Below are positions 1-64,000 of a DNA stretch of 64,000 nt, one piece after another (position 1 is the first letter of the stretch; each line of letters begins with the position of its first letter). The stretch lies in contig JAEXGR010000026.1 in assembly GCA_023450745.1 (NCBI GenBank), positions 8,219 to 72,218 on the forward strand, written 5' to 3'. The notes beneath the pieces are model-generated. The model searched no databases. It was given only the letters and a program-made list of their open reading frames with translations, and had not been told where the DNA came from. Both the position numbers and the translations under genes were made by a program. This DNA is from Synergistota bacterium. GTDB taxonomy: Bacteria; Synergistota; Synergistia; Synergistales; Synergistaceae.

Positions 1-2459
1 GGGACGAAGCCGGCCGGCCTGTCCGGGCGGTGGGCTGCAGCGTCGATATCACGTCCCTGAAAGAGATGGAACGCCGCTTTGAAGAAGAAAAACGCTACCA
101 GGAGGCCACCGGCGGCGAAAATTCGCTCACCAAGGCGCGGGCTAACATCACGAAAGACATCCTCGAAATCTACCGGGCCGGCCCCAACGTCGGCATCTGC
201 CGCGAGGGAATCTCCTTTGGCACGGCGATTGCCGCCCTGGCCGGCACCGCGCTCCGTGATGAAAAGAAAAAAGAGATATTCCAGACCTTCAGCAACGAGG
301 CGATGTCCCGCCCCATATCCCTCGAAGAGAGGCCGGCGGCGGTGGAATACCTGCGCAAGACGAACGACGGCGAGGTGATCTGGGCGCGCACCACCGCAAA
401 GCGCTTCGTCCACCCGGAGACGCGGGATATAATGTGTTTCCTCTACACCTACGACATCAGCAGGGAAAAAAACCCCGAGATAATCACCAAAAGAATCACG
501 GAAATCGAATACGACCGCATCGTCCTCATCGACGCCAGCACGGGGGCGATGACCGTCTACCAGTCTCTGGAAGACGGCTGCTTCGAGGCCGCGAACTACC
601 GGGCGGAGCTGGATAAAATCCTGCGGGGGTATGTGGCGGAGGAAGAGCTTCCCGACGCTTTCCGTATGATGGAGCTGAAAAACATCTGCCGGGAGCTTGA
701 GGAGCATGAGCTATTCAGCTGCTCCTTCAACGTCACTGAAAAAAAAGGCCGCAAAGCGCGCAAAAAATGGCAGTTCTGCTACCTTGACGAGATCAGGCGC
801 TTAATCCTGGCGACGAAGAGCGACGTGACCGAAATATTCAACGAACAGACGCGGCAGCAGGAAATACTCAAAGAGGCGCTCGCCCAGGCGGAGCAGGCCA
901 GCCTCGCGAAATCGGAATTCCTCTCGCGTATGAGCCATGAGATCAGAACGCCGATGAACGCGATCATCGGGATGTCTGCGATCGCCGCGCAGTGCGTGAA
1001 CGACCCGGCGCAGGTCTCCGACTGCCTGGCGAAGGTCGGCATATCCGCGCGCTTCCTGCTCTCGCTGATCAACGACATCTTGGACATGAGCCGCATCGAA
1101 AGCGGCAAAGTCGTCATCAAAAAAGAGCGGATTCCCTTTGAAGAATTCATCAACGGCATCAACACCATCTGCAGCGAACAGGCCGGCGCGAAGGGCGTGG
1201 ACTACGACTGCATAATGACGACCTTCACGGAAAGCGCCTACGCCGGCGACCCGATGAAACTTCAGCAGATACTGATAAACATCATCGCGAACGCGATAAA
1301 ATTTACGCCGAAAGGCGGAAAAGTACAGTTCATCGTCAGCCAGGACCGGATCTCGGCGGGGAACGCCCACATGCGCTTTTCCATCAACGACACGGGGATT
1401 GGGATAAAAGAAGAATTCCTGCCGAAAATCTTCGACCCCTTTGAACAGGAGCACGCCGGCGCCGCTTCGATCTACGGCGGAACGGGGCTGGGGCTCGCCA
1501 TCTCGAAGAACCTCGCGGAACTGATGGGCGGGAGCATCACGGTGCACAGCATAGAGGGGATCGGCAGCGAATTCGTCGTCTCGCTGCCGCTTGACCTCTG
1601 CGAAGAGCGCCTGGCCCCCGGCAGGCTTAAATCCTCGCTGAACCTGGCGTCGCTCTCGGCGCTCGTCGTGGACGACGAAGTGACGATCTGCGAACATACC
1701 GCGAGGATACTCGGGGACATGGGGATGCGCGCCGACTGGGTTGACAGCGGCATGAAGGCGGTCGAGCGAGTCAAACAAAAATGGGACCGGCGGGAATTCT
1801 ACGACGTCATCCTCATCGACTGGAAGATGCCCGAGATGGACGGCATCGAGACGGCCAGGCGGATACGCCGCATCGTCGGCCCCGAAGTGACCATCATCAT
1901 TATCACCGCCTACGATTGGGGGGCCATCGAATCGGAGGCGAAAAACGCCGGCGTCAACATGCTGATCTCAAAGCCGCTCTTCAAAAACTCCCTCACCTCG
2001 GCTTTTGAAAAAATCTACTCCGGGAACGGCGGCGGCGAAGCGCCGGCGCCGCAGGTGCGGTATGACTTCAGCGGCAGCCGCGTGCTGCTCGCCGAAGACC
2101 ATTTGCTCAACGTCGAAGTGGCCAAACGCATCCTTACCAACAAAGGCCTTGAGGTGGAGGTGGCGGAAAACGGCCTGGCGGCGATAGAGGCCTTCGTCGC
2201 GAACCCCGCGTATTATTATGACCTGATACTTATGGACATCAGGATGCCGCTGATGGACGGCCTTACCGCCGCGAAATCCATCCGCCACACCAAAAAGGCC
2301 GACGCCCGCAGCATTCCGATAATCGCGATGAGCGCCAACGCCTTTGACGAGGACGTGGAAAAATCCAAATCGGCGGGCATGAACGAACACCTGGCAAAGC
2401 CGATCGACCCGAATCTGCTCTACGAAACGCTCGCCAGGTACCTGAAAACGCCGCGCTAA
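1..2459 (+). CDS. Hybrid sensor histidine kinase (PAS-like input, HisKA, HATPase, two receiver domains); probably 5'-partial
   Basis: H-box AKSEFLSRMSHEIRTPMNAI, N-box NIIANAIKFT, G-boxes DTGIGI and GTGLGLAIS, receivers VILIDWKMPEMDG and LILMDIRMPLMDG. The true start likely lies upstream of the window. Confidence 0.93.
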   Translation, partial: DEAGRPVRAVGCSVDITSLKEMERRFEEEKRYQEATGGENSLTKARANITKDILEIYRAGPNVGICREGISFGTAIAALAGTALRDEKKKEIFQTFSNEAMSRPISLEERPAAVEYLRKTNDGEVIWARTTAKRFVHPETRDIMCFLYTYDISREKNPEIITKRITEIEYDRIVLIDASTGAMTVYQSLEDGCFEAANYRAELDKILRGYVAEEELPDAFRMMELKNICRELEEHELFSCSFNVTEKKGRKARKKWQFCYLDEIRRLILATKSDVTEIFNEQTRQQEILKEALAQAEQASLAKSEFLSRMSHEIRTPMNAIIGMSAIAAQCVNDPAQVSDCLAKVGISARFLLSLINDILDMSRIESGKVVIKKERIPFEEFINGINTICSEQAGAKGVDYDCIMTTFTESAYAGDPMKLQQILINIIANAIKFTPKGGKVQFIVSQDRISAGNAHMRFSINDTGIGIKEEFLPKIFDPFEQEHAGAASIYGGTGLGLAISKNLAELMGGSITVHSIEGIGSEFVVSLPLDLCEERLAPGRLKSSLNLASLSALVVDDEVTICEHTARILGDMGMRADWVDSGMKAVERVKQKWDRREFYDVILIDWKMPEMDGIETARRIRRIVGPEVTIIIITAYDWGAIESEAKNAGVNMLISKPLFKNSLTSAFEKIYSGNGGGEAPAPQVRYDFSGSRVLLAEDHLLNVEVAKRILTNKGLEVEVAENGLAAIEAFVANPAYYYDLILMDIRMPLMDGLTAAKSIRHTKKADARSIPIIAMSANAFDEDVEKSKSAGMNEHLAKPIDPNLLYETLARYLKTPR

Positions 2460-2607
2460 AGGCCGCGCCGCGAAAAGAGACTCTTTAAAGGCCGTTTGGC
2501 ACATGCAAGGCCGCAGATAGACAAATATGTAAAAAACAATGCGGGCAAACTTATATTCACCCCTTTTGCGTCACCGTTATTACCGGCAAAATATATAAAA
2601 ATTCCTC

Positions 2608-2647
2608 TGCCGATACCGGAGATAAATTGCCGATATCGGCATATAAT
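2608..2647 (+). promoter_or_regulatory. Putative autoregulatory operator(s) and -10 of the HTH-Fic gene
   Basis: Perfect palindrome TGCCGATATCGGCA at 2628-2641, a degenerate copy TGCCGATACCGGAG at 2608-2621, TATAAT at 2642-2647. Confidence 0.55.
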
Positions 2648-2664
2648 AGAGACAGAAAAGGGGA

Positions 2665-3570
2665 GTGAAGGCAGTGCGATTTTTATCCGTGGCGGAAACG
2701 GCTAGAAAATGGAAGATATCCGAGCGCGCCGTGCGAAACTACTGCGCGCTCGGGCGCGTGCCCGACGCCTTTCTGACAGGCAAGACCTGGAACATTCCCG
2801 AGACGGCGGACAAGCCTTCCCGCATCCCCAAAACGCGGAAGGCGCCGGCGACGCTGCGGGCATTTTTGCTGCGGGAGAAGGCCGGCGGGCTCTCCGGAGG
2901 TATCTACCATAAAATACAGGTTGACCTGACCTATAATTCCAATCACATCGAGGGCAGCCGGCTGACTCACGACCAGACCCGCTATATCTTTGAGACAAAC
3001 ACCATCGGCCTCTCCGGCCGGGCGGTGAACGTGGACGATGTGGTGGAAACGGTAAACCACTTTCGCTGCATCGATATGATAATCGACCATACCGCCCGCC
3101 AGCTGAGCGAACGTTTTATCCGGCAGCTCCACGCCGTGTTGAAAGGCGGAACCGGCGACAGCCGCAAAGATTGGTTTGCCGTCGGCGAATATAAGCGGCT
3201 TCCAAATGAAGTCGGCGGGCGCGCGACGACGCCTCCGGAGGAGGTATCGGGGCAAATGCGGCAATTGCTGGACTCCTATAACAGCTTGGGAAAAAAGGAC
3301 CTGGCGGCGCTTCTTGACTTTCATGTGCGTTTTGAAGCCATCCATCCGTTTCAGGACGGCAACGGGCGCGTCGGACGCCTGATCCTCTTCAAAGAATGCC
3401 TGGCGAACGATATCGTGCCGTTTATCATCGGCGAAGATCTGAAAATGTTCTACTATCGCGGAATGCGCGAATGGGGAAGAAAAAAAGGATACCTGACTGA
3501 TACCTGCCTGACCGCGCAGGATCGCTTTAAAAAAACGCTGGATTACTTTCGCATTCCTTACGAAAAATAA
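2665..3570 (+). CDS. Fic family protein with N-terminal helix-turn-helix
   Basis: Fic motif HPFQDGNGRVGR, inhibitory-type SNHIEG motif, N-terminal excisionase-like HTH (LSVAETARKWKISERAVRNYC). Confidence 0.92.
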   Translation: MKAVRFLSVAETARKWKISERAVRNYCALGRVPDAFLTGKTWNIPETADKPSRIPKTRKAPATLRAFLLREKAGGLSGGIYHKIQVDLTYNSNHIEGSRLTHDQTRYIFETNTIGLSGRAVNVDDVVETVNHFRCIDMIIDHTARQLSERFIRQLHAVLKGGTGDSRKDWFAVGEYKRLPNEVGGRATTPPEEVSGQMRQLLDSYNSLGKKDLAALLDFHVRFEAIHPFQDGNGRVGRLILFKECLANDIVPFIIGEDLKMFYYRGMREWGRKKGYLTDTCLTAQDRFKKTLDYFRIPYEK

Positions 3571-3576
3571 AGCAAA

Positions 3577-3615
3577 GCCGCGCGCCCGGAGCCTGTGCAG
3601 ACTCGGGGCGCGCGG
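3577..3615. terminator. Hairpin between the convergent fic and NSS transporter genes
   Basis: GC-rich inverted repeat ccgcgcgccc...gggcgcgcgg between two stop codons. Confidence 0.6.
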
Positions 3616-3625
3616 TTCTGCGCTC

Positions 3626-4966
3626 CTACCATTTAAGCCCCGTAAAGAAAATCACGAGAATCGCGGCGGGGGCTACGGCCTTTACCATTATCATCCAGAC
3701 GTCGAAAAGACCGAAGGCGGTCTTGCCGTCGTTCGTCGCCTCCCGCTTTACGACCTCCTTATTGAGGACCCAGCCGACAAAGAGACAGCAGAGCGTCGAA
3801 CATAGCGGCATCATGATGCTGTCCGTCAGATAGCCCGCCGCGTCGATGAAATCCCGGCTGCCGATCTTGAGGCCGCCGGAGAGCGAAAGCGCGGAGGGAA
3901 CGCCGGCGAGGAAGATCAGCGCCGCCGTGATGAACGTCGCCATCTTCCGGTCCATGCCGTGGTCCACGAAGTAGCCGGTGGAGCATTCCAGCAGCGAGAT
4001 CGACGAGGTGAGCGCCGCGACAAAGAAAAGCAGAAAAAAGATCACCGCGAAGACCACGCCGCCGCTCATCTTTGCAAAGAGCGTCGGCACGGTGATGAAG
4101 GTGAGCCCCGGGCCCGCGGCCGGTTCCGCGCCGAAGGCGAAGACGGCGGGGAAGATCATCAGTCCCGCGAGAAAGGCGACCGCCGTGTCGATGAAGCAGA
4201 TCTGTTTTACGGAAGAGAGAATATTTTCCGTCCTGGGCAGATAACTGCCGTAAATCATGATCGCGCCCGCGCCGAGCGAGAGAGAGAAGAAACCCTGCCC
4301 CAGCGCCGCAAGCCACGTCTCAGAAGTCACCTTTGAGAAATCCGGCTTGAGATAAAACTCGATTCCCGCAAACGCCCCCGGCAGCGTCACGGCGCGGAGG
4401 ATGAGGACCAGCATCGCCACGAAAAGCATCGGCATCATGATCTTGCAGCTCCGCTCAATGCCGTCCTTTACGCCTAAGAGCACCACTAGAGCGGTGGCGA
4501 GCATGAAAAGCCCCTGATAAAAAATTACCTCCTGCGGATTGGAGACGAAAGTTCCGAAAATCTCCTCCGTCCTTCCCGCCGCGGCATATTCTAAGAGGTC
4601 GGTGAACGACATGAGGAAATACTTTACGATCCAGCCGCCGATGACCGAATAATAAGAGAGGATGATGAAGGTGCAGAGGATTCCGGCCAAACCGACCGGC
4701 TTCCATTTTTTACCGCCTAGTTTTTCAAACGTGTCGGCCGCGTTGAGTCTGCCCATGCGGCCGAGGAGAACCTCCGTCGTCATCGCGGTGACGCCGATGC
4801 AGGCTATTATCACGATATAGATAAAGAGAAAGGCCGCTCCGCCGTTCTTCCCCGCGATATACGGGAACTTCCACAAATTGCCGAGACCCACCGCCGAACC
4901 GGCCGCCGCCAGCACAAAGCCAATACGGCTTCCGAAGGATTCTCGCTTCTTTTCGTCGATCATCAT
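3626..4966 (-). CDS. Sodium-dependent transporter, NSS/SNF family
   Basis: Signature GSAVGLGNLWKFPY, GGAAFL, GQGFFSLSLG; many TM helices; SD GGAGG before the ATG at 4966. Confidence 0.93.
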   Translation of the reverse strand: MMIDEKKRESFGSRIGFVLAAAGSAVGLGNLWKFPYIAGKNGGAAFLFIYIVIIACIGVTAMTTEVLLGRMGRLNAADTFEKLGGKKWKPVGLAGILCTFIILSYYSVIGGWIVKYFLMSFTDLLEYAAAGRTEEIFGTFVSNPQEVIFYQGLFMLATALVVLLGVKDGIERSCKIMMPMLFVAMLVLILRAVTLPGAFAGIEFYLKPDFSKVTSETWLAALGQGFFSLSLGAGAIMIYGSYLPRTENILSSVKQICFIDTAVAFLAGLMIFPAVFAFGAEPAAGPGLTFITVPTLFAKMSGGVVFAVIFFLLFFVAALTSSISLLECSTGYFVDHGMDRKMATFITAALIFLAGVPSALSLSGGLKIGSRDFIDAAGYLTDSIMMPLCSTLCCLFVGWVLNKEVVKREATNDGKTAFGLFDVWMIMVKAVAPAAILVIFFTGLKW

Positions 4967-5208
4967 AATGCCTCCCATTATATTTCACTGCCGCGGATTT
5001 ATTGTATCACCACTGTGCAGTAAATTACAGACGGGCAAAGGGAAAATAGCCGCGCCGTCCGCAGGCGGCGCTCCATATAGTGACCGGCGCGTTTGCCAAT
5101 GCCGGCCGGCCGCTACGTTTGCCCTAAGACGCGGGGTACCTTATAATGGATACCGATAGGAAAACTAATATAAAAGGAGCGCCGGGCTTTCCGCCCGCTT
5201 GGTTGGTT

Positions 5209-6024
5209 ATGGTGAAGAACTACTGTGAATGTCAAAAAAACAAGGCGTTTACCCTTGTTGAAATACTAATCGTTGTGATCATCATCGGCATCTTGGCCGG
5301 GCTCATGATGTTAAGCGCCGGTTCTTCGACGGAGACGGCGGAGAGAACGGCGTGCCGCGGCGACCGCCGTACGATAAAGAGCGCCTACTATGTGGAGCGC
5401 GCGGAAAATAGAAAGACCTTTAAAGAATCCTTGGAAAAGGCGATGGCGCAGTTTACGAAGGTCAGAGACCTCACCGTGGCGGACGGCTCCGCGAGCTGCG
5501 GCGGCGTATGCCATGCCGGTGGGATATATTCTCTGACAGAGACAAGCGGAGACAAGCTTCTGATATCCTGTTCCGTCGCCGGACATGACGAAGAGAAGAT
5601 GGACCGCACCAAAACGATTTATGAACAGATCTTAGCGGCACACAACGACATGCCAAAACAGCCGTGGCCGTCCGGCGCTGGTTTAATGGAATTGGTAAAG
5701 AACATCCTTGGCGGAGCATACGTATACGACGGCAAAGAATATTATCTTAAAGTGGACGTGAAAGGAATAACCACGCCGCTGCTCTACGCGAGCGAGAAAC
5801 CCGACACTGACGGCAGCCATAGATTTGTGGCCGACTATGTCTATAACAGCGAGACGGACACGTGGTACAAATGTTCCCCATCCATCAGCACCGCCGGCAT
5901 GAATGACGACCTGCAGAAGCAGATCAACGAGTCGATAAAAACCAGCGCGCCGATAACGATCTCAGGAACACCTACAAATATCACCTGGACCGAGGTGCCG
6001 GGGTTTACGCCGTTTTTGAGGTGA
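5209..6024 (+). CDS. Type IV pilin-like protein with C-terminal extension
   Basis: Class III signal KNKA|FTLVEILIVVIIIGILAG; Cys-containing core (C...CHAGGIY...CSVAGH). Start placed at ATG 5209 rather than 5146. Confidence 0.85.
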   Translation: MVKNYCECQKNKAFTLVEILIVVIIIGILAGLMMLSAGSSTETAERTACRGDRRTIKSAYYVERAENRKTFKESLEKAMAQFTKVRDLTVADGSASCGGVCHAGGIYSLTETSGDKLLISCSVAGHDEEKMDRTKTIYEQILAAHNDMPKQPWPSGAGLMELVKNILGGAYVYDGKEYYLKVDVKGITTPLLYASEKPDTDGSHRFVADYVYNSETDTWYKCSPSISTAGMNDDLQKQINESIKTSAPITISGTPTNITWTEVPGFTPFLR

Positions 6025-6135
6025 AGACTGGCTGCCTGGCACTGAAGTTGGAACTGATGGCGGTTTACCAATAAGCAGCATTGTAGTTTATGTACATTTT
6101 TAGTTGCGATAATATGCAAGGAAGAATATGAGGAC

Positions 6136-6356
6136 ATGGCTACAGAGACAATTCATTTTAAGGCTAAGAGCAATATAAAAGAACGCGCGATGATAACAAA
6201 ATTTGCACGCGAAGGGCAGACAGTGTTGGGATAGAAGAACAACCAAACACGGAAACTTTTAAAGCGCTACGCGAGGGGAAGGCGGCCCGCAAAAATCATG
6301 AAGCAAAAACTGAAAGCCTGGAGTAATTTTCCGCCAGCGCGGAAATCAGCTTATGA
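6136..6356 (+). pseudogene. Decayed RelB/DinJ-type antitoxin
   Basis: MATETIHFKAKSNIKERA-MITKFAREG* (6136-6234), then in a shifted frame IEEQPNTETFKALREG (from 6231). Resembles DinJ (TKVAREK...EPNQLT) with an internal deletion, a frameshift and a stop. Confidence 0.5.
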
Positions 6357-6377
6357 TGTTTGAATCAGTGAGGCAGA

Positions 6378-6473
6378 TGCTCACGCTAAAGGAGCTGGGC
6401 GGGGCGCGTCGGGTGATTTTCGCATCATCCAGCCCCAATTTGCGGATTATATCAGATAACGAGCGGCTTAAAT
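6378..6473 (+). pseudogene. Possible RelE-type toxin remnant
   Basis: Fragments across frames (RVG / GDFRII / YQI) resemble the RelE RVGDYRIIY motif, directly after the antitoxin remnant. Confidence 0.3.
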
Positions 6474-6487
6474 AAGGCACTATGTTT

Positions 6488-6508
6488 TATTATTATTATT
6501 ATTATTAT
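6488..6508 (+). repeat. (TAT)7 simple repeat just upstream of a pilin RBS
   Basis: Seven tandem TAT units, then GAGGGA SD and ATG at 6525. Confidence 0.85.
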
Positions 6509-6524
6509 ATGAGGGATAAAAATT

Positions 6525-6860
6525 ATGGAAATAAAAAAGCGCAACTCAGGAAAAGGATTCACGCTTGTCGAATTGTTGATAGTCATAATAATAATCGGCG
6601 TGCTTGCGGGCGGATTGTACCTTGCGGTCGGCGGTTCCGATGAAAAGGCGAAGGAAGCGACTTGTCTGGGAAACCGCGAGGCTATAAAAACGGCCTGGGA
6701 GCTACATAAATTCGCAAATTCCACAAGCGAGAGCCTACAGGACTTTATTGATACGAAATTTCACGGACAGATAATGAACGAACAAGCCGTCTGTCCTTCT
6801 GGCGGAATCTATTCCGCTGTTGAAAACAACGTAAAATGTTCGGTCCACAAAACAAACTAG
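6525..6860 (+). CDS. Short type IV pilin-like protein (111 aa)
   Basis: SGKG|FTLVELLIVIIIIGVLAG; C...CPSGGIY...CSVH core; SD present. Confidence 0.9.
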   Translation: MEIKKRNSGKGFTLVELLIVIIIIGVLAGGLYLAVGGSDEKAKEATCLGNREAIKTAWELHKFANSTSESLQDFIDTKFHGQIMNEQAVCPSGGIYSAVENNVKCSVHKTN

Positions 6861-6950
6861 AGACCTTTTTATCGCCCAAAACGGCCTTAAAGTACTAAAG
6901 AAAGCCGGTGTCTTTGGGCAAAAAGGCGGGGCATTATGACATCTTGAGAT

Positions 6951-8327
6951 TTACCGGCATGTGACATATTTCTGTCTGCTACTGGTAGGTTTTTCCGGTA
7001 TCGTAGGTTCTATAAAGCCTTCTTTTATCAAAGGGGCCAATACATTCTTTCGGAAATATTCCCGATGTTTTATGCCGATATAATCTTGTATCTCTGTCCT
7101 GCTTCTGGGAACAACGCAGAATTCTAAAATGGCTTCCAACATCCTGCGCGGCACTTGCGCGGTACTTGCGCGGTACTTGCGCGGTACTTGCGCGATATCG
7201 GCATCAGAGCCGCGTCCGCTGCGGTAGAAAACTACGGCAAAACCAGATTTCAGCCGTTTGAAGTCTAGCCTTACTTTTGCTTGGTCACAAGCGGTCTTTA
7301 TGCGCTTTAATCCAGTACCGAAACTTTCAACGTCTTTTGAATAGTAAAGGCAGCGTGTAATCAACGGATTCCTGCGCACGGGGCGCTCGTCTCTCTCAAT
7401 AAAGTCCTCTGGGGTGTGTCCAGCGGGGAAACGTCCAGGGTTATATATCTCGATTCTGTCCTTGAATATGGCAACCTCATTTGATTGCTGCGCGCTGTAA
7501 TCCTTGTGGCAGAAAGAGTTGATCAGCGCTTCTCTCAATGCGGAAATCGGGATCTCCGGAATTTCTCTTCTTTGAAGCGAGTCTTCAAACTCGATTTTCC
7601 AGCGAATGTTATTTTTGATGTAGAGTTCGGCAGCTTCAACAAGTTCAAAAATATTTCCCGTATGTCTTTGAATATCATTGAATGTCAGGCGTTCTTCCGT
7701 CGCGAAGATCGCCATTTGCAATTCAACCAGAGCGCTGTCGCAGAACAGCACTTTGCCGGCGTTTAAAAGGTAACTGCCGCAAGTCAACGACAGCTTATTG
7801 AGTACGGAAGCGGGATTCGTGTAATCGAAGTCGATCCGCTCTATCTCTCTGGCTTTACGAAGGTAAATTTTTAAGATATCCTCCTCTATGTCTTCCAGTG
7901 TGTAATCAGAAACCTTACTCTCCCACAAAACAGAGGAATCATTTTTTCGTAGGATGAACTCTTCTAACTGCTCTGGCGATAGAGGCAAATCTCTGTCTGC
8001 CACACGAATTTTTGCCTTGCCGTATGAGTAATATGGCGGATTTGTCCCTGAAAACTTCACTTCAACGCATGTCCTGCCATCCAACATCACCATGGAAATA
8101 TGGGGAAAGATAGCCGGCTCTATGTGGTTTTCTATTGCCGTGCTAATATCGCGCAGCGTTTTTTCACTTATTGTCTGCCCGATGGGAACGCCGTCCGGCC
8201 TTACGCCAAAATACAGAATTCCTGCACCATGCTTATTAAGTATGGCGCAGATAGAATCCATCGCCTCCTTCATCTCACTGGTGGATTTTTTATATTCTAA
8301 AGTTTCAGACTCAAAGCCTAAGCTCAT
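6951..8327 (-). CDS. AlbA_2 (Schlafen-like) DNA-binding / HATPase_c_4 / winged-helix protein
   Basis: ESETLEYKKS...AILNKHGAGILYFGV (AlbA_2), LREALINSFCHKDY, RNPLI, GTGL; C-terminal wHTH ending PTSSRQKY. Start could be 8345. Confidence 0.85.
   Translation of the reverse strand: MSLGFESETLEYKKSTSEMKEAMDSICAILNKHGAGILYFGVRPDGVPIGQTISEKTLRDISTAIENHIEPAIFPHISMVMLDGRTCVEVKFSGTNPPYYSYGKAKIRVADRDLPLSPEQLEEFILRKNDSSVLWESKVSDYTLEDIEEDILKIYLRKAREIERIDFDYTNPASVLNKLSLTCGSYLLNAGKVLFCDSALVELQMAIFATEERLTFNDIQRHTGNIFELVEAAELYIKNNIRWKIEFEDSLQRREIPEIPISALREALINSFCHKDYSAQQSNEVAIFKDRIEIYNPGRFPAGHTPEDFIERDERPVRRNPLITRCLYYSKDVESFGTGLKRIKTACDQAKVRLDFKRLKSGFAVVFYRSGRGSDADIAQVPRKYRASTAQVPRRMLEAILEFCVVPRSRTEIQDYIGIKHREYFRKNVLAPLIKEGFIEPTIPEKPTSSRQKYVTCR
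7146..7194. repeat. Tandem 11-bp repeat (GCGCGGTACTT x4 plus partial) inside the CDS
   Basis: Units at 7146 (one mismatch), 7157, 7168, 7179, plus GCGCG at 7190-7194. Confidence 0.95.
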
Positions 8328-8354
8328 TTTTATGATTTTCCACAACAGTGGCGG

Positions 8355-10928
8355 CTAATGAGATGGAGTAAAACCATACCATATACCAGGCGTTCCGTTG
8401 CTGTTTAGCTGATATTGTATGCCGTTTACACCGTCGTAGATACCACTGCTATTGCCATCACCATCTGATACGTTTCCAACTCCCTTTAAAATCTGATTAT
8501 AACTGGTTTCGACTTCTGCAAGATTTGTAAATCCATAATCGTCGGGAGACTTTTTGATCTTATCACGCTCACTAGTCGAGAGGATATCTGAGAGTTCATA
8601 CATTTTTGCGTTGCGGGGCATTATGGCCTGCAATTCCTTTTTCGTGAATCCGGGCGCCAGCACGATATCGTAAACCTTGGTACCTTGACCGGCGGTTCCC
8701 GGCAGAGCGCGGAAGCCTATGAAGCGGTCTCTTTGCGGGGCCTTGAAGAGATTCGCTGCCGTGGTTTTGTTCACCGAAGTTGTCTGACCGTCTTGGTTGA
8801 GGTAACTGGCCTTTCTTATATCAGACATAATGCTCATGTCAACCGCTTGGAAAACTCCATTATAATAGCTGTTGTTGAAGGCCGTCGTTTTGGGTGACCT
8901 TGTAATGTACAGGTTGTTCTGGTATGACCATGTGTTGTTGTACCATAAGTTGTTGTTGTTGTTGTAATTGTAGCTACTGTATGTATACAGTTTCCCGTAC
9001 TCTCCTCTGTTGACATCAGATCCCACGAAATTGCCGTACCATACCGGGTTGGATAAGAAATAACTTTCACCACAGCCAAAGGGGTCTTTTTCGTCGGTGT
9101 CCTTCATCTCATCCAGAAATTTTGCCCTGATGATGTAGTGCGGAGACGCTTTATCACTGTTTGTGTAATATTCAAGTATCGTTACCATGAAGCGTCGCCT
9201 GACTTTCCATGGCCAGCTGTTGCCATTGATGCCATTGCTGCTACTGTTGAAGAGGAATTTTTGTGTCTTCATTTGTGAGGGTTCGTAAAACGGCCCGCCG
9301 TAAGAGCTGCTGTCGCTTTTGTTGACTTCTATATTCTCCACCCCAAAAGCCCCGGGACTGCTTGTTGGCCTGTTGTTTGCTTGGCTGTCATTTCCACTGT
9401 GGTGTCCTTGGGCGAAAAGGCGGACTGGGAAGCCATTGGCGCCGGCCGTATTGTTTTTTACATATTTGTCATACTGTAGCATATACCCGGTGTCGTCATA
9501 ACGGATGTTTTTCCCGCTACCAACCCTCTCTGCGGCTCCGTTCAGCAACAGCCCATAGCCCTGAGATCCAGCGTCGACAAGTGCGTCCACGATGATGGAG
9601 ATGTTTGTCGGCGATGAGTATGATTTTCCCCCTTCCTTGCTTCTCGCAATCACCTCTTTGAGGAATTCCATGGATATCTTGCCCATTACAGTACTGCCGT
9701 AAGTGCCGCTTTTTCTCTGTATCTGAATGTAACTGGTTCCATCGGCATCGACCACGGTACGCGCCGTATCGGCGTTCAGCGGGAAATTATCGCTGCGCTC
9801 ACCGGTTTTTTCAAAAAGAGAAAGAGCTTCTTTCATATTGTTGAAGAATGGATTGGCATAAGGGGTTTTCTTTTCAAGCACGACATATGGGGACCACCGG
9901 ATGTCGCCCTCTTTTCTATCGCTCCCGTCTATTTTTGTGAGCGCAGGGAAGATCTTGCAGCGAATGACGCCAGCAACCCCCCATAGTGCGGTCCCGCTTG
10001 CCGTTTTGGCGTAAAAATTACCTGAGGTCGATATGTTTTGTGTCGTAAGCGGTGTGCCGTCTTCTTTTACCAGTTTCCAGTATCCGGTCTCTCGCTCGTC
10101 CCCCTCCGGCTTCGTGGTTTTTACATTTAGCGGCGCGTTCGTTGCTCCCGATATATACCATTCATAAGCGGAGCCATCTTTTACTGAATAGCCGGGGTCT
10201 ACTGATGGGTGGATGTCGTAGACTACACGCAGAGTTATACCTTTTTCAACGTTTGTTTTATTGTCTAAGTCGGTGTTCGGGTCGTTGGCGTCCCGCAAAT
10301 GTAAGTTCTCAAGGACGACGTTATAATCTATCTCTGCGGTTGACGCATAGAATTTTAATACTTCTCCGGTGTAAAACTTGGTGGCAGCATGCACGATGAT
10401 TTGTGATCCGCTGCGCTCCGGTTTGTTATATAAGGGAATATCAAGCGAAACCGTGTAATCGGCATCGGCGTTTTTGTCGCTCTCAGCTTTGGCCTTGGTG
10501 GACAATGTCATATTCAGTATTGCGTTAAGGTACTTCTCACCGGAGGTGACGATATTGACAGGGACGGTAAAGTTCAGGGCCTGGACTAATTCTGATCCAA
10601 CAAGAGGTCTGCTTCCCTTATTATTGCGAACAGCAATGGCCCCATCTTCATTCAGGAAGAGATAATTTATGTTGTCGCTGGTCACTGTGGCAGGGAGTTC
10701 GTTCGTTTTCAGTATTTCTATTTCTTTCGTGGTCACGATCTTGGGATATACGGTTCTTTTGAAGGAATTTATGGTGAAACGGGCGGCGTTTATTGCCCTG
10801 CTGTGTGTTTCTGAGCGGGTGTAGCTTTTCAGGGAGGTCCCCACCGTCATTGTAATCGCTCCAACCGTTATCATGATGACGATGACGCCTATTAGTATTT
10901 CTATAAGGGTAAAGCCGTTTTTTTTCAT
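8355..10928 (-). CDS. Large (857 aa) prepilin-type protein, PilW-like N-terminus with long putative adhesin region
   Basis: MKKNG|FTLIEILIGVIVIMITVGAI; long polar Asn/Ser/Thr/Tyr/Gly-rich C-terminal region. Confidence 0.85.
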   Translation of the reverse strand: MKKNGFTLIEILIGVIVIMITVGAITMTVGTSLKSYTRSETHSRAINAARFTINSFKRTVYPKIVTTKEIEILKTNELPATVTSDNINYLFLNEDGAIAVRNNKGSRPLVGSELVQALNFTVPVNIVTSGEKYLNAILNMTLSTKAKAESDKNADADYTVSLDIPLYNKPERSGSQIIVHAATKFYTGEVLKFYASTAEIDYNVVLENLHLRDANDPNTDLDNKTNVEKGITLRVVYDIHPSVDPGYSVKDGSAYEWYISGATNAPLNVKTTKPEGDERETGYWKLVKEDGTPLTTQNISTSGNFYAKTASGTALWGVAGVIRCKIFPALTKIDGSDRKEGDIRWSPYVVLEKKTPYANPFFNNMKEALSLFEKTGERSDNFPLNADTARTVVDADGTSYIQIQRKSGTYGSTVMGKISMEFLKEVIARSKEGGKSYSSPTNISIIVDALVDAGSQGYGLLLNGAAERVGSGKNIRYDDTGYMLQYDKYVKNNTAGANGFPVRLFAQGHHSGNDSQANNRPTSSPGAFGVENIEVNKSDSSSYGGPFYEPSQMKTQKFLFNSSSNGINGNSWPWKVRRRFMVTILEYYTNSDKASPHYIIRAKFLDEMKDTDEKDPFGCGESYFLSNPVWYGNFVGSDVNRGEYGKLYTYSSYNYNNNNNLWYNNTWSYQNNLYITRSPKTTAFNNSYYNGVFQAVDMSIMSDIRKASYLNQDGQTTSVNKTTAANLFKAPQRDRFIGFRALPGTAGQGTKVYDIVLAPGFTKKELQAIMPRNAKMYELSDILSTSERDKIKKSPDDYGFTNLAEVETSYNQILKGVGNVSDGDGNSSGIYDGVNGIQYQLNSNGTPGIWYGFTPSH

Positions 10929-10929
10929 T

Positions 10930-11283
10930 TTAATCAGCCCCTTCGGCTACATATAGTGAATAATGGTCATTTTCTGGCTGCGTAAATTTATAAATATTAA
11001 AAGGTATGACATCTCCGCTTATAGTGAATTGCCCATTTTGCACAAAGACTGCACCTGCGTCAGCGGCTTTGTTGTCGTGCTCGGCTGAACGATGCAACAG
11101 ATAAGAGTCCACGTTGTTAAATAATGTCTGCCGCATGCCAAGATGCTCTCCAGAACCGGCTATTTCCCTCAACGAAAAGGTCATGCTTCCAGCGAGGGCC
11201 AATAGTCCGATTGAGAAGATCAGGATACCGACCATGACCTCCACAAGAACGCTCCCATGTTTTCTCAGTTTACGGTACTCCAT
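10930..11283 (-). CDS. PilV-like minor pilin
   Basis: RKHG|SVLVEVMVGILIFSIGLLALAG; abuts the 857-aa gene. Confidence 0.8.
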   Translation of the reverse strand: MEYRKLRKHGSVLVEVMVGILIFSIGLLALAGSMTFSLREIAGSGEHLGMRQTLFNNVDSYLLHRSAEHDNKAADAGAVFVQNGQFTISGDVIPFNIYKFTQPENDHYSLYVAEGAD

Positions 11284-11735
11284 ATCAATTGTTTCTCCTC
11301 TGTTATTGGTAGCGGTATTCTTGCCGTAACGGCGGTGGTCTCTTCCAAGGTAAAGTTTGCCGTTTTGGAAACCTGTGCCCGTATTACATATGCCGTGCTG
11401 TATCTCTGTACGGCTAATTTCGCATATAGTTTTACACCGCTTTCTTCTAATTTGATAGTATTTGAAGTTACCATACCGTCACCTGTGCTTAGATTAATTT
11501 CGCTATTGAATACCGACTCCGCGATTGTATTCGTGAGAGAGCGTGCCAGTATTTCCCGTCGAAAAACAGGGAAATTTTCGTTTTGCGTTGCTTCAATCCT
11601 CAGCGTGGTCCAGTTCATGGAGACAACGACAGCTGTAATTATTGACAGCACGATGAAAGCGACCAATACGGTCATTAAAATCGCGATGCCCCGATGTCGT
11701 CTTTCATATATTTTCAATGGGGCAAAAAACGTCAA
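11265..11735 (-). CDS. PilX/GspK-like minor pilin
   Basis: RRHRG|IAILMTVLVAFIVLSII, with no Glu at +5 as in the PilX/GspK class; overlaps the next gene. Confidence 0.7.
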   Translation of the reverse strand: MTFFAPLKIYERRHRGIAILMTVLVAFIVLSIITAVVVSMNWTTLRIEATQNENFPVFRREILARSLTNTIAESVFNSEINLSTGDGMVTSNTIKLEESGVKLYAKLAVQRYSTAYVIRAQVSKTANFTLEETTAVTARIPLPITEEKQLIWSTVN

Positions 11736-11807
11736 TTTAACCCTCTCCTGTCTCTGACATTAAAGATAATGCTATTATATATGTTTTTGCATCAAATTGA
11801 CCGTAAT

Positions 11808-12110
11808 CTATTCTTGATGTTTCCCGAAAATATGCGGCAGGCCCTCGTCTATTCTGTAGTTTCTGTAGTAGAGCGCGAGGTCGCAGAGCACCAGCGTGGT
11901 GTTCAGCGTGTAAGGGATGAGCATGTATATCGCCGTGCCGCTGACCAGCACTTTGGCGATGCCGGCTACATAGCCGGTCACTATTATCAGCATGAAGGCG
12001 AGGCTCTTGCCCTTTCTCGTGCGGCTGACCCATGACTTATATATCGAGGCCGGCCAGGCGGCGGCGAAGCAGAGCAGCATCACCGTTTCAAGAATATTGC
12101 TCCATAACAT
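11808..12110 (-). CDS. Small membrane protein, PQ-loop/SemiSWEET-like
   Basis: Three hydrophobic segments, WP..IYKSW.SRT.KGKS motif; SD GAGAGG upstream. Confidence 0.7.
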   Translation of the reverse strand: MLWSNILETVMLLCFAAAWPASIYKSWVSRTRKGKSLAFMLIIVTGYVAGIAKVLVSGTAIYMLIPYTLNTTLVLCDLALYYRNYRIDEGLPHIFGKHQE

Positions 12111-12232
12111 TGTCGATTACCTCTCTTAACCGCCCGAACGCCTTTCGTCAAACCGGCGGCGGCGCGGGCGCGCGTTTTCTATATTATCTCACGTTTTGCG
12201 CCGATATTGCCAAGGCAAAGACTTTAAAATGC

Positions 12233-12712
12233 CAGGACAGCAGCATTTACTTTTAGAAGCGGATAAAAACATCAAGCAACGCCTGTATAGGGCTGGTATT
12301 TGATTTTGAATTTACCTTGCTTCTGGTTTTTACTTCGCACATCACTAAAGACAAGCGTGCCTGTACTGTTGATGGAGGTCATAACTCCTCCGCCGGCCTG
12401 CGGCCGGAGCCTCCTCGCGAGGGAGCCGAAAACAAGGCTGGTAGCTAAGGAGCATAAACCTTGTGCTGAGCCGGCCTTTATCATTTTGCCTTCCTCTTTG
12501 AGGAAGGTGGGCCGGCGGCGATTTTCCGCCGGGTCGGAAGGAGTGTTGACCTTGACCTCGATTTTAAGCCCGCCGTATCTTGTTTCTTACCCTTTGGTTC
12601 CCACACGGTATTGAGCGGACACGACCGCCGCAGCAAGAAAAAGGCGATGCTCAAGGCAGCTCTTGACCCGCAAATTTTTCTTGTCCCACAAAAAGTAAAT
12701 GCTGCCGCCCTG
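12233..12712. mobile_element. MITE-like element (480 bp) with 22-bp TIRs and 10-bp target-site duplication
   Basis: Left CAGGACAGCAGCATTTACTTTT, right (reverse complement) CAGGGCGGCAGCATTTACTTTT; TTTAAAATGC at both 12223-12232 and 12713-12722; contains two REP-like units; no transposase. Confidence 0.88.
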
Positions 12713-12824
12713 TTTAAAATGCGGGCGGAGATTGACGGCGGCGCTGCGCCCTTTAATAACGGTTTGGCTGAATAAAAAGTTTTCTGGACGGCGATTATTA
12801 AAGAGGCGGGATGAAAATCGGTAC

Positions 12825-12866
12825 TTGACCCCTTGATAGAAGTGGAATAGAATATCCATTATTCCA
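12825..12866 (+). promoter_or_regulatory. Sigma70-type promoter with overlapping inverted repeat (putative Rrf2 operator)
   Basis: TTGACC (12825)-17 bp-TAGAAT (12848); TGGAATA-N10-TATTCCA at 12843-12866. Confidence 0.6.
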
Positions 12867-12894
12867 ATATATATTGTGGAAGGAGGGAATCAAG

Positions 12895-13383
12895 CTGAAT
12901 CCGATAGTAGACTTGCCCGAGCCGCTGCTTTTAGGTCTTCACGCCCTTGGCGAGCTTGCCAAAGAACCTGACAGATGCCTTACCACGCAGCAGGTGGCGG
13001 CGGCGATCGGCACTTCGGAGCCTCACCTTTCAAAGGTGCTGCAGCGCCTCAATAAAGGCGGGCTGATCAAGTCCGTCCGCGGCCCCGGCGGCGGTTACCG
13101 GCTCAACTGCGTTCCATCCGAGACACCCCTTTATCCCATCTTTGAATTGCTTGGCGGCCCCTTTGAATCCAGAGGCTGCCGTCTTGAGGGCTGCCGCGGA
13201 AAGAAATGTTTTATCGGCGACATGATGGACGAGCTGTCGCGCGCTTTTTTCCGCTACCTCGAATCGCGCACTCTGGCCGACTTTACCTCATATTACACAA
13301 GCGGCACGGATGTGAGCATTGAAATCTCGGTCGTTACCCCGAGCTTGGGGCAGAAACATCCCAATTTCGGGCATGTTCATTAA
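12895..13383 (+). CDS. Rrf2 family transcriptional regulator (three Cys, probably Fe-S binding)
   Basis: HLSKVLQRLNKGGLIKSVRGPGGGY; CRLEGCRGKKC. SD AGGAGG precedes an in-frame CTG at 12895; the ORF track start is 12874. Confidence 0.9.
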   Translation: MNPIVDLPEPLLLGLHALGELAKEPDRCLTTQQVAAAIGTSEPHLSKVLQRLNKGGLIKSVRGPGGGYRLNCVPSETPLYPIFELLGGPFESRGCRLEGCRGKKCFIGDMMDELSRAFFRYLESRTLADFTSYYTSGTDVSIEISVVTPSLGQKHPNFGHVH

Positions 13384-13411
13384 TTTTATTATGGAAGAAG
13401 GATTGTGTTCA

Positions 13412-14692
13412 TTGAAGAGAAAAAATATGGTTGCGGCATTAATGCTGATGCTGCTGGCGCTGTCTCTCCCTGTTACCGCCTTTGCCGAGGGATTCGGCGT
13501 CTACGAATGGAGCGCGGCCGGTACGGCGATGGGCGATAACTATATGTTCGGAGAGAACGACCCCGCGGTACTCGCCTATAACCCCGCGCAGATCACCAAG
13601 CTCAACGGCAGCTATCTAAGCTTCGGCACAAGCTGGGTGAATCCGGCGACGTCGATATCGTTTAAAAAAGGGCCGCTGAACATGTATAATTCCGATGAAT
13701 GGGATAACTCATACAGCCCGGCGATAATACCCTATATGTATTACGCGACCAAGGCCGGGAAAAACGCCTGGTGGGGCGTCGCCTTCTTCGCGCGTTTCGG
13801 AAACCAGATCGAATACGACGATCTTTGGCCTGGAAGATATGATACGGTCTATTCCGGCATAAAGGGCGTAACCCTTCAGCCGACGTATGCTTTTAAAGTC
13901 AACGATAAGCTTTCCGCCGCCGTGGGGCTTGACATCAATTATGTTGGGCTGCGGATGAAGAAGGATATTCCAGCAATCAACGGGACCACATATCTGGGTG
14001 ATTTAAGGTCAGATATCGACGGCAATAGTACGAATATAGGATGGGTAGCCTCCTTAATGTACGATTTTACGCCGAAAACGTCAGGCGCCATCGTTTATAG
14101 GTCACGAATCAAGCACACAATGGACGCGGACGCGAACTTTAACGGCAGTTTGCTGGCCGTCGGTCCTTATAAACTGGATACGCAGGCCCATGGCACGGTC
14201 ACTCTTCCAGATTCTTTATCAATCGGTCTCGGGCACAAGTTCAACGATCGGACGCGCATGGAGATCAACGCCGTCTGGACCAACTGGAGCACGTATAACG
14301 CGCTGAACCTGAGCTTTGACGATCCGATTCTCGGTAGAATCAGCGAATCCAACAATCCCAAAGATTGGGAGGCGGCCTGGCGTATCGGTATCGGTATCGA
14401 GCACAAGCTCAGCAAGAAGTGGAGCATTCTCGCCGGATATGTCTTCGACGAGAGCCCCGTGCCTGACAGGTATATGGACTTCACCGTCCCGACAGGCGAC
14501 CGCCACCGCGGCAGCATCGGCTTCAAGTACCGCCCGAACGAGACGAGCGAGCTTTCCTTCGCTTACACGGCGATCTGGGCCGGCAACAGAGACGTGGAGT
14601 CGCATATCGGCAATCTTGACTACCCGTCCGCCTACATCCACGACGGTCTGACACAGGTAGTCTCCATCGGATATAACATAAAGCTGAAATAA
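13412..14692 (+). CDS. fadL: OmpP1/FadL family outer-membrane transporter
   Basis: Signal peptide, then EGFGVYEWSAAGTAMG and YNPA hatch motifs; beta-barrel pattern; SPVP...PTGDR. Start uncertain (13391/13412). Confidence 0.85.
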   Translation: MKRKNMVAALMLMLLALSLPVTAFAEGFGVYEWSAAGTAMGDNYMFGENDPAVLAYNPAQITKLNGSYLSFGTSWVNPATSISFKKGPLNMYNSDEWDNSYSPAIIPYMYYATKAGKNAWWGVAFFARFGNQIEYDDLWPGRYDTVYSGIKGVTLQPTYAFKVNDKLSAAVGLDINYVGLRMKKDIPAINGTTYLGDLRSDIDGNSTNIGWVASLMYDFTPKTSGAIVYRSRIKHTMDADANFNGSLLAVGPYKLDTQAHGTVTLPDSLSIGLGHKFNDRTRMEINAVWTNWSTYNALNLSFDDPILGRISESNNPKDWEAAWRIGIGIEHKLSKKWSILAGYVFDESPVPDRYMDFTVPTGDRHRGSIGFKYRPNETSELSFAYTAIWAGNRDVESHIGNLDYPSAYIHDGLTQVVSIGYNIKLK

Positions 14693-14708
14693 GTTATATA
14701 AATTTCTG

Positions 14709-14757
14709 ATAACGAAAGCGGGAGGGCCGTCAATAGATGCCCTCCCGCTTCCGTTAT
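14709..14757. terminator. Terminator-like hairpin after fadL
   Basis: ataacg..agcgggagggc / gccctcccgct..cgttat inverted repeat. Confidence 0.7.
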
Positions 14758-14811
14758 TGGGAGAAATTCAATCAGGTCGCTTCAAGGCGGTTTTAAACCA
14801 AGTTCAAATCT

Positions 14812-14918
14812 GAGGTCAAAACTCCTCCGCCGGCCTCACCGGAGCTCTGATGTACCTGCCAGCCGAGCCGCGCGAAATTAAAGATTTTGGCTCCCTGGCC
14901 GCCTCAGGAGAGGGAACC
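14812..14918. repeat. Single REP-like unit interrupted by a 54-bp insert (14848-14901)
   Basis: actcctccgccggcct..ggagctc|insert|cctcaggagagggaacc matches the unit near 12383-12427; the insert is a reverse-complement homologue of 24875-24934. Confidence 0.75.
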
Positions 14919-15136
14919 GAAACTGGGCACATCGACAGCATACTCGTGTCTGCTATACAGATAATTGCTGTGCTTTCTGCAAATAAAAGAAAACAGGTTA
15001 ACGCCGTCGGCGTCAAAAATTTATCTTCGTCCTATATTCACGGTTGGCATACGCGGGTTGTTTTTGTGTGGTGAAATATTAAGATTAAAATATTTAACTA
15101 GAGGCATACACCTTTCCGATGGCATAGTTAAAAACG

Positions 15137-15916
15137 TTATACCTGCTTAAATTGATCGATGTATAGGTTGCTGCCCGAGTTAGAGTCGTTTTGTTTAACA
15201 GTAGCTTCACCTTTTACAAACGCACCCGTTGCCGGATTATATTGCGTGACGGTGATCTTTGAACCTTTTACAAGGTTTTCCTTTGTGAAATAAAATAGGT
15301 AGTTATTTCCGGTCTTTTTTATTTGCCAATAATAGCCGGATAGGTCTAGTCCTATTATTTTCCCAATTTGCTCTGCCATCTTTTGTCCGTAATTTACGCC
15401 GGTAGAGTCCAAATGGTCTGATGTATTCTTCTCGAAATATAAGGCTACACTCACAACACTATTTGCAAGGCCTTCATAATCGTTTTTCCCGCTGAGGAAG
15501 GCATACAGCTTTTTTGTAAGCGCGTCGGAAAAACCGTCCGAATGGAGCATGCACTCGGCAACAACGACACCTGGGTCAACCAAAGTAATGGCGCATTGGG
15601 CTTTCGCAGGGCAGACACCACTGAAGGTCTGGAAATCAAGGTCGCCTGTTCCTGAGGGCTTCATATTTGGATGTTCGCTGACTATCTTGGCAATAATCTC
15701 TTTAAATTGAAGCGATGTGTCTGATACGCTATTTATGTTATAGCTTCTTTCAATGATTTTTCTATTGTTCAGGCATGCCGTTTTCTCCGCGGTGTCAGTT
15801 GCGCTGCCGCTGGAGATCATCATCATCCCCGCGAGTATGCCGATGATTATTATTACGATCAGCAGCTCGACTAAGGTGAAGGCTTTTTTATGTTTTTGCG
15901 TCATAGACATCACCAT
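15137..15916 (-). CDS. Type IV pilin-like protein with C-terminal extension
   Basis: HKKA|FTLVELLIVIIIIGILAGMMMISSGSATDTAEKTAC, close to the N-terminus of the 5209 pilin. Confidence 0.88.
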   Translation of the reverse strand: MVMSMTQKHKKAFTLVELLIVIIIIGILAGMMMISSGSATDTAEKTACLNNRKIIERSYNINSVSDTSLQFKEIIAKIVSEHPNMKPSGTGDLDFQTFSGVCPAKAQCAITLVDPGVVVAECMLHSDGFSDALTKKLYAFLSGKNDYEGLANSVVSVALYFEKNTSDHLDSTGVNYGQKMAEQIGKIIGLDLSGYYWQIKKTGNNYLFYFTKENLVKGSKITVTQYNPATGAFVKGEATVKQNDSNSGSNLYIDQFKQV

Positions 15917-16164
15917 CCATACAGATGCGGAACTGTTTTTATTATACTGCTCAATTGCGTTTTTTAACCATATTTTTATGATATGCGCTAAAAAGTGAAG
16001 GCGGCACAGGAAGGGTCTTTTGAGGGGGATAATGTTCTAATATTCTGAAATTGTCTATTTTGTAACAAAACTCTTGTCAATTTTGATTATTGATGTATGC
16101 TACGCATGTGTCACAGAAATATAACTAATTAGTTATAATTTTCTTTAATACGGGAGGAAAAACC

Positions 16165-17823
16165 ATGGCTACGCAGGGGCATTTTGTGGATTTGGAGAGT
16201 TTTAAGCGTCTCAACGCCACCCCCATCAGGACGACTATCGAGACGGCTTTCTACGGCAATAACGTCTCCCCGGTCAAGGATCTTAAGGAGGCCTACGGGC
16301 TTGCGAAGAACAGCCCCGGAACAGTGGAACTGACAGGCATGCCCGTCCACCGGCCGGCGGAACTCGGCCTTCCCGAGGATGCGAACGTGCTGCTCTTCAA
16401 CGACGGCGCGATCTTTGGGCGCTGCGCCGCGGCGCGCCGGATCGTGGGACATCCCGGGGTATCAGTGCCCGACCTGGCGACGCTTCTGCGCGAGGCCATC
16501 CATAACGCCCGTTTCCGCCGTTTTTATTCGGCGCAGGCGATCATCGGCCTGGAAGAGGACTTTATGGTCAAGGCCAATCTCATGGTACCCGAGGGATTTG
16601 AGAACAATCTTTACAGCTGGATGCTGAATTTCCAGTATCTCAACGAAGAGTACGCGGAACGTTACAAGAATTCCCGCGAACTTCCGAACGACGGAGATCT
16701 CTATGTCTATGCCGATCCCTACTGGACGCACCCCGACTATCCGCTGGGCCTCGCCTTTTTCTCACCGGAGCAGAACTGCGCCGCGATTCTGGGGATGCGC
16801 TATTTCGGCGAGTTCAAGAAGGGTACGCTGACGCTCGCCTGGGGCGCGGCGGCGCGCAACGGCTACGCCTCCTGCCACGGCGGCCTCAAGCGCTACGAGC
16901 TGAAGGACGGCAGCGGCAAGAAGTATGTTCTCGCGGTTTTCGGCCTCTCAGGCTCCGGCAAATCGACCATCACGCACGCGAAACACAAGGATAAGTACAA
17001 CGTCACCGTGCTTCACGACGACGCCGTCATCATCAATGTCAAGGAGAAGTACGCGATCGCGCTCGAACCGGCCTATTTTGACAAGATGCAGGACTACCCG
17101 ATCGGCTGCCCCGATAATAAGTACCTTTTGTCCCTGCAAAACTGCGGCGTAACGCGCAACGCGGAGGGAAAGCTGATGGTGGTCAGCGAGGATATCCGCA
17201 ACGGCAACGGCCGCGCCGTCAAGTCCCGTTTCTGGACGCCGAACCGTATAGACAGAATCGACGAACCGCTCAACGCGATCTGCTGGCTGATGAAGGACCC
17301 GACGCTGCCGCCGGTGGTGCGGCTTACCGGTCCGTCGCTGGCCTCGGTGATGGGTTCGACGCTTGCGACGAAGCGCACTTCGGCGGAGCGCCTCGCCCCG
17401 GGAGTGGACCCCGACGCGCTGGTCATCGAGAGCTACGCGAACCCCTTCCGCACCTATCCTCTCGCGATGGACTATATACGCTTCCGCACGCTCTTTGAGG
17501 ACGGCGTGGACTGCTACATCCTCAATACCGGCTCTTTCATGGACAAGAAGGTGGAGAAGAACACGACGCTTTCGATCCTGGAGGAGATCGTCGAGGGCAG
17601 GGCGGTATGGAAGTCCTTCGGCAATATCCCCGGTATGGAATATCTGGCGATTCCCGGCTTTGAGCCCGACTTCAACAATTGGAGCTATAAGCAGCAGTTC
17701 ACCAACCGGATGAACGACCGCCTCCAGTTCATCAAGTCGCGCGAAACGGAAAAGGGCGGCATGGACTCGCTTCCGCCAGACGCCCTGCACGCGGTGGAGA
17801 TGGTTATCGAAGCGATCAAGTAG
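16165..17823 (+). CDS. pckA: Phosphoenolpyruvate carboxykinase (ATP)
   Basis: YFGEFKKG, SCHGG, P-loop FGLSGSGKST, LHDD, NGRA; SD GGAGG. Confidence 0.88.
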   Translation: MATQGHFVDLESFKRLNATPIRTTIETAFYGNNVSPVKDLKEAYGLAKNSPGTVELTGMPVHRPAELGLPEDANVLLFNDGAIFGRCAAARRIVGHPGVSVPDLATLLREAIHNARFRRFYSAQAIIGLEEDFMVKANLMVPEGFENNLYSWMLNFQYLNEEYAERYKNSRELPNDGDLYVYADPYWTHPDYPLGLAFFSPEQNCAAILGMRYFGEFKKGTLTLAWGAAARNGYASCHGGLKRYELKDGSGKKYVLAVFGLSGSGKSTITHAKHKDKYNVTVLHDDAVIINVKEKYAIALEPAYFDKMQDYPIGCPDNKYLLSLQNCGVTRNAEGKLMVVSEDIRNGNGRAVKSRFWTPNRIDRIDEPLNAICWLMKDPTLPPVVRLTGPSLASVMGSTLATKRTSAERLAPGVDPDALVIESYANPFRTYPLAMDYIRFRTLFEDGVDCYILNTGSFMDKKVEKNTTLSILEEIVEGRAVWKSFGNIPGMEYLAIPGFEPDFNNWSYKQQFTNRMNDRLQFIKSRETEKGGMDSLPPDALHAVEMVIEAIK

Positions 17824-17830
17824 TTTTGCA

Positions 17831-17958
17831 TAAATCGGCGCGAATAAGCACCGTATGCGTCATAAGTTGGTCCCTGAGCGTCCTCGCCGTATGAAAAATA
17901 CGGCTCCGGTACTCAGGGATCAACTTATTTAGCCTACGGCACTTCTTCGCGCCGATTT
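17831..17958 (+). repeat. Long-hairpin non-coding module 1
   Basis: Ends aaatcggcgcgaa / ttcgcgccgattt; inner stem ataagttggtccctgag / ctcagggatcaacttat; homologous to the reverse complement of about 18426-18541. Confidence 0.8.
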
Positions 17959-17979
17959 TCCTGCTATCAAGCGAAAGTG

Positions 17980-18313
17980 TAAACGCCGATTTATATTCGA
18001 TAGGGTGAAGGATAAATCGGGAGGTAGCAAAGGTTTTAGGCTCCCTCGCCGAGGGAGCTCCCCGCGAAGCGGGGTGAGGGAGATTTGACCTTGGTTTTAT
18101 GCTTTTCTCTTCTTTAAGAAGTTATGAAAACCTTAAGGCCAACGTCCAAACTCCCTCCGGCCCGGCGAAAACCCGTCGCCGGCCCACCTCCCTCCCTGAG
18201 GGAGGCTTTTAAGGCGCAAACCAAAATCGCTGAGCATCGGCAGATTGTTTTTTGTAACTAGCACGCTAAACCCTAGTTTATCCTTTAGCCCATCGAAGAT
18301 AAATCGGCGTTTA
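17980..18313. mobile_element. Non-coding module 2: 37-bp imperfect TIRs enclosing a REP-like doublet
   Basis: 17980-18016 vs reverse complement of 18277-18313 match at 33/37; the internal 18032-18210 is a reverse-complement homologue of the 189-bp unit at 24655-24843. Confidence 0.75.
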
Positions 18314-18541
18314 TAAGCAGAGAACCAAAACGCCGGTTTTGCGTTTTGTGTGATAAGTGAGATAGAAAATCTTTGATTTTCGTAATCGAACTTAATTTGT
18401 TCATCAATCGCTTAGGGTGTTCATCAGAAGTGCGAGTTGCTAAATAAAATGGGGGCTCTGATACCGGAGCCGTATCTGCATACGGCGAGGATTCGGAGCC
18501 CCCGTTTTATGACGCAAATCGTGCTTATAAACGCCGATTTA
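18300..18541. mobile_element. Non-coding module 3: perfect 20-bp TIRs; shares its left end with module 2
   Basis: TAAATCGGCGTTTATAAGCA at 18300-18319 and its exact reverse complement at 18522-18541, which includes the stop codon of the ABC ATPase. Confidence 0.75.
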
Positions 18542-19309
18542 CAGGCGCGGCAGCGCCTCCAGCAAAGCCCTGGTGTAGGGATGGCGCGGGGCGGCGAGCA
18601 CCTCTCTCGACGCGCCGCTCTCGCAGAGCCGGCCATCCTTGAGGACGATGATCTTTTGCGCCGCGCGGGCGGCGAGCAGCAGGTCGTGGGTGACGAAGAG
18701 CAGCGACATGCCCTTGTCGGTGCGGCGGCGTAGCACTTCGATGATTTCTCCGCGCGTCGAGGCGTCCTGCATGGAGGTCGGTTCGTCGCAGAGCAGCAGC
18801 TCCGGGTCGAGCATCAGGGCGCGCGCCAGTTCGACGCGCTGACGCTGTCCGCCTGAGAGGCCGACGGCTCGCGAGGAGAGGATTCTCTCCCCCGCAAGGC
18901 CGACCTCCGCGAGCAGCGCTTCGGCGCGCGCGCAGCGCGCCTCTTTCGCCCTCTTGACGCCCGCGATGATCTCCGGCTCCATCACGGCGTCGATCACCGA
19001 GAGGCCCGGCGGTATCGCGCCGTAGGGGTCCTGCGGAACGTATCCGCAGCGGCGGCGCAGGCTGTTGAGCTCCGGCGCAGGGACGCGCGCCGTGTCTTTG
19101 CCGAAGAGTTTGACGCTGCCTGCCGTGGGGGAGATGAGCGCGATTGCCGCGCGCAGCAGGGTGCTCTTGCCGCTGCCGGATTCTCCGACGACCGCAAGCG
19201 TCTCTTTCCGCGCCAGCGCGAGGTCCAGCCCGTCAAGGGCGCGGTGGCTCTTCGCGCCGCGCGAGCGAAAATCTACGGTAAGGTTTTTGGTCTCGATTAT
19301 CTTTTCCAT
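18539..19309 (-). CDS. Peptide/nickel-type ABC transporter ATPase (OppF/DppF-like)
   Basis: GESGSGKST, LSGGQRQRV, LLLCDEPTS, HPYT. Confidence 0.93.
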   Translation of the reverse strand: MEKIIETKNLTVDFRSRGAKSHRALDGLDLALARKETLAVVGESGSGKSTLLRAAIALISPTAGSVKLFGKDTARVPAPELNSLRRRCGYVPQDPYGAIPPGLSVIDAVMEPEIIAGVKRAKEARCARAEALLAEVGLAGERILSSRAVGLSGGQRQRVELARALMLDPELLLCDEPTSMQDASTRGEIIEVLRRRTDKGMSLLFVTHDLLLAARAAQKIIVLKDGRLCESGASREVLAAPRHPYTRALLEALPRL

Positions 19310-19322
19310 GAGTCAGCCATCC

Positions 19323-20087
19323 TTATAACATCGCCGCGACGAGCGCCTTTGTGTGCGCTTCGCGCGGCGCGTCTATCAGCTGGCGCGGCGTGCCGCTCTC
19401 GATCAGCTCCCCGTCCTTCATGACGAAGAGTTCGCCGCAGACCGAGGCCGCCATCGGCAGGTCGTGGGTTACTAAAAGGACCGTGAGGTCTTTTTCCCGC
19501 CTCAGCCGCTCCAACAGCCTGAGGATCGCCGCCTGAGTGACGACGTCGAGCGCCGTCGTCGGCTCGTCGGCGAGGACGAGCCGCGGTTCGCAGGAGAGGG
19601 CGAGCGCAATTGCGGCGCGCTGTTTCTGCCCGCCCGACAGCTCGTGCGGGTAGCGCGCGGCGACGGCGGCGGGCAGTTCGACCTCCGCGAAAAGTTCGGC
19701 GATTCGCTTTTCCGCGGCCTCTGCCTTGAGGCCGAGATGCAGCGCCAGCACTTCGCGCAGGTGACGGCCGATCGTCATCACCGGCGTGAAGGAGTTGAGC
19801 GCCCCCTGCGGGATGAGGGCGATCTCGCGCTGGCGCAGGGCGGACATCTTCGCTTCGGGGATGTTGAGTATGTCCCGTCCTTTATACAGGACGCTGCCGC
19901 TTGCGGCGCTGTCTTTCGGCAGCAGGCCGAGCAGGGTCATTATGATCGTGCTCTTGCCGCTGCCCGACTCGCCGATGAGCCCGCTGAAGGAGTTCTCCGC
20001 CAGCGCGAAGGATACGCCGCGCACCGCGGGGGTGGGGCGGGCCGATTTATTGTAGGTGACGCGAAGGTCATTTATTTCAAGTATCAT
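19323..20087 (-). CDS. Peptide/nickel-type ABC transporter ATPase (OppD/DppD-like)
   Basis: GESGSGKST, YPHELSGGQKQR, DEPTTALD; the ATG at 20087 overlaps the upstream stop (ATGA). Confidence 0.93.
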   Translation of the reverse strand: MILEINDLRVTYNKSARPTPAVRGVSFALAENSFSGLIGESGSGKSTIIMTLLGLLPKDSAASGSVLYKGRDILNIPEAKMSALRQREIALIPQGALNSFTPVMTIGRHLREVLALHLGLKAEAAEKRIAELFAEVELPAAVAARYPHELSGGQKQRAAIALALSCEPRLVLADEPTTALDVVTQAAILRLLERLRREKDLTVLLVTHDLPMAASVCGELFVMKDGELIESGTPRQLIDAPREAHTKALVAAML

Positions 20088-21259
20088 TTTCCGCTCAGCC
20101 TCGGGTCGATTTTTTCTTCCAGAAATTTGCCCATGTCCAGGAATATGAGGCATATCACGACGATGCCGAATCCCGGCGGCAGCAGCAGCCACCACGCGTT
20201 TTCGGTGAAGGCGCCGAAGGAGTGGGCCTCATGGAGCATGCGTCCCCAGGAGATGAGCCGCGGGTCGGAGAGGCCGAGGAAGGCGAGCCCCGCTTCGGCA
20301 AGGATCGCCCCCGGCACGCCGAGCGCGACGTTCGCGAGCAGGATCGGCGCCGTCTCGGGCACGAGGTGCCGCCAGAGGATATAGCCGCGTTTTGCGCCGA
20401 GCGCGCGCAGCGACTCCACCCAGGGGCTTTCGCGCACGGTGAGGACGAGCGCGCGCACGGAGCGTGCCGTGCCCATCCACGAGAAGATCGAAAGTATCAG
20501 CACGAGCTGCCAGAGCCCTTTGCCCCAGATGCCGGCGAGCACCATCAGAATGGGCAGCGTCGGTATCGAAAGCAGAATGTCGACCAAGCGCATGATCAGC
20601 GTGTCGCACCAGCCGCCGATATAGCCGGCGGCGAGGCCGAAGGCCATGCCGAGCAGGCTTGCGATGATCGTGGCGCTGACGCCGATGATCAGCGAGGTGC
20701 GGATGCCGTAGACGAGCATCGTGAAGACGTCGCGTCCGCGCTGGTCGGTGCCCAGCAGTCCCTGACGCTCGCCGGGCAGCGAAAGCTTAAGTTCGGCGCT
20801 CTCCGCGCCCTCGACGGTGAGGCGGTATTTGCCCCGCGCCGGAAAGAGATAGTCTACGCTGCGGCTGATGAGCGGCAGCCCCAGGGCCTGCTTGAAGATC
20901 ATGTCGCGGCCGTCCTGGTTTATCCAGTAGGCCGGCGCGCCGCTCAGTTCGTCGAGGGTGTAGTCCTTTTCCGGGGTGTGCCAGATCACGCGCACGACGG
21001 CCTCCGGCTTCGCGGATATTTTGCCGGTGAGGGAAAAGATCGCCGGCGGTTCTCTGTCCCATTCAAACTCGAGCGCGCCGTCTTTTATCTCGAAGGCGCG
21101 CGTCGCCGGCAGCGTGCCGCTGCGCCACCAGAGGGGCCGGGCGAAGGGCGCGCCCGCGATCGCGTAGGGCGACCGGCTCATCATGAGCGGGGCGAAGAGG
21201 CCGGCGAGGGAGATTATTATGAAGGCGATGACGCTTTTGCGCGCGAGGATGCCTCTCAT
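20084..21259 (-). CDS. ABC transporter permease (OppC-like)
   Basis: LLGTDQRGRDVF, EAGLAFLGL, SWGRML, WWLLLPPG. Confidence 0.92.
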   Translation of the reverse strand: MRGILARKSVIAFIIISLAGLFAPLMMSRSPYAIAGAPFARPLWWRSGTLPATRAFEIKDGALEFEWDREPPAIFSLTGKISAKPEAVVRVIWHTPEKDYTLDELSGAPAYWINQDGRDMIFKQALGLPLISRSVDYLFPARGKYRLTVEGAESAELKLSLPGERQGLLGTDQRGRDVFTMLVYGIRTSLIIGVSATIIASLLGMAFGLAAGYIGGWCDTLIMRLVDILLSIPTLPILMVLAGIWGKGLWQLVLILSIFSWMGTARSVRALVLTVRESPWVESLRALGAKRGYILWRHLVPETAPILLANVALGVPGAILAEAGLAFLGLSDPRLISWGRMLHEAHSFGAFTENAWWLLLPPGFGIVVICLIFLDMGKFLEEKIDPRLSGK

Positions 21260-22230
21260 TGTGTCTTGCCCTCGATGCGCACGCGCGGGTCCACAAGGCC
21301 GTAGGCGACGTCGGCGGCCAGGTTGCAGAAGACGGTGATGAGCGCGAGCAGGTAGAAGGAGGCTCCCGCGCTGGGGTAGTCGTGCCCGGAGATCGCCTCC
21401 AGCAGGAAGGTGCCGACGCCGTGCAGCGAGAAGACCGATTCCGTGATTACCGCGCCTGAGACCAGTCCCGGCACGGACATCAGGAGGATTGTGAGGATCG
21501 GCGGCAGGATCGTGCGGAAGGCGTGCCAGACGACGCGTCCGCGCGAAAGGCCACGGGCCCGCGCCATCAGCGCGAAATCCTCGTTCAGCGCGCGCACCAT
21601 GAGGTTGCGCACATAGAGCGCCCAGCCGCCGAACCCCATCAGCGAAAGGGAGATGACGGGCAGCGCCAGATGCCAGCCGTAGTCAAGAAAAATGTTGAGG
21701 GCTCCCGCGGGCGGCGGGACGGAGAGCGTGCCGCGCAGCGGGAAGAGCGGCAGCGCGCGCGCGAAGAGCATGAGCAGCACGAGCTGCACGAAGAAGCCGG
21801 GGAAGGAGGAGGTGACGGCGCTTGCGCGCAGCACGATCTTTTCCGCGAGCCTGCCGCGGTTGGTGGCGGCTTTGATTCCCAGCCAAACGCCCGTCAGGGC
21901 GGAGATCGCCATCGAGCTTGCCGTGAGGGTCAGCGTGACGGGCAGGCGTGAGAGAAGCTCGTCCCAGACCGGCTTGCGGCTCAGGAAGGAGAGCCCGAAG
22001 CTGAAGGTGAGCATCTGCTTGATATAGATAACGAACTGCTCCCACAGCGGGCGGTCCAGGCCGTAGAGGGCGCGCAGGTTTTCCTTCGCCTCCGGGGAGA
22101 ACGACGGGTCTATGATCGTGCTCACCGCGTCTCCGGGCATCAGGCGGAAGAGCAGGAAATTAAGCACCAGCACCGCCGCGAGCACGACGAACGATGAAAG
22201 AAGGCGTCTTAAAAACCAGCGCCCGCTCAT
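21256..22230 (-). CDS. ABC transporter permease (OppB-like)
   Basis: RLMPGD, YGLDRPLWEQF, ARARGL, ITESVFSLHGVG, VDPRVR. Confidence 0.92.
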   Translation of the reverse strand: MSGRWFLRRLLSSFVVLAAVLVLNFLLFRLMPGDAVSTIIDPSFSPEAKENLRALYGLDRPLWEQFVIYIKQMLTFSFGLSFLSRKPVWDELLSRLPVTLTLTASSMAISALTGVWLGIKAATNRGRLAEKIVLRASAVTSSFPGFFVQLVLLMLFARALPLFPLRGTLSVPPPAGALNIFLDYGWHLALPVISLSLMGFGGWALYVRNLMVRALNEDFALMARARGLSRGRVVWHAFRTILPPILTILLMSVPGLVSGAVITESVFSLHGVGTFLLEAISGHDYPSAGASFYLLALITVFCNLAADVAYGLVDPRVRIEGKTQ

Positions 22231-23903
22231 TTCGCGCCGCCTCCCAGCAGCCGGTAATGCGGATTTCTGCTCATCATCACGTACTCGCCGGGCTGATAGC
22301 TTTTGAGCATGAAGGGGCCGCTGCCGACCAGACCGCGCGGGCCGCCCGCGTTTTTGTCGTTGAGCGGGTCCCAGCTCTGCCAGTCCTTGATATTGTCGAT
22401 GACCTTGCGCGGTATCGCGGGAATGCCGGCGACGTTGTCGAGGTACCAGTAGCTGACGCCGTTCATCACCACGCGCAGCGTGTGGTCGTCGGGGACCTCC
22501 ACGCTCCTGATATTTTTTACCGCGTCGAAGAAGCGCGGAATTTTGTTTTTATGGATAAAGTCGATACTGGCCTTGACGTCGCGCGCCGTCAGCGGACTGC
22601 CGTCGTTCCAGCGGAGGCCGCGTTTGATTTTGAAGGTCAGCTCCGTGTGGCGCGCCCCGCCCTCGCCCGCCGTGCGGACCTCCCACGAGGCGGCGAGCCC
22701 CGGCATGTTTTCCAGCGTATAGGGGTTGGTCGAGAGCATCGATTCGTAAATCAGGCCGAGCACCTGCCACGAGTAGGCCGAGGAGGCGGTGAAGGGGTTG
22801 AGGTTGCGCGGCTCCTCCGGCAGCAGCATCGCGAGCGGGCGCATTCTGCCGTCCCGCGGTTCCGCGGTGAGCAGCGTCCAGATGTTGTCCGCCGTCATCT
22901 TGTCCGTGGTGAAGACGTTCTTCCATTTGGCGGAGATCGCCGCGACGGATATGCGGCTGTATATCGGCACGGAGGGCATCAGCTCAAGCAGCAGGCGCTG
23001 CGCCTCTTTAGAGGCCCTTTCGGCGGCGGCCCTGTCCGGCGCGTAGCGCAGCGCGGCGAGCGCCTTGTCCAGCCGCGCGTCCCTGATGCCCGCCATGTTG
23101 TAGCCGCCCTCGACGTCCATTTCGCTGTGATAGAAAGAATAGAGGGAGTCAGGGTTGCGCCCCATGCTCCAGGCGAGCACCGCCAGCGAATAATCCTTGC
23201 GGTCGAGCCGCGAGATCATCGTGGAAAAATCGAGGGGGTCCACCTCCGCGGGGAAGCCCACCGTTATGAGCGAGTCGGCGATCAATTCCGCGAGCTCCGC
23301 CGTCGTCGGCGCGACGCGGGCAAGCGGCGTCAGCAGCTTCATCGGGGGGAGCCTCCCGCCGTCGGGGGCGACCAGCATCCCCGCGAGGTCCCAGCTGTAA
23401 CCCTTTTTCTTCAGCAGCTCCCGCGCGGCGACGGGGTCGTAAATGTCCTCCGCGCTGTTGGCCAGCGCCCACGGCGATACCGGCGGCAGCCAGGAGTTGA
23501 TCGGCTCGCAGTAGCCGGAAAAAATCATGCGGACGATGCTGCTCCGGTCGATCGCCATCGCGGCGGCGCGGCGCAGGTCCTTATCCTTCCATGGCTCCGT
23601 CTGGTTGTTGAGCAGCAGAAAAAAGGCGTGCATCCCGCGCGCGAGCGACATCCGCAGGTCTTTATTCGTACTGAGGCGGTCGATGTCCGAGGGGCGCGCG
23701 ATGTCGCTTACGATGTCGAGCTCTCCCGCCTCGGCGGCCATGATCTGCGCGTCGGGGTTGGCGATGATCAGCATCGCCAGCTCCTCTATCTTCGGTCCGC
23801 GGATTTTGTCGATATCTATCTTTTCCGCGGCGCAAGAAAGCGCGGAAAAGAGCAAAACCATCAATACCGCTAAAATAGCGCGAAAGCTTTTTGTATTGTT
23901 CAA
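22227..23903 (-). CDS. Family 5 solute-binding protein (circularly permuted order)
   Basis: Signal peptide; family-5 motifs PGLAASWEV, WNDGSPLTARDV and GSGPF lie in the C-terminal third. Confidence 0.88.
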   Translation of the reverse strand: MNNTKSFRAILAVLMVLLFSALSCAAEKIDIDKIRGPKIEELAMLIIANPDAQIMAAEAGELDIVSDIARPSDIDRLSTNKDLRMSLARGMHAFFLLLNNQTEPWKDKDLRRAAAMAIDRSSIVRMIFSGYCEPINSWLPPVSPWALANSAEDIYDPVAARELLKKKGYSWDLAGMLVAPDGGRLPPMKLLTPLARVAPTTAELAELIADSLITVGFPAEVDPLDFSTMISRLDRKDYSLAVLAWSMGRNPDSLYSFYHSEMDVEGGYNMAGIRDARLDKALAALRYAPDRAAAERASKEAQRLLLELMPSVPIYSRISVAAISAKWKNVFTTDKMTADNIWTLLTAEPRDGRMRPLAMLLPEEPRNLNPFTASSAYSWQVLGLIYESMLSTNPYTLENMPGLAASWEVRTAGEGGARHTELTFKIKRGLRWNDGSPLTARDVKASIDFIHKNKIPRFFDAVKNIRSVEVPDDHTLRVVMNGVSYWYLDNVAGIPAIPRKVIDNIKDWQSWDPLNDKNAGGPRGLVGSGPFMLKSYQPGEYVMMSRNPHYRLLGGGAK

Positions 23904-23914
23904 CGCCGTTATCG

Positions 23915-24496
23915 TCAGTCTCCTTCCCGTGAGCGCACGACCCGGATCTCCCGTCCCGGCAGCGGTTTGCCGGCGATGATCTTGAGCATCATCCGGCCTA
24001 CCAGCACGCCGGTCTCAAAAGTCGGCTCCTCGCCTGCGCCCTCCATCGTCACCGAGTAGGCCTCCGGCGCCGTGAAGCCGAGGCAGACCGCGGGCACCCG
24101 CAGGCCGCGCGGAAAATTTTCCCCGTCGCACCAGATTAAGCCCTCGACATGCCGCCCGTCAAGCGTACTTAACTCGCGCCGCGCGCGCATCGCGTTTCCC
24201 TCCGTGGCTTTGAGCAGCAGCTCGTATTCCGAGTTCGCGAAGGCGCGGTCGACGCCGGCGAGAAAAGCTCCGAGCCACGGCCGGTTGAGGTCGCGCATCA
24301 CGATGCCGATCAGGCCGCTGGTGTTCGTCGAGAGGTTCCGCGCGTTGCGGTCAAGCTTATAGTCGAGGGCGCGCACGCTCTCCATCACCTTGATCTTCGT
24401 CTTTTCCGATATCCGGTGGTCGCCGCGAAGGACGCGGCTGACCGTGGCCTTGTCCACTCCCGCGTGATTCGCGACATCCTGCATGGTAACTTTCAT
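23915..24496 (-). CDS. Short LacI-family regulator (193 aa)
   Basis: VTMQDVANHAGVDKATVSRVL HTH, hinge ARNL; abbreviated effector domain. Confidence 0.88.
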   Translation of the reverse strand: MKVTMQDVANHAGVDKATVSRVLRGDHRISEKTKIKVMESVRALDYKLDRNARNLSTNTSGLIGIVMRDLNRPWLGAFLAGVDRAFANSEYELLLKATEGNAMRARRELSTLDGRHVEGLIWCDGENFPRGLRVPAVCLGFTAPEAYSVTMEGAGEEPTFETGVLVGRMMLKIIAGKPLPGREIRVVRSREGD

Positions 24497-24556
24497 AGGA
24501 ACACCTCTTCAAGGAACGCTGATTTGCCTCCCCGGCGATGTGGGCGCGCTTGTCAT

Positions 24557-24602
24557 TGCAACCGGTTGAATGGATTATATCAAAGTGCAGAAGCGGTGTA
24601 AA
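24557..24602 (-). promoter_or_regulatory. Promoter and LacI-type operator of the lacI-ABC operon
   Basis: Minus-strand TTTACA (24602-24597)-17 bp-TATAAT (24579-24574); palindrome tgCAACCGGTTGaa at 24557-24570 over the predicted start site. Confidence 0.7.
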
Positions 24603-24621
24603 TTGTTATTTGTGGGTAATT

Positions 24622-25227
24622 CAGGGCGACAGCATTTACTTTTTGCGTGCCCTTAAAGCCTCCCTCGCTGAGGGAGGTGGGCCGGCGGCGGGCTTCCGCC
24701 GGGTCGGAGGGAGTGTGCCCCTTGCTCTTGCCCTTAATCATGACTAAAAGAAGAAGTAAAGCATAAAACCAAGGTCAGAACTCCCTCAGTCTCGGCTTCG
24801 CCGATCCAGCTCCCTCGCGGAGGGAGCCTTAAAACCCCTGATTCGCGCCCCTTTAAAAGCCTCCCTCGCTGAGGCGGCCAGAGAGCCAAATCAGCGTTTT
24901 TCTGATTTGTGCGATTCGGCTGGTAGTTACATCAGAGGTGGGCCGGCGGTGGGCTTCCGCCGGGTCGGAGGGAGTGTGGCCCTTGCTCTTGCCTTTAATC
25001 ATAACTAAAAGAAGAAGTAAAGCATAAAACCAAGATCAGAACTCCCTCAGTCTCGGCTTCGCCGATCCAGCTCCCTCGCGGAGGGAGCCTTAAAACCCCT
25101 GATTGCTGTGCTTTGCGCCCACTTAAAGCCTCCATCGCGAAAAGGGGGCCAAAGGGCAAAGGAGCCCCATTCCGCGGGTTTTGCTTGACGTTTTGTGCCT
25201 TCCAAAAAAGTAAATGCTGTTGCCCTG
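24622..25227. mobile_element. MITE-like element (606 bp), same TIR family as 12233-12712, with two tandem 189-bp REP-like doublets
   Basis: CAGGGCGACAGCATTTACTTTT ... AAAAGTAAATGCTGTTGCCCTG; units 24655-24843 and 24856-25104 (the second has a 60-bp insert); no target duplication visible. Confidence 0.85.
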
Positions 25228-25262
25228 TATATCGCCTGGCGTCGATTCATTTCTTTGAAATA

Positions 25263-25305
25263 ACCCGCGGCCCCAAAGCGGTGTCTTCGCTTTGGGGCCG
25301 CGGGC
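25263..25305 (-). terminator. Terminator hairpin after the thioesterase gene
   Basis: cccgcggccccaaagcg / cgctttggggccgcggg inverted repeat. Confidence 0.7.
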
Positions 25306-25317
25306 TAGAATTTATTT

Positions 25318-26052
25318 TTACCGCCATCTGGACGAGAGCTTCGCGTACTCCGTGTCGTCTTCCGCGTGGCGCAGCGAGTGCAGGAAGCTTCTGCCGCTTT
25401 CGCCGGGAAGTTCCTGCGTAAGGCAGCGCACCCTTGTGCGCGGGACGGGATGAAGGAACTCTCCCTCGACGAAGACGGGGGCCATTTTGTCGGGCACTTC
25501 GTCCGGCACCGTGTCCAGCGCCCAGCTGAAATAGACGGCGTGGTTCGTGTGGTCGTTGACGTCCAGGTCCTGCCAGCGTACCTTCCACGGCTCTTCCAGC
25601 GTGGGCGCCGTCACCGCCGGCACCTTCACGTCGGCGGGCAGCTCCTCCGTCAGCCGCTCCATGAAAGCGCGCATCAGCTCGCACTTGTCGAGGCGTATCG
25701 GGCGTTGTTTGACGAAGTCGATGAGCACCCACCATGTATAGGCGGAGCCGAGAAACTCGCCGCGCGAATCCCAGAGCTTGAAGCTTCTCAGGGAGAAGAG
25801 GTTCCGGAAGGGTTCCGCGTAGGTCTTGATAAAGATATTGCCGCTTTCCTTCGTGGGATATTTTTCAAGGTCGACGCGGTACTTGCGCAGCACCCAGGTG
25901 ATGTCGTGCTCGAGCGTCTGGCGCACGGAGAGCCCGTACTTCGAGGCGTCTACGTCGGCCATCTGCTGGAACATCTCCAGCAGCACGGAGAACTTTAAGC
26001 GTCCGCGCGGGTCGATGCCGCTGAAAGGAAGGGCGTTCTCAAGCTCAGTCAT
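25318..26052 (-). CDS. Acyl-ACP thioesterase (double hot-dog)
   Basis: DLDVNDHTNHAVY catalytic motif, WVLRKYRV. Confidence 0.88.
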   Translation of the reverse strand: MTELENALPFSGIDPRGRLKFSVLLEMFQQMADVDASKYGLSVRQTLEHDITWVLRKYRVDLEKYPTKESGNIFIKTYAEPFRNLFSLRSFKLWDSRGEFLGSAYTWWVLIDFVKQRPIRLDKCELMRAFMERLTEELPADVKVPAVTAPTLEEPWKVRWQDLDVNDHTNHAVYFSWALDTVPDEVPDKMAPVFVEGEFLHPVPRTRVRCLTQELPGESGRSFLHSLRHAEDDTEYAKLSSRWR

Positions 26053-27229
26053 CTAAATAGTTGTCGAAGTATCCCTGAATATAGATGACCGGCGTGCCCT
26101 TGTCGCCGGAGCCCGAGGTGAGGTCGCACAGCGAACCCACGAGGTCCGTAAGCCGCCGCGGCGTCGTGCCGAGCGTCGAGTGTTCAAACCGGCCGAGCGC
26201 GTCTTTCGCGCGTATCGCCTCTTCGACCGCCTGCGCGGGGTCTTTTGCGCCGGCGTTGTCGGCGACATACTTGAACTTTATCTCTTTCGGCATTCCGTCG
26301 AGCCCCTCGGTGTAGCCGGGGGAGACCACGGGATCGGCGAGCTCCCAGATGCCGCAGACGGGGTCTTTAAAGGCGCCGTCGCCGTAGACGAGCACCTCTA
26401 TCTCTTTGCCCGTGCGCCTTTTGAGCTCCGCCTGGAGTTTGCCGACAAAGGCGTCGCAGTCGCGGGGGAAGAGTTTGACGGACTCGTCGTTCGTGTAATT
26501 GGAGCCCAGCAGCCCGTAGTCTTCGTTATAGCCCGCGCCGCCGCGCGCCGGTTCGCTGCATATCTGGTCCATGGTCACGACCTTTTCCGCGCCGCCCTTT
26601 TCCAGAATATCGCGGTGTATCCGGCGGGCGTGGATGCTGGCGACGATCACCTGCTTCGCGAATTTGAGGGCCGAAAGCGGATTGTTTGAGAAGTGGACGC
26701 TGACGCGCCCGGGGTCGATGCCCTTATAAAGCTGGACATAATCGACGCCGGTAAAGGGGTGCTTGTATTCGCCGAAGACGTCGTAATATTCTTTTTCGTC
26801 AAAACACTCGCCCGAGAGTTTGGCGCTGTTGAGGTAGTAATTCATCGGTTCGACGATCTGATTGCCGACCTCGTCCGCAGGATAGGTGAGGAGGACGTGA
26901 ACGTGTCCCTTTATTCCCTTCACCATGCCGCGGAGCAGCTGGTGAAAGCGGTTGCGTGAGAGTATCGGGCAGATGATCGCCACGTCGCCGGCAGGGAACT
27001 TCTTCGCGACGTCGTTGGAAATGTCCTCCAGCGTTACATAGTTGCCCTGCGAGCGGGCCACCAGCGATTCTGTGACGCCGACGATGTCGCGGTCCCGCAT
27101 CGTGAATTTATCTCTCTCTGATTCCGCCGCATTGATTATGCTGTCGGAGATTATTTTTACAATGTCGGCGCCTTTGGTGACGACCGGGAGGCGTATCCCT
27201 CTTGAAACAGTTCCCACATAACGCGTCAT
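26045..27229 (-). CDS. CofE-like (F420-0:gamma-glutamyl ligase family) protein
   Basis: GIRLPVV..G.DI, DIVGVTESLVARSQGN, DLVGSLCDLTSGSGDKGTPVIYIQG. Confidence 0.8.
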   Translation of the reverse strand: MTRYVGTVSRGIRLPVVTKGADIVKIISDSIINAAESERDKFTMRDRDIVGVTESLVARSQGNYVTLEDISNDVAKKFPAGDVAIICPILSRNRFHQLLRGMVKGIKGHVHVLLTYPADEVGNQIVEPMNYYLNSAKLSGECFDEKEYYDVFGEYKHPFTGVDYVQLYKGIDPGRVSVHFSNNPLSALKFAKQVIVASIHARRIHRDILEKGGAEKVVTMDQICSEPARGGAGYNEDYGLLGSNYTNDESVKLFPRDCDAFVGKLQAELKRRTGKEIEVLVYGDGAFKDPVCGIWELADPVVSPGYTEGLDGMPKEIKFKYVADNAGAKDPAQAVEEAIRAKDALGRFEHSTLGTTPRRLTDLVGSLCDLTSGSGDKGTPVIYIQGYFDNYLDD

Positions 27230-27516
27230 TGGATCGTACCCCTCTGCAGAATGATTTTTACAACGTCTTATTGTATCATCTTCACCGTGGTTTGGGATAA
27301 AATAAAAATTACGCCTCTGACAAATACAAAAGGACGCCCCAACCTGTATTTTTTCTGACTATTGTTGATGTTTTGTCCCAATTTGCGATATTTTACTTTA
27401 AAAAAACAGATTGTTAGTATAAAATATTCAGTAAAGGCCGAAAGATAAGCAATTTTCTGATGGGAATGATAGAAATGCTGAAAAAGCTATTGACAGGAAA
27501 TAAAAAATGCCCCATC

Positions 27517-27564
27517 GTCAGTCAGTCAGTCAGTCAGTCAGTCAGTCAGTCAGTCAGTCAGTCA
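27517..27564. repeat. (GTCA)12 tetranucleotide simple sequence repeat
   Basis: Twelve perfect tandem GTCA units in the AT-rich divergent intergenic region. Confidence 0.97.
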
Positions 27565-27710
27565 GGTAAAATATCGGCAAGAACGACAAATATTCTGAGA
27601 GCTATATGTATATATAATGTACATAGAAAGCTCTCTTTTGTATTTTTTAACGGTCAGCTGACGCAGTAATGCCACGGAGCTTTCGCCGCCAAATGATGAG
27701 GAGGATACAT

Positions 27711-30497
27711 ATGAGCGACACTGCCCCCAAAACGGGGAATGAAACGAACGAGCAAAACTACATCGTCGGCATCGGCGCCTCCGCCGGCGGTCTGGAAGCG
27801 CTGCAGAAATTTTTATCGGCGCTGCCTCCCGACACAGGTTTTCCCTATATCATCGTTCAGCATCTATCGCCGGATTACAAGAGCCTGCTTGGCGAGATTC
27901 TGGGAAAATATACGGAGATGCCCGTCATTCAGGTGGAAGACGGGGTGGAGGTCAAGCCCAACTGCGTCTATGTGATCAAGCCGGGCAACAACATGCGCAT
28001 CTCTAAAGGAAAGCTGCGGCTCTTCCCCCAGCGGGAGAAGGAGCTCAACCTTCCCATCGATATGTTCTTCCGTTCTCTGGCGGAGGAGGCGGGGACGCGC
28101 GCGATCGCCGTCGTTCTCTCCGGCACCGGCTCGGACGGCTCAAACGGCATCAAAGATATCAAAGAACGCGACGGCATGATCATCGTGCAGGACTTGGGAA
28201 GCGCGAAATTTGACGGCATGCCGCGCAGCGCCGCGCGGACCGGCTTAGTGGACGCGCAGCTGTCGCCGGAGGATATCGCGATGGAGCTGCAGCACATTTC
28301 CGCGACGGCAAGCAAACAGCCCTATCAGCCCAAGACGGAAAAACAAATTGACGACGAGCTGATGAAAAAGGTCTATGTCATCCTAAAAAAGATCAGCAAC
28401 GTCAATTTCACGCACTACAAACAGACTACCATCATGCGCCGCATCGAGCGCCGCATGATGCTGACCCACAAGGAAACGCTGACTGAATATGTGAATTGGC
28501 TCTACGAATCGCCGGAGGAGGTGCGGACTCTTTCGCGAGAGGTGCTTATCGGCGTCACGAGCTTCTTCCGCGACCCCGAGTATTTCCAGTGCCTCAAGGA
28601 GAAGGCGATCAATAATATTTTGGTGCACAGCGCCGCCGACGAGCAGATACGGGTTTGGGTGGCGGGCTGCTCTACCGGCGAGGAGGCCTACTCCATCGCG
28701 ATCCTCTTCTCCGAGGCCAAGGATATCCTCAAGATCAACAGAGAGGTAAAAATATTCGCCACCGATCTGGATATGGAGGCGATCAACACGGCGGCCAAGG
28801 GAGTCTTCGGCGACAACATCATCGATACCGTTTCGCCGGCGCGGCTCAGCCGCTTTTTCACGCGCAAGAACAACACCTATGTGATCAACCGCGACATCCG
28901 CAAGATGATCGTCTTTTCGCCGCACAACGTTTTTCAGGACCCGCCCTTCGGCAGGCTGGACCTCATATCCTGCCGCAACATGCTAATCTACTTTCAGCCG
29001 GTGCTGCAGAACGACCTCTTCGCGATCTTCCATCAGGCGCTTAAGGACAGAGGCTACCTCTTCCTCGGCAAGTCCGAGGCCATCGGCGCTTTTACGGACG
29101 CCTTCCCCGTAGTGGACGCGGCCGCCAAAATATTTACCCACCGCGGCGATGTGAAGATCCCCGGTACGAGGATCGTGCCCTATCTGCAGACTTCTTATAT
29201 CGAAGATGACTTTGTCGACGACCGCAGCGACCGCTATCCGCGTCACGGCATCCCGGCGAACGCGCCGGCCGCCGAGCAGGACAACATCGACACCTCCATC
29301 CTGGAGCAGTTCATGCCCGCCAGCCTCGTGATCAACGATAAGAACAATATCACGCGCATTTATGGTGAGAGCGGCAACTATATCCATCTGCCCACCGGCA
29401 AGTTTACGAACAATGTCTTCGATTTGATTACGGAAGCGCTGAAGATACCGGCCTCTACGATTCTGAAAGAGGCGCGGGAGAAGAAGGACCGCGTGCAGTA
29501 TAAAGACATTGCCTTTCACGGCGAGCGCGAAGACGCCGTCATTACGATGACGGCGATGCCGGTCACAAGGGTTGTCTCCGGCCATGACGGGCTTTACGCG
29601 CTCGTCTTTACCGAGGCGAACCAGCGCGGGGAAACGCCGGACGCCGTCGCCTACGATATCGACAGGGTCTCCTCCCAGCGGATCACGGATTTGGAACAGG
29701 AGCTGGGCGATGTGCAGGGGCAGCTTGCCCGCAGCGTCGCGGATCAGGAGTGCGTCAACGAGGAGCTGCAGGCCGCCAATGAAGAGCTGCTTACCGCCAA
29801 CGAAGAGCTGCAAAGCTCCAACGAGGAGCTGCAGTCGGTCAACGAAGAGCTGTACACCGTCAACTCTGAATATCAGCAGAAGCTGACGGAGCTCGCGGGG
29901 CTCAACGACGACATCGCAAACTTCCTCTCCTCTTCGCTCACCGGCATCATCTTCGTGGACAACAAGCTGAATATCCGCCGCTACACCGATTATGTGATGA
30001 CGGAATTTTCCGTGATGGACCACGATATCGGGCGCTCGCTCAAATTCATCTCCTACCACTTCCCGTTGGTCGATATCGCCGAGATCTGCGACAACGTCCT
30101 GAAGACGCTGATTCCCGACGAGCGCGAGATCGTGACCAGCAAGGACAAGGTATTTTTCATGCGGGTTTCGCCTTACCGTTCGACAGAGAATAAGATCCTG
30201 GGCTGCGTCATCACCCTCGTGGACGTCACAAAGCAAAAACAGGGCCAGGTGCAGCTGGAAAATACGGAAAAGAAGCTTTCCGTCGCGCAGGAGGCCGTCG
30301 AGGCCAAGAGCGGCTACCTCTTCCGCGTGATGGACGAGCTGGGAACGCCGCTGAGCACGCTGGCGGAATTGTCAAAGCGCGCGAGGACGCAGGCGGCGGA
30401 TTCCGCAGAGCTTCGCGTCAGCCTGGATAAAATGGACGAGACGATCGAACGCATGGAGTCTATCGTCTCCGAGCTCTCCAAGCCGAAAGACGCCTAA
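27711..30497 (+). CDS. CheB-CheR fusion with PAS and coiled-coil regions
   Basis: CheB GASAGG / QHL / SGTGSDG; CheR WVAGCSTGEEAYS, LISCRNMLIYF; NEELQS repeats; SD GAGGAGG before ATG 27711. Confidence 0.92.
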   Translation: MSDTAPKTGNETNEQNYIVGIGASAGGLEALQKFLSALPPDTGFPYIIVQHLSPDYKSLLGEILGKYTEMPVIQVEDGVEVKPNCVYVIKPGNNMRISKGKLRLFPQREKELNLPIDMFFRSLAEEAGTRAIAVVLSGTGSDGSNGIKDIKERDGMIIVQDLGSAKFDGMPRSAARTGLVDAQLSPEDIAMELQHISATASKQPYQPKTEKQIDDELMKKVYVILKKISNVNFTHYKQTTIMRRIERRMMLTHKETLTEYVNWLYESPEEVRTLSREVLIGVTSFFRDPEYFQCLKEKAINNILVHSAADEQIRVWVAGCSTGEEAYSIAILFSEAKDILKINREVKIFATDLDMEAINTAAKGVFGDNIIDTVSPARLSRFFTRKNNTYVINRDIRKMIVFSPHNVFQDPPFGRLDLISCRNMLIYFQPVLQNDLFAIFHQALKDRGYLFLGKSEAIGAFTDAFPVVDAAAKIFTHRGDVKIPGTRIVPYLQTSYIEDDFVDDRSDRYPRHGIPANAPAAEQDNIDTSILEQFMPASLVINDKNNITRIYGESGNYIHLPTGKFTNNVFDLITEALKIPASTILKEAREKKDRVQYKDIAFHGEREDAVITMTAMPVTRVVSGHDGLYALVFTEANQRGETPDAVAYDIDRVSSQRITDLEQELGDVQGQLARSVADQECVNEELQAANEELLTANEELQSSNEELQSVNEELYTVNSEYQQKLTELAGLNDDIANFLSSSLTGIIFVDNKLNIRRYTDYVMTEFSVMDHDIGRSLKFISYHFPLVDIAEICDNVLKTLIPDEREIVTSKDKVFFMRVSPYRSTENKILGCVITLVDVTKQKQGQVQLENTEKKLSVAQEAVEAKSGYLFRVMDELGTPLSTLAELSKRARTQAADSAELRVSLDKMDETIERMESIVSELSKPKDA

Positions 30498-30638
30498 AAA
30501 TAAGCGCGGACGGGGAAATCTGATAAAAACAGGGTACGAAACCGTTATCCATAGTAATATTGTAGCGATATAAAACAACAGGCTCCGCTGAAATAAAGCT
30601 GGACTGGGCGATTCGCCGCGGAGGGGCGCCATAGGACG

Positions 30639-33600
30639 ATGCGAAAGAAGATACTTATTGTTGACGACAAGCAGTTTTCAGGGCAGCCTCTGCGCGAGAT
30701 GCTGGCCGGCGACTATGAGGTGCTGGAAGCCCGCGGCGGCAAGGAGGCGCTGGATATTACCGGCGACCCCTCCGTGGGGGTCTCTGCCATCCTGCTTAAC
30801 GTCCTCCCGAAAGAGGCGGACGGATATGAGACGCTCGCGCGGATACGCGGCGACGCCGACGCTTCATGGGCGCCGCTTATCGCCTTTGCCGGCAAAGACG
30901 ACGGCGAGGCGGAGGCAAAGGCTCTGGCTCTCGGCGCGGACGACTTTATCGTCAGGCCGTATCACGCGGCGGCCGTAAAGCAGCGGCTGAGAAACGTCAT
31001 AGACCGCCTGGGAAGCGCGGAGCGCACAGGCCGGCGGCAGGCGGCGGACAAAGAGCCTCCGTGCGCCGCCGACCAGCTCAAACGGCTGAACGACGGCATC
31101 CCGGGCGGCATCGCCCTGTTAGAGGCGACATCCGGCGGCCTGCGTCTGCTCTACTGCAACGAGGGCTTTTTCGGCTTCTCTGGATACGGGCGGGAAGCAT
31201 ATCAAAAAATGATCGACGACGACCCTCTCTGTCTGGTGCTGCCAGAGGACAGGGCCGGTATATACGAAGCGATTGGGCGGCTGAGAGGCGGCGGGGAGAT
31301 GTTTTGTACCTACCGTTGCTTCGCCGTCGACGGAAGCCTGCGTTGGTTCGACCTTAAGGGCTCGGTCGCGGAGCGGCGCGGCGACACGCTTATCATCAAC
31401 GCCGTGCAGTTCGACGTTACGGAAAGAAAAAAGACGGAAGAGGAGCTGCGCGTCAGCGCCGAGCGCTTCCGCGTCGCGGCGGCTTCCGGCGACAGGGTGA
31501 TCGCGCGCTATGACATCAAGAGCGGCCTTTATTACACTAATTCGAAAACGCTTTTTTCGCTGGGTTTCGGCGACACGATAGAAAATGTGCCGCACGTGTT
31601 TATCGAAAGAGGCGTAGTCTCGCCGGAGTGCGTCGAGGATTATCTCGCTTTTTACGAGAGGATGAAGAGCGGCGAAAAATCATGCAGCGCCGATATCGCC
31701 CTTGTGAGGGAAACCGGCGGGTACCGCTGGCTTCACTGCGACGCCTCCGTTATCTTTGACGGCGACGGCAGCCCCTCGCAGGCGATCATCGTCTATACGG
31801 ACATTACCGAGCAGCGCGAAAAAGAGGCCGTCTACAAAAAATGGCAGCAGTCCCTGCGGCAAAAGGCGCCTGAATCATACACCCTCTTCCGCTGCAACCT
31901 GAGCAAGGACACCTCCTTTGATTCCGTGGAGGGCATGCTCCTGCAAATCCGCTTCAAGAAAGACGCCACCACCTTCAACACCAGAACGCTGGAATACGCG
32001 GCGCAGTACGTCCACCCCGAGGACCGCGATGGCTATATCGCCGCGCTCAACGCCGATACGCTGCTGGCCAATTATTATCGCGACAAAAGAAGCGAGACGA
32101 TCGAATACCGGGAGTCTCTGCCGGACGGCGTGGTCCGCTGGCTGCGGCTTACCATCGAACTGGTGGAATATCCCAACTCTTCGGATGTGGAAGCGTATTT
32201 GATGTACGAGGATATCGACGCCAGCAAGGCGGCGGAGATGAAGGTGAAGGAGACGGCGGAAAACGACCCGTTGACCGGGGTCCTCAACAGGATGGCCTTC
32301 GCGCGGAAGATGGATCAGATCATCCAGAAGAGCAAAGCCTCCCAGCACATTCTGCTGATGCTGGATATCGACGGCTTTAAGCAGCTGAACGACACCTTCG
32401 GCCACGCCGCCGGCGACGACGCGCTGATCGATATCGCCAGGTCGCTGCGCACCGTGCTGCGCCATGGCGATCTGTTGGGGCGGCTGGGCGGCGACGAATT
32501 CGTCATCTGCCTGAAAGACGTTCCTTACGAAGCCGCCGTCGATAAAAAGGTGGAACAGATCTGTACGCTGGTGCGCCGGGCATACAGCGGCGAGGTGCGT
32601 ATTTCGGCGAGCGTCGGCATCGCGCTCTGCCCTCGGGACGGCGATGATTTTGACTCGCTCTACCGCCGCGCGGACGCGGCGCTTTACAGCGTAAAAAAAT
32701 CCGGCAAGGACAACTTCGCCTATTTTAATCATGAAATGGACAGCATTCAGCCCTTCCCGGCGGAGGCTGTCGCGGAGACGGCCGCGGAGAAAACCCCTCC
32801 GGCGGCGAAACGCCGGATGCTGATCGTTGACGACAGCGTGATCAACAGGGCGATTCTCGCCAATATTTTTAGAAACGAATTTACCGTCGAAATGGCGGAA
32901 AACGGCGCGGCGGCCCTGCTGCGGCTGCGCCGTTTCGGCGCGGGGATCTCCGTCGTCCTCATGGATCTGGTCATGCCGGAAATGGACGGCTTCGCCGTCA
33001 TGGAGAAGATGCAGAGCAGCGTGGAAATGTCTTCAATTCCCGTCATCGCCGTCAGCGGCCAGGACGACCATGAGGCGAGCCTGCGCGCCATCAAATACGG
33101 CGCCGCCGATTACGTCACCCATCCCGTAGACCCGGACCTGATCCGTCTGCGCGTACGCTCCGCCGTCAGCAAGGCGGAAAACGAACGGCTGCGGGCCCAA
33201 AACGGCTACCTGATGCTGCAAAGCGGCGAAGAGGCGAAATACCGCACGGTCCTGGAGAGCACCGGCACGGTGGTCATCGAATACGACTGGGTCAACAGCG
33301 TGTTTACCTATGATCCCGCCATTTCCCTGCATATCGCCGGCAAATATGACGACCGCAGGCTGTGGCTCATCCTGATGTCCGATATGGTCGCCGACACCAT
33401 GGACGTGAGGGCGATGCAGGAGTTCGTCCACCGTCTGGCCAACGACCGCGAACGCGACGGCGGCAGCATGACGGTCAGGCTGAAGACCGCTTCCGGCGAA
33501 AAACAATGGTTCCGCATGAACGTCTTCAAACGCAAGGATGAGTTTCAGCTGACTTCGAAGATGCTTCTGACCTACGTCAACGTCAACGAAGAGGTGCTGG

Positions 33601-36116
33601 CGAACGAAAAACTTCGTTTTCAGGCGGAGCGCGACGAACTGACCGGCCTTTACAGCCGCGCGGCGTTCTTTGAAAGGGCCGCGGAGATGATAGACGTTCA
33701 CCGCCGGGGCTACTATGTCATCTGTTGTTTTGACATCAACAACTTCAAGGTCATAAACGACCAATACGGCAGCGAAATGGGCGACGCGGTGCTGAAACAG
33801 GTCGCGGATATCTTTACCCATGGATTTGAGGCCGTCGGCGGCATCGTCTGCCGCATCACGGCCGACAAATTCGCGGTGCTTTACCCCGCCAGCTTTATGG
33901 CTTCGGAAAGGCTGGCAAATATCCGCGAGGCGGCCGCCGTTCTCGACGGTTCGCTGCCGCCGATTTCGTTCAGTATCGGCCGCTATCTCGTGGACGATCC
34001 GTCCCTCTCGGTCAGCGCCATGTACGACAGGGCCGCGCTTGCCGAAGCCTCCGTCAAAGGCCGCTTCGACGCCAATATCGCCCAGTACGACGAGTCGATG
34101 CGCGAACGCCTGCTGCGGGAGCAGCGGCTCGTCAACGAGATGAAGCAGGCGCTGGCCAGCCGCCACTTCGAGGTCTGGCTTCAGCCGCAATACAATCATT
34201 CGTCGGGCGCGCTCATCGGCGCGGAGGCGTTGGTGCGCTGGCGTCACCCCGAATGGGGGCTGGTCTCGCCGGGAGAGTTTATTCCCGTTTTTGAGCGCAA
34301 CGGCTTTATCTATGAGCTTGACAAATATGTGTGGGAACAAACCTGTATGATGCTGCGCGGATGGCTCGACGCGGGGCGCTCTCCGCTGCCGGTGTCGGTG
34401 AACGTCTCGCGCTACGACCTTTTTCACGAAGACCTGATAGAGACGCTCACCGGCCTCATCAGCCGTTACGGCATAGCCGTAGACTTGCTGCGCCTGGAGA
34501 TCACGGAGTCGGCGTTCGCCAGCTCTACCGACCATATCATCGGCGTCGTCAAGCGCCTGATCGACTATGGCTTCACGGTGGAAATAGATGATTTCGGCAG
34601 CGGCTACTCCTCGCTGAATACGCTCAAGGACGTTCCCGCGCAAGTCCTGAAGATGGACATGCGTTTTCTGGAGAGCAGCCAAAACTCTGACCGCGGCGGC
34701 AATATTCTCGAATCCGTCGTGCGCATGGCGAAGTGGCTGGGAATGTCCGTCATCGCCGAAGGCGTGGAGGAAAAAGAACAGGCGGATTATCTGCGCTCCA
34801 TCGGCTGCGATTACGTCCAGGGCTATCTCTATGCGAGGCCGATGCCGGTAGCGGAATACGAGGCGCTGTCAAAAAACATCGCCGGAACAGAGGGCCTCTC
34901 CGTGATGGAAACCGTGGAAAACCTGGACAACAATCTATTTTGGGACCCGAAATCCATGGATACGCTCATCTTCAACACCTACGTGAGCGGGGCCTGCGTC
35001 TTTGAATGGCACAACGGGAAAATAGAGATATTGCGGGCGAACGAGAAATACGCGCGGGCCATCGGCGGCGAAGCGTGCACGGTCAAGGACGCGCTGGAGC
35101 TTGTCTGGGAGGACCATATGGACCCCGCCGCGGCGCGGGCGACGCGCGGCGCCATTGAGCGCGCGATCGAAACGGGGGACGACGCCACTTACGAGGCGGT
35201 TTACTTCGGACTCTTCGGCCGCGAGGGAAAGACGTATCTGCGCACGACCTTCCGCGCCATCGCGCGCACCGGAGACCGCTATATGCTTTACGCTACCAAT
35301 GAGAATATCACGGCTCAGCGCGAAGCCGAACAGAAAGAGCTGGCGGCTCACGAGCGGCTGCAGGCGATCATGGACAATGTCAGCAGCGGCATCACCGCCG
35401 TCGTCACGCGCGGCGAGGAAGTGGACTACCTTTTTGTAAATGACCGCTACTATGAGATGTTGGGCTATACCAGAGCGCAGTACGCCGCCGAGGTCCGCAG
35501 CGCCTTTGACCTCATCCACCCCGACGACCGCCGTTGGGTCTTGGAGGCCGTCGAAGGCGTCAACGCTACCGGCAGGCCGTCGGTAATGGAGTACCGCGTC
35601 ATTCGCCGGGACGGGAGCGTGATCTGGGAGAGGAATTCCATTTCCGTCACCAAATTCAACGGCATAGACGCTCCGGTGCAGCTGGGCGTCGCCATCGACA
35701 TCACCGCCGAGAGGCTCGCGGAGCAGCGGATACTTACGCTCAACGAAAATCTTAAAAATATGATGAACGATACGCCGGGAGGCTTTGCGCGGCTGCGCGT
35801 GCGGCCGGACGGCGTGTTGGCGGCGGAATACGTCAACGATACGCTCTGCCGTATGCGCGGGATGAGCTATGACGAAATTATGGCCGGCGACGGCAAAAAC
35901 GCGACGGATACCATTCATCCGGGCGACCGGGAGCGGGTCGGCGCGGCGGTGGCGGAGATGATTGCCACCGGCGAAACGGGCAACATCCAATACAGGCTGA
36001 GGCACGGGGGCGGCAAATACATTCCCGTCAACGCCTTTGGCCGCGTATCAAAAAACGAGGCGGGGGAGACCTTCATCAACGTCTATTTCACGGAAAGTGC
36101 CTCGGCCGCGCTTTGA
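30639..36116 (+). CDS. Multidomain c-di-GMP enzyme: REC-PAS-GGDEF-REC-GGDEF(degenerate)-EAL-PAS
   Basis: RLGGDEF, second domain TADKF, EALVRW and DDFGSGYSSL, several HPED/HPDD PAS motifs. Confidence 0.92.
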   Translation: MRKKILIVDDKQFSGQPLREMLAGDYEVLEARGGKEALDITGDPSVGVSAILLNVLPKEADGYETLARIRGDADASWAPLIAFAGKDDGEAEAKALALGADDFIVRPYHAAAVKQRLRNVIDRLGSAERTGRRQAADKEPPCAADQLKRLNDGIPGGIALLEATSGGLRLLYCNEGFFGFSGYGREAYQKMIDDDPLCLVLPEDRAGIYEAIGRLRGGGEMFCTYRCFAVDGSLRWFDLKGSVAERRGDTLIINAVQFDVTERKKTEEELRVSAERFRVAAASGDRVIARYDIKSGLYYTNSKTLFSLGFGDTIENVPHVFIERGVVSPECVEDYLAFYERMKSGEKSCSADIALVRETGGYRWLHCDASVIFDGDGSPSQAIIVYTDITEQREKEAVYKKWQQSLRQKAPESYTLFRCNLSKDTSFDSVEGMLLQIRFKKDATTFNTRTLEYAAQYVHPEDRDGYIAALNADTLLANYYRDKRSETIEYRESLPDGVVRWLRLTIELVEYPNSSDVEAYLMYEDIDASKAAEMKVKETAENDPLTGVLNRMAFARKMDQIIQKSKASQHILLMLDIDGFKQLNDTFGHAAGDDALIDIARSLRTVLRHGDLLGRLGGDEFVICLKDVPYEAAVDKKVEQICTLVRRAYSGEVRISASVGIALCPRDGDDFDSLYRRADAALYSVKKSGKDNFAYFNHEMDSIQPFPAEAVAETAAEKTPPAAKRRMLIVDDSVINRAILANIFRNEFTVEMAENGAAALLRLRRFGAGISVVLMDLVMPEMDGFAVMEKMQSSVEMSSIPVIAVSGQDDHEASLRAIKYGAADYVTHPVDPDLIRLRVRSAVSKAENERLRAQNGYLMLQSGEEAKYRTVLESTGTVVIEYDWVNSVFTYDPAISLHIAGKYDDRRLWLILMSDMVADTMDVRAMQEFVHRLANDRERDGGSMTVRLKTASGEKQWFRMNVFKRKDEFQLTSKMLLTYVNVNEEVLANEKLRFQAERDELTGLYSRAAFFERAAEMIDVHRRGYYVICCFDINNFKVINDQYGSEMGDAVLKQVADIFTHGFEAVGGIVCRITADKFAVLYPASFMASERLANIREAAAVLDGSLPPISFSIGRYLVDDPSLSVSAMYDRAALAEASVKGRFDANIAQYDESMRERLLREQRLVNEMKQALASRHFEVWLQPQYNHSSGALIGAEALVRWRHPEWGLVSPGEFIPVFERNGFIYELDKYVWEQTCMMLRGWLDAGRSPLPVSVNVSRYDLFHEDLIETLTGLISRYGIAVDLLRLEITESAFASSTDHIIGVVKRLIDYGFTVEIDDFGSGYSSLNTLKDVPAQVLKMDMRFLESSQNSDRGGNILESVVRMAKWLGMSVIAEGVEEKEQADYLRSIGCDYVQGYLYARPMPVAEYEALSKNIAGTEGLSVMETVENLDNNLFWDPKSMDTLIFNTYVSGACVFEWHNGKIEILRANEKYARAIGGEACTVKDALELVWEDHMDPAAARATRGAIERAIETGDDATYEAVYFGLFGREGKTYLRTTFRAIARTGDRYMLYATNENITAQREAEQKELAAHERLQAIMDNVSSGITAVVTRGEEVDYLFVNDRYYEMLGYTRAQYAAEVRSAFDLIHPDDRRWVLEAVEGVNATGRPSVMEYRVIRRDGSVIWERNSISVTKFNGIDAPVQLGVAIDITAERLAEQRILTLNENLKNMMNDTPGGFARLRVRPDGVLAAEYVNDTLCRMRGMSYDEIMAGDGKNATDTIHPGDRERVGAAVAEMIATGETGNIQYRLRHGGGKYIPVNAFGRVSKNEAGETFINVYFTESASAAL

Positions 36117-36150
36117 CCGCCTTTGCCGCGGATCGTGGGAGGACGGCGAA

Positions 36151-36187
36151 AGAGCCCGCCTGTAAAAGGGCGGGCTCGAATTTTTTA
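36151..36187. terminator. Terminator between convergent genes
   Basis: gagcccgcc / ggcgggctc stem followed by a T-run. Confidence 0.7.
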
Positions 36188-36205
36188 TGCTACGAGAGGA
36201 GCCGT

Positions 36206-36451
36206 TTACTCTGCCAGCGGCAGCACTTCTTTGGCGAAGAACGCCGCCGTCTCCTCCGGCTTTACGGAGTAGAACTTGTCGTTTACCGTCACGCAGACGC
36301 CCTCCTGGCAGCGCCCCATGCAAAAAACGCCGCCGAGGTTTATCTTATCTTTGAGCGCGTGCTCCGCGATCTGAAACTGGAGCCCCTCGACGACCTGACG
36401 TGAACCCTTTACGTGACATGCGCTTCCGATGCAGACTTTGATCTTTATCAT
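36206..36451 (-). CDS. Thioredoxin-like [2Fe-2S] ferredoxin (NuoE/HfsA-like, 81 aa)
   Basis: VCIGSACHVKG...FCMGRC. Confidence 0.85.
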   Translation of the reverse strand: MIKIKVCIGSACHVKGSRQVVEGLQFQIAEHALKDKINLGGVFCMGRCQEGVCVTVNDKFYSVKPEETAAFFAKEVLPLAE

Positions 36452-36472
36452 CTTTGTATTACCTGCCTTTTA

Positions 36473-37222
36473 TTATTCGTAGTCGACAACGTTGACCCAG
36501 TAGAGCAGAAATTCGCGCTCCTCCGGCTTGCCCTGCGCGAGCCTCTCGGCGGCGCGCAGCGGTATCCATTTCTGCACCTCCGTTTTGGATGCGCCGCTCT
36601 TTTCACAATAAAGGTCGAGGTAGCGGTCGGCCCCGTCGATCTCGCCGGCGAGCCAGAAGAGGAGGTAGGTGCGCGCCGCGTCCGCCGCGGGAACGCCCTG
36701 CGCCGCGTGAGACCAGTCGACGATGTAGTCCCGGCCATCGTCAGTGACGATGAGGTTGCTCGGCGCGAAGTCGCCGTGGCATATTTTGTCTCCGGCGGGC
36801 AGGGATTCCAGGCGCATGTGGAGCTCGTAAAGCGTTGCGGAGGGAAGCTCCGCCGCGAACAGGCTGTCGGCGAGGCGGTCCTTAAGCTTTTCCAGGCCGC
36901 GCGCTTTGGCGGCGTTTATTTTCAGCTGCGCCGCGACAAAACGCTCCAGGTATTCGGCGGCCCTTTCCGGAGCTTCGCCCATGAGGCGGTCCAGGGTTTT
37001 GCCCGCGATGAACTCGGAGACGATCGCCCATTTGCCCTCGGCGTTCGTCACCTCCAGCACCTTCGGCACGGGCAGCCCGCTCTCCTCGACCTTAGCGTGC
37101 GTCGCCGCCTCGGAGAGGATTTTCGCCTTTGAGTGGTCCCGGTCGAATAGTTTTATACATTTGTCCCCGTCGCGGAAGACGGTCTTTGATGTGCGTACCG
37201 CAATAATTTTTTCCAGCTTCAT
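36473..37222 (-). CDS. APH/choline-kinase-like phosphotransferase
   Basis: GLPVPKV, CHGDFAPSN, IVDW. Confidence 0.85.
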   Translation of the reverse strand: MKLEKIIAVRTSKTVFRDGDKCIKLFDRDHSKAKILSEAATHAKVEESGLPVPKVLEVTNAEGKWAIVSEFIAGKTLDRLMGEAPERAAEYLERFVAAQLKINAAKARGLEKLKDRLADSLFAAELPSATLYELHMRLESLPAGDKICHGDFAPSNLIVTDDGRDYIVDWSHAAQGVPAADAARTYLLFWLAGEIDGADRYLDLYCEKSGASKTEVQKWIPLRAAERLAQGKPEEREFLLYWVNVVDYE

Positions 37223-37237
37223 CTTCGTATCCTCCTC

Positions 37238-39853
37238 CTATTTTCCGTAGTAGGCTTTGAGGTACATTTCTTTGATCTCGGAAAGCAGCGGGTAACGCGG
37301 GTTCGCGCCCGTGCACTGGTCGTCGAAGGCCTGCTCCGTCATCTCGTCGAGCGTGGCTAAGAAATCCGCTTCGCCTATGCCGTAATCGCGAATCGTTTTT
37401 TTGATGCCGACGCGCTCTTTCAGCGCGTTGACGGCAGCAATGAGGCTCTCCAGCTTCTCGCCGTCGTCTTTGCCTTTGAGGCCGAGGTAATCCGCGACCT
37501 CCGCGTAGCGCGCCAGCGTATGGGGATAGGCGTACTGCGGGAAGGTTCCCATCTTCGAGGGGACCTCCTCGGCGTTGAAGCGCAGCACATATTCGATCAT
37601 GAGGGCGTTTGCCACGCCGTGCGGCAGGTGGTGGAAGGCGCCGAGCTTGTGGGCCATCGAGTGGCAGACGCCGAGGAAGGCGTTGGCAAAGGCCATGCCC
37701 GCCATCGTCGCGGCGTTGGCCATTTTTTCACGCGCCACGGGGTCGTGGGGGCCGTCGTCGTAGGCGCGCGGCAGGTATTCGAAGATTGACTTGAGCGACC
37801 TCAGCGCCAGCGCGTCGGTGTATTCCGTCGCGAGCATCGCCGCGTAAGCCTCGAGCGCGTGCGTTACGGCGTCGATGCCGGAGGCGGCGGTCAGCCCCTT
37901 GGGGGCGTTCATCATCATGTCGGCGTCCACGATCGCCATATTCGGCATCAGCTCGTAGTCCGCGAGCGGATACTTGACGCCCGTCTTTTCGTCGGTGATG
38001 ACGGCGAAGGGCGTCGCCTCCGAACCGGTGCCGGCGGAGGTCGGCACGGCGATGAAGCAAGCTTTTTCGCCCATCTTCGGGAAGGTGTAGGCGCGCTTTC
38101 TGATATCCATGAAGCGCATCGCCATATCCATGAAATCCGCCTCCGGGTGTTCGTAGAGGACCCACATGATCTTTCCGGCGTCCATCGCGGAGCCGCCGCC
38201 TAAGGCGATGATGCAGTCGGGGCCGAAGGCGCGCATGGCGGCCGCGCCCTCGCGCGCGCAGGCCAGCGTCGGGTCGGGGGCGACGTTGAAGAAGGTGGTG
38301 TGGGCGATGCCCATCTCGTCGAGGCGGTCGGTGATCGCCTTTGTATAGCCGTTGTTATAAAGGAAGGAGTCGGTGACGACGAAGACCCGCTTCTTGCCCA
38401 TGACCTCCTTCAGTTCGCGCAGGGCCACCGGCAGGCAGCCTTTCTTGATGTATAGTTTCTGAGGCGCGCGGAACCAGAGCATATTTTCTCTCCTCTCGGC
38501 AACAGTCTTAATATTCAGCAAATGCTTCACGCCGACGTTTTCAGAGACGGAATTTCCGCCCCAAGAACCGCAGCCCAGGGTCAGCGAGGGCGTGGTCTTG
38601 AAATTGTAAACGTCGCCGATGCCGCCGTGCGAAGAGGGCGTATTTACCAGCACGCGCCCCGTCTTCATGCGGGCCTTGAAATAGTCGAGCTTTTCGCGCT
38701 CCGTTACGGCGTTGAGGTAGACGGAGGAGGTGTGGCCGAAGCCGCCGTCGGCGACGAGGCGCTCCGCCTTCGCCACCGCTTCTTTGAAGTCCGCCGCCCG
38801 GTACATCGCCAGCACGGGCGAGAGCTTTTCGTGCGCGAACTCCTCGCTGATCTCCACGCTCTCGACCTCGCCGATAAGGATTTTCGTCTGTTCGGGGACG
38901 GTCACGCCGGCGAGCGCGGCGATCTTACAGGCGCTTTGTCCTACGATATTGGCGTTGAGCGCGCCGTTGACGATGATCGTCTTGCGCACCTGCTCCGTCT
39001 CCGTCTTGTTGAGGAAGAAGCAGCCGCGGCCGGCGAATTCTTTTTTGACCTTGTCGTATATCGCGTCAAGGGCGATGACCGACTGCTCGGAGGCGCAGAT
39101 CATGCCGTTGTCGAAGGTCTTGGAGTGGATGATGGAGTTTACCGCGAGCTGGATGTCGGCGCTTTCGTCGATGACGGCGGGGGTGTTGCCGGCGCCGACG
39201 CCGAGCGCCGGTTTGCCGCTCGAGTAGGCGGCCTTCACCATGCCGGGGCCGCCCGTCGCGAGGATGAGGTCCGCCTCCCTCATGACGGTGTTCGTCATTT
39301 CAAGCGAGGGCACGTCCACCCAGGCGATGATGTTCTCCGGCGCGCCGGCGGCGACCGCCGCCTCAAGCACGAGGCGCGCGGCCATGATCGTCGAGTTCTT
39401 TGCCCTCGGGTGCGGGCTGATGACGATGCCGTTGCGCGTCTTGAGCGCGAGCAGCGACTTGAAGATCGCCGTCGAAGTGGGGTTCGTCGTGGGGATGACC
39501 GCGGCGATGACGCCGACGGGCTCCGCCACCTTCTGCGTGCCGAAGGCCCTGTCTTCTTCAATGACGCCGCAGGTCTTCACGTCTTTGTAATAATTGTAGA
39601 TATATTCGGAGGCGAAATGGTTCTTGATCACCTTGTCCTCCACAATGCCCATGCCGGTCTCTTCGACGGCGGCCTTCGCGAGCGGGATGCGCGCCTTGTT
39701 GGCGGCCATCGCGGCGGCGAGAAAGATCTTGTCCACCTGTTCCTGCGTGTAGAGGGCGAACTTGCGCTGCGCCTCGCGTACCTCAGCCATCCTCGCGTTA
39801 AGCGACTCAACGCTGTCGACGATTCGCTCTTTTTTTACTTTTTCCTTTGTCAT
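37238..39853 (-). CDS. adhE: Bifunctional acetaldehyde-CoA/alcohol dehydrogenase
   Basis: PTTNPTST, FDNGMICASEQ, GCGSWGGNS, GGGSAMD, HSMAH...PHG, DQCTGANPR. Confidence 0.96.
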   Translation of the reverse strand: MTKEKVKKERIVDSVESLNARMAEVREAQRKFALYTQEQVDKIFLAAAMAANKARIPLAKAAVEETGMGIVEDKVIKNHFASEYIYNYYKDVKTCGVIEEDRAFGTQKVAEPVGVIAAVIPTTNPTSTAIFKSLLALKTRNGIVISPHPRAKNSTIMAARLVLEAAVAAGAPENIIAWVDVPSLEMTNTVMREADLILATGGPGMVKAAYSSGKPALGVGAGNTPAVIDESADIQLAVNSIIHSKTFDNGMICASEQSVIALDAIYDKVKKEFAGRGCFFLNKTETEQVRKTIIVNGALNANIVGQSACKIAALAGVTVPEQTKILIGEVESVEISEEFAHEKLSPVLAMYRAADFKEAVAKAERLVADGGFGHTSSVYLNAVTEREKLDYFKARMKTGRVLVNTPSSHGGIGDVYNFKTTPSLTLGCGSWGGNSVSENVGVKHLLNIKTVAERRENMLWFRAPQKLYIKKGCLPVALRELKEVMGKKRVFVVTDSFLYNNGYTKAITDRLDEMGIAHTTFFNVAPDPTLACAREGAAAMRAFGPDCIIALGGGSAMDAGKIMWVLYEHPEADFMDMAMRFMDIRKRAYTFPKMGEKACFIAVPTSAGTGSEATPFAVITDEKTGVKYPLADYELMPNMAIVDADMMMNAPKGLTAASGIDAVTHALEAYAAMLATEYTDALALRSLKSIFEYLPRAYDDGPHDPVAREKMANAATMAGMAFANAFLGVCHSMAHKLGAFHHLPHGVANALMIEYVLRFNAEEVPSKMGTFPQYAYPHTLARYAEVADYLGLKGKDDGEKLESLIAAVNALKERVGIKKTIRDYGIGEADFLATLDEMTEQAFDDQCTGANPRYPLLSEIKEMYLKAYYGK

Positions 39854-40307
39854 TCTTAACACTCCTGTCCGGTTTTACCCAAATAGAAAGTTACGCGCTC
39901 ATTTGAGAACGTGAAAAAGATCTCAAACTCAATGAGTAAATAATAAAAGCGGAGGCCCCTTTTATGAAGGTATGAAAAGAGAATATCGGTATGCATATAT
40001 CGATATATTGTTATCTATATTGGATCATTACAAATAAGCCCCCGCGTTGTCAAGCAATGCTGATTTTTGCCTGGTTTTGCCTGTATTAATGTTTAGCGTA
40101 TACTTTTAGCGGTGACTCTTATATCCGCCAGCCTAAGGCATTTTGCCGCCTGAAAACGAAAGCGGCAGACGGGCGGCGTAAACTATATAATGGAGGCGTC
40201 ACTGGCCGCCTTTGGCGGCGGTGCAAAAAGCGCCGCCGGGTAGGTAAGACAGCTTGGGAAAAATAACCGTACGTCGCTTAAAATAAAAACAGAGGGAGTG
40301 TTTTACG

Positions 40308-40565
40308 ATGGTGGAATTCAGCTATGTAATCAAAGACCCGGCGGGCATCCACGCGCGTCCGGCGGGGCAGCTCGTCAAAGAGGCGGCGAAATTCGCGAGC
40401 GGCATCAAAATCGCGAAGGGCGAAAAGCGCGGCGACCTCAAGCGGATATTCTCCGTCATGGGGCTGGGCGCGAAGTGCGGCGAAACGGTGACCATCAGCG
40501 TCGAGGGCCCCGACGAAGAGGCCGCGGCGCGCGCCGTGGAAGAGTTTCTCAAGGCCAATATGTGA
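40308..40565 (+). CDS. ptsH: PTS phosphocarrier HPr
   Basis: GIHARPA (His15), EGPDEE; 85 aa. Confidence 0.92.
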   Translation: MVEFSYVIKDPAGIHARPAGQLVKEAAKFASGIKIAKGEKRGDLKRIFSVMGLGAKCGETVTISVEGPDEEAAARAVEEFLKANM

Positions 40566-40602
40566 GCGGCGGCGCGGGCCCGGACACGCGGATAAGGAGT
40601 GG

Positions 40603-42240
40603 GTGAAGATGATCGAGATTACCGGCGTCAGCGTATTTCCCGGAGTGGCGGTGGGGCCGCTTTGTTTCTATCAGCAGGAGCGCCGCCGCCCCGAGCGCGT
40701 GGAGGCGGCTGACCGCGAGGCCGAGCGGGCGCGTTTTGAAAAGGCGCGTCAGGAGGCGGACGGAGAGCTGGAAAGGCTCTACGAGAAGGCGGTTAAAGAG
40801 GCCGGCGAGGCAAGCGCGGCGATCTTCGACATCCACCGCATGATGCTTTCCGACCCCGACTTTGTCGATTCCGTAAGCGGCGTCATCGCCGCGCAGGGCG
40901 TGAGCGCCGAGTACGCTGTGAGCCGCGCGGCGGCGGATTTCGCGCAGATGTTTTCCTCGATGGACGACGCCTATATGAGCGGGCGGGCCGCCGACGTGGC
41001 GGATATCGCCGACCGGGTGATCGCGAAGCTCTCGCCCGGCGGCGCGAAGGGGCCGCAATTTGGCGCGCCCGCCATCCTCGCCGCGCTGGACCTTTCGCCG
41101 AGCGAGACGGTACAGCTGGAAAAGGATAAGGTGCTGGGTTTCGTCACCGCCCGCGGCTCCGAAAACTCCCACACCGCGATCCTCGCGCGCGCGATGGCGA
41201 TTCCCGCGGTGGTAAACGCCGGCGAAAGGCTTCTGCCGGAATACGACGGCAGGCTCGCGGCGCTCGACGGCTTCACGGGAACGCTTTATATTGAGCCGGA
41301 CGCCAAGACGCTCGCGGCGATGGACAAGAAGCGCGCGGAATATATGCAAAAGCGCGCGCGGCTTGCGGAGCTCAAGGGAGAGCCGAACGTTACGCGCGAC
41401 GGCCGCCGCGTCAAGGTCTTCGCCAACGCCGGCAGCATCGCGGACCTCGCCTTTGCCCTCGAAAACGACGCCGAGGGCGTCGGTCTCTTCCGCAGCGAGT
41501 TTATCTATATGGAGGAGAGTTCTTTTCCCAGCGAGGAGCGGCAGTTCGAGATCTACAGGCAGGCCGTGGAGACGATGGGGGCGAAACAGGTCGTCATCAG
41601 GACGCTCGACATCGGCGCCGACAAGCAGGCCCCCTATTTCGGCCTGCCGCGCGAGCAGAATCCGGCGATGGGCATGAGGGCGATACGCGTCTGCCTCACG
41701 CGCCCGGAGATATTCAAAACGCAGCTGCGCGCGCTCTTTCGCGCCTCGGTCTACGGCAATCTGGCGATCATGTTTCCGATGATAACCTCGCCGCTTGAGG
41801 TGGACGAGGCGCTGGCGATCGCCGCTGAGGTAAAAGAGTCGCTGCGGCGGGAAAAGATCCCCTTCCGCGAGGATGTGAGCGCGGGCGTCATGATCGAGAC
41901 CCCCGCCGCGGTGATGATGAGCGCCGAGCTCGCGGCGCGGGCAGATTTTTTCAGCGTCGGCACCAACGACCTCACGCAGTACGCGCTGGCCGCCGACAGA
42001 CAGAACCAGCAGATCGCGCGCTTTTACGACCCGCGCAGCGAGGCGGTGCTGCGGATGATCAAAATCGCCGCCGACAACGCCCACGCCGCCGGCAAGTGGA
42101 TCGGCGTCTGCGGCGAGATGGGGGCCGACACCGAACTGACGGAGAGGCTCCTGCGCATGGGAATCGACGAGATCTCCGTCTCCGCCGGCGCGGTGCTCTC
42201 TCTGCGGCAGAAGATTCGCTCGCTCGACCTCTCCCAATAG
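40603..42240 (+). CDS. ptsI: PTS enzyme I
   Basis: SHTAILAR, GVGLFRSE, RTLDIGADK, MIETP, SVGTNDLTQY, VCGE. Confidence 0.95.
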   Translation: MKMIEITGVSVFPGVAVGPLCFYQQERRRPERVEAADREAERARFEKARQEADGELERLYEKAVKEAGEASAAIFDIHRMMLSDPDFVDSVSGVIAAQGVSAEYAVSRAAADFAQMFSSMDDAYMSGRAADVADIADRVIAKLSPGGAKGPQFGAPAILAALDLSPSETVQLEKDKVLGFVTARGSENSHTAILARAMAIPAVVNAGERLLPEYDGRLAALDGFTGTLYIEPDAKTLAAMDKKRAEYMQKRARLAELKGEPNVTRDGRRVKVFANAGSIADLAFALENDAEGVGLFRSEFIYMEESSFPSEERQFEIYRQAVETMGAKQVVIRTLDIGADKQAPYFGLPREQNPAMGMRAIRVCLTRPEIFKTQLRALFRASVYGNLAIMFPMITSPLEVDEALAIAAEVKESLRREKIPFREDVSAGVMIETPAAVMMSAELAARADFFSVGTNDLTQYALAADRQNQQIARFYDPRSEAVLRMIKIAADNAHAAGKWIGVCGEMGADTELTERLLRMGIDEISVSAGAVLSLRQKIRSLDLSQ

Positions 42241-42345
42241 CGGCGGCCCCGGCCGGTCTAACGTTCAATATTAAATCGGCCGGGGCGGTTTTTGACGTCC
42301 CGGAGAATTGCCCGTTTCCCTATGGCGAGGGCGCGAAGGGGGAGA

Positions 42346-43113
42346 TTAGATCTCTCCCAGCAGCTTGGCGCGGGTTTCGGCCGCCTCTTTCTGCCCCATT
42401 TTTTTCATCGAAAGCGGCGAGATGCCGGTGGCGATGAAGGCGACCTTTTCCGCGAGGTTCAGGACGTGGTCGGAGATTCTTGACAGGTGGCGCAGTATCC
42501 ACATTGAGGCGAAGAGCTTGCCCGTCGTTATATCCTGAGGGTTTGTCGGCACGGAGTTGCGCATCAGCTCTTCGACGGCGCTGTCCCTGATTTGATGCAC
42601 CTTTTTCCGGTGATCGCGCGTCGACGTCACGATGGAGGCGTCCTCTTTCACAAAGGCTGCGAGCGCCTCTTTCAGCATCTTCCTGTCGTGCTCCGCCATT
42701 TCGTTTATCTCGTCCATCATGGGGCAGTCCCTGCCGGGGTCTATCGCCGCGAGTTTTTTGAGGCGCAGCGAGACGTTTACCGCCTGGTCGCCGATGCGCT
42801 CGAGGTCCGTGATGATCTTCATGACGGCGTAGACGAAGCGGAGGTCTTCGCGCATCGGCTGGCGCATCGCGATCGAGTAGAGGCATTCCTGATCTATCTG
42901 TTCCTCCATCTCGTCGATGACGTCGTCTCCGTCGATCACGCTCTGCGCCAGCGGCAGGTCGAAGGCGCGCAGGGCTTTAAGCGCCCCTTCGAGCGCCTCG
43001 GAGGCCAGGTTTCCCATTTTGCAGACCATGTTTATCAGCCTCGCCTTGTCCGAGGCGTAAAGATACGCCTCCAGGTCCTGTTCCTTGGCTTTCTTCTTGT
43101 CGAGCAGCGCCAT
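42346..43113 (-). CDS. phoU: Phosphate signalling protein PhoU
   Basis: D..ID.MEEQID, RQPMREDLR, DLERIGD; second repeat LSRISDH..NLAE. Confidence 0.92.
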   Translation of the reverse strand: MALLDKKKAKEQDLEAYLYASDKARLINMVCKMGNLASEALEGALKALRAFDLPLAQSVIDGDDVIDEMEEQIDQECLYSIAMRQPMREDLRFVYAVMKIITDLERIGDQAVNVSLRLKKLAAIDPGRDCPMMDEINEMAEHDRKMLKEALAAFVKEDASIVTSTRDHRKKVHQIRDSAVEELMRNSVPTNPQDITTGKLFASMWILRHLSRISDHVLNLAEKVAFIATGISPLSMKKMGQKEAAETRAKLLGEI

Positions 43114-43116
43114 CTC

Positions 43117-44733
43117 TTATTCCTCCGTTTCGCGTGCGCAGCCGCACTCTTTTTGTTCCGGCATTCCTATGTCCTCGTCCTCGGCCATTATTTTGGCCAT
43201 GCCGAGGAAGCTCTGCATCAGAGAGACCATCCTGATCGCCCGCGACACCTGCCGGTCGTAGGAGACGTCGCTCAGCTCGCGCCGGAGCTGCCCCGACATC
43301 TGGTTCATCTCTATTTCAAGGCTTTCGGTCCTGTTGATGAGCGCCTTTTCGCCGATCACGAAGGCTCTGAGGCTGGTGCGCATCATCCGGCGGGCGAGCT
43401 TCGCCCACTTTTCCCACCGCTCTTCTCCGAGCTGAGTCTCCAGCACCTTGCGCGCCTCTTCGCCGCTGAGGAAGTCTTTCAGTCCGCCGCAGAGGGTGCG
43501 GGACATGATCCTCATCACGGACATCGTGTGGCTGATCGACGAAAATTTCCGTTTCAGCTCCGGATTGTCGCCCTGTATATGGATTTTGTAGCAGTACTCC
43601 TGGCAGGCGTCGCTGAGTTCGTCGATGTTTTCAGGCAGCGCGCCGAATAATTTCTTGTTTCGCTGCTGCGGTTCGAGCAGCATTTGGAGATAGGCCTCCA
43701 TGTAGTTTGCGAGCCGCGTCATTTCACGCGAGAGGAGAATCACGGAGATAAAGGGGACGGCGAGCATCCCGTCGTCCAGATATTTCGGCTGGCCGAGGTC
43801 GCCCTCGCCGCCGATGCACCTGACCGCAAGCGTGCTGAACTGTCCCGTAAACGGCAGGAAGAGGGCGATGTTGAAGAGGGCGATGAGCACCTGCCCGTAT
43901 ACGAGCTGGTTGGCCACGGAGACCCCGGCCCCGGACATCCGGCATTCCACCCACGGAGCCGCGGCGATAAAGAGCAGCCCGCCGATGAGCTTGTATAGGA
44001 AGGTCGCCAGCCCGAGCCGTTTGGCGCTGAGTTTGCCGCCAAGCCCCGCGAGCACCACCATCGTCGTCGAGCCGATGTGCGCGCCCAGCGCCACCGGCAG
44101 CGCCGACCCCGCCGGCAGCACGCCGGAAGCGGCGAGCGTGATTCCCAGCGCCATGATCGCCGAGCTGCTTTGGAGGAGGCCCGCCCCCATGAAGGAGGCG
44201 AAGCCCACCATCCACGCGTTCGCGGCAAAGGCGGTCACGGTGTTTCGGAATTCCGCGTTCTGAAACATCGGCGCCGTGCCCAGGCCGATCACGAGCATTC
44301 CCATGAAGATAAGCGCCAGGCAGCGTATCAGCCCCGCGCTGAGCCACACCCAACGCCTCTTTGCCTTTGAGAGGAAAAATCCGAGGGCGAAGAGCAACGG
44401 CGCGTAGTCGAAGAGGTTCAGGCTCAGCAGGAAGGAGACGAAGGTGCCGCCGAGGCTCGCCCCCATCATTACGAAGATGGAGCCGGCAAAGGAGAGCATC
44501 CCCGCGTCAACGAAGCCTACGGCGAAGGAGGTGGCGATCGTGCTGCTCTGCGTAATCGCCGAGAGCAGCACTCCGAAACAGAATGACCGGCATTTGCCGG
44601 AGGTGTAGCGTCCGATCTTGTCGCGGAACTCGCCGCCGAAGTTGCTTTTAAAGAAGGCGGAGCTTTCCTGTACTCCGAAGAGGAAGAGCGCAAGTCCACC
44701 CGCGATGTATATTAAATTATAGAGAAAGGTCAA
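43117..44733 (-). CDS. Na+/Pi cotransporter family protein
   Basis: GGLALFLFG, two QSS motifs, GASLGGT and GAHIGST, helical C-terminal domain. TTG start at 44733 after GAGGGTG; the ORF track start is 44766. Confidence 0.85.
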   Translation of the reverse strand: MTFLYNLIYIAGGLALFLFGVQESSAFFKSNFGGEFRDKIGRYTSGKCRSFCFGVLLSAITQSSTIATSFAVGFVDAGMLSFAGSIFVMMGASLGGTFVSFLLSLNLFDYAPLLFALGFFLSKAKRRWVWLSAGLIRCLALIFMGMLVIGLGTAPMFQNAEFRNTVTAFAANAWMVGFASFMGAGLLQSSSAIMALGITLAASGVLPAGSALPVALGAHIGSTTMVVLAGLGGKLSAKRLGLATFLYKLIGGLLFIAAAPWVECRMSGAGVSVANQLVYGQVLIALFNIALFLPFTGQFSTLAVRCIGGEGDLGQPKYLDDGMLAVPFISVILLSREMTRLANYMEAYLQMLLEPQQRNKKLFGALPENIDELSDACQEYCYKIHIQGDNPELKRKFSSISHTMSVMRIMSRTLCGGLKDFLSGEEARKVLETQLGEERWEKWAKLARRMMRTSLRAFVIGEKALINRTESLEIEMNQMSGQLRRELSDVSYDRQVSRAIRMVSLMQSFLGMAKIMAEDEDIGMPEQKECGCARETEE

Positions 44734-44839
44734 CTTATCACCCTCTTCATTTTTTGTATATTCCATCTAAAGCGGCGTCTCTTTAAAAATGACGCCGCTT
44801 TAGCGAGTTCTTTGCGACCGGGCCGCGCCGGCGTTTAGC

Positions 44840-46357
44840 CTATATTTTTTCTTCCCTTTTCCGTGCCGCGTTTTTTCCCTTGAGCGCCCGGAAGAGCGGC
44901 GTGCAGAGAGAAAGCGCGGAGAGTCCCAGCAGCACCGCGGAGAGCGGGCGCGTGAAGAACATCGCGGGGCCGTCCATCACGAGCGTCATTTGCAGATTCA
45001 TCTCGATGAGCGTTCCCAGCACGAGCCCCAAAACGATGGGCGACGAGGGGTAGTGAAACTTGTTCAGCAGCCATCCGGCCACGCCGAAGACGACGCAGAC
45101 GCCGACGTCGAAGGTCGACGAGCGTACGGCGAAGCTGCCGATGATCGAAAAGGCGAAGATCATCGGGTAGAGGATGCTCTTGGGCACCATCGTCACCTTG
45201 ATCCAAACACGCGAGCCGAGCCAGCCGACGAGCAGCAGCACGAGGTTGGCGACGAAGAGGCTCGCAAAGAGCGTATAGACGATCTCCGGGTGCTTGCTGA
45301 AGAGTTCCGGCCCCGGGCGCAGTTCGTGAATCATGAGCGCGCCGATGAGCACCGCCGTGGAGGCGCTGCCCGGAATGCCCAGCGTGAGGAGCGGCACCAG
45401 GGCTCCGCCCACGGACGAGCTGTTGGAGGCTTCGGCCGCCGTGACGCCTTCGAGGCTGCCCTTGCCGAACATCTCGGGGGTCTTGCTGAGCCGTTTTTCG
45501 ACGTCATAGGCGATGAACGAAGCGATTGTGCCGCCGGCGCCGGGGAAGATTCCGATGATGGTGCCCAAGACGCCGGAGCGGATCATGCCCCATTTCAGGC
45601 TTAGGTATGTCTTCATGGTCGGCCACGAGGAGAGCCCGTCGTCGGAGACGCTGTCAAAGGCCTTGAAGTTGCCCTCTTCAATGTTGGCAAACACTTCGCT
45701 CAGGGCAAAGAGCCCGATGAGCGCGGGGATAAAGGAGAAGCCGTCGTAGAGCCTGATGACGTCGAAGGTATATCGTGAGACGCCGCTTACGTGGTCAAGC
45801 CCCACCGTGTTGAGCAGCAGGCCGAGAAGCACCGCGATGAGCGCTTCGAGCCATTTGCCGCCGCCGAGCGAGGCGACCGTCGTCAGCCCGAGGACGGCCA
45901 GCGCGAAGTACTCCGCGGGCCAGAACTTCAGCGCGAAGTTCGCCAGCGGCGCGGAGAAGCAGATCAGGATGATGATGCCGACGAAGCCGCCGACGACCGA
46001 GGCGACGAGCGAGACGCCCAGCGCGTCGCCGGCGCGCCCGCTCTTGGCGAGCGGATAACCGTCGAAGGCCGTGACGACGGCGGAGGGCGTGCCCGGCGTA
46101 TTTATCGTGACCGCGGTGATCGAGCCGCCGTAGTTTGAGGCGAGATATATCGCGCAAAGCATTACCAGCCCCATCGTCGGACTCATGCCGAAGGTGAAGG
46201 GAAGCAGTATCGCGACCGCCATCGAGGGCGATACTCCGGGCATGGCGCCGCCGAGGATGCCGACGATCACGCCGGCCACGATCGCGGCCAAGGGCCCGAA
46301 CCCGGCGAGATTGCGAAGCCCCGCTAAAAGGGCGCTCAACATTTCCATAACCGTCAC
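44840..46357 (-). CDS. tctA: Tripartite tricarboxylate transporter large subunit
   Basis: GAMPG, YGGSITAVTINTPGTPS, DGYPLA, AEASNSS, LTLGIPGS. Confidence 0.94.
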   Translation of the reverse strand: MTVMEMLSALLAGLRNLAGFGPLAAIVAGVIVGILGGAMPGVSPSMAVAILLPFTFGMSPTMGLVMLCAIYLASNYGGSITAVTINTPGTPSAVVTAFDGYPLAKSGRAGDALGVSLVASVVGGFVGIIILICFSAPLANFALKFWPAEYFALAVLGLTTVASLGGGKWLEALIAVLLGLLLNTVGLDHVSGVSRYTFDVIRLYDGFSFIPALIGLFALSEVFANIEEGNFKAFDSVSDDGLSSWPTMKTYLSLKWGMIRSGVLGTIIGIFPGAGGTIASFIAYDVEKRLSKTPEMFGKGSLEGVTAAEASNSSSVGGALVPLLTLGIPGSASTAVLIGALMIHELRPGPELFSKHPEIVYTLFASLFVANLVLLLVGWLGSRVWIKVTMVPKSILYPMIFAFSIIGSFAVRSSTFDVGVCVVFGVAGWLLNKFHYPSSPIVLGLVLGTLIEMNLQMTLVMDGPAMFFTRPLSAVLLGLSALSLCTPLFRALKGKNAARKREEKI

Positions 46358-46363
46358 GCTCCC

Positions 46364-46924
46364 TTACTTAAAGAGACTGCCGACCGGCAGCCCGAGCAGC
46401 AAAAGCTTGTTGAATACCAGCCAGGTGACGGCGATCCACACGCAGACGGTTCCCGCCATCAGCGGAACGCGGCGCTCTCCCATGAGGAGCATGAGCGCGG
46501 TGATCATCGCGCCGGTGCAGATGAAAAAACCCAGCCTGTCGAACAGGGCGATCGCGGCGAAGACGACGGCGACGGTCAGGGCGACTTTGCCGAGGCGTCC
46601 GTACTTGACCGGCTGATAATCTTTTTGATTCCATATCTTTATAAACTGCAGCGCCGAACAAACGAACAGCGAGCCGCCCCAGAGAAGGGGAACGAGCCGC
46701 GGGTCGCTTTCCGCCTCCGCCGCGCCCTCGAAGCCGAATGAAAGAAGGATAAACGCGGCCGAGAATTCGATAATTAAAAATGCCGCCAGCAGTGAATCAA
46801 GCCTGTCGGACTTGCCCATCGCCGCGGATACGCGGGCGGCGAAGGCGGCGGTCAGGCCGCAAGCTATACAGAGTATCAGCGCTCCTGCCGGCTTTCCGAG
46901 GTAGAGCGCGGCTTCCTGTATCAT
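46364..46924 (-). CDS. tctB: TTT small membrane subunit
   Basis: Hydrophobic, PRLVP, LGF...F.KLL.LGLP.G; lies between tctC and tctA. Confidence 0.8.
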   Translation of the reverse strand: MIQEAALYLGKPAGALILCIACGLTAAFAARVSAAMGKSDRLDSLLAAFLIIEFSAAFILLSFGFEGAAEAESDPRLVPLLWGGSLFVCSALQFIKIWNQKDYQPVKYGRLGKVALTVAVVFAAIALFDRLGFFICTGAMITALMLLMGERRVPLMAGTVCVWIAVTWLVFNKLLLLGLPVGSLFK

Positions 46925-46996
46925 AAAATCACTCTCTTTCGTCTCTCCGCCCCTTTTTGAAACACAAGGGGCGGAGCATAGATCGTCGGTTCCCGA

Positions 46997-47941
46997 TTAC
47001 TTTTTGGTAAAGTGCTGCGCGGTCTCGATGTCGCCCTTGACCTGCTTGTTGAACTTGTCGCGGCCCCAGTCGCAGACCTCGATTCCGTCGCGAACGAGGA
47101 AACTGCGCCACTCGGGGTCCTTCGCGACCTTCCGGTTCAGCTCTTCCCACCACTTGTAGGCCTCTTCGGGCGCGCCCTTTTTGATGGCGAAGCCACGCCA
47201 CATTATTTCGTTGTCCAGCCCCTTATACCCAAGCTCCTTGAAGGTGGGGACGTCGGGCAGCTGCGGCAGGCGCTTCACGGCGGAGACGGCCACGATCTTG
47301 TATCCCTTGCGGCCCTGCGTGTCCGCCGGGTTTCCGACGTAGGCGGCGTTCTGTCCCGAGAGGGTGCCCATCATCGCTTCGGGGCCGCTCTTGTAGGGCA
47401 GCCACTTGGCCTTCATGCCGGCCGTTTCCCACACCTTCTGCGCGAAAAGGTGGTCGTTGCCGCCGGTGGCGGGGCCGCCCCATATCTGTTTGCCGCCCTG
47501 TTTTTTCGCCTCTTCGACGAGCTTGGCGAAGGTCGTATAGCCGCCGTTCTCGGAGGTGATGATGCATTCCGGGTCTCTCATCAGCATCGCGACCCATTCA
47601 AAGCCCCACACCATTTCATCGACGCTCTTCTTGGCGGAGACGACCTTGTCCACGACCGACGTCGTCGCGGCAAAGACGGTGTAGCCGTCGGCGGGCTGCT
47701 CGAGCACGGCGCCGATCGCCACAAGCCCGCCGGCGCCGGCGGTGTTTTCGACCACGAACGTGGCGTCGGTATATTTTTTCGCGATGGAGACGAACTTCCG
47801 GCTCGTGACGTCCATCAGTCCGCCGGGGGCCACGTAGTTGACGATCTTTATCGGTTTGTCAGGATATGCCGCGAGAGCCGGGACGGTAGAAGCCGCGATG
47901 ACTGCCGCCGTTACCAGTGAAGTGATCAAACTTTTACGCAT
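46997..47941 (-). CDS. tctC: TTT substrate-binding protein (Bug/TctC)
   Basis: YPDKPI, PGG..D, VEN.AGAGG, PADGYT, LPDVPTFKELG, WRG. Confidence 0.93.
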   Translation of the reverse strand: MRKSLITSLVTAAVIAASTVPALAAYPDKPIKIVNYVAPGGLMDVTSRKFVSIAKKYTDATFVVENTAGAGGLVAIGAVLEQPADGYTVFAATTSVVDKVVSAKKSVDEMVWGFEWVAMLMRDPECIITSENGGYTTFAKLVEEAKKQGGKQIWGGPATGGNDHLFAQKVWETAGMKAKWLPYKSGPEAMMGTLSGQNAAYVGNPADTQGRKGYKIVAVSAVKRLPQLPDVPTFKELGYKGLDNEIMWRGFAIKKGAPEEAYKWWEELNRKVAKDPEWRSFLVRDGIEVCDWGRDKFNKQVKGDIETAQHFTKK

Positions 47942-47972
47942 TGCAAAATTCCTCCTTTGTTTGTGTTGGCGC

Positions 47973-48896
47973 TTATGCCTGGCCTTTAAAGAGTTTATAA
48001 AGCAGCCCGTGACGGAGTCCTCTGTCGCTGACCGTGAATTCTGAGACGCCGCAGAGCTCCATGATCGCCTCGATGATGCAGGCGCCGGCGAGGATGACGT
48101 CGGCGCGCTTCGGCTGGAGCCCCACGATCTCTTTGCGCTCGTCGAGCGTCTTCGCGGCGTAGCTGGCGACCTGGGCGCGCACGTCCGCGAGCGTCAGCTT
48201 CGAGCCCTGGATCACGTCGGGGTCGTAGACTTTCATCTGGTGCTTCACGGAGGCGATGCTTGTGACGTTGCCGCCCATGCCGACGAGGAACTTGGCTCCG
48301 GCGCTCACGCCGCCCTCCGCGAGCTCCCGGCGCACCTGGGCGCGCGCTTCGGCGAGTTTTTCCGGGGCGACCGGCATCTCTGCGAGATAGCTCTCCGTGA
48401 TTCGGATTCCTCCGATATTGAGGCTGAATTTACGTTTCATGACCCCGGCTTCTCCGAAGACGAATTCGGTGCTGCCGCCGCCGGTGTCGAACGAGACGAG
48501 GTTGGCCTCCGCGGCGCCGGGAATGCCGGAGACCACCGCGATATACGAAAGCTGCGCCTCTTCTTCGCCGGGGATGACGCGCGGGTCGATTCCCGTGAGC
48601 TCCCTGACTCTCGCCCTGAATTCGCCGCTGTTTTTTGCCGTGCGCAGGGCCATCGTCCCCACGATCACTATTTCGTCCGCCGCCGCGCCGCGCGCCTCGC
48701 GCACGAATTCGTCCACGGCCTGCGCGTTTCTCTCGAGCGCCTCGGGGGAGATGGTCCCCGTGTCTTTTAGGCCTTCGCCGAGCTTCGCGATGTTGTTCGC
48801 GTCCTTCAGAACGGTGAACGAGCCGTCGCGCGCGGCGCTTTCGGCCAGACAGAATTTGATGGAGTTGGTGCCGATGTCGATGACCGCCTTTTTCAT
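47973..48896 (-). CDS. Ppx/GppA family phosphatase (short, 307 aa)
   Basis: DIGTNSIK, GEEEAQLSY, DTGGGSTE, RADVILAG, SDRGLRHG. Confidence 0.92.
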   Translation of the reverse strand: MKKAVIDIGTNSIKFCLAESAARDGSFTVLKDANNIAKLGEGLKDTGTISPEALERNAQAVDEFVREARGAAADEIVIVGTMALRTAKNSGEFRARVRELTGIDPRVIPGEEEAQLSYIAVVSGIPGAAEANLVSFDTGGGSTEFVFGEAGVMKRKFSLNIGGIRITESYLAEMPVAPEKLAEARAQVRRELAEGGVSAGAKFLVGMGGNVTSIASVKHQMKVYDPDVIQGSKLTLADVRAQVASYAAKTLDERKEIVGLQPKRADVILAGACIIEAIMELCGVSEFTVSDRGLRHGLLYKLFKGQA

Positions 48897-49483
48897 TATT
48901 TGATCATCCCCACTGATTTCTTCATCGCCTGGATGTAATTGACGTTGGGCGCCCCTTCAAGTCCGAGCTTTTTGACGACGGAGATGACGAGCTCCGGGTC
49001 CTCGTGCTCTACGCAGATCGTGCGCCACGGCCGGCCGTTGAAGGAGGTCTCCGCGATCTCGGCCGTCGTTCCCTCTATCTTGTAGATGTCGCGGCTCTTT
49101 TTCACTTCGACGAGTTCGAGGTCGGCGCACGGACGGATCACTTCGTCGAGGAACTGTTCGTACGTGTATTCCGCGCGTTTGAACTCCGGCGCTTCCGCCT
49201 TGAATATCTTAAAGAGGCCGGCAAGCGTCTCCGCCGCAATGGGGAAGCCCGTCTTCAGCACCGGCATCCATTGTTCGAGCTTGTCGCCGTTTACGTTCTG
49301 CAGCGACTTGACGTCGACGACGTCAAAGCGGATCTTGATGTTCTCGTCGCTCTTCTTTGAGAGGATATAAAGCTCCTCCGTCTTTTTGCTGCCGTCCATT
49401 CCCAACGCGCGAACCGCCTCCTCGCATTTGCCGAACGAGCCGGTTCCAAAGGTTCTCCATTCCCAGCGTGCGATGATTCCCAT
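48896..49483 (-). CDS. CYTH/triphosphate-tunnel-like protein, RWEWR variant (copy 1)
   Basis: RWEWR, ELY, IKIR, DVK, VKKSRDIY, CVE, NY in CYTH order; its stop overlaps the ppx start. The fold call is inference. Confidence 0.7.
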   Translation of the reverse strand: MGIIARWEWRTFGTGSFGKCEEAVRALGMDGSKKTEELYILSKKSDENIKIRFDVVDVKSLQNVNGDKLEQWMPVLKTGFPIAAETLAGLFKIFKAEAPEFKRAEYTYEQFLDEVIRPCADLELVEVKKSRDIYKIEGTTAEIAETSFNGRPWRTICVEHEDPELVISVVKKLGLEGAPNVNYIQAMKKSVGMIK

Positions 49484-49516
49484 GCATAAAAACCCCTTTC
49501 GTTTTCGTTGCTTCAC

Positions 49517-49565
49517 AAAATAAAAAATGCGGAACAAGCCACCATCAACCGGCGTTGTTCCGCAT
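49517..49565 (-). terminator. Intrinsic terminator T2 in the leader of the CYTH-ppx-tct operon
   Basis: atgcggaacaa / ttgttccgcat stem, then a U-rich tract on the minus strand. Confidence 0.75.
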
Positions 49566-49573
49566 CGCAATAT

Positions 49574-49617
49574 AAAAAAATACAGAACAACTCTCCTGCT
49601 GAAAGTTATTCTGTATT
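49574..49617 (-). terminator. Intrinsic terminator T1 in the same leader
   Basis: aatacagaacaact / agttattctgtatt stem, then a U-run on the minus strand. Confidence 0.7.
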
Positions 49618-49642
49618 GTGCATATCCCGCTTACTGCTGTGA

Positions 49643-49671
49643 ATGATATAACTAGCGGTTCGATATGTCAA
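49643..49671 (-). promoter_or_regulatory. Sigma70-type promoter
   Basis: Minus-strand TTGACA (49671-49666)-17 bp-TATCAT (49648-49643). Confidence 0.7.
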
Positions 49672-50229
49672 TTAGATTTTTAAAAAGTGTTTCAAAAGCG
49701 TTACATAGTTTGCCGTTGCTTTACCGTCAAGGCGGCAGCCGCGGACGAAGTATTCCACCTGTTCCGGCTTTTCGCTCTCGACGCAGAGCGTCCACTTTGT
49801 GCGTCCCGCGAAAGAGGCCGTCCCGGCCTCGATTATCGTATCTTCGATCATGTAGATGTCGCGCTCCTTCACGACCTCTATCATGGCGAGAGGCCCTCCC
49901 GCGGGAAATGATTCGCGGCCCAGGGCGCGGGGAAACGGCGTGCCGATGAAGCCGGTTATCGTGGTGGCGTCAGCGGCGTCCGGCGGAAACGGCGATTTGA
50001 AAGCCGGCCGCCACAGCTCCGTCCCAAAGGGCGAAACGCCGACGCGGATCTTGACGTCGAGGACGCCGGCGCGTATTTTGAGGTTGGCCTCCGTAAGCCT
50101 CGAGAGGACATATAAATCCGTGCCCCGCTTGCGGTTGGCGCGGCGCAGCTTTTGAAAAACAGGCGCTATGGAAAGAAAGGGGGCGTCTGAGAATATCCGC
50201 CATTCCCACCGGGATGCCGCCGTCCCCAT
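49672..50229 (-). CDS. CYTH-like protein, RWEWR variant (copy 2)
   Basis: RWEWR, DLY, LKIR, DVK, VVKERDIY, CVE, NY; paralogue of 48896-49483. Confidence 0.7.
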   Translation of the reverse strand: MGTAASRWEWRIFSDAPFLSIAPVFQKLRRANRKRGTDLYVLSRLTEANLKIRAGVLDVKIRVGVSPFGTELWRPAFKSPFPPDAADATTITGFIGTPFPRALGRESFPAGGPLAMIEVVKERDIYMIEDTIIEAGTASFAGRTKWTLCVESEKPEQVEYFVRGCRLDGKATANYVTLLKHFLKI

Positions 50230-50234
50230 TTCCG

Positions 50235-51842
50235 CTATGCGATCGCCTTCGCCACTATCCGCCGCGCCTCTTCGTTGATCGCGGCAAGATGCTCTTCGCT
50301 CTTAAAGCTCTCGGCGTAGATCTTATAGATGTCCTCCGTGCCGGAGGGGCGGGCGGCGAACCAGCCGTTTCCCGTCGCGACCTTGAGTCCGTCGATCGGC
50401 GCGCCGTTGCCGGGGGCGGCGGTGAGCTTCGCCGTGATCTTTTCGCCCGCCAGCGTCTTTGCCGTGACGTCGGCGGGAGAGAGCTTTTTGAGCTTCCCTT
50501 TCTCTTCGCGCGAGGCGGGGGCGTCTTTGCGCGAATAGTGCGGCGTGCCGAAGCGCGCCGTCATCGCGCGGTAGTGCTCGGAAGGGGATTTGCCGGTGAC
50601 CGCCGTGATCTCCGCCGCGAGCAGGCTCATGATGAAGCCGTCCTTGTCGGTGCTCCAGGCCGTTCCGTCCTTGCGCAGGAAGGAGGCGCCGGCGCTCTCC
50701 TCGCCGCCGAAGGCGAGCTCGCCCGCAAGCAGCCCGTCGACGAACCATTTGAAGCCGACGGGGACCTCGTAGAGCCTGCGGCCAAGGGCTGATGCCACGC
50801 GGTCGATCATCGAGCTGGAGACGAGCGTCTTGCCCGCCATCGACGCTGCGCGCCACAGCGGGCGGTGCGTGAAGAGGTACTCGATCGCGACGGCGAGGTA
50901 GGCGTTCGGCTGCATGAGGCCGTCCTTTGTGACGATGCCGTGGCGGTCGTAATCGGGGTCGTTTCCGAACGCGATATCGTATTTATCCTTGAGCGCGACG
51001 AGCTTTGCCATCGCCCACGGCGAGGAGCAGTCCATGCGCACCTTGCCGTCATGGTCGAGCGGCATGAAGGAGAAGGTCGGATCGACGGCTTTGTTTGTAA
51101 CCTCAATGTCCAGGCCGTACCGTTCCGCGATCGGTTCCCAGAAGAAGATTCCCGAGCCGCCGAGCGGGTCGGCGCCTATCTTCAGGCCGGAGGCCGCGAT
51201 CGCCGCCATATCGATGATCTCGCCGAGCTCCGACGTATATTGCGAGACATAATCGATGAAGCGCACGTTGGCGCGCGAGAGCGCCTCTTTAAAACCGACG
51301 CGTTTTACGCCGTTCAGTTTGTTTTCGATCAGTTCGTTGGCGCGCGCTTCGATCAGCTTCGTGATCTCCGTCCCCGCGGGGCCGCCGCTTGGGGGATTAT
51401 ATTTGAAACCGCCGTCCTGAGGGGGGTTGTGCGACGGCGTGATGACGACGCCGTCGGCCACGGGGGCGTCCTTCTGTCTGTTCCAGCCGAGTATCGCGTG
51501 CGAGATCACCGGGGTCGGCGTGTAGGTGAAATTTTTCTGCAGGCGCAGCTCGACGCCGCCCGCCGCGAAGACCTCGACCGCCGTGCGCAGCGCCGCCTCC
51601 GAGAGCGCGTGGGTGTCCATCCCCATGAAGAGAGGCCCCGTGATCCGCCGCGTTTGCCGGTATTCGCAGATCGCCTGCGCGATGGCCGCGATATGGTCGT
51701 CGTTGAAGCTGTCCTTTACCGAGGAGCCGCGGTGGCCGGAGGTGCCAAAGGATACTCGCTGTCCCTTGTCGGTCATATCCGGGCGCTCGGTATAGTAGGC
51801 TGTCATCAGCCTGGGAATATTTATTTCTGGACGTTCAGCCAT
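50235..51842 (-). CDS. pgm: Phosphoglucomutase (E. coli Pgm type)
   Basis: [46 protein letters not shown]. Confidence 0.95.
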
Positions 51843-51954
51843 AGCTGTTCCCCTCCTCTTGATATTAAGAAGCCGTGTTTTCACCCGTTATTATATAACA
51901 TCGGCGAAGACACGGCTCTGGTGTATTGGAGGGTGTTTTATTGAAAAGACGCTT

Positions 51955-53244
51955 TTATGAGTGGATATGTTCCACCATTTTCACGAAAAGCTCGACGGCG
52001 GGAGCGAGCACGCCCTCGTCAAAATCAAAGGCCTTGTCGTGAAAGCTGGCGGTGAAGTCGGCGCCGAGGCCGATATAACTGCCGACGCCGCCGTTTTTCT
52101 GGACGCGGCGCAGCATCTCCGAGGCGTCGTCGCTGCCGCCGACGCTGCCGACGTCATGGAACTCCGTAAACCAGGGGATCGTTCTCGCGCATTGCATGGC
52201 GATCTCTATCGCCTTATCGTCCGAGGCGCCCGAAGAGGATTTCCCGATCAGGACGACCTCGCATGCCACCTCATAGGCCTCCGCCGCTCCTTTGACGACG
52301 GCGAGCATCTTTTTTTCGCCATATTCGGCGACGGTGTCGTTCTCCCCGCGCACCTCGACCTCCATGTAGGCGTCCGCCGCTATCGTGTTGCGCGAGCTCC
52401 CCGCGTGCATGACGCCGACGTTTTGATGGAACTCGCCCTGGCAGTGCGGCGGGATCGTGTGTATACCCAGCGCCGCGACGCAGGAGGCGAGCAGCGCGTT
52501 TTTGCCGTCGTTGGGATTGCCGCAGGGGTGCGCGGCCTTGCCTTTATAGATGACGTTGTACCTGCGGCTGTCGAGGAAATCCTTCGCGCCGCCGATGATG
52601 CCATGCGAGGGCAGCGGACGGCCGTCCAGCTGCGTGAGGCCGACGTGGCCGGCGAAGAAGTAGTCGACGTCGTCCAGGCAGCCGCGTTCTACGATGCCGC
52701 GCGCGCCGCCGCCGCCCTCCTCCGCGGGCTGAAAGATCAGCTTGATCCGGCCGCGCAGAGAATCCTTTATCTTTATCAGCTCCTCCGCGACGACCATTCC
52801 GATGGCGGTATGGCCGTCGTGGCCGCAGGCGTGGCACGAGCCTTCGTTTATCGAGACGTAACCTTCTTTTACCGGCCTGTGATCGGGGGAATCCGTCTCG
52901 GAAAAGGGGAGCGCGTCAATGTCGAAGCGGAAGGCCGTTACCGGCCCTTCTCTGCCGGTGTCGATGATTCCCATCACGCCGGGCAGCCCGCACATTTTTT
53001 CCACCAGCGCCGGCTCCGCGCCCTGCGCGACGGCGCGCCGCTTCTCCTCGGCGATCTTTTCTTCCGAGGGGTACTGGAACTGCATTCCTTTTACGGAAAG
53101 GTCCTCGCCCATAACGACGGGAATGCCGAGCGTCATCAGGTGTCTTGTCACGATCGAGGCGGTGCGGTATTCTTTCCACATCGATTCGGCGTGTCTGTGA
53201 AAATCCCGGCGCAGCTCTATCAGTCTCTTTTCCATCTCTTCCAT
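51955..53244 (-). CDS. M20 amidohydrolase (AbgA-like)
   Basis: RRDFHRHAE, RFDIDAL, HACGHDGH, FQPAEEG, GSDDA. Confidence 0.9.
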   Translation of the reverse strand: MEEMEKRLIELRRDFHRHAESMWKEYRTASIVTRHLMTLGIPVVMGEDLSVKGMQFQYPSEEKIAEEKRRAVAQGAEPALVEKMCGLPGVMGIIDTGREGPVTAFRFDIDALPFSETDSPDHRPVKEGYVSINEGSCHACGHDGHTAIGMVVAEELIKIKDSLRGRIKLIFQPAEEGGGGARGIVERGCLDDVDYFFAGHVGLTQLDGRPLPSHGIIGGAKDFLDSRRYNVIYKGKAAHPCGNPNDGKNALLASCVAALGIHTIPPHCQGEFHQNVGVMHAGSSRNTIAADAYMEVEVRGENDTVAEYGEKKMLAVVKGAAEAYEVACEVVLIGKSSSGASDDKAIEIAMQCARTIPWFTEFHDVGSVGGSDDASEMLRRVQKNGGVGSYIGLGADFTASFHDKAFDFDEGVLAPAVELFVKMVEHIHS

Positions 53245-53322
53245 CTTTTCATCTCCTGTGCTTATCCATTATACCCGCGGCATGGAGCGCCCATGCCGCG
53301 GAATTTTCGCCGGCCGCCGCGC

Positions 53323-54888
53323 TTACATATATATATTGGCGCCGGGGCCGAGCGGCAGGTCGAACGCATACCAGAATACGAGTAGCGCGATGAATCCGAG
53401 CATATAGGCGACGCTGAAGGGGATGGAGAGTGAAATCAGCGTGCCCACGCCGACCTTCTGGTTCTCGTTCGTGCGGTAGGCCTCCAACATGCCGAGTATT
53501 ACCGGGACATAATAGTCGATGGGGGAGATGATGTTCGTGCAGGTGTCGCCGATCCTGTAGATGAGCTGCGTCATCGCGGGGGAAATGTTGACCATCGCGA
53601 GCATCGGGACGAAGACGGGGCCGAGGATCAGCCACTTTGCCACGCCCGAAGTGATGAAGATGTTCACGCAGGTGCAGATCAGGATGAAGAGCAGGAAGAG
53701 CGGGATTCCGGAGATATCGGCCGCCTTAAGGACCTCCGCGCCCTTGACCGCGAGCACCGTCGGCAGCTGGCTTTCGTTGAAAAGCTCGATGAAGAAGGCC
53801 GCAGGCAGCGCCACGACGAGGAAGCTGAGGATGCCCTTGAGCGACTCCTGCATCATTCCCGGGATGTCGTTGATCGATTTTATCGTCTTGGCCGCGTAAC
53901 CGTAGGAGATGCCGATCGTGCAGAAGAAGAAAAAGAGCAGCGCCACGACGTTGTTGAGCAGCGGCGAGCGAGGCACGAAGCCGCCGTCGGCGTTGCGGAG
54001 GAATGAACCCGCGGGCAGCGCCATCGCCACGAGGGCGACGATGAAGATGAGCGCCGCCGTGCCCGCCACACGCAGGCCTCTTGTCTCCTCGGCGGACAGC
54101 TGGTGCTTCGCGAGCTCAGAAGTGTCGATTTCGTCGATCCTGCCGCCGTGAAGATGCGGGATGAGGAAGTATTTGCAGACGATGACCGTGCATATCGTCA
54201 GCACCACCGTGCCGGCGATGAGGAAGTACCAGTTCATCAGCGGAGATATCGGATAGTTGATGTTATTGCCGGTGCAGATCGACTCCGTGATCCCCGCCAG
54301 CAGCGCGTCGGTGCCCGCGATGAAGAAGTTGGCCGTATAGCCGCCGTTGGCCGCCGCGTAACCGGCGATGATGCCGACCCAGGGGTTCATGCCGATCGAC
54401 TTGAGCATCGCCGCCGCCACCAGCGGCGTAAAGACGACGCCCGCGTCCGAGGCTAAGTTGGCGTTGATGCCGACGAAAGCCACGATGGCGATGATCCACT
54501 GTACGGGCGCGCCCAGGATCATCTTTCTCATCGCCGCCGTGATGAAGCCCGACTTTTCCGCCAGACCGATGGCCATCATCATGATCAGCACGATGCCGAT
54601 GGGATAGAAGCCGCCGTACACCCCCGCGAAATTGCCGAAGTACTTGTTGAGGATCTCAATGCTCAGAAGACTTTTGACGGCGACGGTCTTCATCGCCGGC
54701 GCGACGGTGGGGTCTTTGGACGCCGCGAGGTAGGTGACCGAGAAATTGGTTGCTGCGAGGATCGCGGAGAGCCCGACGACGAACACGATCAGGAAGGTGA
54801 AGATCCAAAACGGATGCGGGAGCTTGTTGCCCACCCGTTCGACGCCGCTGATAAAGCGTTCCATAAGACTCTTTTTGGTACCAGACAT
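53323..54888 (-). CDS. abgT: AbgT family transporter
   Basis: VERVGNKLPHP, GYTAN, NWYF, SGVAKW, YRIGD, LPLGPG. Confidence 0.92.
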   Translation of the reverse strand: MSGTKKSLMERFISGVERVGNKLPHPFWIFTFLIVFVVGLSAILAATNFSVTYLAASKDPTVAPAMKTVAVKSLLSIEILNKYFGNFAGVYGGFYPIGIVLIMMMAIGLAEKSGFITAAMRKMILGAPVQWIIAIVAFVGINANLASDAGVVFTPLVAAAMLKSIGMNPWVGIIAGYAAANGGYTANFFIAGTDALLAGITESICTGNNINYPISPLMNWYFLIAGTVVLTICTVIVCKYFLIPHLHGGRIDEIDTSELAKHQLSAEETRGLRVAGTAALIFIVALVAMALPAGSFLRNADGGFVPRSPLLNNVVALLFFFFCTIGISYGYAAKTIKSINDIPGMMQESLKGILSFLVVALPAAFFIELFNESQLPTVLAVKGAEVLKAADISGIPLFLLFILICTCVNIFITSGVAKWLILGPVFVPMLAMVNISPAMTQLIYRIGDTCTNIISPIDYYVPVILGMLEAYRTNENQKVGVGTLISLSIPFSVAYMLGFIALLVFWYAFDLPLGPGANIYM

Positions 54889-55331
54889 ACAGTATTGCCT
54901 CCTTACAAATTATCGCCGGAAGATATCAGTCCGGCATTTTAATGAATATAACGGTGCCGCACATATTGGGCCTGCCCGCTTTTGCCGATAGGCCCGTAAT
55001 GTACAAATATAGGTTATCTGAATATAGGATGTATGTGCTATAACGGAAATTGTGAAAGACGATTAACGTTTTTTACTAACGCTTTGTCGCGGGCCGCGGT
55101 CTTTCGCCGGCGAGGCGGCGGCCGCAAGGCGGCGTTTGCCCGCGTGAGAAGCCGCGCCTCCGCCTGTGATGATGAAGGCGCGGATAAGTCTTTAAAGCGC
55201 GGCGTCGTGTAGTGCAAAGCATGACAATTTTCTTAGCGTTTTTCCCTATTGAGGCAGAAGGACCTTTTCGTGTACCTTTTCACATAAAGATTGGCCGCAG
55301 CAAATTTATAAAATATTGAGGGAGGAAGAAC

Positions 55332-56639
55332 ATGAGACTAGAAATTGGCAAGTTTAAAGTCAAAGATATCGTCTTTGGCGATAAAACGGCTTATTGCAAC
55401 GGCGTTCTCACGGTGGACCGGGAGGATGCGCTGAAGGTCGTCCGCGAAGACAAACATATTACGGACGCGGAGCTGAAGGTCGTCCATCCCGGCGACATGG
55501 TCAGGCTGTGCCCCGTAAAGGATTCGATAGAGTTCCGCTGCAAAGTGGAGGGCGGCGAGGGGGCCTATCCCGGAGTGACCTCTCCGCTCGGCCAGGCCGG
55601 AATGGGCCGGACGCATGTCCTTGACGGCGTAACGCTTCTTTCGGTGGGCAAACATTGGGGCGGTTTCCAGGACGGTCTGATCGATATGGGCGGCCCCTAC
55701 CAGCACTACACGATCTGGGGCGATATGCCGAACCTGGTTCTCATCGCCGACACTGACGAGCTTGACGAACAGCGCGAACAGCAGAAGAAGAACCACGCGA
55801 TCCGCTGGGCGGGGCTGCGCCTTGCCGAGCATCTCGCGCAGTGCGTGCGCGGGATGGAACCGGAGGAGCTGGACGTTTACGAGCTGCCGCCGCTTGCGGA
55901 GCGCGGCGAAGAGGTGAAAAAACTTCCCGGCGTCGTCTATGTGCTCCAGCCGCAGACCCAGATGGAGGCTCTTGGCTACAACACGCTCGTATATGGCTGG
56001 GACGGCAACAGAATGCTCCCCACCTTTATGCACCCCAATGAATTTCTTGACGGCTGCCTCGTTTCCGGCAGCTTCATGCCCAGCTCGTCGAAGATTTCGA
56101 CTTATGAGTTCTCGACAAACCCGATGATCAAACGCCTCTATGCCCAGCATGGCAAGACGATCAACTTCCTCGGCGTCATCCTCTCCACGCTGAACCCGAA
56201 GATGGAAGAGAAACAGCGCTGCGTACAGATCGCGGGGCAGATCGCCGTCGCCGTCGGCGCGAAGGGCGCCGTCGTCGCCGAAGAGGGCTACGGCAACCCA
56301 GACGTCGACTATACGGCGATGCTTGTCGAGCTTGAGAGGCTCGGCATCAAAACAATCGGCCTCTCTGACGAGGCCACCGGCAGAGACGGCGCTTCGCAGC
56401 CGCTCGTGTCGATGAATCCCGCCACCGACGCGCTTGTCACGACCGGAAACGTCTCCCAGTTCTACGAGATGCCCGCGCTTGAGGTCATCGGGGAACTCGA
56501 GGCGCTCGCGCGCGACGGCAACTCCGGCGGCTGGGAAGGCTGCATCAATCCGGACGGCAGCTGTGTGATGGAAAACAACGGCATGTTCTGCGCGAACCAC
56601 ATCAGCGGCTATTCACGCAGAAGCTGCGCTGATTTCTAA
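55332..56639 (+). CDS. grdI: Glycine/sarcosine/betaine reductase component B non-Sec subunit, betaine (GrdI)-type
   Basis: MRLEIG, G.GRTHVL.G, FQDGLIDM.G, EEGYGNPDVD, GRDGASQPL; SGSFMPSSSK has no Cys at the GrdE pyruvoyl site. Confidence 0.8.
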   Translation: MRLEIGKFKVKDIVFGDKTAYCNGVLTVDREDALKVVREDKHITDAELKVVHPGDMVRLCPVKDSIEFRCKVEGGEGAYPGVTSPLGQAGMGRTHVLDGVTLLSVGKHWGGFQDGLIDMGGPYQHYTIWGDMPNLVLIADTDELDEQREQQKKNHAIRWAGLRLAEHLAQCVRGMEPEELDVYELPPLAERGEEVKKLPGVVYVLQPQTQMEALGYNTLVYGWDGNRMLPTFMHPNEFLDGCLVSGSFMPSSSKISTYEFSTNPMIKRLYAQHGKTINFLGVILSTLNPKMEEKQRCVQIAGQIAVAVGAKGAVVAEEGYGNPDVDYTAMLVELERLGIKTIGLSDEATGRDGASQPLVSMNPATDALVTTGNVSQFYEMPALEVIGELEALARDGNSGGWEGCINPDGSCVMENNGMFCANHISGYSRRSCADF

Positions 56640-56653
56640 GGGAGGCTAAATAG

Positions 56654-57964
56654 ATGAAAGCCATACATTACATAAACCAGTTCTTTGGACAGGTCGGCGG
56701 CGAGGACGCGGCGGACAGCAAGCCGATCTTCCACGACGGCCTCATCGGCTGCTCGCTGATGCTCAATCAGATGATGCCGAACGTCGAAGTGACGAACACC
56801 TTCGTCTGCGGCGACAACTACATCACGAACCATACGGACGAGGCGCTCGCGGAGATATTCGCCTGGCTCGACACCAAACAGTTCGACATCTTTTTCGCCG
56901 GTCCCGCGTTCATGGCTGGCCGTTACGGCGTGGGCTGCGGCCTCGTCTGCAAGGCGGTCGCGGAGCGCTACAATGTTCCCGTCATTACCTCGATGAACGA
57001 GGAAAACCCCGGCGTCGCCGAGTATAAGGGCGACTGCGTGATCTTCCGGGGCGGACGCAAGGCGACCTTCATGAAGGACGACCTGACACTAATGGCCAAG
57101 TACGCCGAAAAGATCGCCAAGGGCGAAACGCTGCTTCCCGCCGCCGAAGAGGGATATTTCCCGCGCGGCATTCGCAGCGAGATTCCCGCTCCCGGCGGCG
57201 TGATGGCGGCGGACCGCGTCATCGACATGCTGCTCAAGAAACTGGGCGGCGAGCCGTTCCAGACGGAGCTTGTCATTCCGAAGACCGACAAGATCCCGCC
57301 CGCGCCCGCGGTGAAGGACCTCAGCAAGTGCACGATCGCGCTCGTCTCCTCCAGCGGCGTCGTGCCCTCGGACAACCCCGACCGCATACAGAGCGCCTCC
57401 GCCCAGAAGTGGGGCAAATACAACATCGCCGGCAAAGACTGCCTGCCGGCCGGCGAGTACAAGACGATTCACGCCGGCTTTGACCCGGAGGCGATGTGCG
57501 CCGTTCCCGACCGCGGCATCCCCGTCGACGCGATGCGCGCCTATGAGAAAGAGGGCAAATTCGCGAAGCTCCACGACTACTTCTACGTGACGGTCGGCAC
57601 CGGCACGACGCAGAACTACGCGGCGAAGTTTGGCAAGGAAATCGCCGCCGAGCTGAAACAGGCGAAGGTTGACGCCGTGGTCCTCACCGCTACCTGAGGC
57701 ACCTGTACTCGTTGCGGTGCAACGATGGCCAAAGAAATAGAACGCGCCGGTTTCCCCGTAGTCGTCATGTGCAACCTGATCGACGTCGCGAAGACGGTCG
57801 GTTCAAACAGAATCGTCCCGACAGTTTCGGTCCCCTATCCCCTCGGCGATCCCACCCTCTCCAAAGATGAAGAATGGGCGCTCCGCTATCACAGGGTCGG
57901 CGTAGCGCTTGATTCGCTCGCCAAAGAAATAGAAGCCCCTGAGGTATTTAAAGTAAGCATCTAA
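56654..57964 (+). CDS. grdH: Reductase component B selenoprotein (436 aa, Sec at 57695-57697), betaine (GrdH)-type
   Basis: HYINQFFGQVGGE, CGDNY, GPAF.AGRYG; in-frame TGA gives LTAT-U-GTCTRCGATMAKEIE, joining ORFs 56654-57697 and 57725-57964. Confidence 0.88.
57709..57725 (+). promoter_or_regulatory. Bacterial SECIS hairpin
   Basis: TCGTTGC-GGT-GCAACGA, a perfect 7-bp stem starting after an 11-nt spacer from the TGA. Confidence 0.75.
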
Positions 57965-58049
57965 TATAAATAACAGCCGGAAGAAGGGCGAAGCGTTATC
58001 GTTCCGCTTTTCTTCCGGCCTGACTGTTGCGAAAGGAAATCTTCCCGCT

Positions 58050-59558
58050 ATGACTGAAAATAATAGCTCGTCCAAGAGCAATACCGTCTATATCGTTTCG
58101 ATCGCCATCACCCTGGCGGTCGTCCTTTGGGGATTAGTTTCGCCGCAAAGTTTCGGCGATTTCGCAAAAGCCCTCAACGGCGGCCTCACAAAATATTATG
58201 GCTGGGGCTACATGCTGACGATGAATATATTCGTCATTTTCTGCATCGCCATTGCCTGCAGCCGTTTCGGCAGCGTCAGGCTGGGCCCGGAGGAGTCACG
58301 TCCGGAATACAGCAACATGTCATGGTTCGCGATGCTTTTTTCCGCCGGCATGGGCGTGGGACTAGTCTTCTACGGGGCGGCGGAGCCGCTCTTCCACTTC
58401 GGTTCGACCCCCTTCGGCGCCGAGCCCGGCTCCGTGCAGGCGGCGAGAGACGCGATGCAGATATCGTTCTTCCATTGGGGGCTGCATCCGTGGGCGGGGT
58501 ATTCCGTCATCGCGATGCCGCTCGCCTATTATCAGTTCCGTCATAATACTCCGGGATTGATCAGTTCCATCTTCATTCCGCTCGTCGGCGAGGAAAAGGT
58601 CCGCGGAGCCTTCGGGAAAACCGTCGATGTTCTCGCGATATTCGCCACGCTGGCGGGGATTACGACGTCGCTGGGGCTGGGCACGCTGCAGCTTAACAGC
58701 GGCCTGAACGCCATCTTCAATATCCCCAAAGAGACCTTGATTCAGGTGATCATCATCGCCTTTCTCGCGGTGCTTTATACCGGCTCGGCGGCGCTGGGCA
58801 TAGAGAAAGGGATCAAAATAGTGGCGGACTTCAACCTCTGGATCTGCCTGCTGCTGATGGCGTCGCTCTTTGTCGTCGGACCGACGCTTCCCATCGTAAA
58901 CTCCCTTATGACCGGTATCGGCGACTTCCTCAGCGGCCTTGTCAGCGAGAGCTTTACCCTCGCGCCCTATGGCGGCGAGTATCAGTCTTTCCTTGACAGC
59001 TGGACCCTCTACTATTGGGCCTGGTGGATTGCCTGGGCGCCCTTTGTCGGCTCTTTTGTGGCGAGAATATCCCGCGGCCGTACCGTCAGAGAGTTTGTCG
59101 CCGGCGTGCTTGTCGTACCGGCTCTCGGCAGCTTCACTTGGTTTGCCATCTTCGGCACCTCGGCGCTGCACCTTGAACTCGTCGATAAGATCGCCGTCTC
59201 CGCAAACGTCCTCAAGGACGTCTCGGTGGGGATCTTCGAGATGTACAGCCATTATCCGCTGGGGCAGCTGATGTCGGCCGTCATGCTTGTGCTGATCGTC
59301 ACCTTCTTCGTCACCTCGGCGAACTCGGCCACCTTCGTGCTTGCCATGTACTCCACCGGCGGCGACCTTAACCCGCCTAAAAACAAGATGGTCGTCTGGG
59401 GCGTCCTTATGGGCGCGCTTGCCGTGGTCCTGCTTCTCACCGGCGGCCTCCAGAACCTTCAGACCATTTCGCTGGCGGCGGCGATGCCCTTCTCTCTGAT
59501 CATGCTGTGCGCCTGCTGGTCGTTCGTCAAGGCGCTGATAAAGGGAGAAAAAGGGTAG
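58050..59558 (+). CDS. BCCT (betaine/carnitine/choline) transporter
   Basis: SWFAMLFSAGMGVGLVF, FHWGLHPW, WTLYYWAWWIAWAPFVGSFVARISRGRT. Confidence 0.95.
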   Translation: MTENNSSSKSNTVYIVSIAITLAVVLWGLVSPQSFGDFAKALNGGLTKYYGWGYMLTMNIFVIFCIAIACSRFGSVRLGPEESRPEYSNMSWFAMLFSAGMGVGLVFYGAAEPLFHFGSTPFGAEPGSVQAARDAMQISFFHWGLHPWAGYSVIAMPLAYYQFRHNTPGLISSIFIPLVGEEKVRGAFGKTVDVLAIFATLAGITTSLGLGTLQLNSGLNAIFNIPKETLIQVIIIAFLAVLYTGSAALGIEKGIKIVADFNLWICLLLMASLFVVGPTLPIVNSLMTGIGDFLSGLVSESFTLAPYGGEYQSFLDSWTLYYWAWWIAWAPFVGSFVARISRGRTVREFVAGVLVVPALGSFTWFAIFGTSALHLELVDKIAVSANVLKDVSVGIFEMYSHYPLGQLMSAVMLVLIVTFFVTSANSATFVLAMYSTGGDLNPPKNKMVVWGVLMGALAVVLLLTGGLQNLQTISLAAAMPFSLIMLCACWSFVKALIKGEKG

Positions 59559-59564
59559 GCTGAG

Positions 59565-60542
59565 ATGGAAAACGCGCTGCTTCTGTTTGAAGATAAATAT
59601 CCCTGCTGGGACGAGGAGACCTTTACGCTGGTCGGAGAGGACCCGGCGGCCCTCAGCAGACTGGCGGACGGCGGCCTGCTTGAGACGGCGGGCGGCGGAT
59701 ATATCTTGACGCCCAAAGGCGACGCGGAACGGCTGGAATACGCGCAAGAGCAGTACCTTCCCGCCTATCCGATCAAGCCCTTCGATCCCGCCGGGGCGCT
59801 TTGGAACAACAGGCTTTACCTTCTCATGGAGCGCGCCTTTATCGGACAGTTTGGGGTAAAAGAATACTCGGTAAACGAGAGCCTGCCGGTCTTTCCCAAA
59901 CTTTCCCGTAACGAGCTGTGGAAAGAGGAGAAGGGGCGCGTGCGGTATCTGTGGCCCGAGCACCCGCTGGTGAAAAATTTTCTGGAACGTTTCCCCCAAT
60001 GGGGCGTCGCCGCGAGGCAGAGCGCCGTTCCCGGAGACGCCGCCATGTGGAAGTGGGCGGGGGAAAGCGGCGCGGAATTTTGTATCCAGCGCTTTAACCT
60101 GATCCTCAGAAGCCGTTATGATTTTGAGCTGTACCGCAAAACGCCTCACCTGCCGGAGGATATCTTCTACATGAAGGACGCCGACCGCCTCTTCTTCCTG
60201 CGGACCTCGGACAAAAGTCCCGAGGAGATATACGACGCCATCGGTTATCTGCACCTTTTCATGCTGGGGCAGCGCCGCGTCTATATCCCCGGATACGCCG
60301 ATATCGACTCGCATGAACAGGAAAACTGGACGATGCTCGTGCTGGCGGCCGATACGGAGGAGGAGCTGGCCGCGGTCTATCAGCGCTATGTTCTTGACGG
60401 TAAAAACCTGATCGAACCGGCAAACCCGCTCTTTATCATCGGCACCAGCGTCGAACGCCTGCGCCGGCAGAGCGAGCCGGAGGCTACCGTGTATGACTGG
60501 TTCTGCGATAAGAGCCTGCACATTGTCAGGCCGGACGCTTGA
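59565..60542 (+). CDS. Hypothetical protein (325 aa)
   Basis: Starts 6 bp after the BCCT stop, codon usage like its neighbours; no family recognised. Confidence 0.75.
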   Translation: MENALLLFEDKYPCWDEETFTLVGEDPAALSRLADGGLLETAGGGYILTPKGDAERLEYAQEQYLPAYPIKPFDPAGALWNNRLYLLMERAFIGQFGVKEYSVNESLPVFPKLSRNELWKEEKGRVRYLWPEHPLVKNFLERFPQWGVAARQSAVPGDAAMWKWAGESGAEFCIQRFNLILRSRYDFELYRKTPHLPEDIFYMKDADRLFFLRTSDKSPEEIYDAIGYLHLFMLGQRRVYIPGYADIDSHEQENWTMLVLAADTEEELAAVYQRYVLDGKNLIEPANPLFIIGTSVERLRRQSEPEATVYDWFCDKSLHIVRPDA

Positions 60543-60651
60543 GGTCCGAAAAAGACAGAGGCGCTGAGCAAGCAAAGCGGCGGCCGTCAAAGGCATGCGC
60601 GGCGAGTATTCCCCAAAGCCCCCGGATTAACTGATCCAGCCCTTCGTTCCA

Positions 60652-60692
60652 GCCGCCGCTGTCGTCGGATAGCGGCGGCCTTTGCTTTTTTT
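60652..60692 (+). terminator. Intrinsic terminator
   Basis: gccgccgct / agcggcggc stem followed by a T-rich tract. Confidence 0.7.
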
Positions 60693-60765
60693 CTCCCGGG
60701 CAAGATAAATGCCGGTCTTTTATTTGAGGTATAATAAAAAAATAATATTGACGGACGGTAGAGAT

Positions 60766-61881
60766 ATGGTAAAAAATAATTTTTTTGAGGAAATTTTCTT
60801 TGAGCAGACATTCAACCCGATCGCGCTCTACAAAATAGAACCGGATATCGGAGAACGCGGGGCAGATGCGGTTCGCTATATAGATGTCAACAGCGCCTAT
60901 GAAGAAGTAAACCGAGTCCGCCGCGAAGACGTTGTGGGAAAGACCTTCCGCGAGGTATGGCCGTCCGTTGAGTCGTGCTGGTCGGAGATCATCGAACGCT
61001 GCGCGACGGAGAAGCGCGCCGTTCGCTGCGAGAGCGAAAGCGCCTACATCGGCAAATATCTGGAAGCGATCGCCTTTCCGTTGGCGAGCGACAAGGTGAC
61101 CACGATCTTTCTTGACCGGACGGAGCTGAAAAAATCAGAGGAACAACTTAAAGAAAAACAAAAGAAGCTCCTCGAATACCGCTCACGGCTGCGCGAGCTC
61201 GCCACCAAACTGACGATCAGCGAAGAGGCGACGCGCCGCGAAATAGCGACCGACCTGCATGACAGCATCGGCCATTCCCTGCTCTCGCTGCTGCTTGACC
61301 TGCGCAAACTGAAAGAAAACTATGAGCGTCCTAAAGAGGCGGAAGAGATCCTGGAAAATTCTATCGGCTCCGTAGAGCGCATGATCGTGGAGAGCCGGCA
61401 GCTCATCTTTGAGCTGAGCCCGCCGATACTTCTCGAGGTGGGGATTACGCCGGCCCTTGAGGCGCTCGCGGACAATTTGTTGACGCCGAGGGGGATAAAA
61501 TGGAACGTATCCACCAGAGGAGACTTGAAGGAGTATTCCGCCGACGACGCCGTGTGCATAATCCTCTACCGCATGTCCCGCGAGCTGCTGGTAAACGTCA
61601 TCAAGCACGCGAGGGCCTCGTCCGTGCACATCAGCGTCAACAGAGGCCCAAGCAAGATACAGGTGGTGATCGAGGACGACGGGGTCGGCATGAGAAAAAA
61701 CTTCAAGCCGGGGCATGCCAATAAATCCGGCCTCGGGCTGTTCAGTATACATGAGCGCCTCCTGCATATCGGCGGGGACCTGCAGATAGTCTCCAATAAA
61801 TCCGGCACGACCATATCGCTGCTCGCGCCGCTTAAGCTGAAGAGCGGCGGCGCGGGAGAGAAAGGAGAGTTGTCCCTGTGA
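60766..61881 (+). CDS. PAS-domain sensor histidine kinase (HisKA_3, NarX/UhpB class)
   Basis: RREIATDLHDSIGH, ELLVNVIKHA, DDGVG, GLGLFSIHER; no TM segment seen. Confidence 0.9.
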   Translation: MVKNNFFEEIFFEQTFNPIALYKIEPDIGERGADAVRYIDVNSAYEEVNRVRREDVVGKTFREVWPSVESCWSEIIERCATEKRAVRCESESAYIGKYLEAIAFPLASDKVTTIFLDRTELKKSEEQLKEKQKKLLEYRSRLRELATKLTISEEATRREIATDLHDSIGHSLLSLLLDLRKLKENYERPKEAEEILENSIGSVERMIVESRQLIFELSPPILLEVGITPALEALADNLLTPRGIKWNVSTRGDLKEYSADDAVCIILYRMSRELLVNVIKHARASSVHISVNRGPSKIQVVIEDDGVGMRKNFKPGHANKSGLGLFSIHERLLHIGGDLQIVSNKSGTTISLLAPLKLKSGGAGEKGELSL

Positions 61882-62528
61882 TAAGAATATTTCTTGCCGA
61901 CGATCACGAACTCTTTCGCGAAGGCTTGAAAAGCCTCCTGAGCCGCGAGAGCGACATTGAAGTCTCCGGCTCGGCCGCCGACGGCGCGGAGGCCGTCGAG
62001 GCGGTGCTTCGCCTTAAGCCCGACGTCGTCCTGATGGATGTGACGATGCCCAATATGAACGGGATCGCCGCGACGGGAAAAATCTGCGAGTCGCTGCCGG
62101 GGATTGCCGTAATCGTCATCTCCATGCACAGCGACCGAAGGTTCATCGCCGAAAGCCTGAAGGCCGGGGCGAGGGGCTATGTCCTGAAAGAAAGTTCGCC
62201 GGAATTTGTGCTGGACGCCATCCGCACGGTGAACCGCGGCGATATCTACCTCGCTCCAAAGGCCTGTACGGTGCTTGTCGGGGACTACCTGCGGCTGCTG
62301 GCCAACGACGACACTCACAGCGCCAATCCGCTTTCAGAACGCGAAATGGAGGTCCTGCAGCTCCTCGTCAAAGGGCGCAACGGCAAGCAGATTGCCGACA
62401 CCCTCTCCATCAGCAAGAACACCGTCGACACCCATCGCCGCCGTATCATGGATAAACTCGGCTGCGAGAGCATGGCCGAGCTCACGAAGTATGCGATCCG
62501 CGAGGGGTTCCTCACTCTGGCAGATTGA
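61878..62528 (+). CDS. NarL/LuxR family response regulator
   Basis: LADDH, DVVLMDVTMP, GYVLK, LSEREMEVL...TVDTHR; GTGA overlap with the kinase. Confidence 0.94.
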   Translation: MIRIFLADDHELFREGLKSLLSRESDIEVSGSAADGAEAVEAVLRLKPDVVLMDVTMPNMNGIAATGKICESLPGIAVIVISMHSDRRFIAESLKAGARGYVLKESSPEFVLDAIRTVNRGDIYLAPKACTVLVGDYLRLLANDDTHSANPLSEREMEVLQLLVKGRNGKQIADTLSISKNTVDTHRRRIMDKLGCESMAELTKYAIREGFLTLAD

Positions 62529-62529
62529 A

Positions 62530-62646
62530 GTCTGAAAGGTTTGCCTGCGCAAACGGAGGACGGCGTCGGCCGGTGAACGCATCCGGCACTAGCCGCCCTC
62601 TATAGAGGTCTGTGAGGTTTGCTTACGCAAACAGAGGACGGCGTCG
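62530..62646 (+). repeat. Two 39-bp direct repeats (34/39 identical) 78 bp apart
   Basis: 62530-62568 and 62608-62646, each with GTTTGC-N4-GCAAAC. Confidence 0.8.
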
Positions 62647-62692
62647 AAATAGTTTATAATAGCGGCAGAAAAACGGAAGGTGCGTGTTGACG

Positions 62693-64000
62693 ATGCCGGT
62701 ATTGATCGGAATAGGGGCCCTGGCAGTTTTAGCGGGCATATATATCGTGATGTCGCTGTCCAGATTCCGCGAAAGCGCGGGCGCGATGGAGCAGGCGACG
62801 AGGGAGCTGCTCACGCGGCTGCAAAAGATGGAGGCGCGGCTCGACGATACGGAGGAGCGGCTGAATGCCGGCATCAGCGCGATGCGCAAAGAACAGCGCG
62901 AAGCGGCGGCCGAAGCGCGGGCCGAACAGGCGCGCGGAATTGATTCCTTTGGCGACGCGCAGGCCAAACGCATTAAAGAGATCGGCGACCTCCAGCGAGA
63001 GAGTTTTCAAAGTTTCTCCGCGCAGCTTGCGAGCCTGGGGGAGACCCAGGCGACGCGCATCAAAGAGATCGGCGGGCGGCAGGCCGAAAGTCTCGCGGTC
63101 TTCTCGAACCAGCTGACGAACATCAGCCGCCTTAACGAGGAAAAGCTCGAAGCGGTGCGCGCCGTGGTGGAAGAACGGCTGCGCGAGCTGCACAAAAGCA
63201 ACGAAGAAAAACTGGAAAAAATGCGCGCCACCGTCGACGAGCAGCTCCATTCGACGCTTGAAAAGCGGCTTGGCGAGGCCTTCACCAACGTCTCCGAGCG
63301 CCTGGAACAGGTACACAAAGGCCTCGGGGAGATGCGCGCCCTTACCTCAGACGTTGGCGACCTAAAAAAGGTGCTGACAAACGTCAAGGTGCGCGGCACC
63401 TGGGGAGAGATGCAGCTGCGGACGCTGCTCGAACAGCTTCTCACGAGGGAACAATACGCTGAAAACGTCGCTACTCGCCCCAATCAGAGCGAGCGCGTGG
63501 AATTTGCCGTAATCCTGCCTGGCGCCGACGACGAGAACGGCAAGGTCTGGCTGCCGATAGATTCAAAGTTTCCTCTGGAGGACTATCAGCGCCTCATCTC
63601 CGCCTCGGAGAACGGCGACGTCCCGCAGATAGCGGAACAGCAGAAGGCGCTGCGCCTTCGCGTACTCGAAGAGGCGAAGGCGATACGCGACAAGTACGTC
63701 GAGCCGCCCTTCACCACAGATTTCGGCATCCTCTATCTGCCGGTCGAAGGGCTCTACGCCGAGGTGCTGCGCATCGACGGCCTCTGCGAACAGCTCGCGC
63801 GCGATTTTCGCGTCGTTCCCGCGGGGCCGACCACCATCTGCGCGCTGCTCAACAGCCTGCAAATGGGCTTCCGCACCCTCGCGATCGAAAAACGTTCAAG
63901 CGAGGTCTGGGTGCTCCTCGGCAAGGTGAAGACCGAATTTGAAAAGTTCGGCGGCGTCCTTGAGCGGACCAGAAAAAAGATCGACGACGCCGGAAAAGAA
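62693..64000 (+). CDS. rmuC: DNA recombination protein RmuC (3'-partial; not in the ORF track)
   Basis: N-terminal TM, coiled coil, LTNVKVRGTWGEMQL, WLPIDSKFPLEDY, PPFTTDF, EGLYAE, LNSLQMGFRTLAIEKRSSEVW; frame runs to the window end. Confidence 0.92.
   Translation, partial: MPVLIGIGALAVLAGIYIVMSLSRFRESAGAMEQATRELLTRLQKMEARLDDTEERLNAGISAMRKEQREAAAEARAEQARGIDSFGDAQAKRIKEIGDLQRESFQSFSAQLASLGETQATRIKEIGGRQAESLAVFSNQLTNISRLNEEKLEAVRAVVEERLRELHKSNEEKLEKMRATVDEQLHSTLEKRLGEAFTNVSERLEQVHKGLGEMRALTSDVGDLKKVLTNVKVRGTWGEMQLRTLLEQLLTREQYAENVATRPNQSERVEFAVILPGADDENGKVWLPIDSKFPLEDYQRLISASENGDVPQIAEQQKALRLRVLEEAKAIRDKYVEPPFTTDFGILYLPVEGLYAEVLRIDGLCEQLARDFRVVPAGPTTICALLNSLQMGFRTLAIEKRSSEVWVLLGKVKTEFEKFGGVLERTRKKIDDAGKE

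Follow-up and report, generated by a model that had tools for sequence, protein, structure and literature searches.

Gene content and transcriptional organization of the locus

We analysed a 64,000-nt window of a Synergistota genome (assembly GCA_023450745.1, contig JAEXGR010000026.1), in which a previous sequence-only reading had proposed an uptake and hydrolysis system for a condensed or poly-phosphorylated substrate. All eight co-oriented genes on which that proposal was built, spanning positions 42346-50229, were confirmed as real minus-strand ORFs. The locus comprises the following features:

42246..42286, strand unassigned: hairpin in the intergenic region of convergent ptsI and phoU
42346..43113, minus: PhoU (TIGR02135, 162.9 bits; cut-off 130.25)
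43117..44766, minus: Na/Pi-cotransporter family protein (napi) with a C-terminal PhoU-like region (PF02690)
44767..44803, minus: intergenic hairpin without a U-run (z -6.1), not called as a terminator
44840..46357, minus: TctA, large membrane subunit (PF01970, E 3.5e-157)
46364..46924, minus: TctB, small membrane subunit (PF07331)
46997..47941, minus: TctC, the solute-binding subunit, belonging to a distinct clade, with a signal peptide and a pincer-loop Phe to Val change (PF03401)
47973..48896, minus: Ppx/GppA phosphatase of the single-domain type, 307 aa, with intact catalytic motifs and lacking a signal peptide (PF02541, E 5.6e-57)
48896..49483, minus: proximal RxExR triphosphate-tunnel (CYTH-fold) protein, 195 aa, ATG start, no signal peptide
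49516..49565, minus: second leader hairpin (49565-49527) with a U-run, intrinsic-terminator-like, before the first ribosome-binding site
49576..49630, minus: conserved leader element, a candidate attenuator or cis-regulatory RNA
49643..49671, minus: predicted sigma-70-type promoter (49671-49643; TTGACA-17-TATCAT, 11/12), with a like promoter at the equivalent site in relatives
49672..50229, minus: distal RxExR tunnel protein, a paralogue of 185 aa, 5 nt after pgm

As previously described, ppx shares one base with the proximal tunnel gene, and ppx, tctC, tctB and tctA are tightly spaced, with intergenic gaps of 31, 72, and 6 nt. Further gaps of 73 and 3 nt separate tctA from napi and napi from phoU, respectively, and the true napi start may be a TTG at 44733. 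This gene order was found again in 33 of 73 GTDB loci with a tunnel gene and is therefore not a chance arrangement. Since the predicted promoter sits between the two tunnel genes, the likely transcript comprises seven genes, so that the eight-gene unit originally envisaged stands for these seven but not for the distal tunnel gene, which lies upstream of the operon promoter. The 44767-44803 hairpin had also been suspected of uncoupling napi and phoU, which it probably does not: it lacks a U-run, and the tctA and napi genes overlap in 8 related loci, which speaks against a conserved break upstream of napi. The hairpin probably serves stability or processing rather than termination, and the operon likely ends at the 42246-42286 hairpin. 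A post hoc search for Pho-box direct repeats matched only a pstS-like promoter and the operon promoter in genome G000, the latter match overlapping coding sequence, and the same pattern yielded 6 matches in 12 genomes of another genus versus 10 for the reversed control.

A conserved leader hairpin as a candidate attenuator

The conserved leader element carries the motif ACAAY-RCAGAAUA at the opening of a hairpin of 13-17 bp (49617-49579), behind which lies a U-run. The second hairpin (49565-49527), with its own U-run, has a counterpart after the motif in most relatives. The 13-pair helix was 90.8% paired in 23 sequences (0/500 shuffles; slid controls, 40-62%), the structure having been derived from the same related sequences on which pairing was scored. 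RNAalifold returned no pairs on the long leader alignment; the helix was instead defined manually on a trimmed version. Rfam gave 7 matches within 41000-53000, none of them at gathering score. A conserved 5' leader structure with a downstream terminator as expression platform is the general signature of riboswitches and attenuators, and the 49527-49630 region thus appears to be a new conserved non-Rfam hairpin plus terminator that may act as an attenuator. A leader-peptide reading was rejected, as the start codon is not conserved.

A regulon-wide role of the element found no support, strong matches being confined to sites upstream of a tunnel gene or to a training locus. Across 151 Synergistota genomes, the leader model gave 16 strong matches, each immediately upstream of a tunnel gene and in many cases at a training locus, plus 3 weak unrelated ones. 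In 151 genomes of the class of a Clostridia-labelled locus the training locus alone scored strongly, and none of the 19 weaker matches inspected there preceded a phosphate gene. A pattern search over 401 such genomes retrieved 2 unrelated matches versus 1 in the control.

RxExR proteins are predicted to adopt the triphosphate-tunnel fold

Both tunnel proteins had been read as CYTH enzymes. At the sequence level this assignment failed: the two RWEWR proteins had no Pfam match, with zero matches at E<=0.1 to the CYTH model PF01928 and hence none at its gathering threshold, and no CYTH match in NCBIfam at E<=0.1. Likewise, a profile of alignment A1 found only chance matches among PDB sequences, hhalign left the tunnel family unmatched to the NeuTTM-like or SVELK families, and the nearest named Atlas cluster (0.85) is a lead only. 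The assignment came from fold comparison of an AlphaFold model (pLDDT 95.6) with an eight-strand tunnel, whose top Foldseek matches were thiamine triphosphatase and plant TTMs (E 4e-7 to 1e-6) and which VIA-align superposed on E. coli YgiF (Z 13.0, rmsd 4.1, 167 aligned). What stands of the original claim is thus the fold: both proteins are predicted to be triphosphate-tunnel proteins, an identity resting on structure.

Residues R6, E8, R10, Y39, K50, R52, K59, K129, R131, E142, and E159 are invariant across 108 tunnel sequences. At the N-terminus, all 108 carry R6-x-E8-x-R10 in place of ExExK, the hallmark motif of the CYTH/TTM superfamily (PMC8233210). The basic residues K50, R52, K59, K129, and R131 (108/108), placed in strands 3, 4, and 6 from the secondary structure of the model rather than by residue-level superposition, match the basic set described for SaTTM (PMC8233210). 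Of the last-strand ExE, which provides two metal sites, only E159 is invariant, position 157 being A/C and 161 being E in 71/108 sequences in the register that we infer. The class IV adenylyl cyclase motif HFxxxxExExK (PMC8233210) is absent from alignment A1. The family therefore shares with CYTH/TTM triphosphatases (YgiF, NeuTTM, SaTTM, AtTTM3, and thiamine triphosphatase) the eight-strand tunnel fold and the basics K50/R52, K59, and K129/R131, but differs from them in RxExR for ExExK, the single invariant last-strand Glu, and the absence of PF01928 or NeuTTM-like profile matches. The alignment suggests that the basic tunnel is retained and that Arg replaces one metal-binding Glu; the protein lacks the ExExK hallmark and may not be a hydrolase, which counts against an import reading. 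By analogy only, AtTTM1/2 likewise lack ExExK, and AtTTM2 is described as having PPase activity (PMC8233210). RxExR proteins would thus constitute a new subfamily, unannotated in Pfam.

The two paralogues share about 35% identity and the distal one retains every invariant residue; a second tunnel-gene copy occurs in only 4 of 30 positive Synergistota genomes. CYTH-Ppx fusions, which the sequence-only reading had suggested looking for, do exist: tunnel-Ppx fusions were found in 23/73 GTDB loci, and 117 of the 120 listed longer tunnel homologues (1247 among 7999 candidates scored) have a Ppx-GppA Pfam match. Complex prediction for the tunnel protein with Ppx scored 0.15 (mark 0.32). Cultured carriers of the gene include Pyramidobacter sp. 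YE332, Pyramidobacter sp. SM-530-WT-4B, and Anaeroselena agilis.

The Ppx/GppA partner and its genomic background

The adjacent phosphatase belongs to the Ppx/GppA (ASKHA) family, as evidenced by PF02541 together with the DxGxxS, catalytic Glu, DxGGGSTE, and C-terminal Arg/GLR motifs. It resembles single-domain proteins of the PDB 2J4R/1T6C type (top PDB match E 1.8e-40; catalytic Glu and DxGGGSTE in register), but is unlike them in falling below the TIGR03706 cut-off (243.7 of 307), in being paired with or N-terminally fused to a tunnel domain, and in lying outside a ppk operon. Since one of two mycobacterial Ppx/GppA homologues is described as lacking exopolyphosphatase activity (PMC3411833), the name is no guarantee of that activity, which we counted against an import reading, as we did the description of E. 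coli Ppx as a poor PPPi enzyme (PMC3440374).

Elsewhere, the ORFs of the genome point to a pst-like operon on contig C62, which holds the other of the two phoU copies, and to a ppk/ppx-like pair apart from this locus. No PF00245 alkaline phosphatase was found in this genome (93% complete), nor was a soluble family I or DHHA2-type PPase, and a membrane PPase is encoded (PF03030, E 2e-275). This PPase complement, along with a tunnel protein devoid of one metal ligand, would fit PPi/PPPi scavenging mainly for energy, in which the PPi left after chain trimming by Ppx is only bound or channelled by the tunnel protein and powers the ion-pumping pyrophosphatase in the membrane. We nevertheless deem this quite improbable, as the recurrent neighbours of the system, namely Pi transporters, PhoU/DUF47, and phosphate porins, form a phosphorus-acquisition signature with no membrane PPase gene among the neighbours scanned.

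TctC represents a divergent clade of TTT binding proteins

PF01970, PF07331, and PF03401 all score above the Pfam cut-off in one unit, assigning TctCBA to the TTT family (TC 2.A.80), and TctC has a Bug-type fold (Foldseek E 1e-25 to 2DVZ; TM 0.83 to TphC). Three-subunit architecture, Pfam domains, fold (TM up to 0.83), and the GGxxD loop are those of known TTTs, that is, BugD (2F5X), BugE (2DVZ), Bug27 (2QPQ), TphC (7NDR), MatC (6HKE), AdpC (5OEI), and the Vibrio alginate TTT. However, the operon TctC is at most 26% identical to any solved TctC found by Foldseek, and its neighbours are phosphoanhydride hydrolases and Pi genes rather than the carboxylate catabolism of known TTTs. The TTT pincer motif is given as P-F-x-A-G-G-x-x-D (PMC5812351); G-G-x-x-D is invariant in this clade, and Pro-Phe is changed to Tyr/His plus Val/Thr/Leu (Y-V here). 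The pincer Phe occurs in 0/73 motifs extracted from loci among the best 80 of 558 TctC matches, a loss not exclusive to the clade, as one TctC paralogue in the same genome also lacks it.

The TTT ligands described in PMC5812351 and PMC13390454 are carboxylates or related organic anions, with no phosphate ligand among them. Our literature searches found no TTT for condensed phosphates, in line with the earlier statement that no characterised one was known for phosphate polyanions. Import of such a polyanion also has against it a TctC pocket that is not obviously basic.

The TctC clade is linked to interchangeable hydrolases and Pi modules

To survey this linkage we used a TctC-anchored scan of metagenome loci, with a query built from operon-linked TctCs and near-identical strains included; counts refer to the best 80 of 558 confirmed matches. 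A tunnel-protein, Ppx, or DHH gene was present in 60/80 loci and in 50 of the 52 with at least 1.5 kb upstream, versus 0/5 other TTT loci of the source genome. The two exceptions, L146 and L150, fall outside the 64-row TctC clade (SH-aLRT 99, quick tree), which spans 36-85% identity. The linkage is conserved across Synergistota, Bacillota, and Cloacimonadota. It bears directly on the alternative of a TTT for an ordinary carboxylate, a phosphonocarboxylate, or a metal-citrate complex, with the enzymes managing the cell's own polyP and the linkage being regulatory or historical. The ligands described for TTTs and the retained GGxxD loop agree with this, and so does the widespread occurrence of the tunnel-Ppx pair without any transporter: a TTT is absent from all 36 distant loci L038-L073, which implies that the two enzymes also function apart from transport. 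Yet the linkage holds throughout a clade of such breadth, in which the enzyme was independently replaced at least three times and two types of Pi transporter occur, with no recurring carboxylate catabolic gene among the neighbours scanned, rendering an ordinary TTT very unlikely.

The hydrolases themselves vary: among the best 80 of 558 loci, Ppx/GppA occurs in 38/80, a yeast-PPX1-like DHH protein in 12/80, and a NeuTTM-like triphosphatase in 6/80, and these genes never co-occur, suggesting that three unrelated hydrolases swap places. The DHH protein has exopolyphosphatase 2qb6 as its top PDB match (91.6 bits; pyrophosphatases, <=50.5), all family II PPase models scoring below cut-off. PRUNE1, a homologue of PPX1, is described as acting on P3/P4 rather than on long chains (PMC7788287). 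For the canonical CYTH partners the sole match is NE1496, described as a specific tripolyphosphatase (PMC3440374). Short inorganic polyP is the common ground of these hydrolases, the Pi modules, and the OprO/P porins, and hence the probable substrate. Against it we counted that TTM and Ppx enzymes also cut nucleotides. Indeed, an organic di- or triphosphate (nucleoside triphosphates, thiamine triphosphate, (p)ppGpp, or inositol pyrophosphate) could be imported and stripped of its phosphates, as both the nucleotide- and ThTP-active members of the TTM and Ppx/GppA families and the adenylate-kinase genes directly after tctA in two separate lineages (L031/L145 and L104/L123) might suggest; a literature search for adenylate kinases that use triphosphate turned up nothing pertinent. 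Such import is nonetheless unlikely, given that characterised relatives of the interchangeable PPX1-like DHH and NeuTTM-like partners are reported to prefer inorganic P3/P4, and that no recurring nucleoside, thiamine, or inositol catabolic gene appeared among the neighbours scanned (58 and 65, chosen subsets). The substrates first listed are accordingly narrowed to PPi, PPPi, and short polyP; inositol phosphates lost their place, no neighbour in these subsets pointing to them.

Pi modules at the same best 80 of 558 loci comprised Na/Pi (18/80), PiT (10/80), DUF47 (9/80), and PhoU (11/80), Na/Pi plus PhoU interchanging with PiT plus DUF47; OprO/P porins occurred in 3/80, with further porins in L032 and L037. 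Some loci also encode signal-peptide-bearing CYTH-like proteins. Extracellular cleavage, with the TTT importing orthophosphate or TctC serving as a phosphate sensor, would accommodate these proteins and the co-occurrence with PhoU and Pi transporters, but the operon already has a dedicated Pi transporter of its own, and its constant enzyme partners carry no signal peptide and so need their substrate in the cytoplasm, which makes this highly improbable. Altogether, conserved linkage, tunnel-Ppx fusions, and replacement of Ppx by unrelated polyphosphatases support the original idea of a phosphate-polyanion TTT coupled to degrading enzymes and Pi handling.

A probable route for uptake of short condensed phosphates

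On this genomic evidence, the operon probably mediates high-affinity import of intact tripolyphosphate or short polyP, perhaps also PPi, and its cytoplasmic hydrolysis as a phosphorus source. The substrate would cross the outer membrane, through an OprO/P-type porin in some relatives, and in some would be pre-cut by secreted tunnel-fold proteins; TctC would bind it and TctAB import it by ion symport. In the cytoplasm, the exo-acting Ppx/GppA, elsewhere the PPX1-like DHH protein or the NeuTTM-like triphosphatase, would remove terminal Pi. Most tentatively, the constant RxExR partner would perform a complementary step, most likely binding or hydrolysing the PPi/PPPi end product. The Na/Pi protein and PhoU, or PiT and DUF47, would balance the released Pi, and attenuation at the structured leader may gate expression. 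A fuller version is possible, if doubtful: a TctC clade dedicated to binding-protein-dependent import of intact polyP, a new one-metal class of tunnel enzymes clearing PPi (>1000 homologues, invisible to Pfam), and an undescribed phosphate- or pyrophosphate-responsive leader RNA. Such a clade would answer how prokaryotes take up exogenous polyP.

This phosphate-scavenging logic is that of the Pseudomonas OprO/OprP porins with Pst in the Pho regulon, and PF07396 porins occur in five related loci. In Pseudomonas, specificity for condensed phosphate is known for the outer-membrane step alone, and cleavage is periplasmic. The operon differs in its cytoplasmic hydrolases and in the addition of an inner-membrane binding-protein transporter. 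OprO is described as pyrophosphate-specific (PMC9769906). Haloferax volcanii growing on exogenous polyP is likewise proposed to import it intact and degrade it in the cytosol, with no transporter identified in that report (PMC13318637), a 2026 paper according to which access to exogenous polyP and its transport into cells remain unknown. With one defined binding protein and two enzymes, all of them soluble, the locus makes the polyP-uptake question testable by standard assays. If correct, our reading would add inorganic polyanions to the organic acids carried by the TTT family, provide tripolyphosphatases, whose physiological role has been questioned (PMC3440374), with a physiological substrate source, give a role to an unannotated TTM subfamily, and yield marker genes for the recycling of condensed phosphate by anaerobic communities.

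Composition and setting of the operon

Family scans assigned PhoU, a Na/Pi cotransporter (napi), TctA, TctB, TctC and a single-domain Ppx/GppA beside the two RWEWR proteins, and the eight co-oriented genes of the sequence-only reading were borne out, all lying on the minus strand and flanked by ptsI and pgm:

49672-50229, minus strand, distal tunnel paralogue
49671-49643, minus strand, sigma-70 promoter (11/12), immediately behind the distal tunnel gene's stop codon
42346-49483, minus strand, operon from the proximal tunnel gene (48896-49483) to phoU

The transcript likely comprises the tunnel protein, ppx, tctC, tctB, tctA, napi and phoU. The distal paralogue retains all invariant residues, and a second tunnel copy occurs in only 4/30 tunnel-positive genomes. 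The hairpin at 44767-44803, which had been proposed to uncouple the last two genes, folds well (z -6.1) and has no U-run; with tctA and napi overlapping in eight relatives (L010, L012, L016, L018, L020, L022, L024 and L026), this proposal did not hold and a conserved break before napi-phoU is unlikely. Operon GC is ~60%, as in the flanks, and close relatives are labelled Synergistaceae. The distribution is patchy, since the tunnel gene is present in 30/201 genomes of the phylum and was not found in the 3 other same-genus genomes (0/3).

The operon Ppx retains the ASKHA motifs and the catalytic Glu; according to PMC3411833, the name Ppx/GppA alone does not settle activity. As TctC bears a signal peptide and Ppx and the tunnel protein have none, hydrolysis is placed after import. 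The genome (G000) encodes a membrane PPase, and neither a soluble family I PPase, a DHHA2 protein nor a PF00245 alkaline phosphatase was found in it (93% complete). It also holds a stand-alone Ppx without tunnel partner (G000:C13:9529-10440; 48% identity to the operon Ppx) and a ppk/ppx-like pair (G000:C13:83840-86838).

Elsewhere in the window, an AdhE-like gene precedes an APH-family phosphotransferase (PF01636; 36473-39862). A glycine/betaine reductase selenoprotein B gene (PF07355; 56654-57964), adjoined by GrdE-like and BCCT genes, is split into two ORFs, as would be expected for an in-frame selenocysteine codon. The low-GC segment 5146-15916 (45-52%) contains several type IV prepilin-like N-termini and a Schlafen/AlbA_2 protein, with a Fic gene nearby.

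Fold and residues of the tunnel protein

Neither RWEWR protein has a CYTH match in Pfam or NCBIfam; one UniRef homologue is labelled 'CYTH domain-containing protein'. An AlphaFold model built from a 60-sequence alignment (pLDDT 95.6) matches thiamine triphosphatase, plant TTMs and YgiF (Foldseek E 4e-7; VIA Z 13.0, rmsd 4.1, 167 aligned), so the earlier CYTH call was right at fold level. Invariant in 108 tunnel sequences are R6, E8, R10, Y39, K50, R52, K59, P81, K129, R131, E142 and E159. Compared with SaTTM, as described in the available sections of PMC8233210, the basic residues are retained; ExExK has Arg in its first Glu position, and of the two Glu in ExE one is not conserved. On the simplest reading, with the register taken from strand positions rather than superposition, one metal site would be retained and the Arg would replace the water-activating one. 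TTM-like working is predicted, but ExExK, ExE and a PF01928 match are lacking, and the protein is therefore classed as a divergent subfamily.

Exopolyphosphatases generally stop at PPi/PPPi. Likewise, CYTH-fold triphosphatases leave PPi, which inhibits them, and AtTTM2, also without ExExK, is PPase-active (both from the same sections of PMC8233210). Because of these end products, and by analogy with AtTTM2, the tunnel protein may, as the constant partner, clear PPi/PPPi. It is also possible that it purely binds or channels product, or that it opens a trimetaphosphate ring.

Tunnel-gene-centred neighbourhoods

Across 73 GTDB loci anchored on the tunnel gene, its proposed linkage to Ppx and the TTT recurs: ppx is present in 69/73 (3 of the 4 without it end <250 nt from the tunnel gene), clade TctC in 33/73, and napi and phoU in 16/73 each. 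The CYTH-Ppx fusions that the sequence-only reading had suggested looking for exist, the two genes being fused in frame in 23/73. Of 7999 candidates scored, 1247 are longer tunnel-protein homologues, and 117 of the 120 listed from these 1247 have a Ppx-GppA match. All 33 TTT loci fall within L001-L037 (Synergistota, Bacillota, Cloacimonadota, others) and none within L038-L073 (mostly Acidobacteriota, Chloroflexia, Actinomycetes); 24 of loci L036-L073 instead carry a second, weakly CYTH-like protein.

In soil-type loci L036-L073 (e.g. L052:10530-11402), tunnel-Ppx accompanies this second, unannotated CYTH-like family with an SVELK motif and weak PF01928 matches, all three forming a triple fusion at L059:8992-11412. 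These tunnel-Ppx-SVELK loci carry no transporter and are possibly an intracellular polyP-recycling unit. L037 has DUF47 and PiT in place of napi-phoU, plus an OprO/P porin. At L032:9001-14389 the tunnel gene lies beside canonical CYTH genes, an OprO/P porin and, in place of the TTT, a DASS carrier, which is a candidate for a second family of importers acting on the same substrate.

Transporter-centred neighbourhoods

A more independent test is the scan with a TctC alignment query drawn from operon-linked TctCs, which covered the best 80 of 558 confirmed metagenome loci, near-duplicate strains included; the counts below refer to these 80. A tunnel-protein, Ppx or DHH gene occurs in 60/80; in 28/80 <1.5 kb lies upstream of tctC, and 50 of the other 52 carry such a gene. 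The two exceptional loci fall outside the 64-row TctC clade (SH-aLRT 99) in a quick tree of 72 sequences, dereplicated at 85% identity, whose long branches meet near the root. None of the five other TTT loci of G000 has tunnel, Ppx or DHH genes.

The partner that stays constant is the RxExR protein (49/80), and the second enzyme is Ppx in 38, DHH/DHHA2 in 12 and canonical CYTH in 6 of 80, no two of them in one locus. A GNExxDLDS motif is present in the DHH proteins, which match exopolyphosphatase 2qb6 far above pyrophosphatases and reach no family II PPase cut-off (5 scanned); PRUNE1, a PPX1 homologue, cleaves P3 and P4 while leaving long chains uncut (PMC7788287). The canonical CYTH partners match nothing other than NE1496, a specific tripolyphosphatase (PMC3440374). 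In the quick tree the DHH locus L095 is surrounded by Ppx loci, so hydrolase swaps appear to have been repeated. Pi handling swaps too (Na/Pi 18, PiT 10, DUF47 9, PhoU 11, OprO/P porin 3 of 80).

In several loci the TTT is joined by proteins that bear a signal peptide and weakly resemble CYTH (Atlas 0.92 against a cluster with 12% PF01928; 78% hhalign probability for the second CYTH-like family). They lie in L088-L094, L117:300-1151, L127:9906-10784, L126:4126-5259 and L143:3724-5046 and are candidates for cutting long polyP extracytoplasmically. Two types of adenylate kinase gene directly follow tctA (L031:13918-14550, L145, L104:3358-4131, L123:5256-6029); these could use imported triphosphate, or be a coincidence.

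TctC itself shows the Bug fold and the GGxxD loop. In AdpC, a Phe docks the carbon chain of the ligand (PMC5812351, accessible part); this Phe is missing from all 73 TctC motifs extracted, which would fit a ligand without a carbon chain, weakly so because unrelated TctCs vary there too. In the TctC pocket, basic residues form no cluster; the pockets of TTT proteins usually carry a slight negative charge (same part of PMC5812351). TctC-TctB fusion ORFs of ~500-525 aa occur in L037:10531-12063, L113, L126, L146 and L150.

Leader of the operon

The sequence-only reading is extended by two hairpins in the leader that separates the promoter from the first gene; a U-run follows each of them (whole leader z -6.8). 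RCAGAAYA lies within 400 nt upstream in 38/118 loci examined, a few by chance. A 13-pair helix reaches 90.8% pairing across 23 chosen sequences of Synergistota and Clostridia-labelled loci, its pairs alternating between G-C and G-U and between U-A and U-G (0/500 shuffles; 40-62% in slid controls); these statistics are inflated by kinship of the sequences and the hand-drawn structure. The leader has no Rfam match, and its covariance-model matches fall almost only at the tunnel-ppx-TTT operon. Most other copies of the operon lack it, among them the searched copies with DHH or NeuTTM partners. The invariant 5' arm of the leader overlaps a terminator-like stem, which suggests attenuation.

A partial copy of the leader motif (L164, G128:C3:20965-20980; E 0.052) immediately precedes an unlinked Na/Pi cotransporter in another genome, and the hairpin after this motif could mask the ribosome-binding site. 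The Pyramidobacter-labelled L003 has two tandem motif copies (8625-8860) and a duplicated tctB-tctA pair (11678-16122). Upstream of a pstS-like gene, a clear 11-bp-period repeat (CTGTTAC twice; G000:C62:72950) is a candidate Synergistota Pho box.

Interpretation

We infer that what the three interchangeable hydrolase families, Ppx, DHH and canonical CYTH, share is chemistry on the short-chain inorganic phosphoanhydride bond; because of this, gene content and predicted structures make a module that imports and hydrolyses short inorganic polyphosphate the reading we hold to be reasonably probable. Literature on CYTH-exopolyphosphatase fusions, TTT ligands, polyphosphate uptake, Synergistota TctC and phosphate-transporter riboswitches, covered mostly as listings with most subscription journals outside its scope, yielded no such system. 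The module is conserved, real and apparently undescribed. The polyP import route is called unknown in the accessible part of PMC13318637, and the TTT ligands named in that of PMC13390454 are only carboxylates and uronates; the operon transporter has the composition and fold of the TTT family, but its ligand class would be new.
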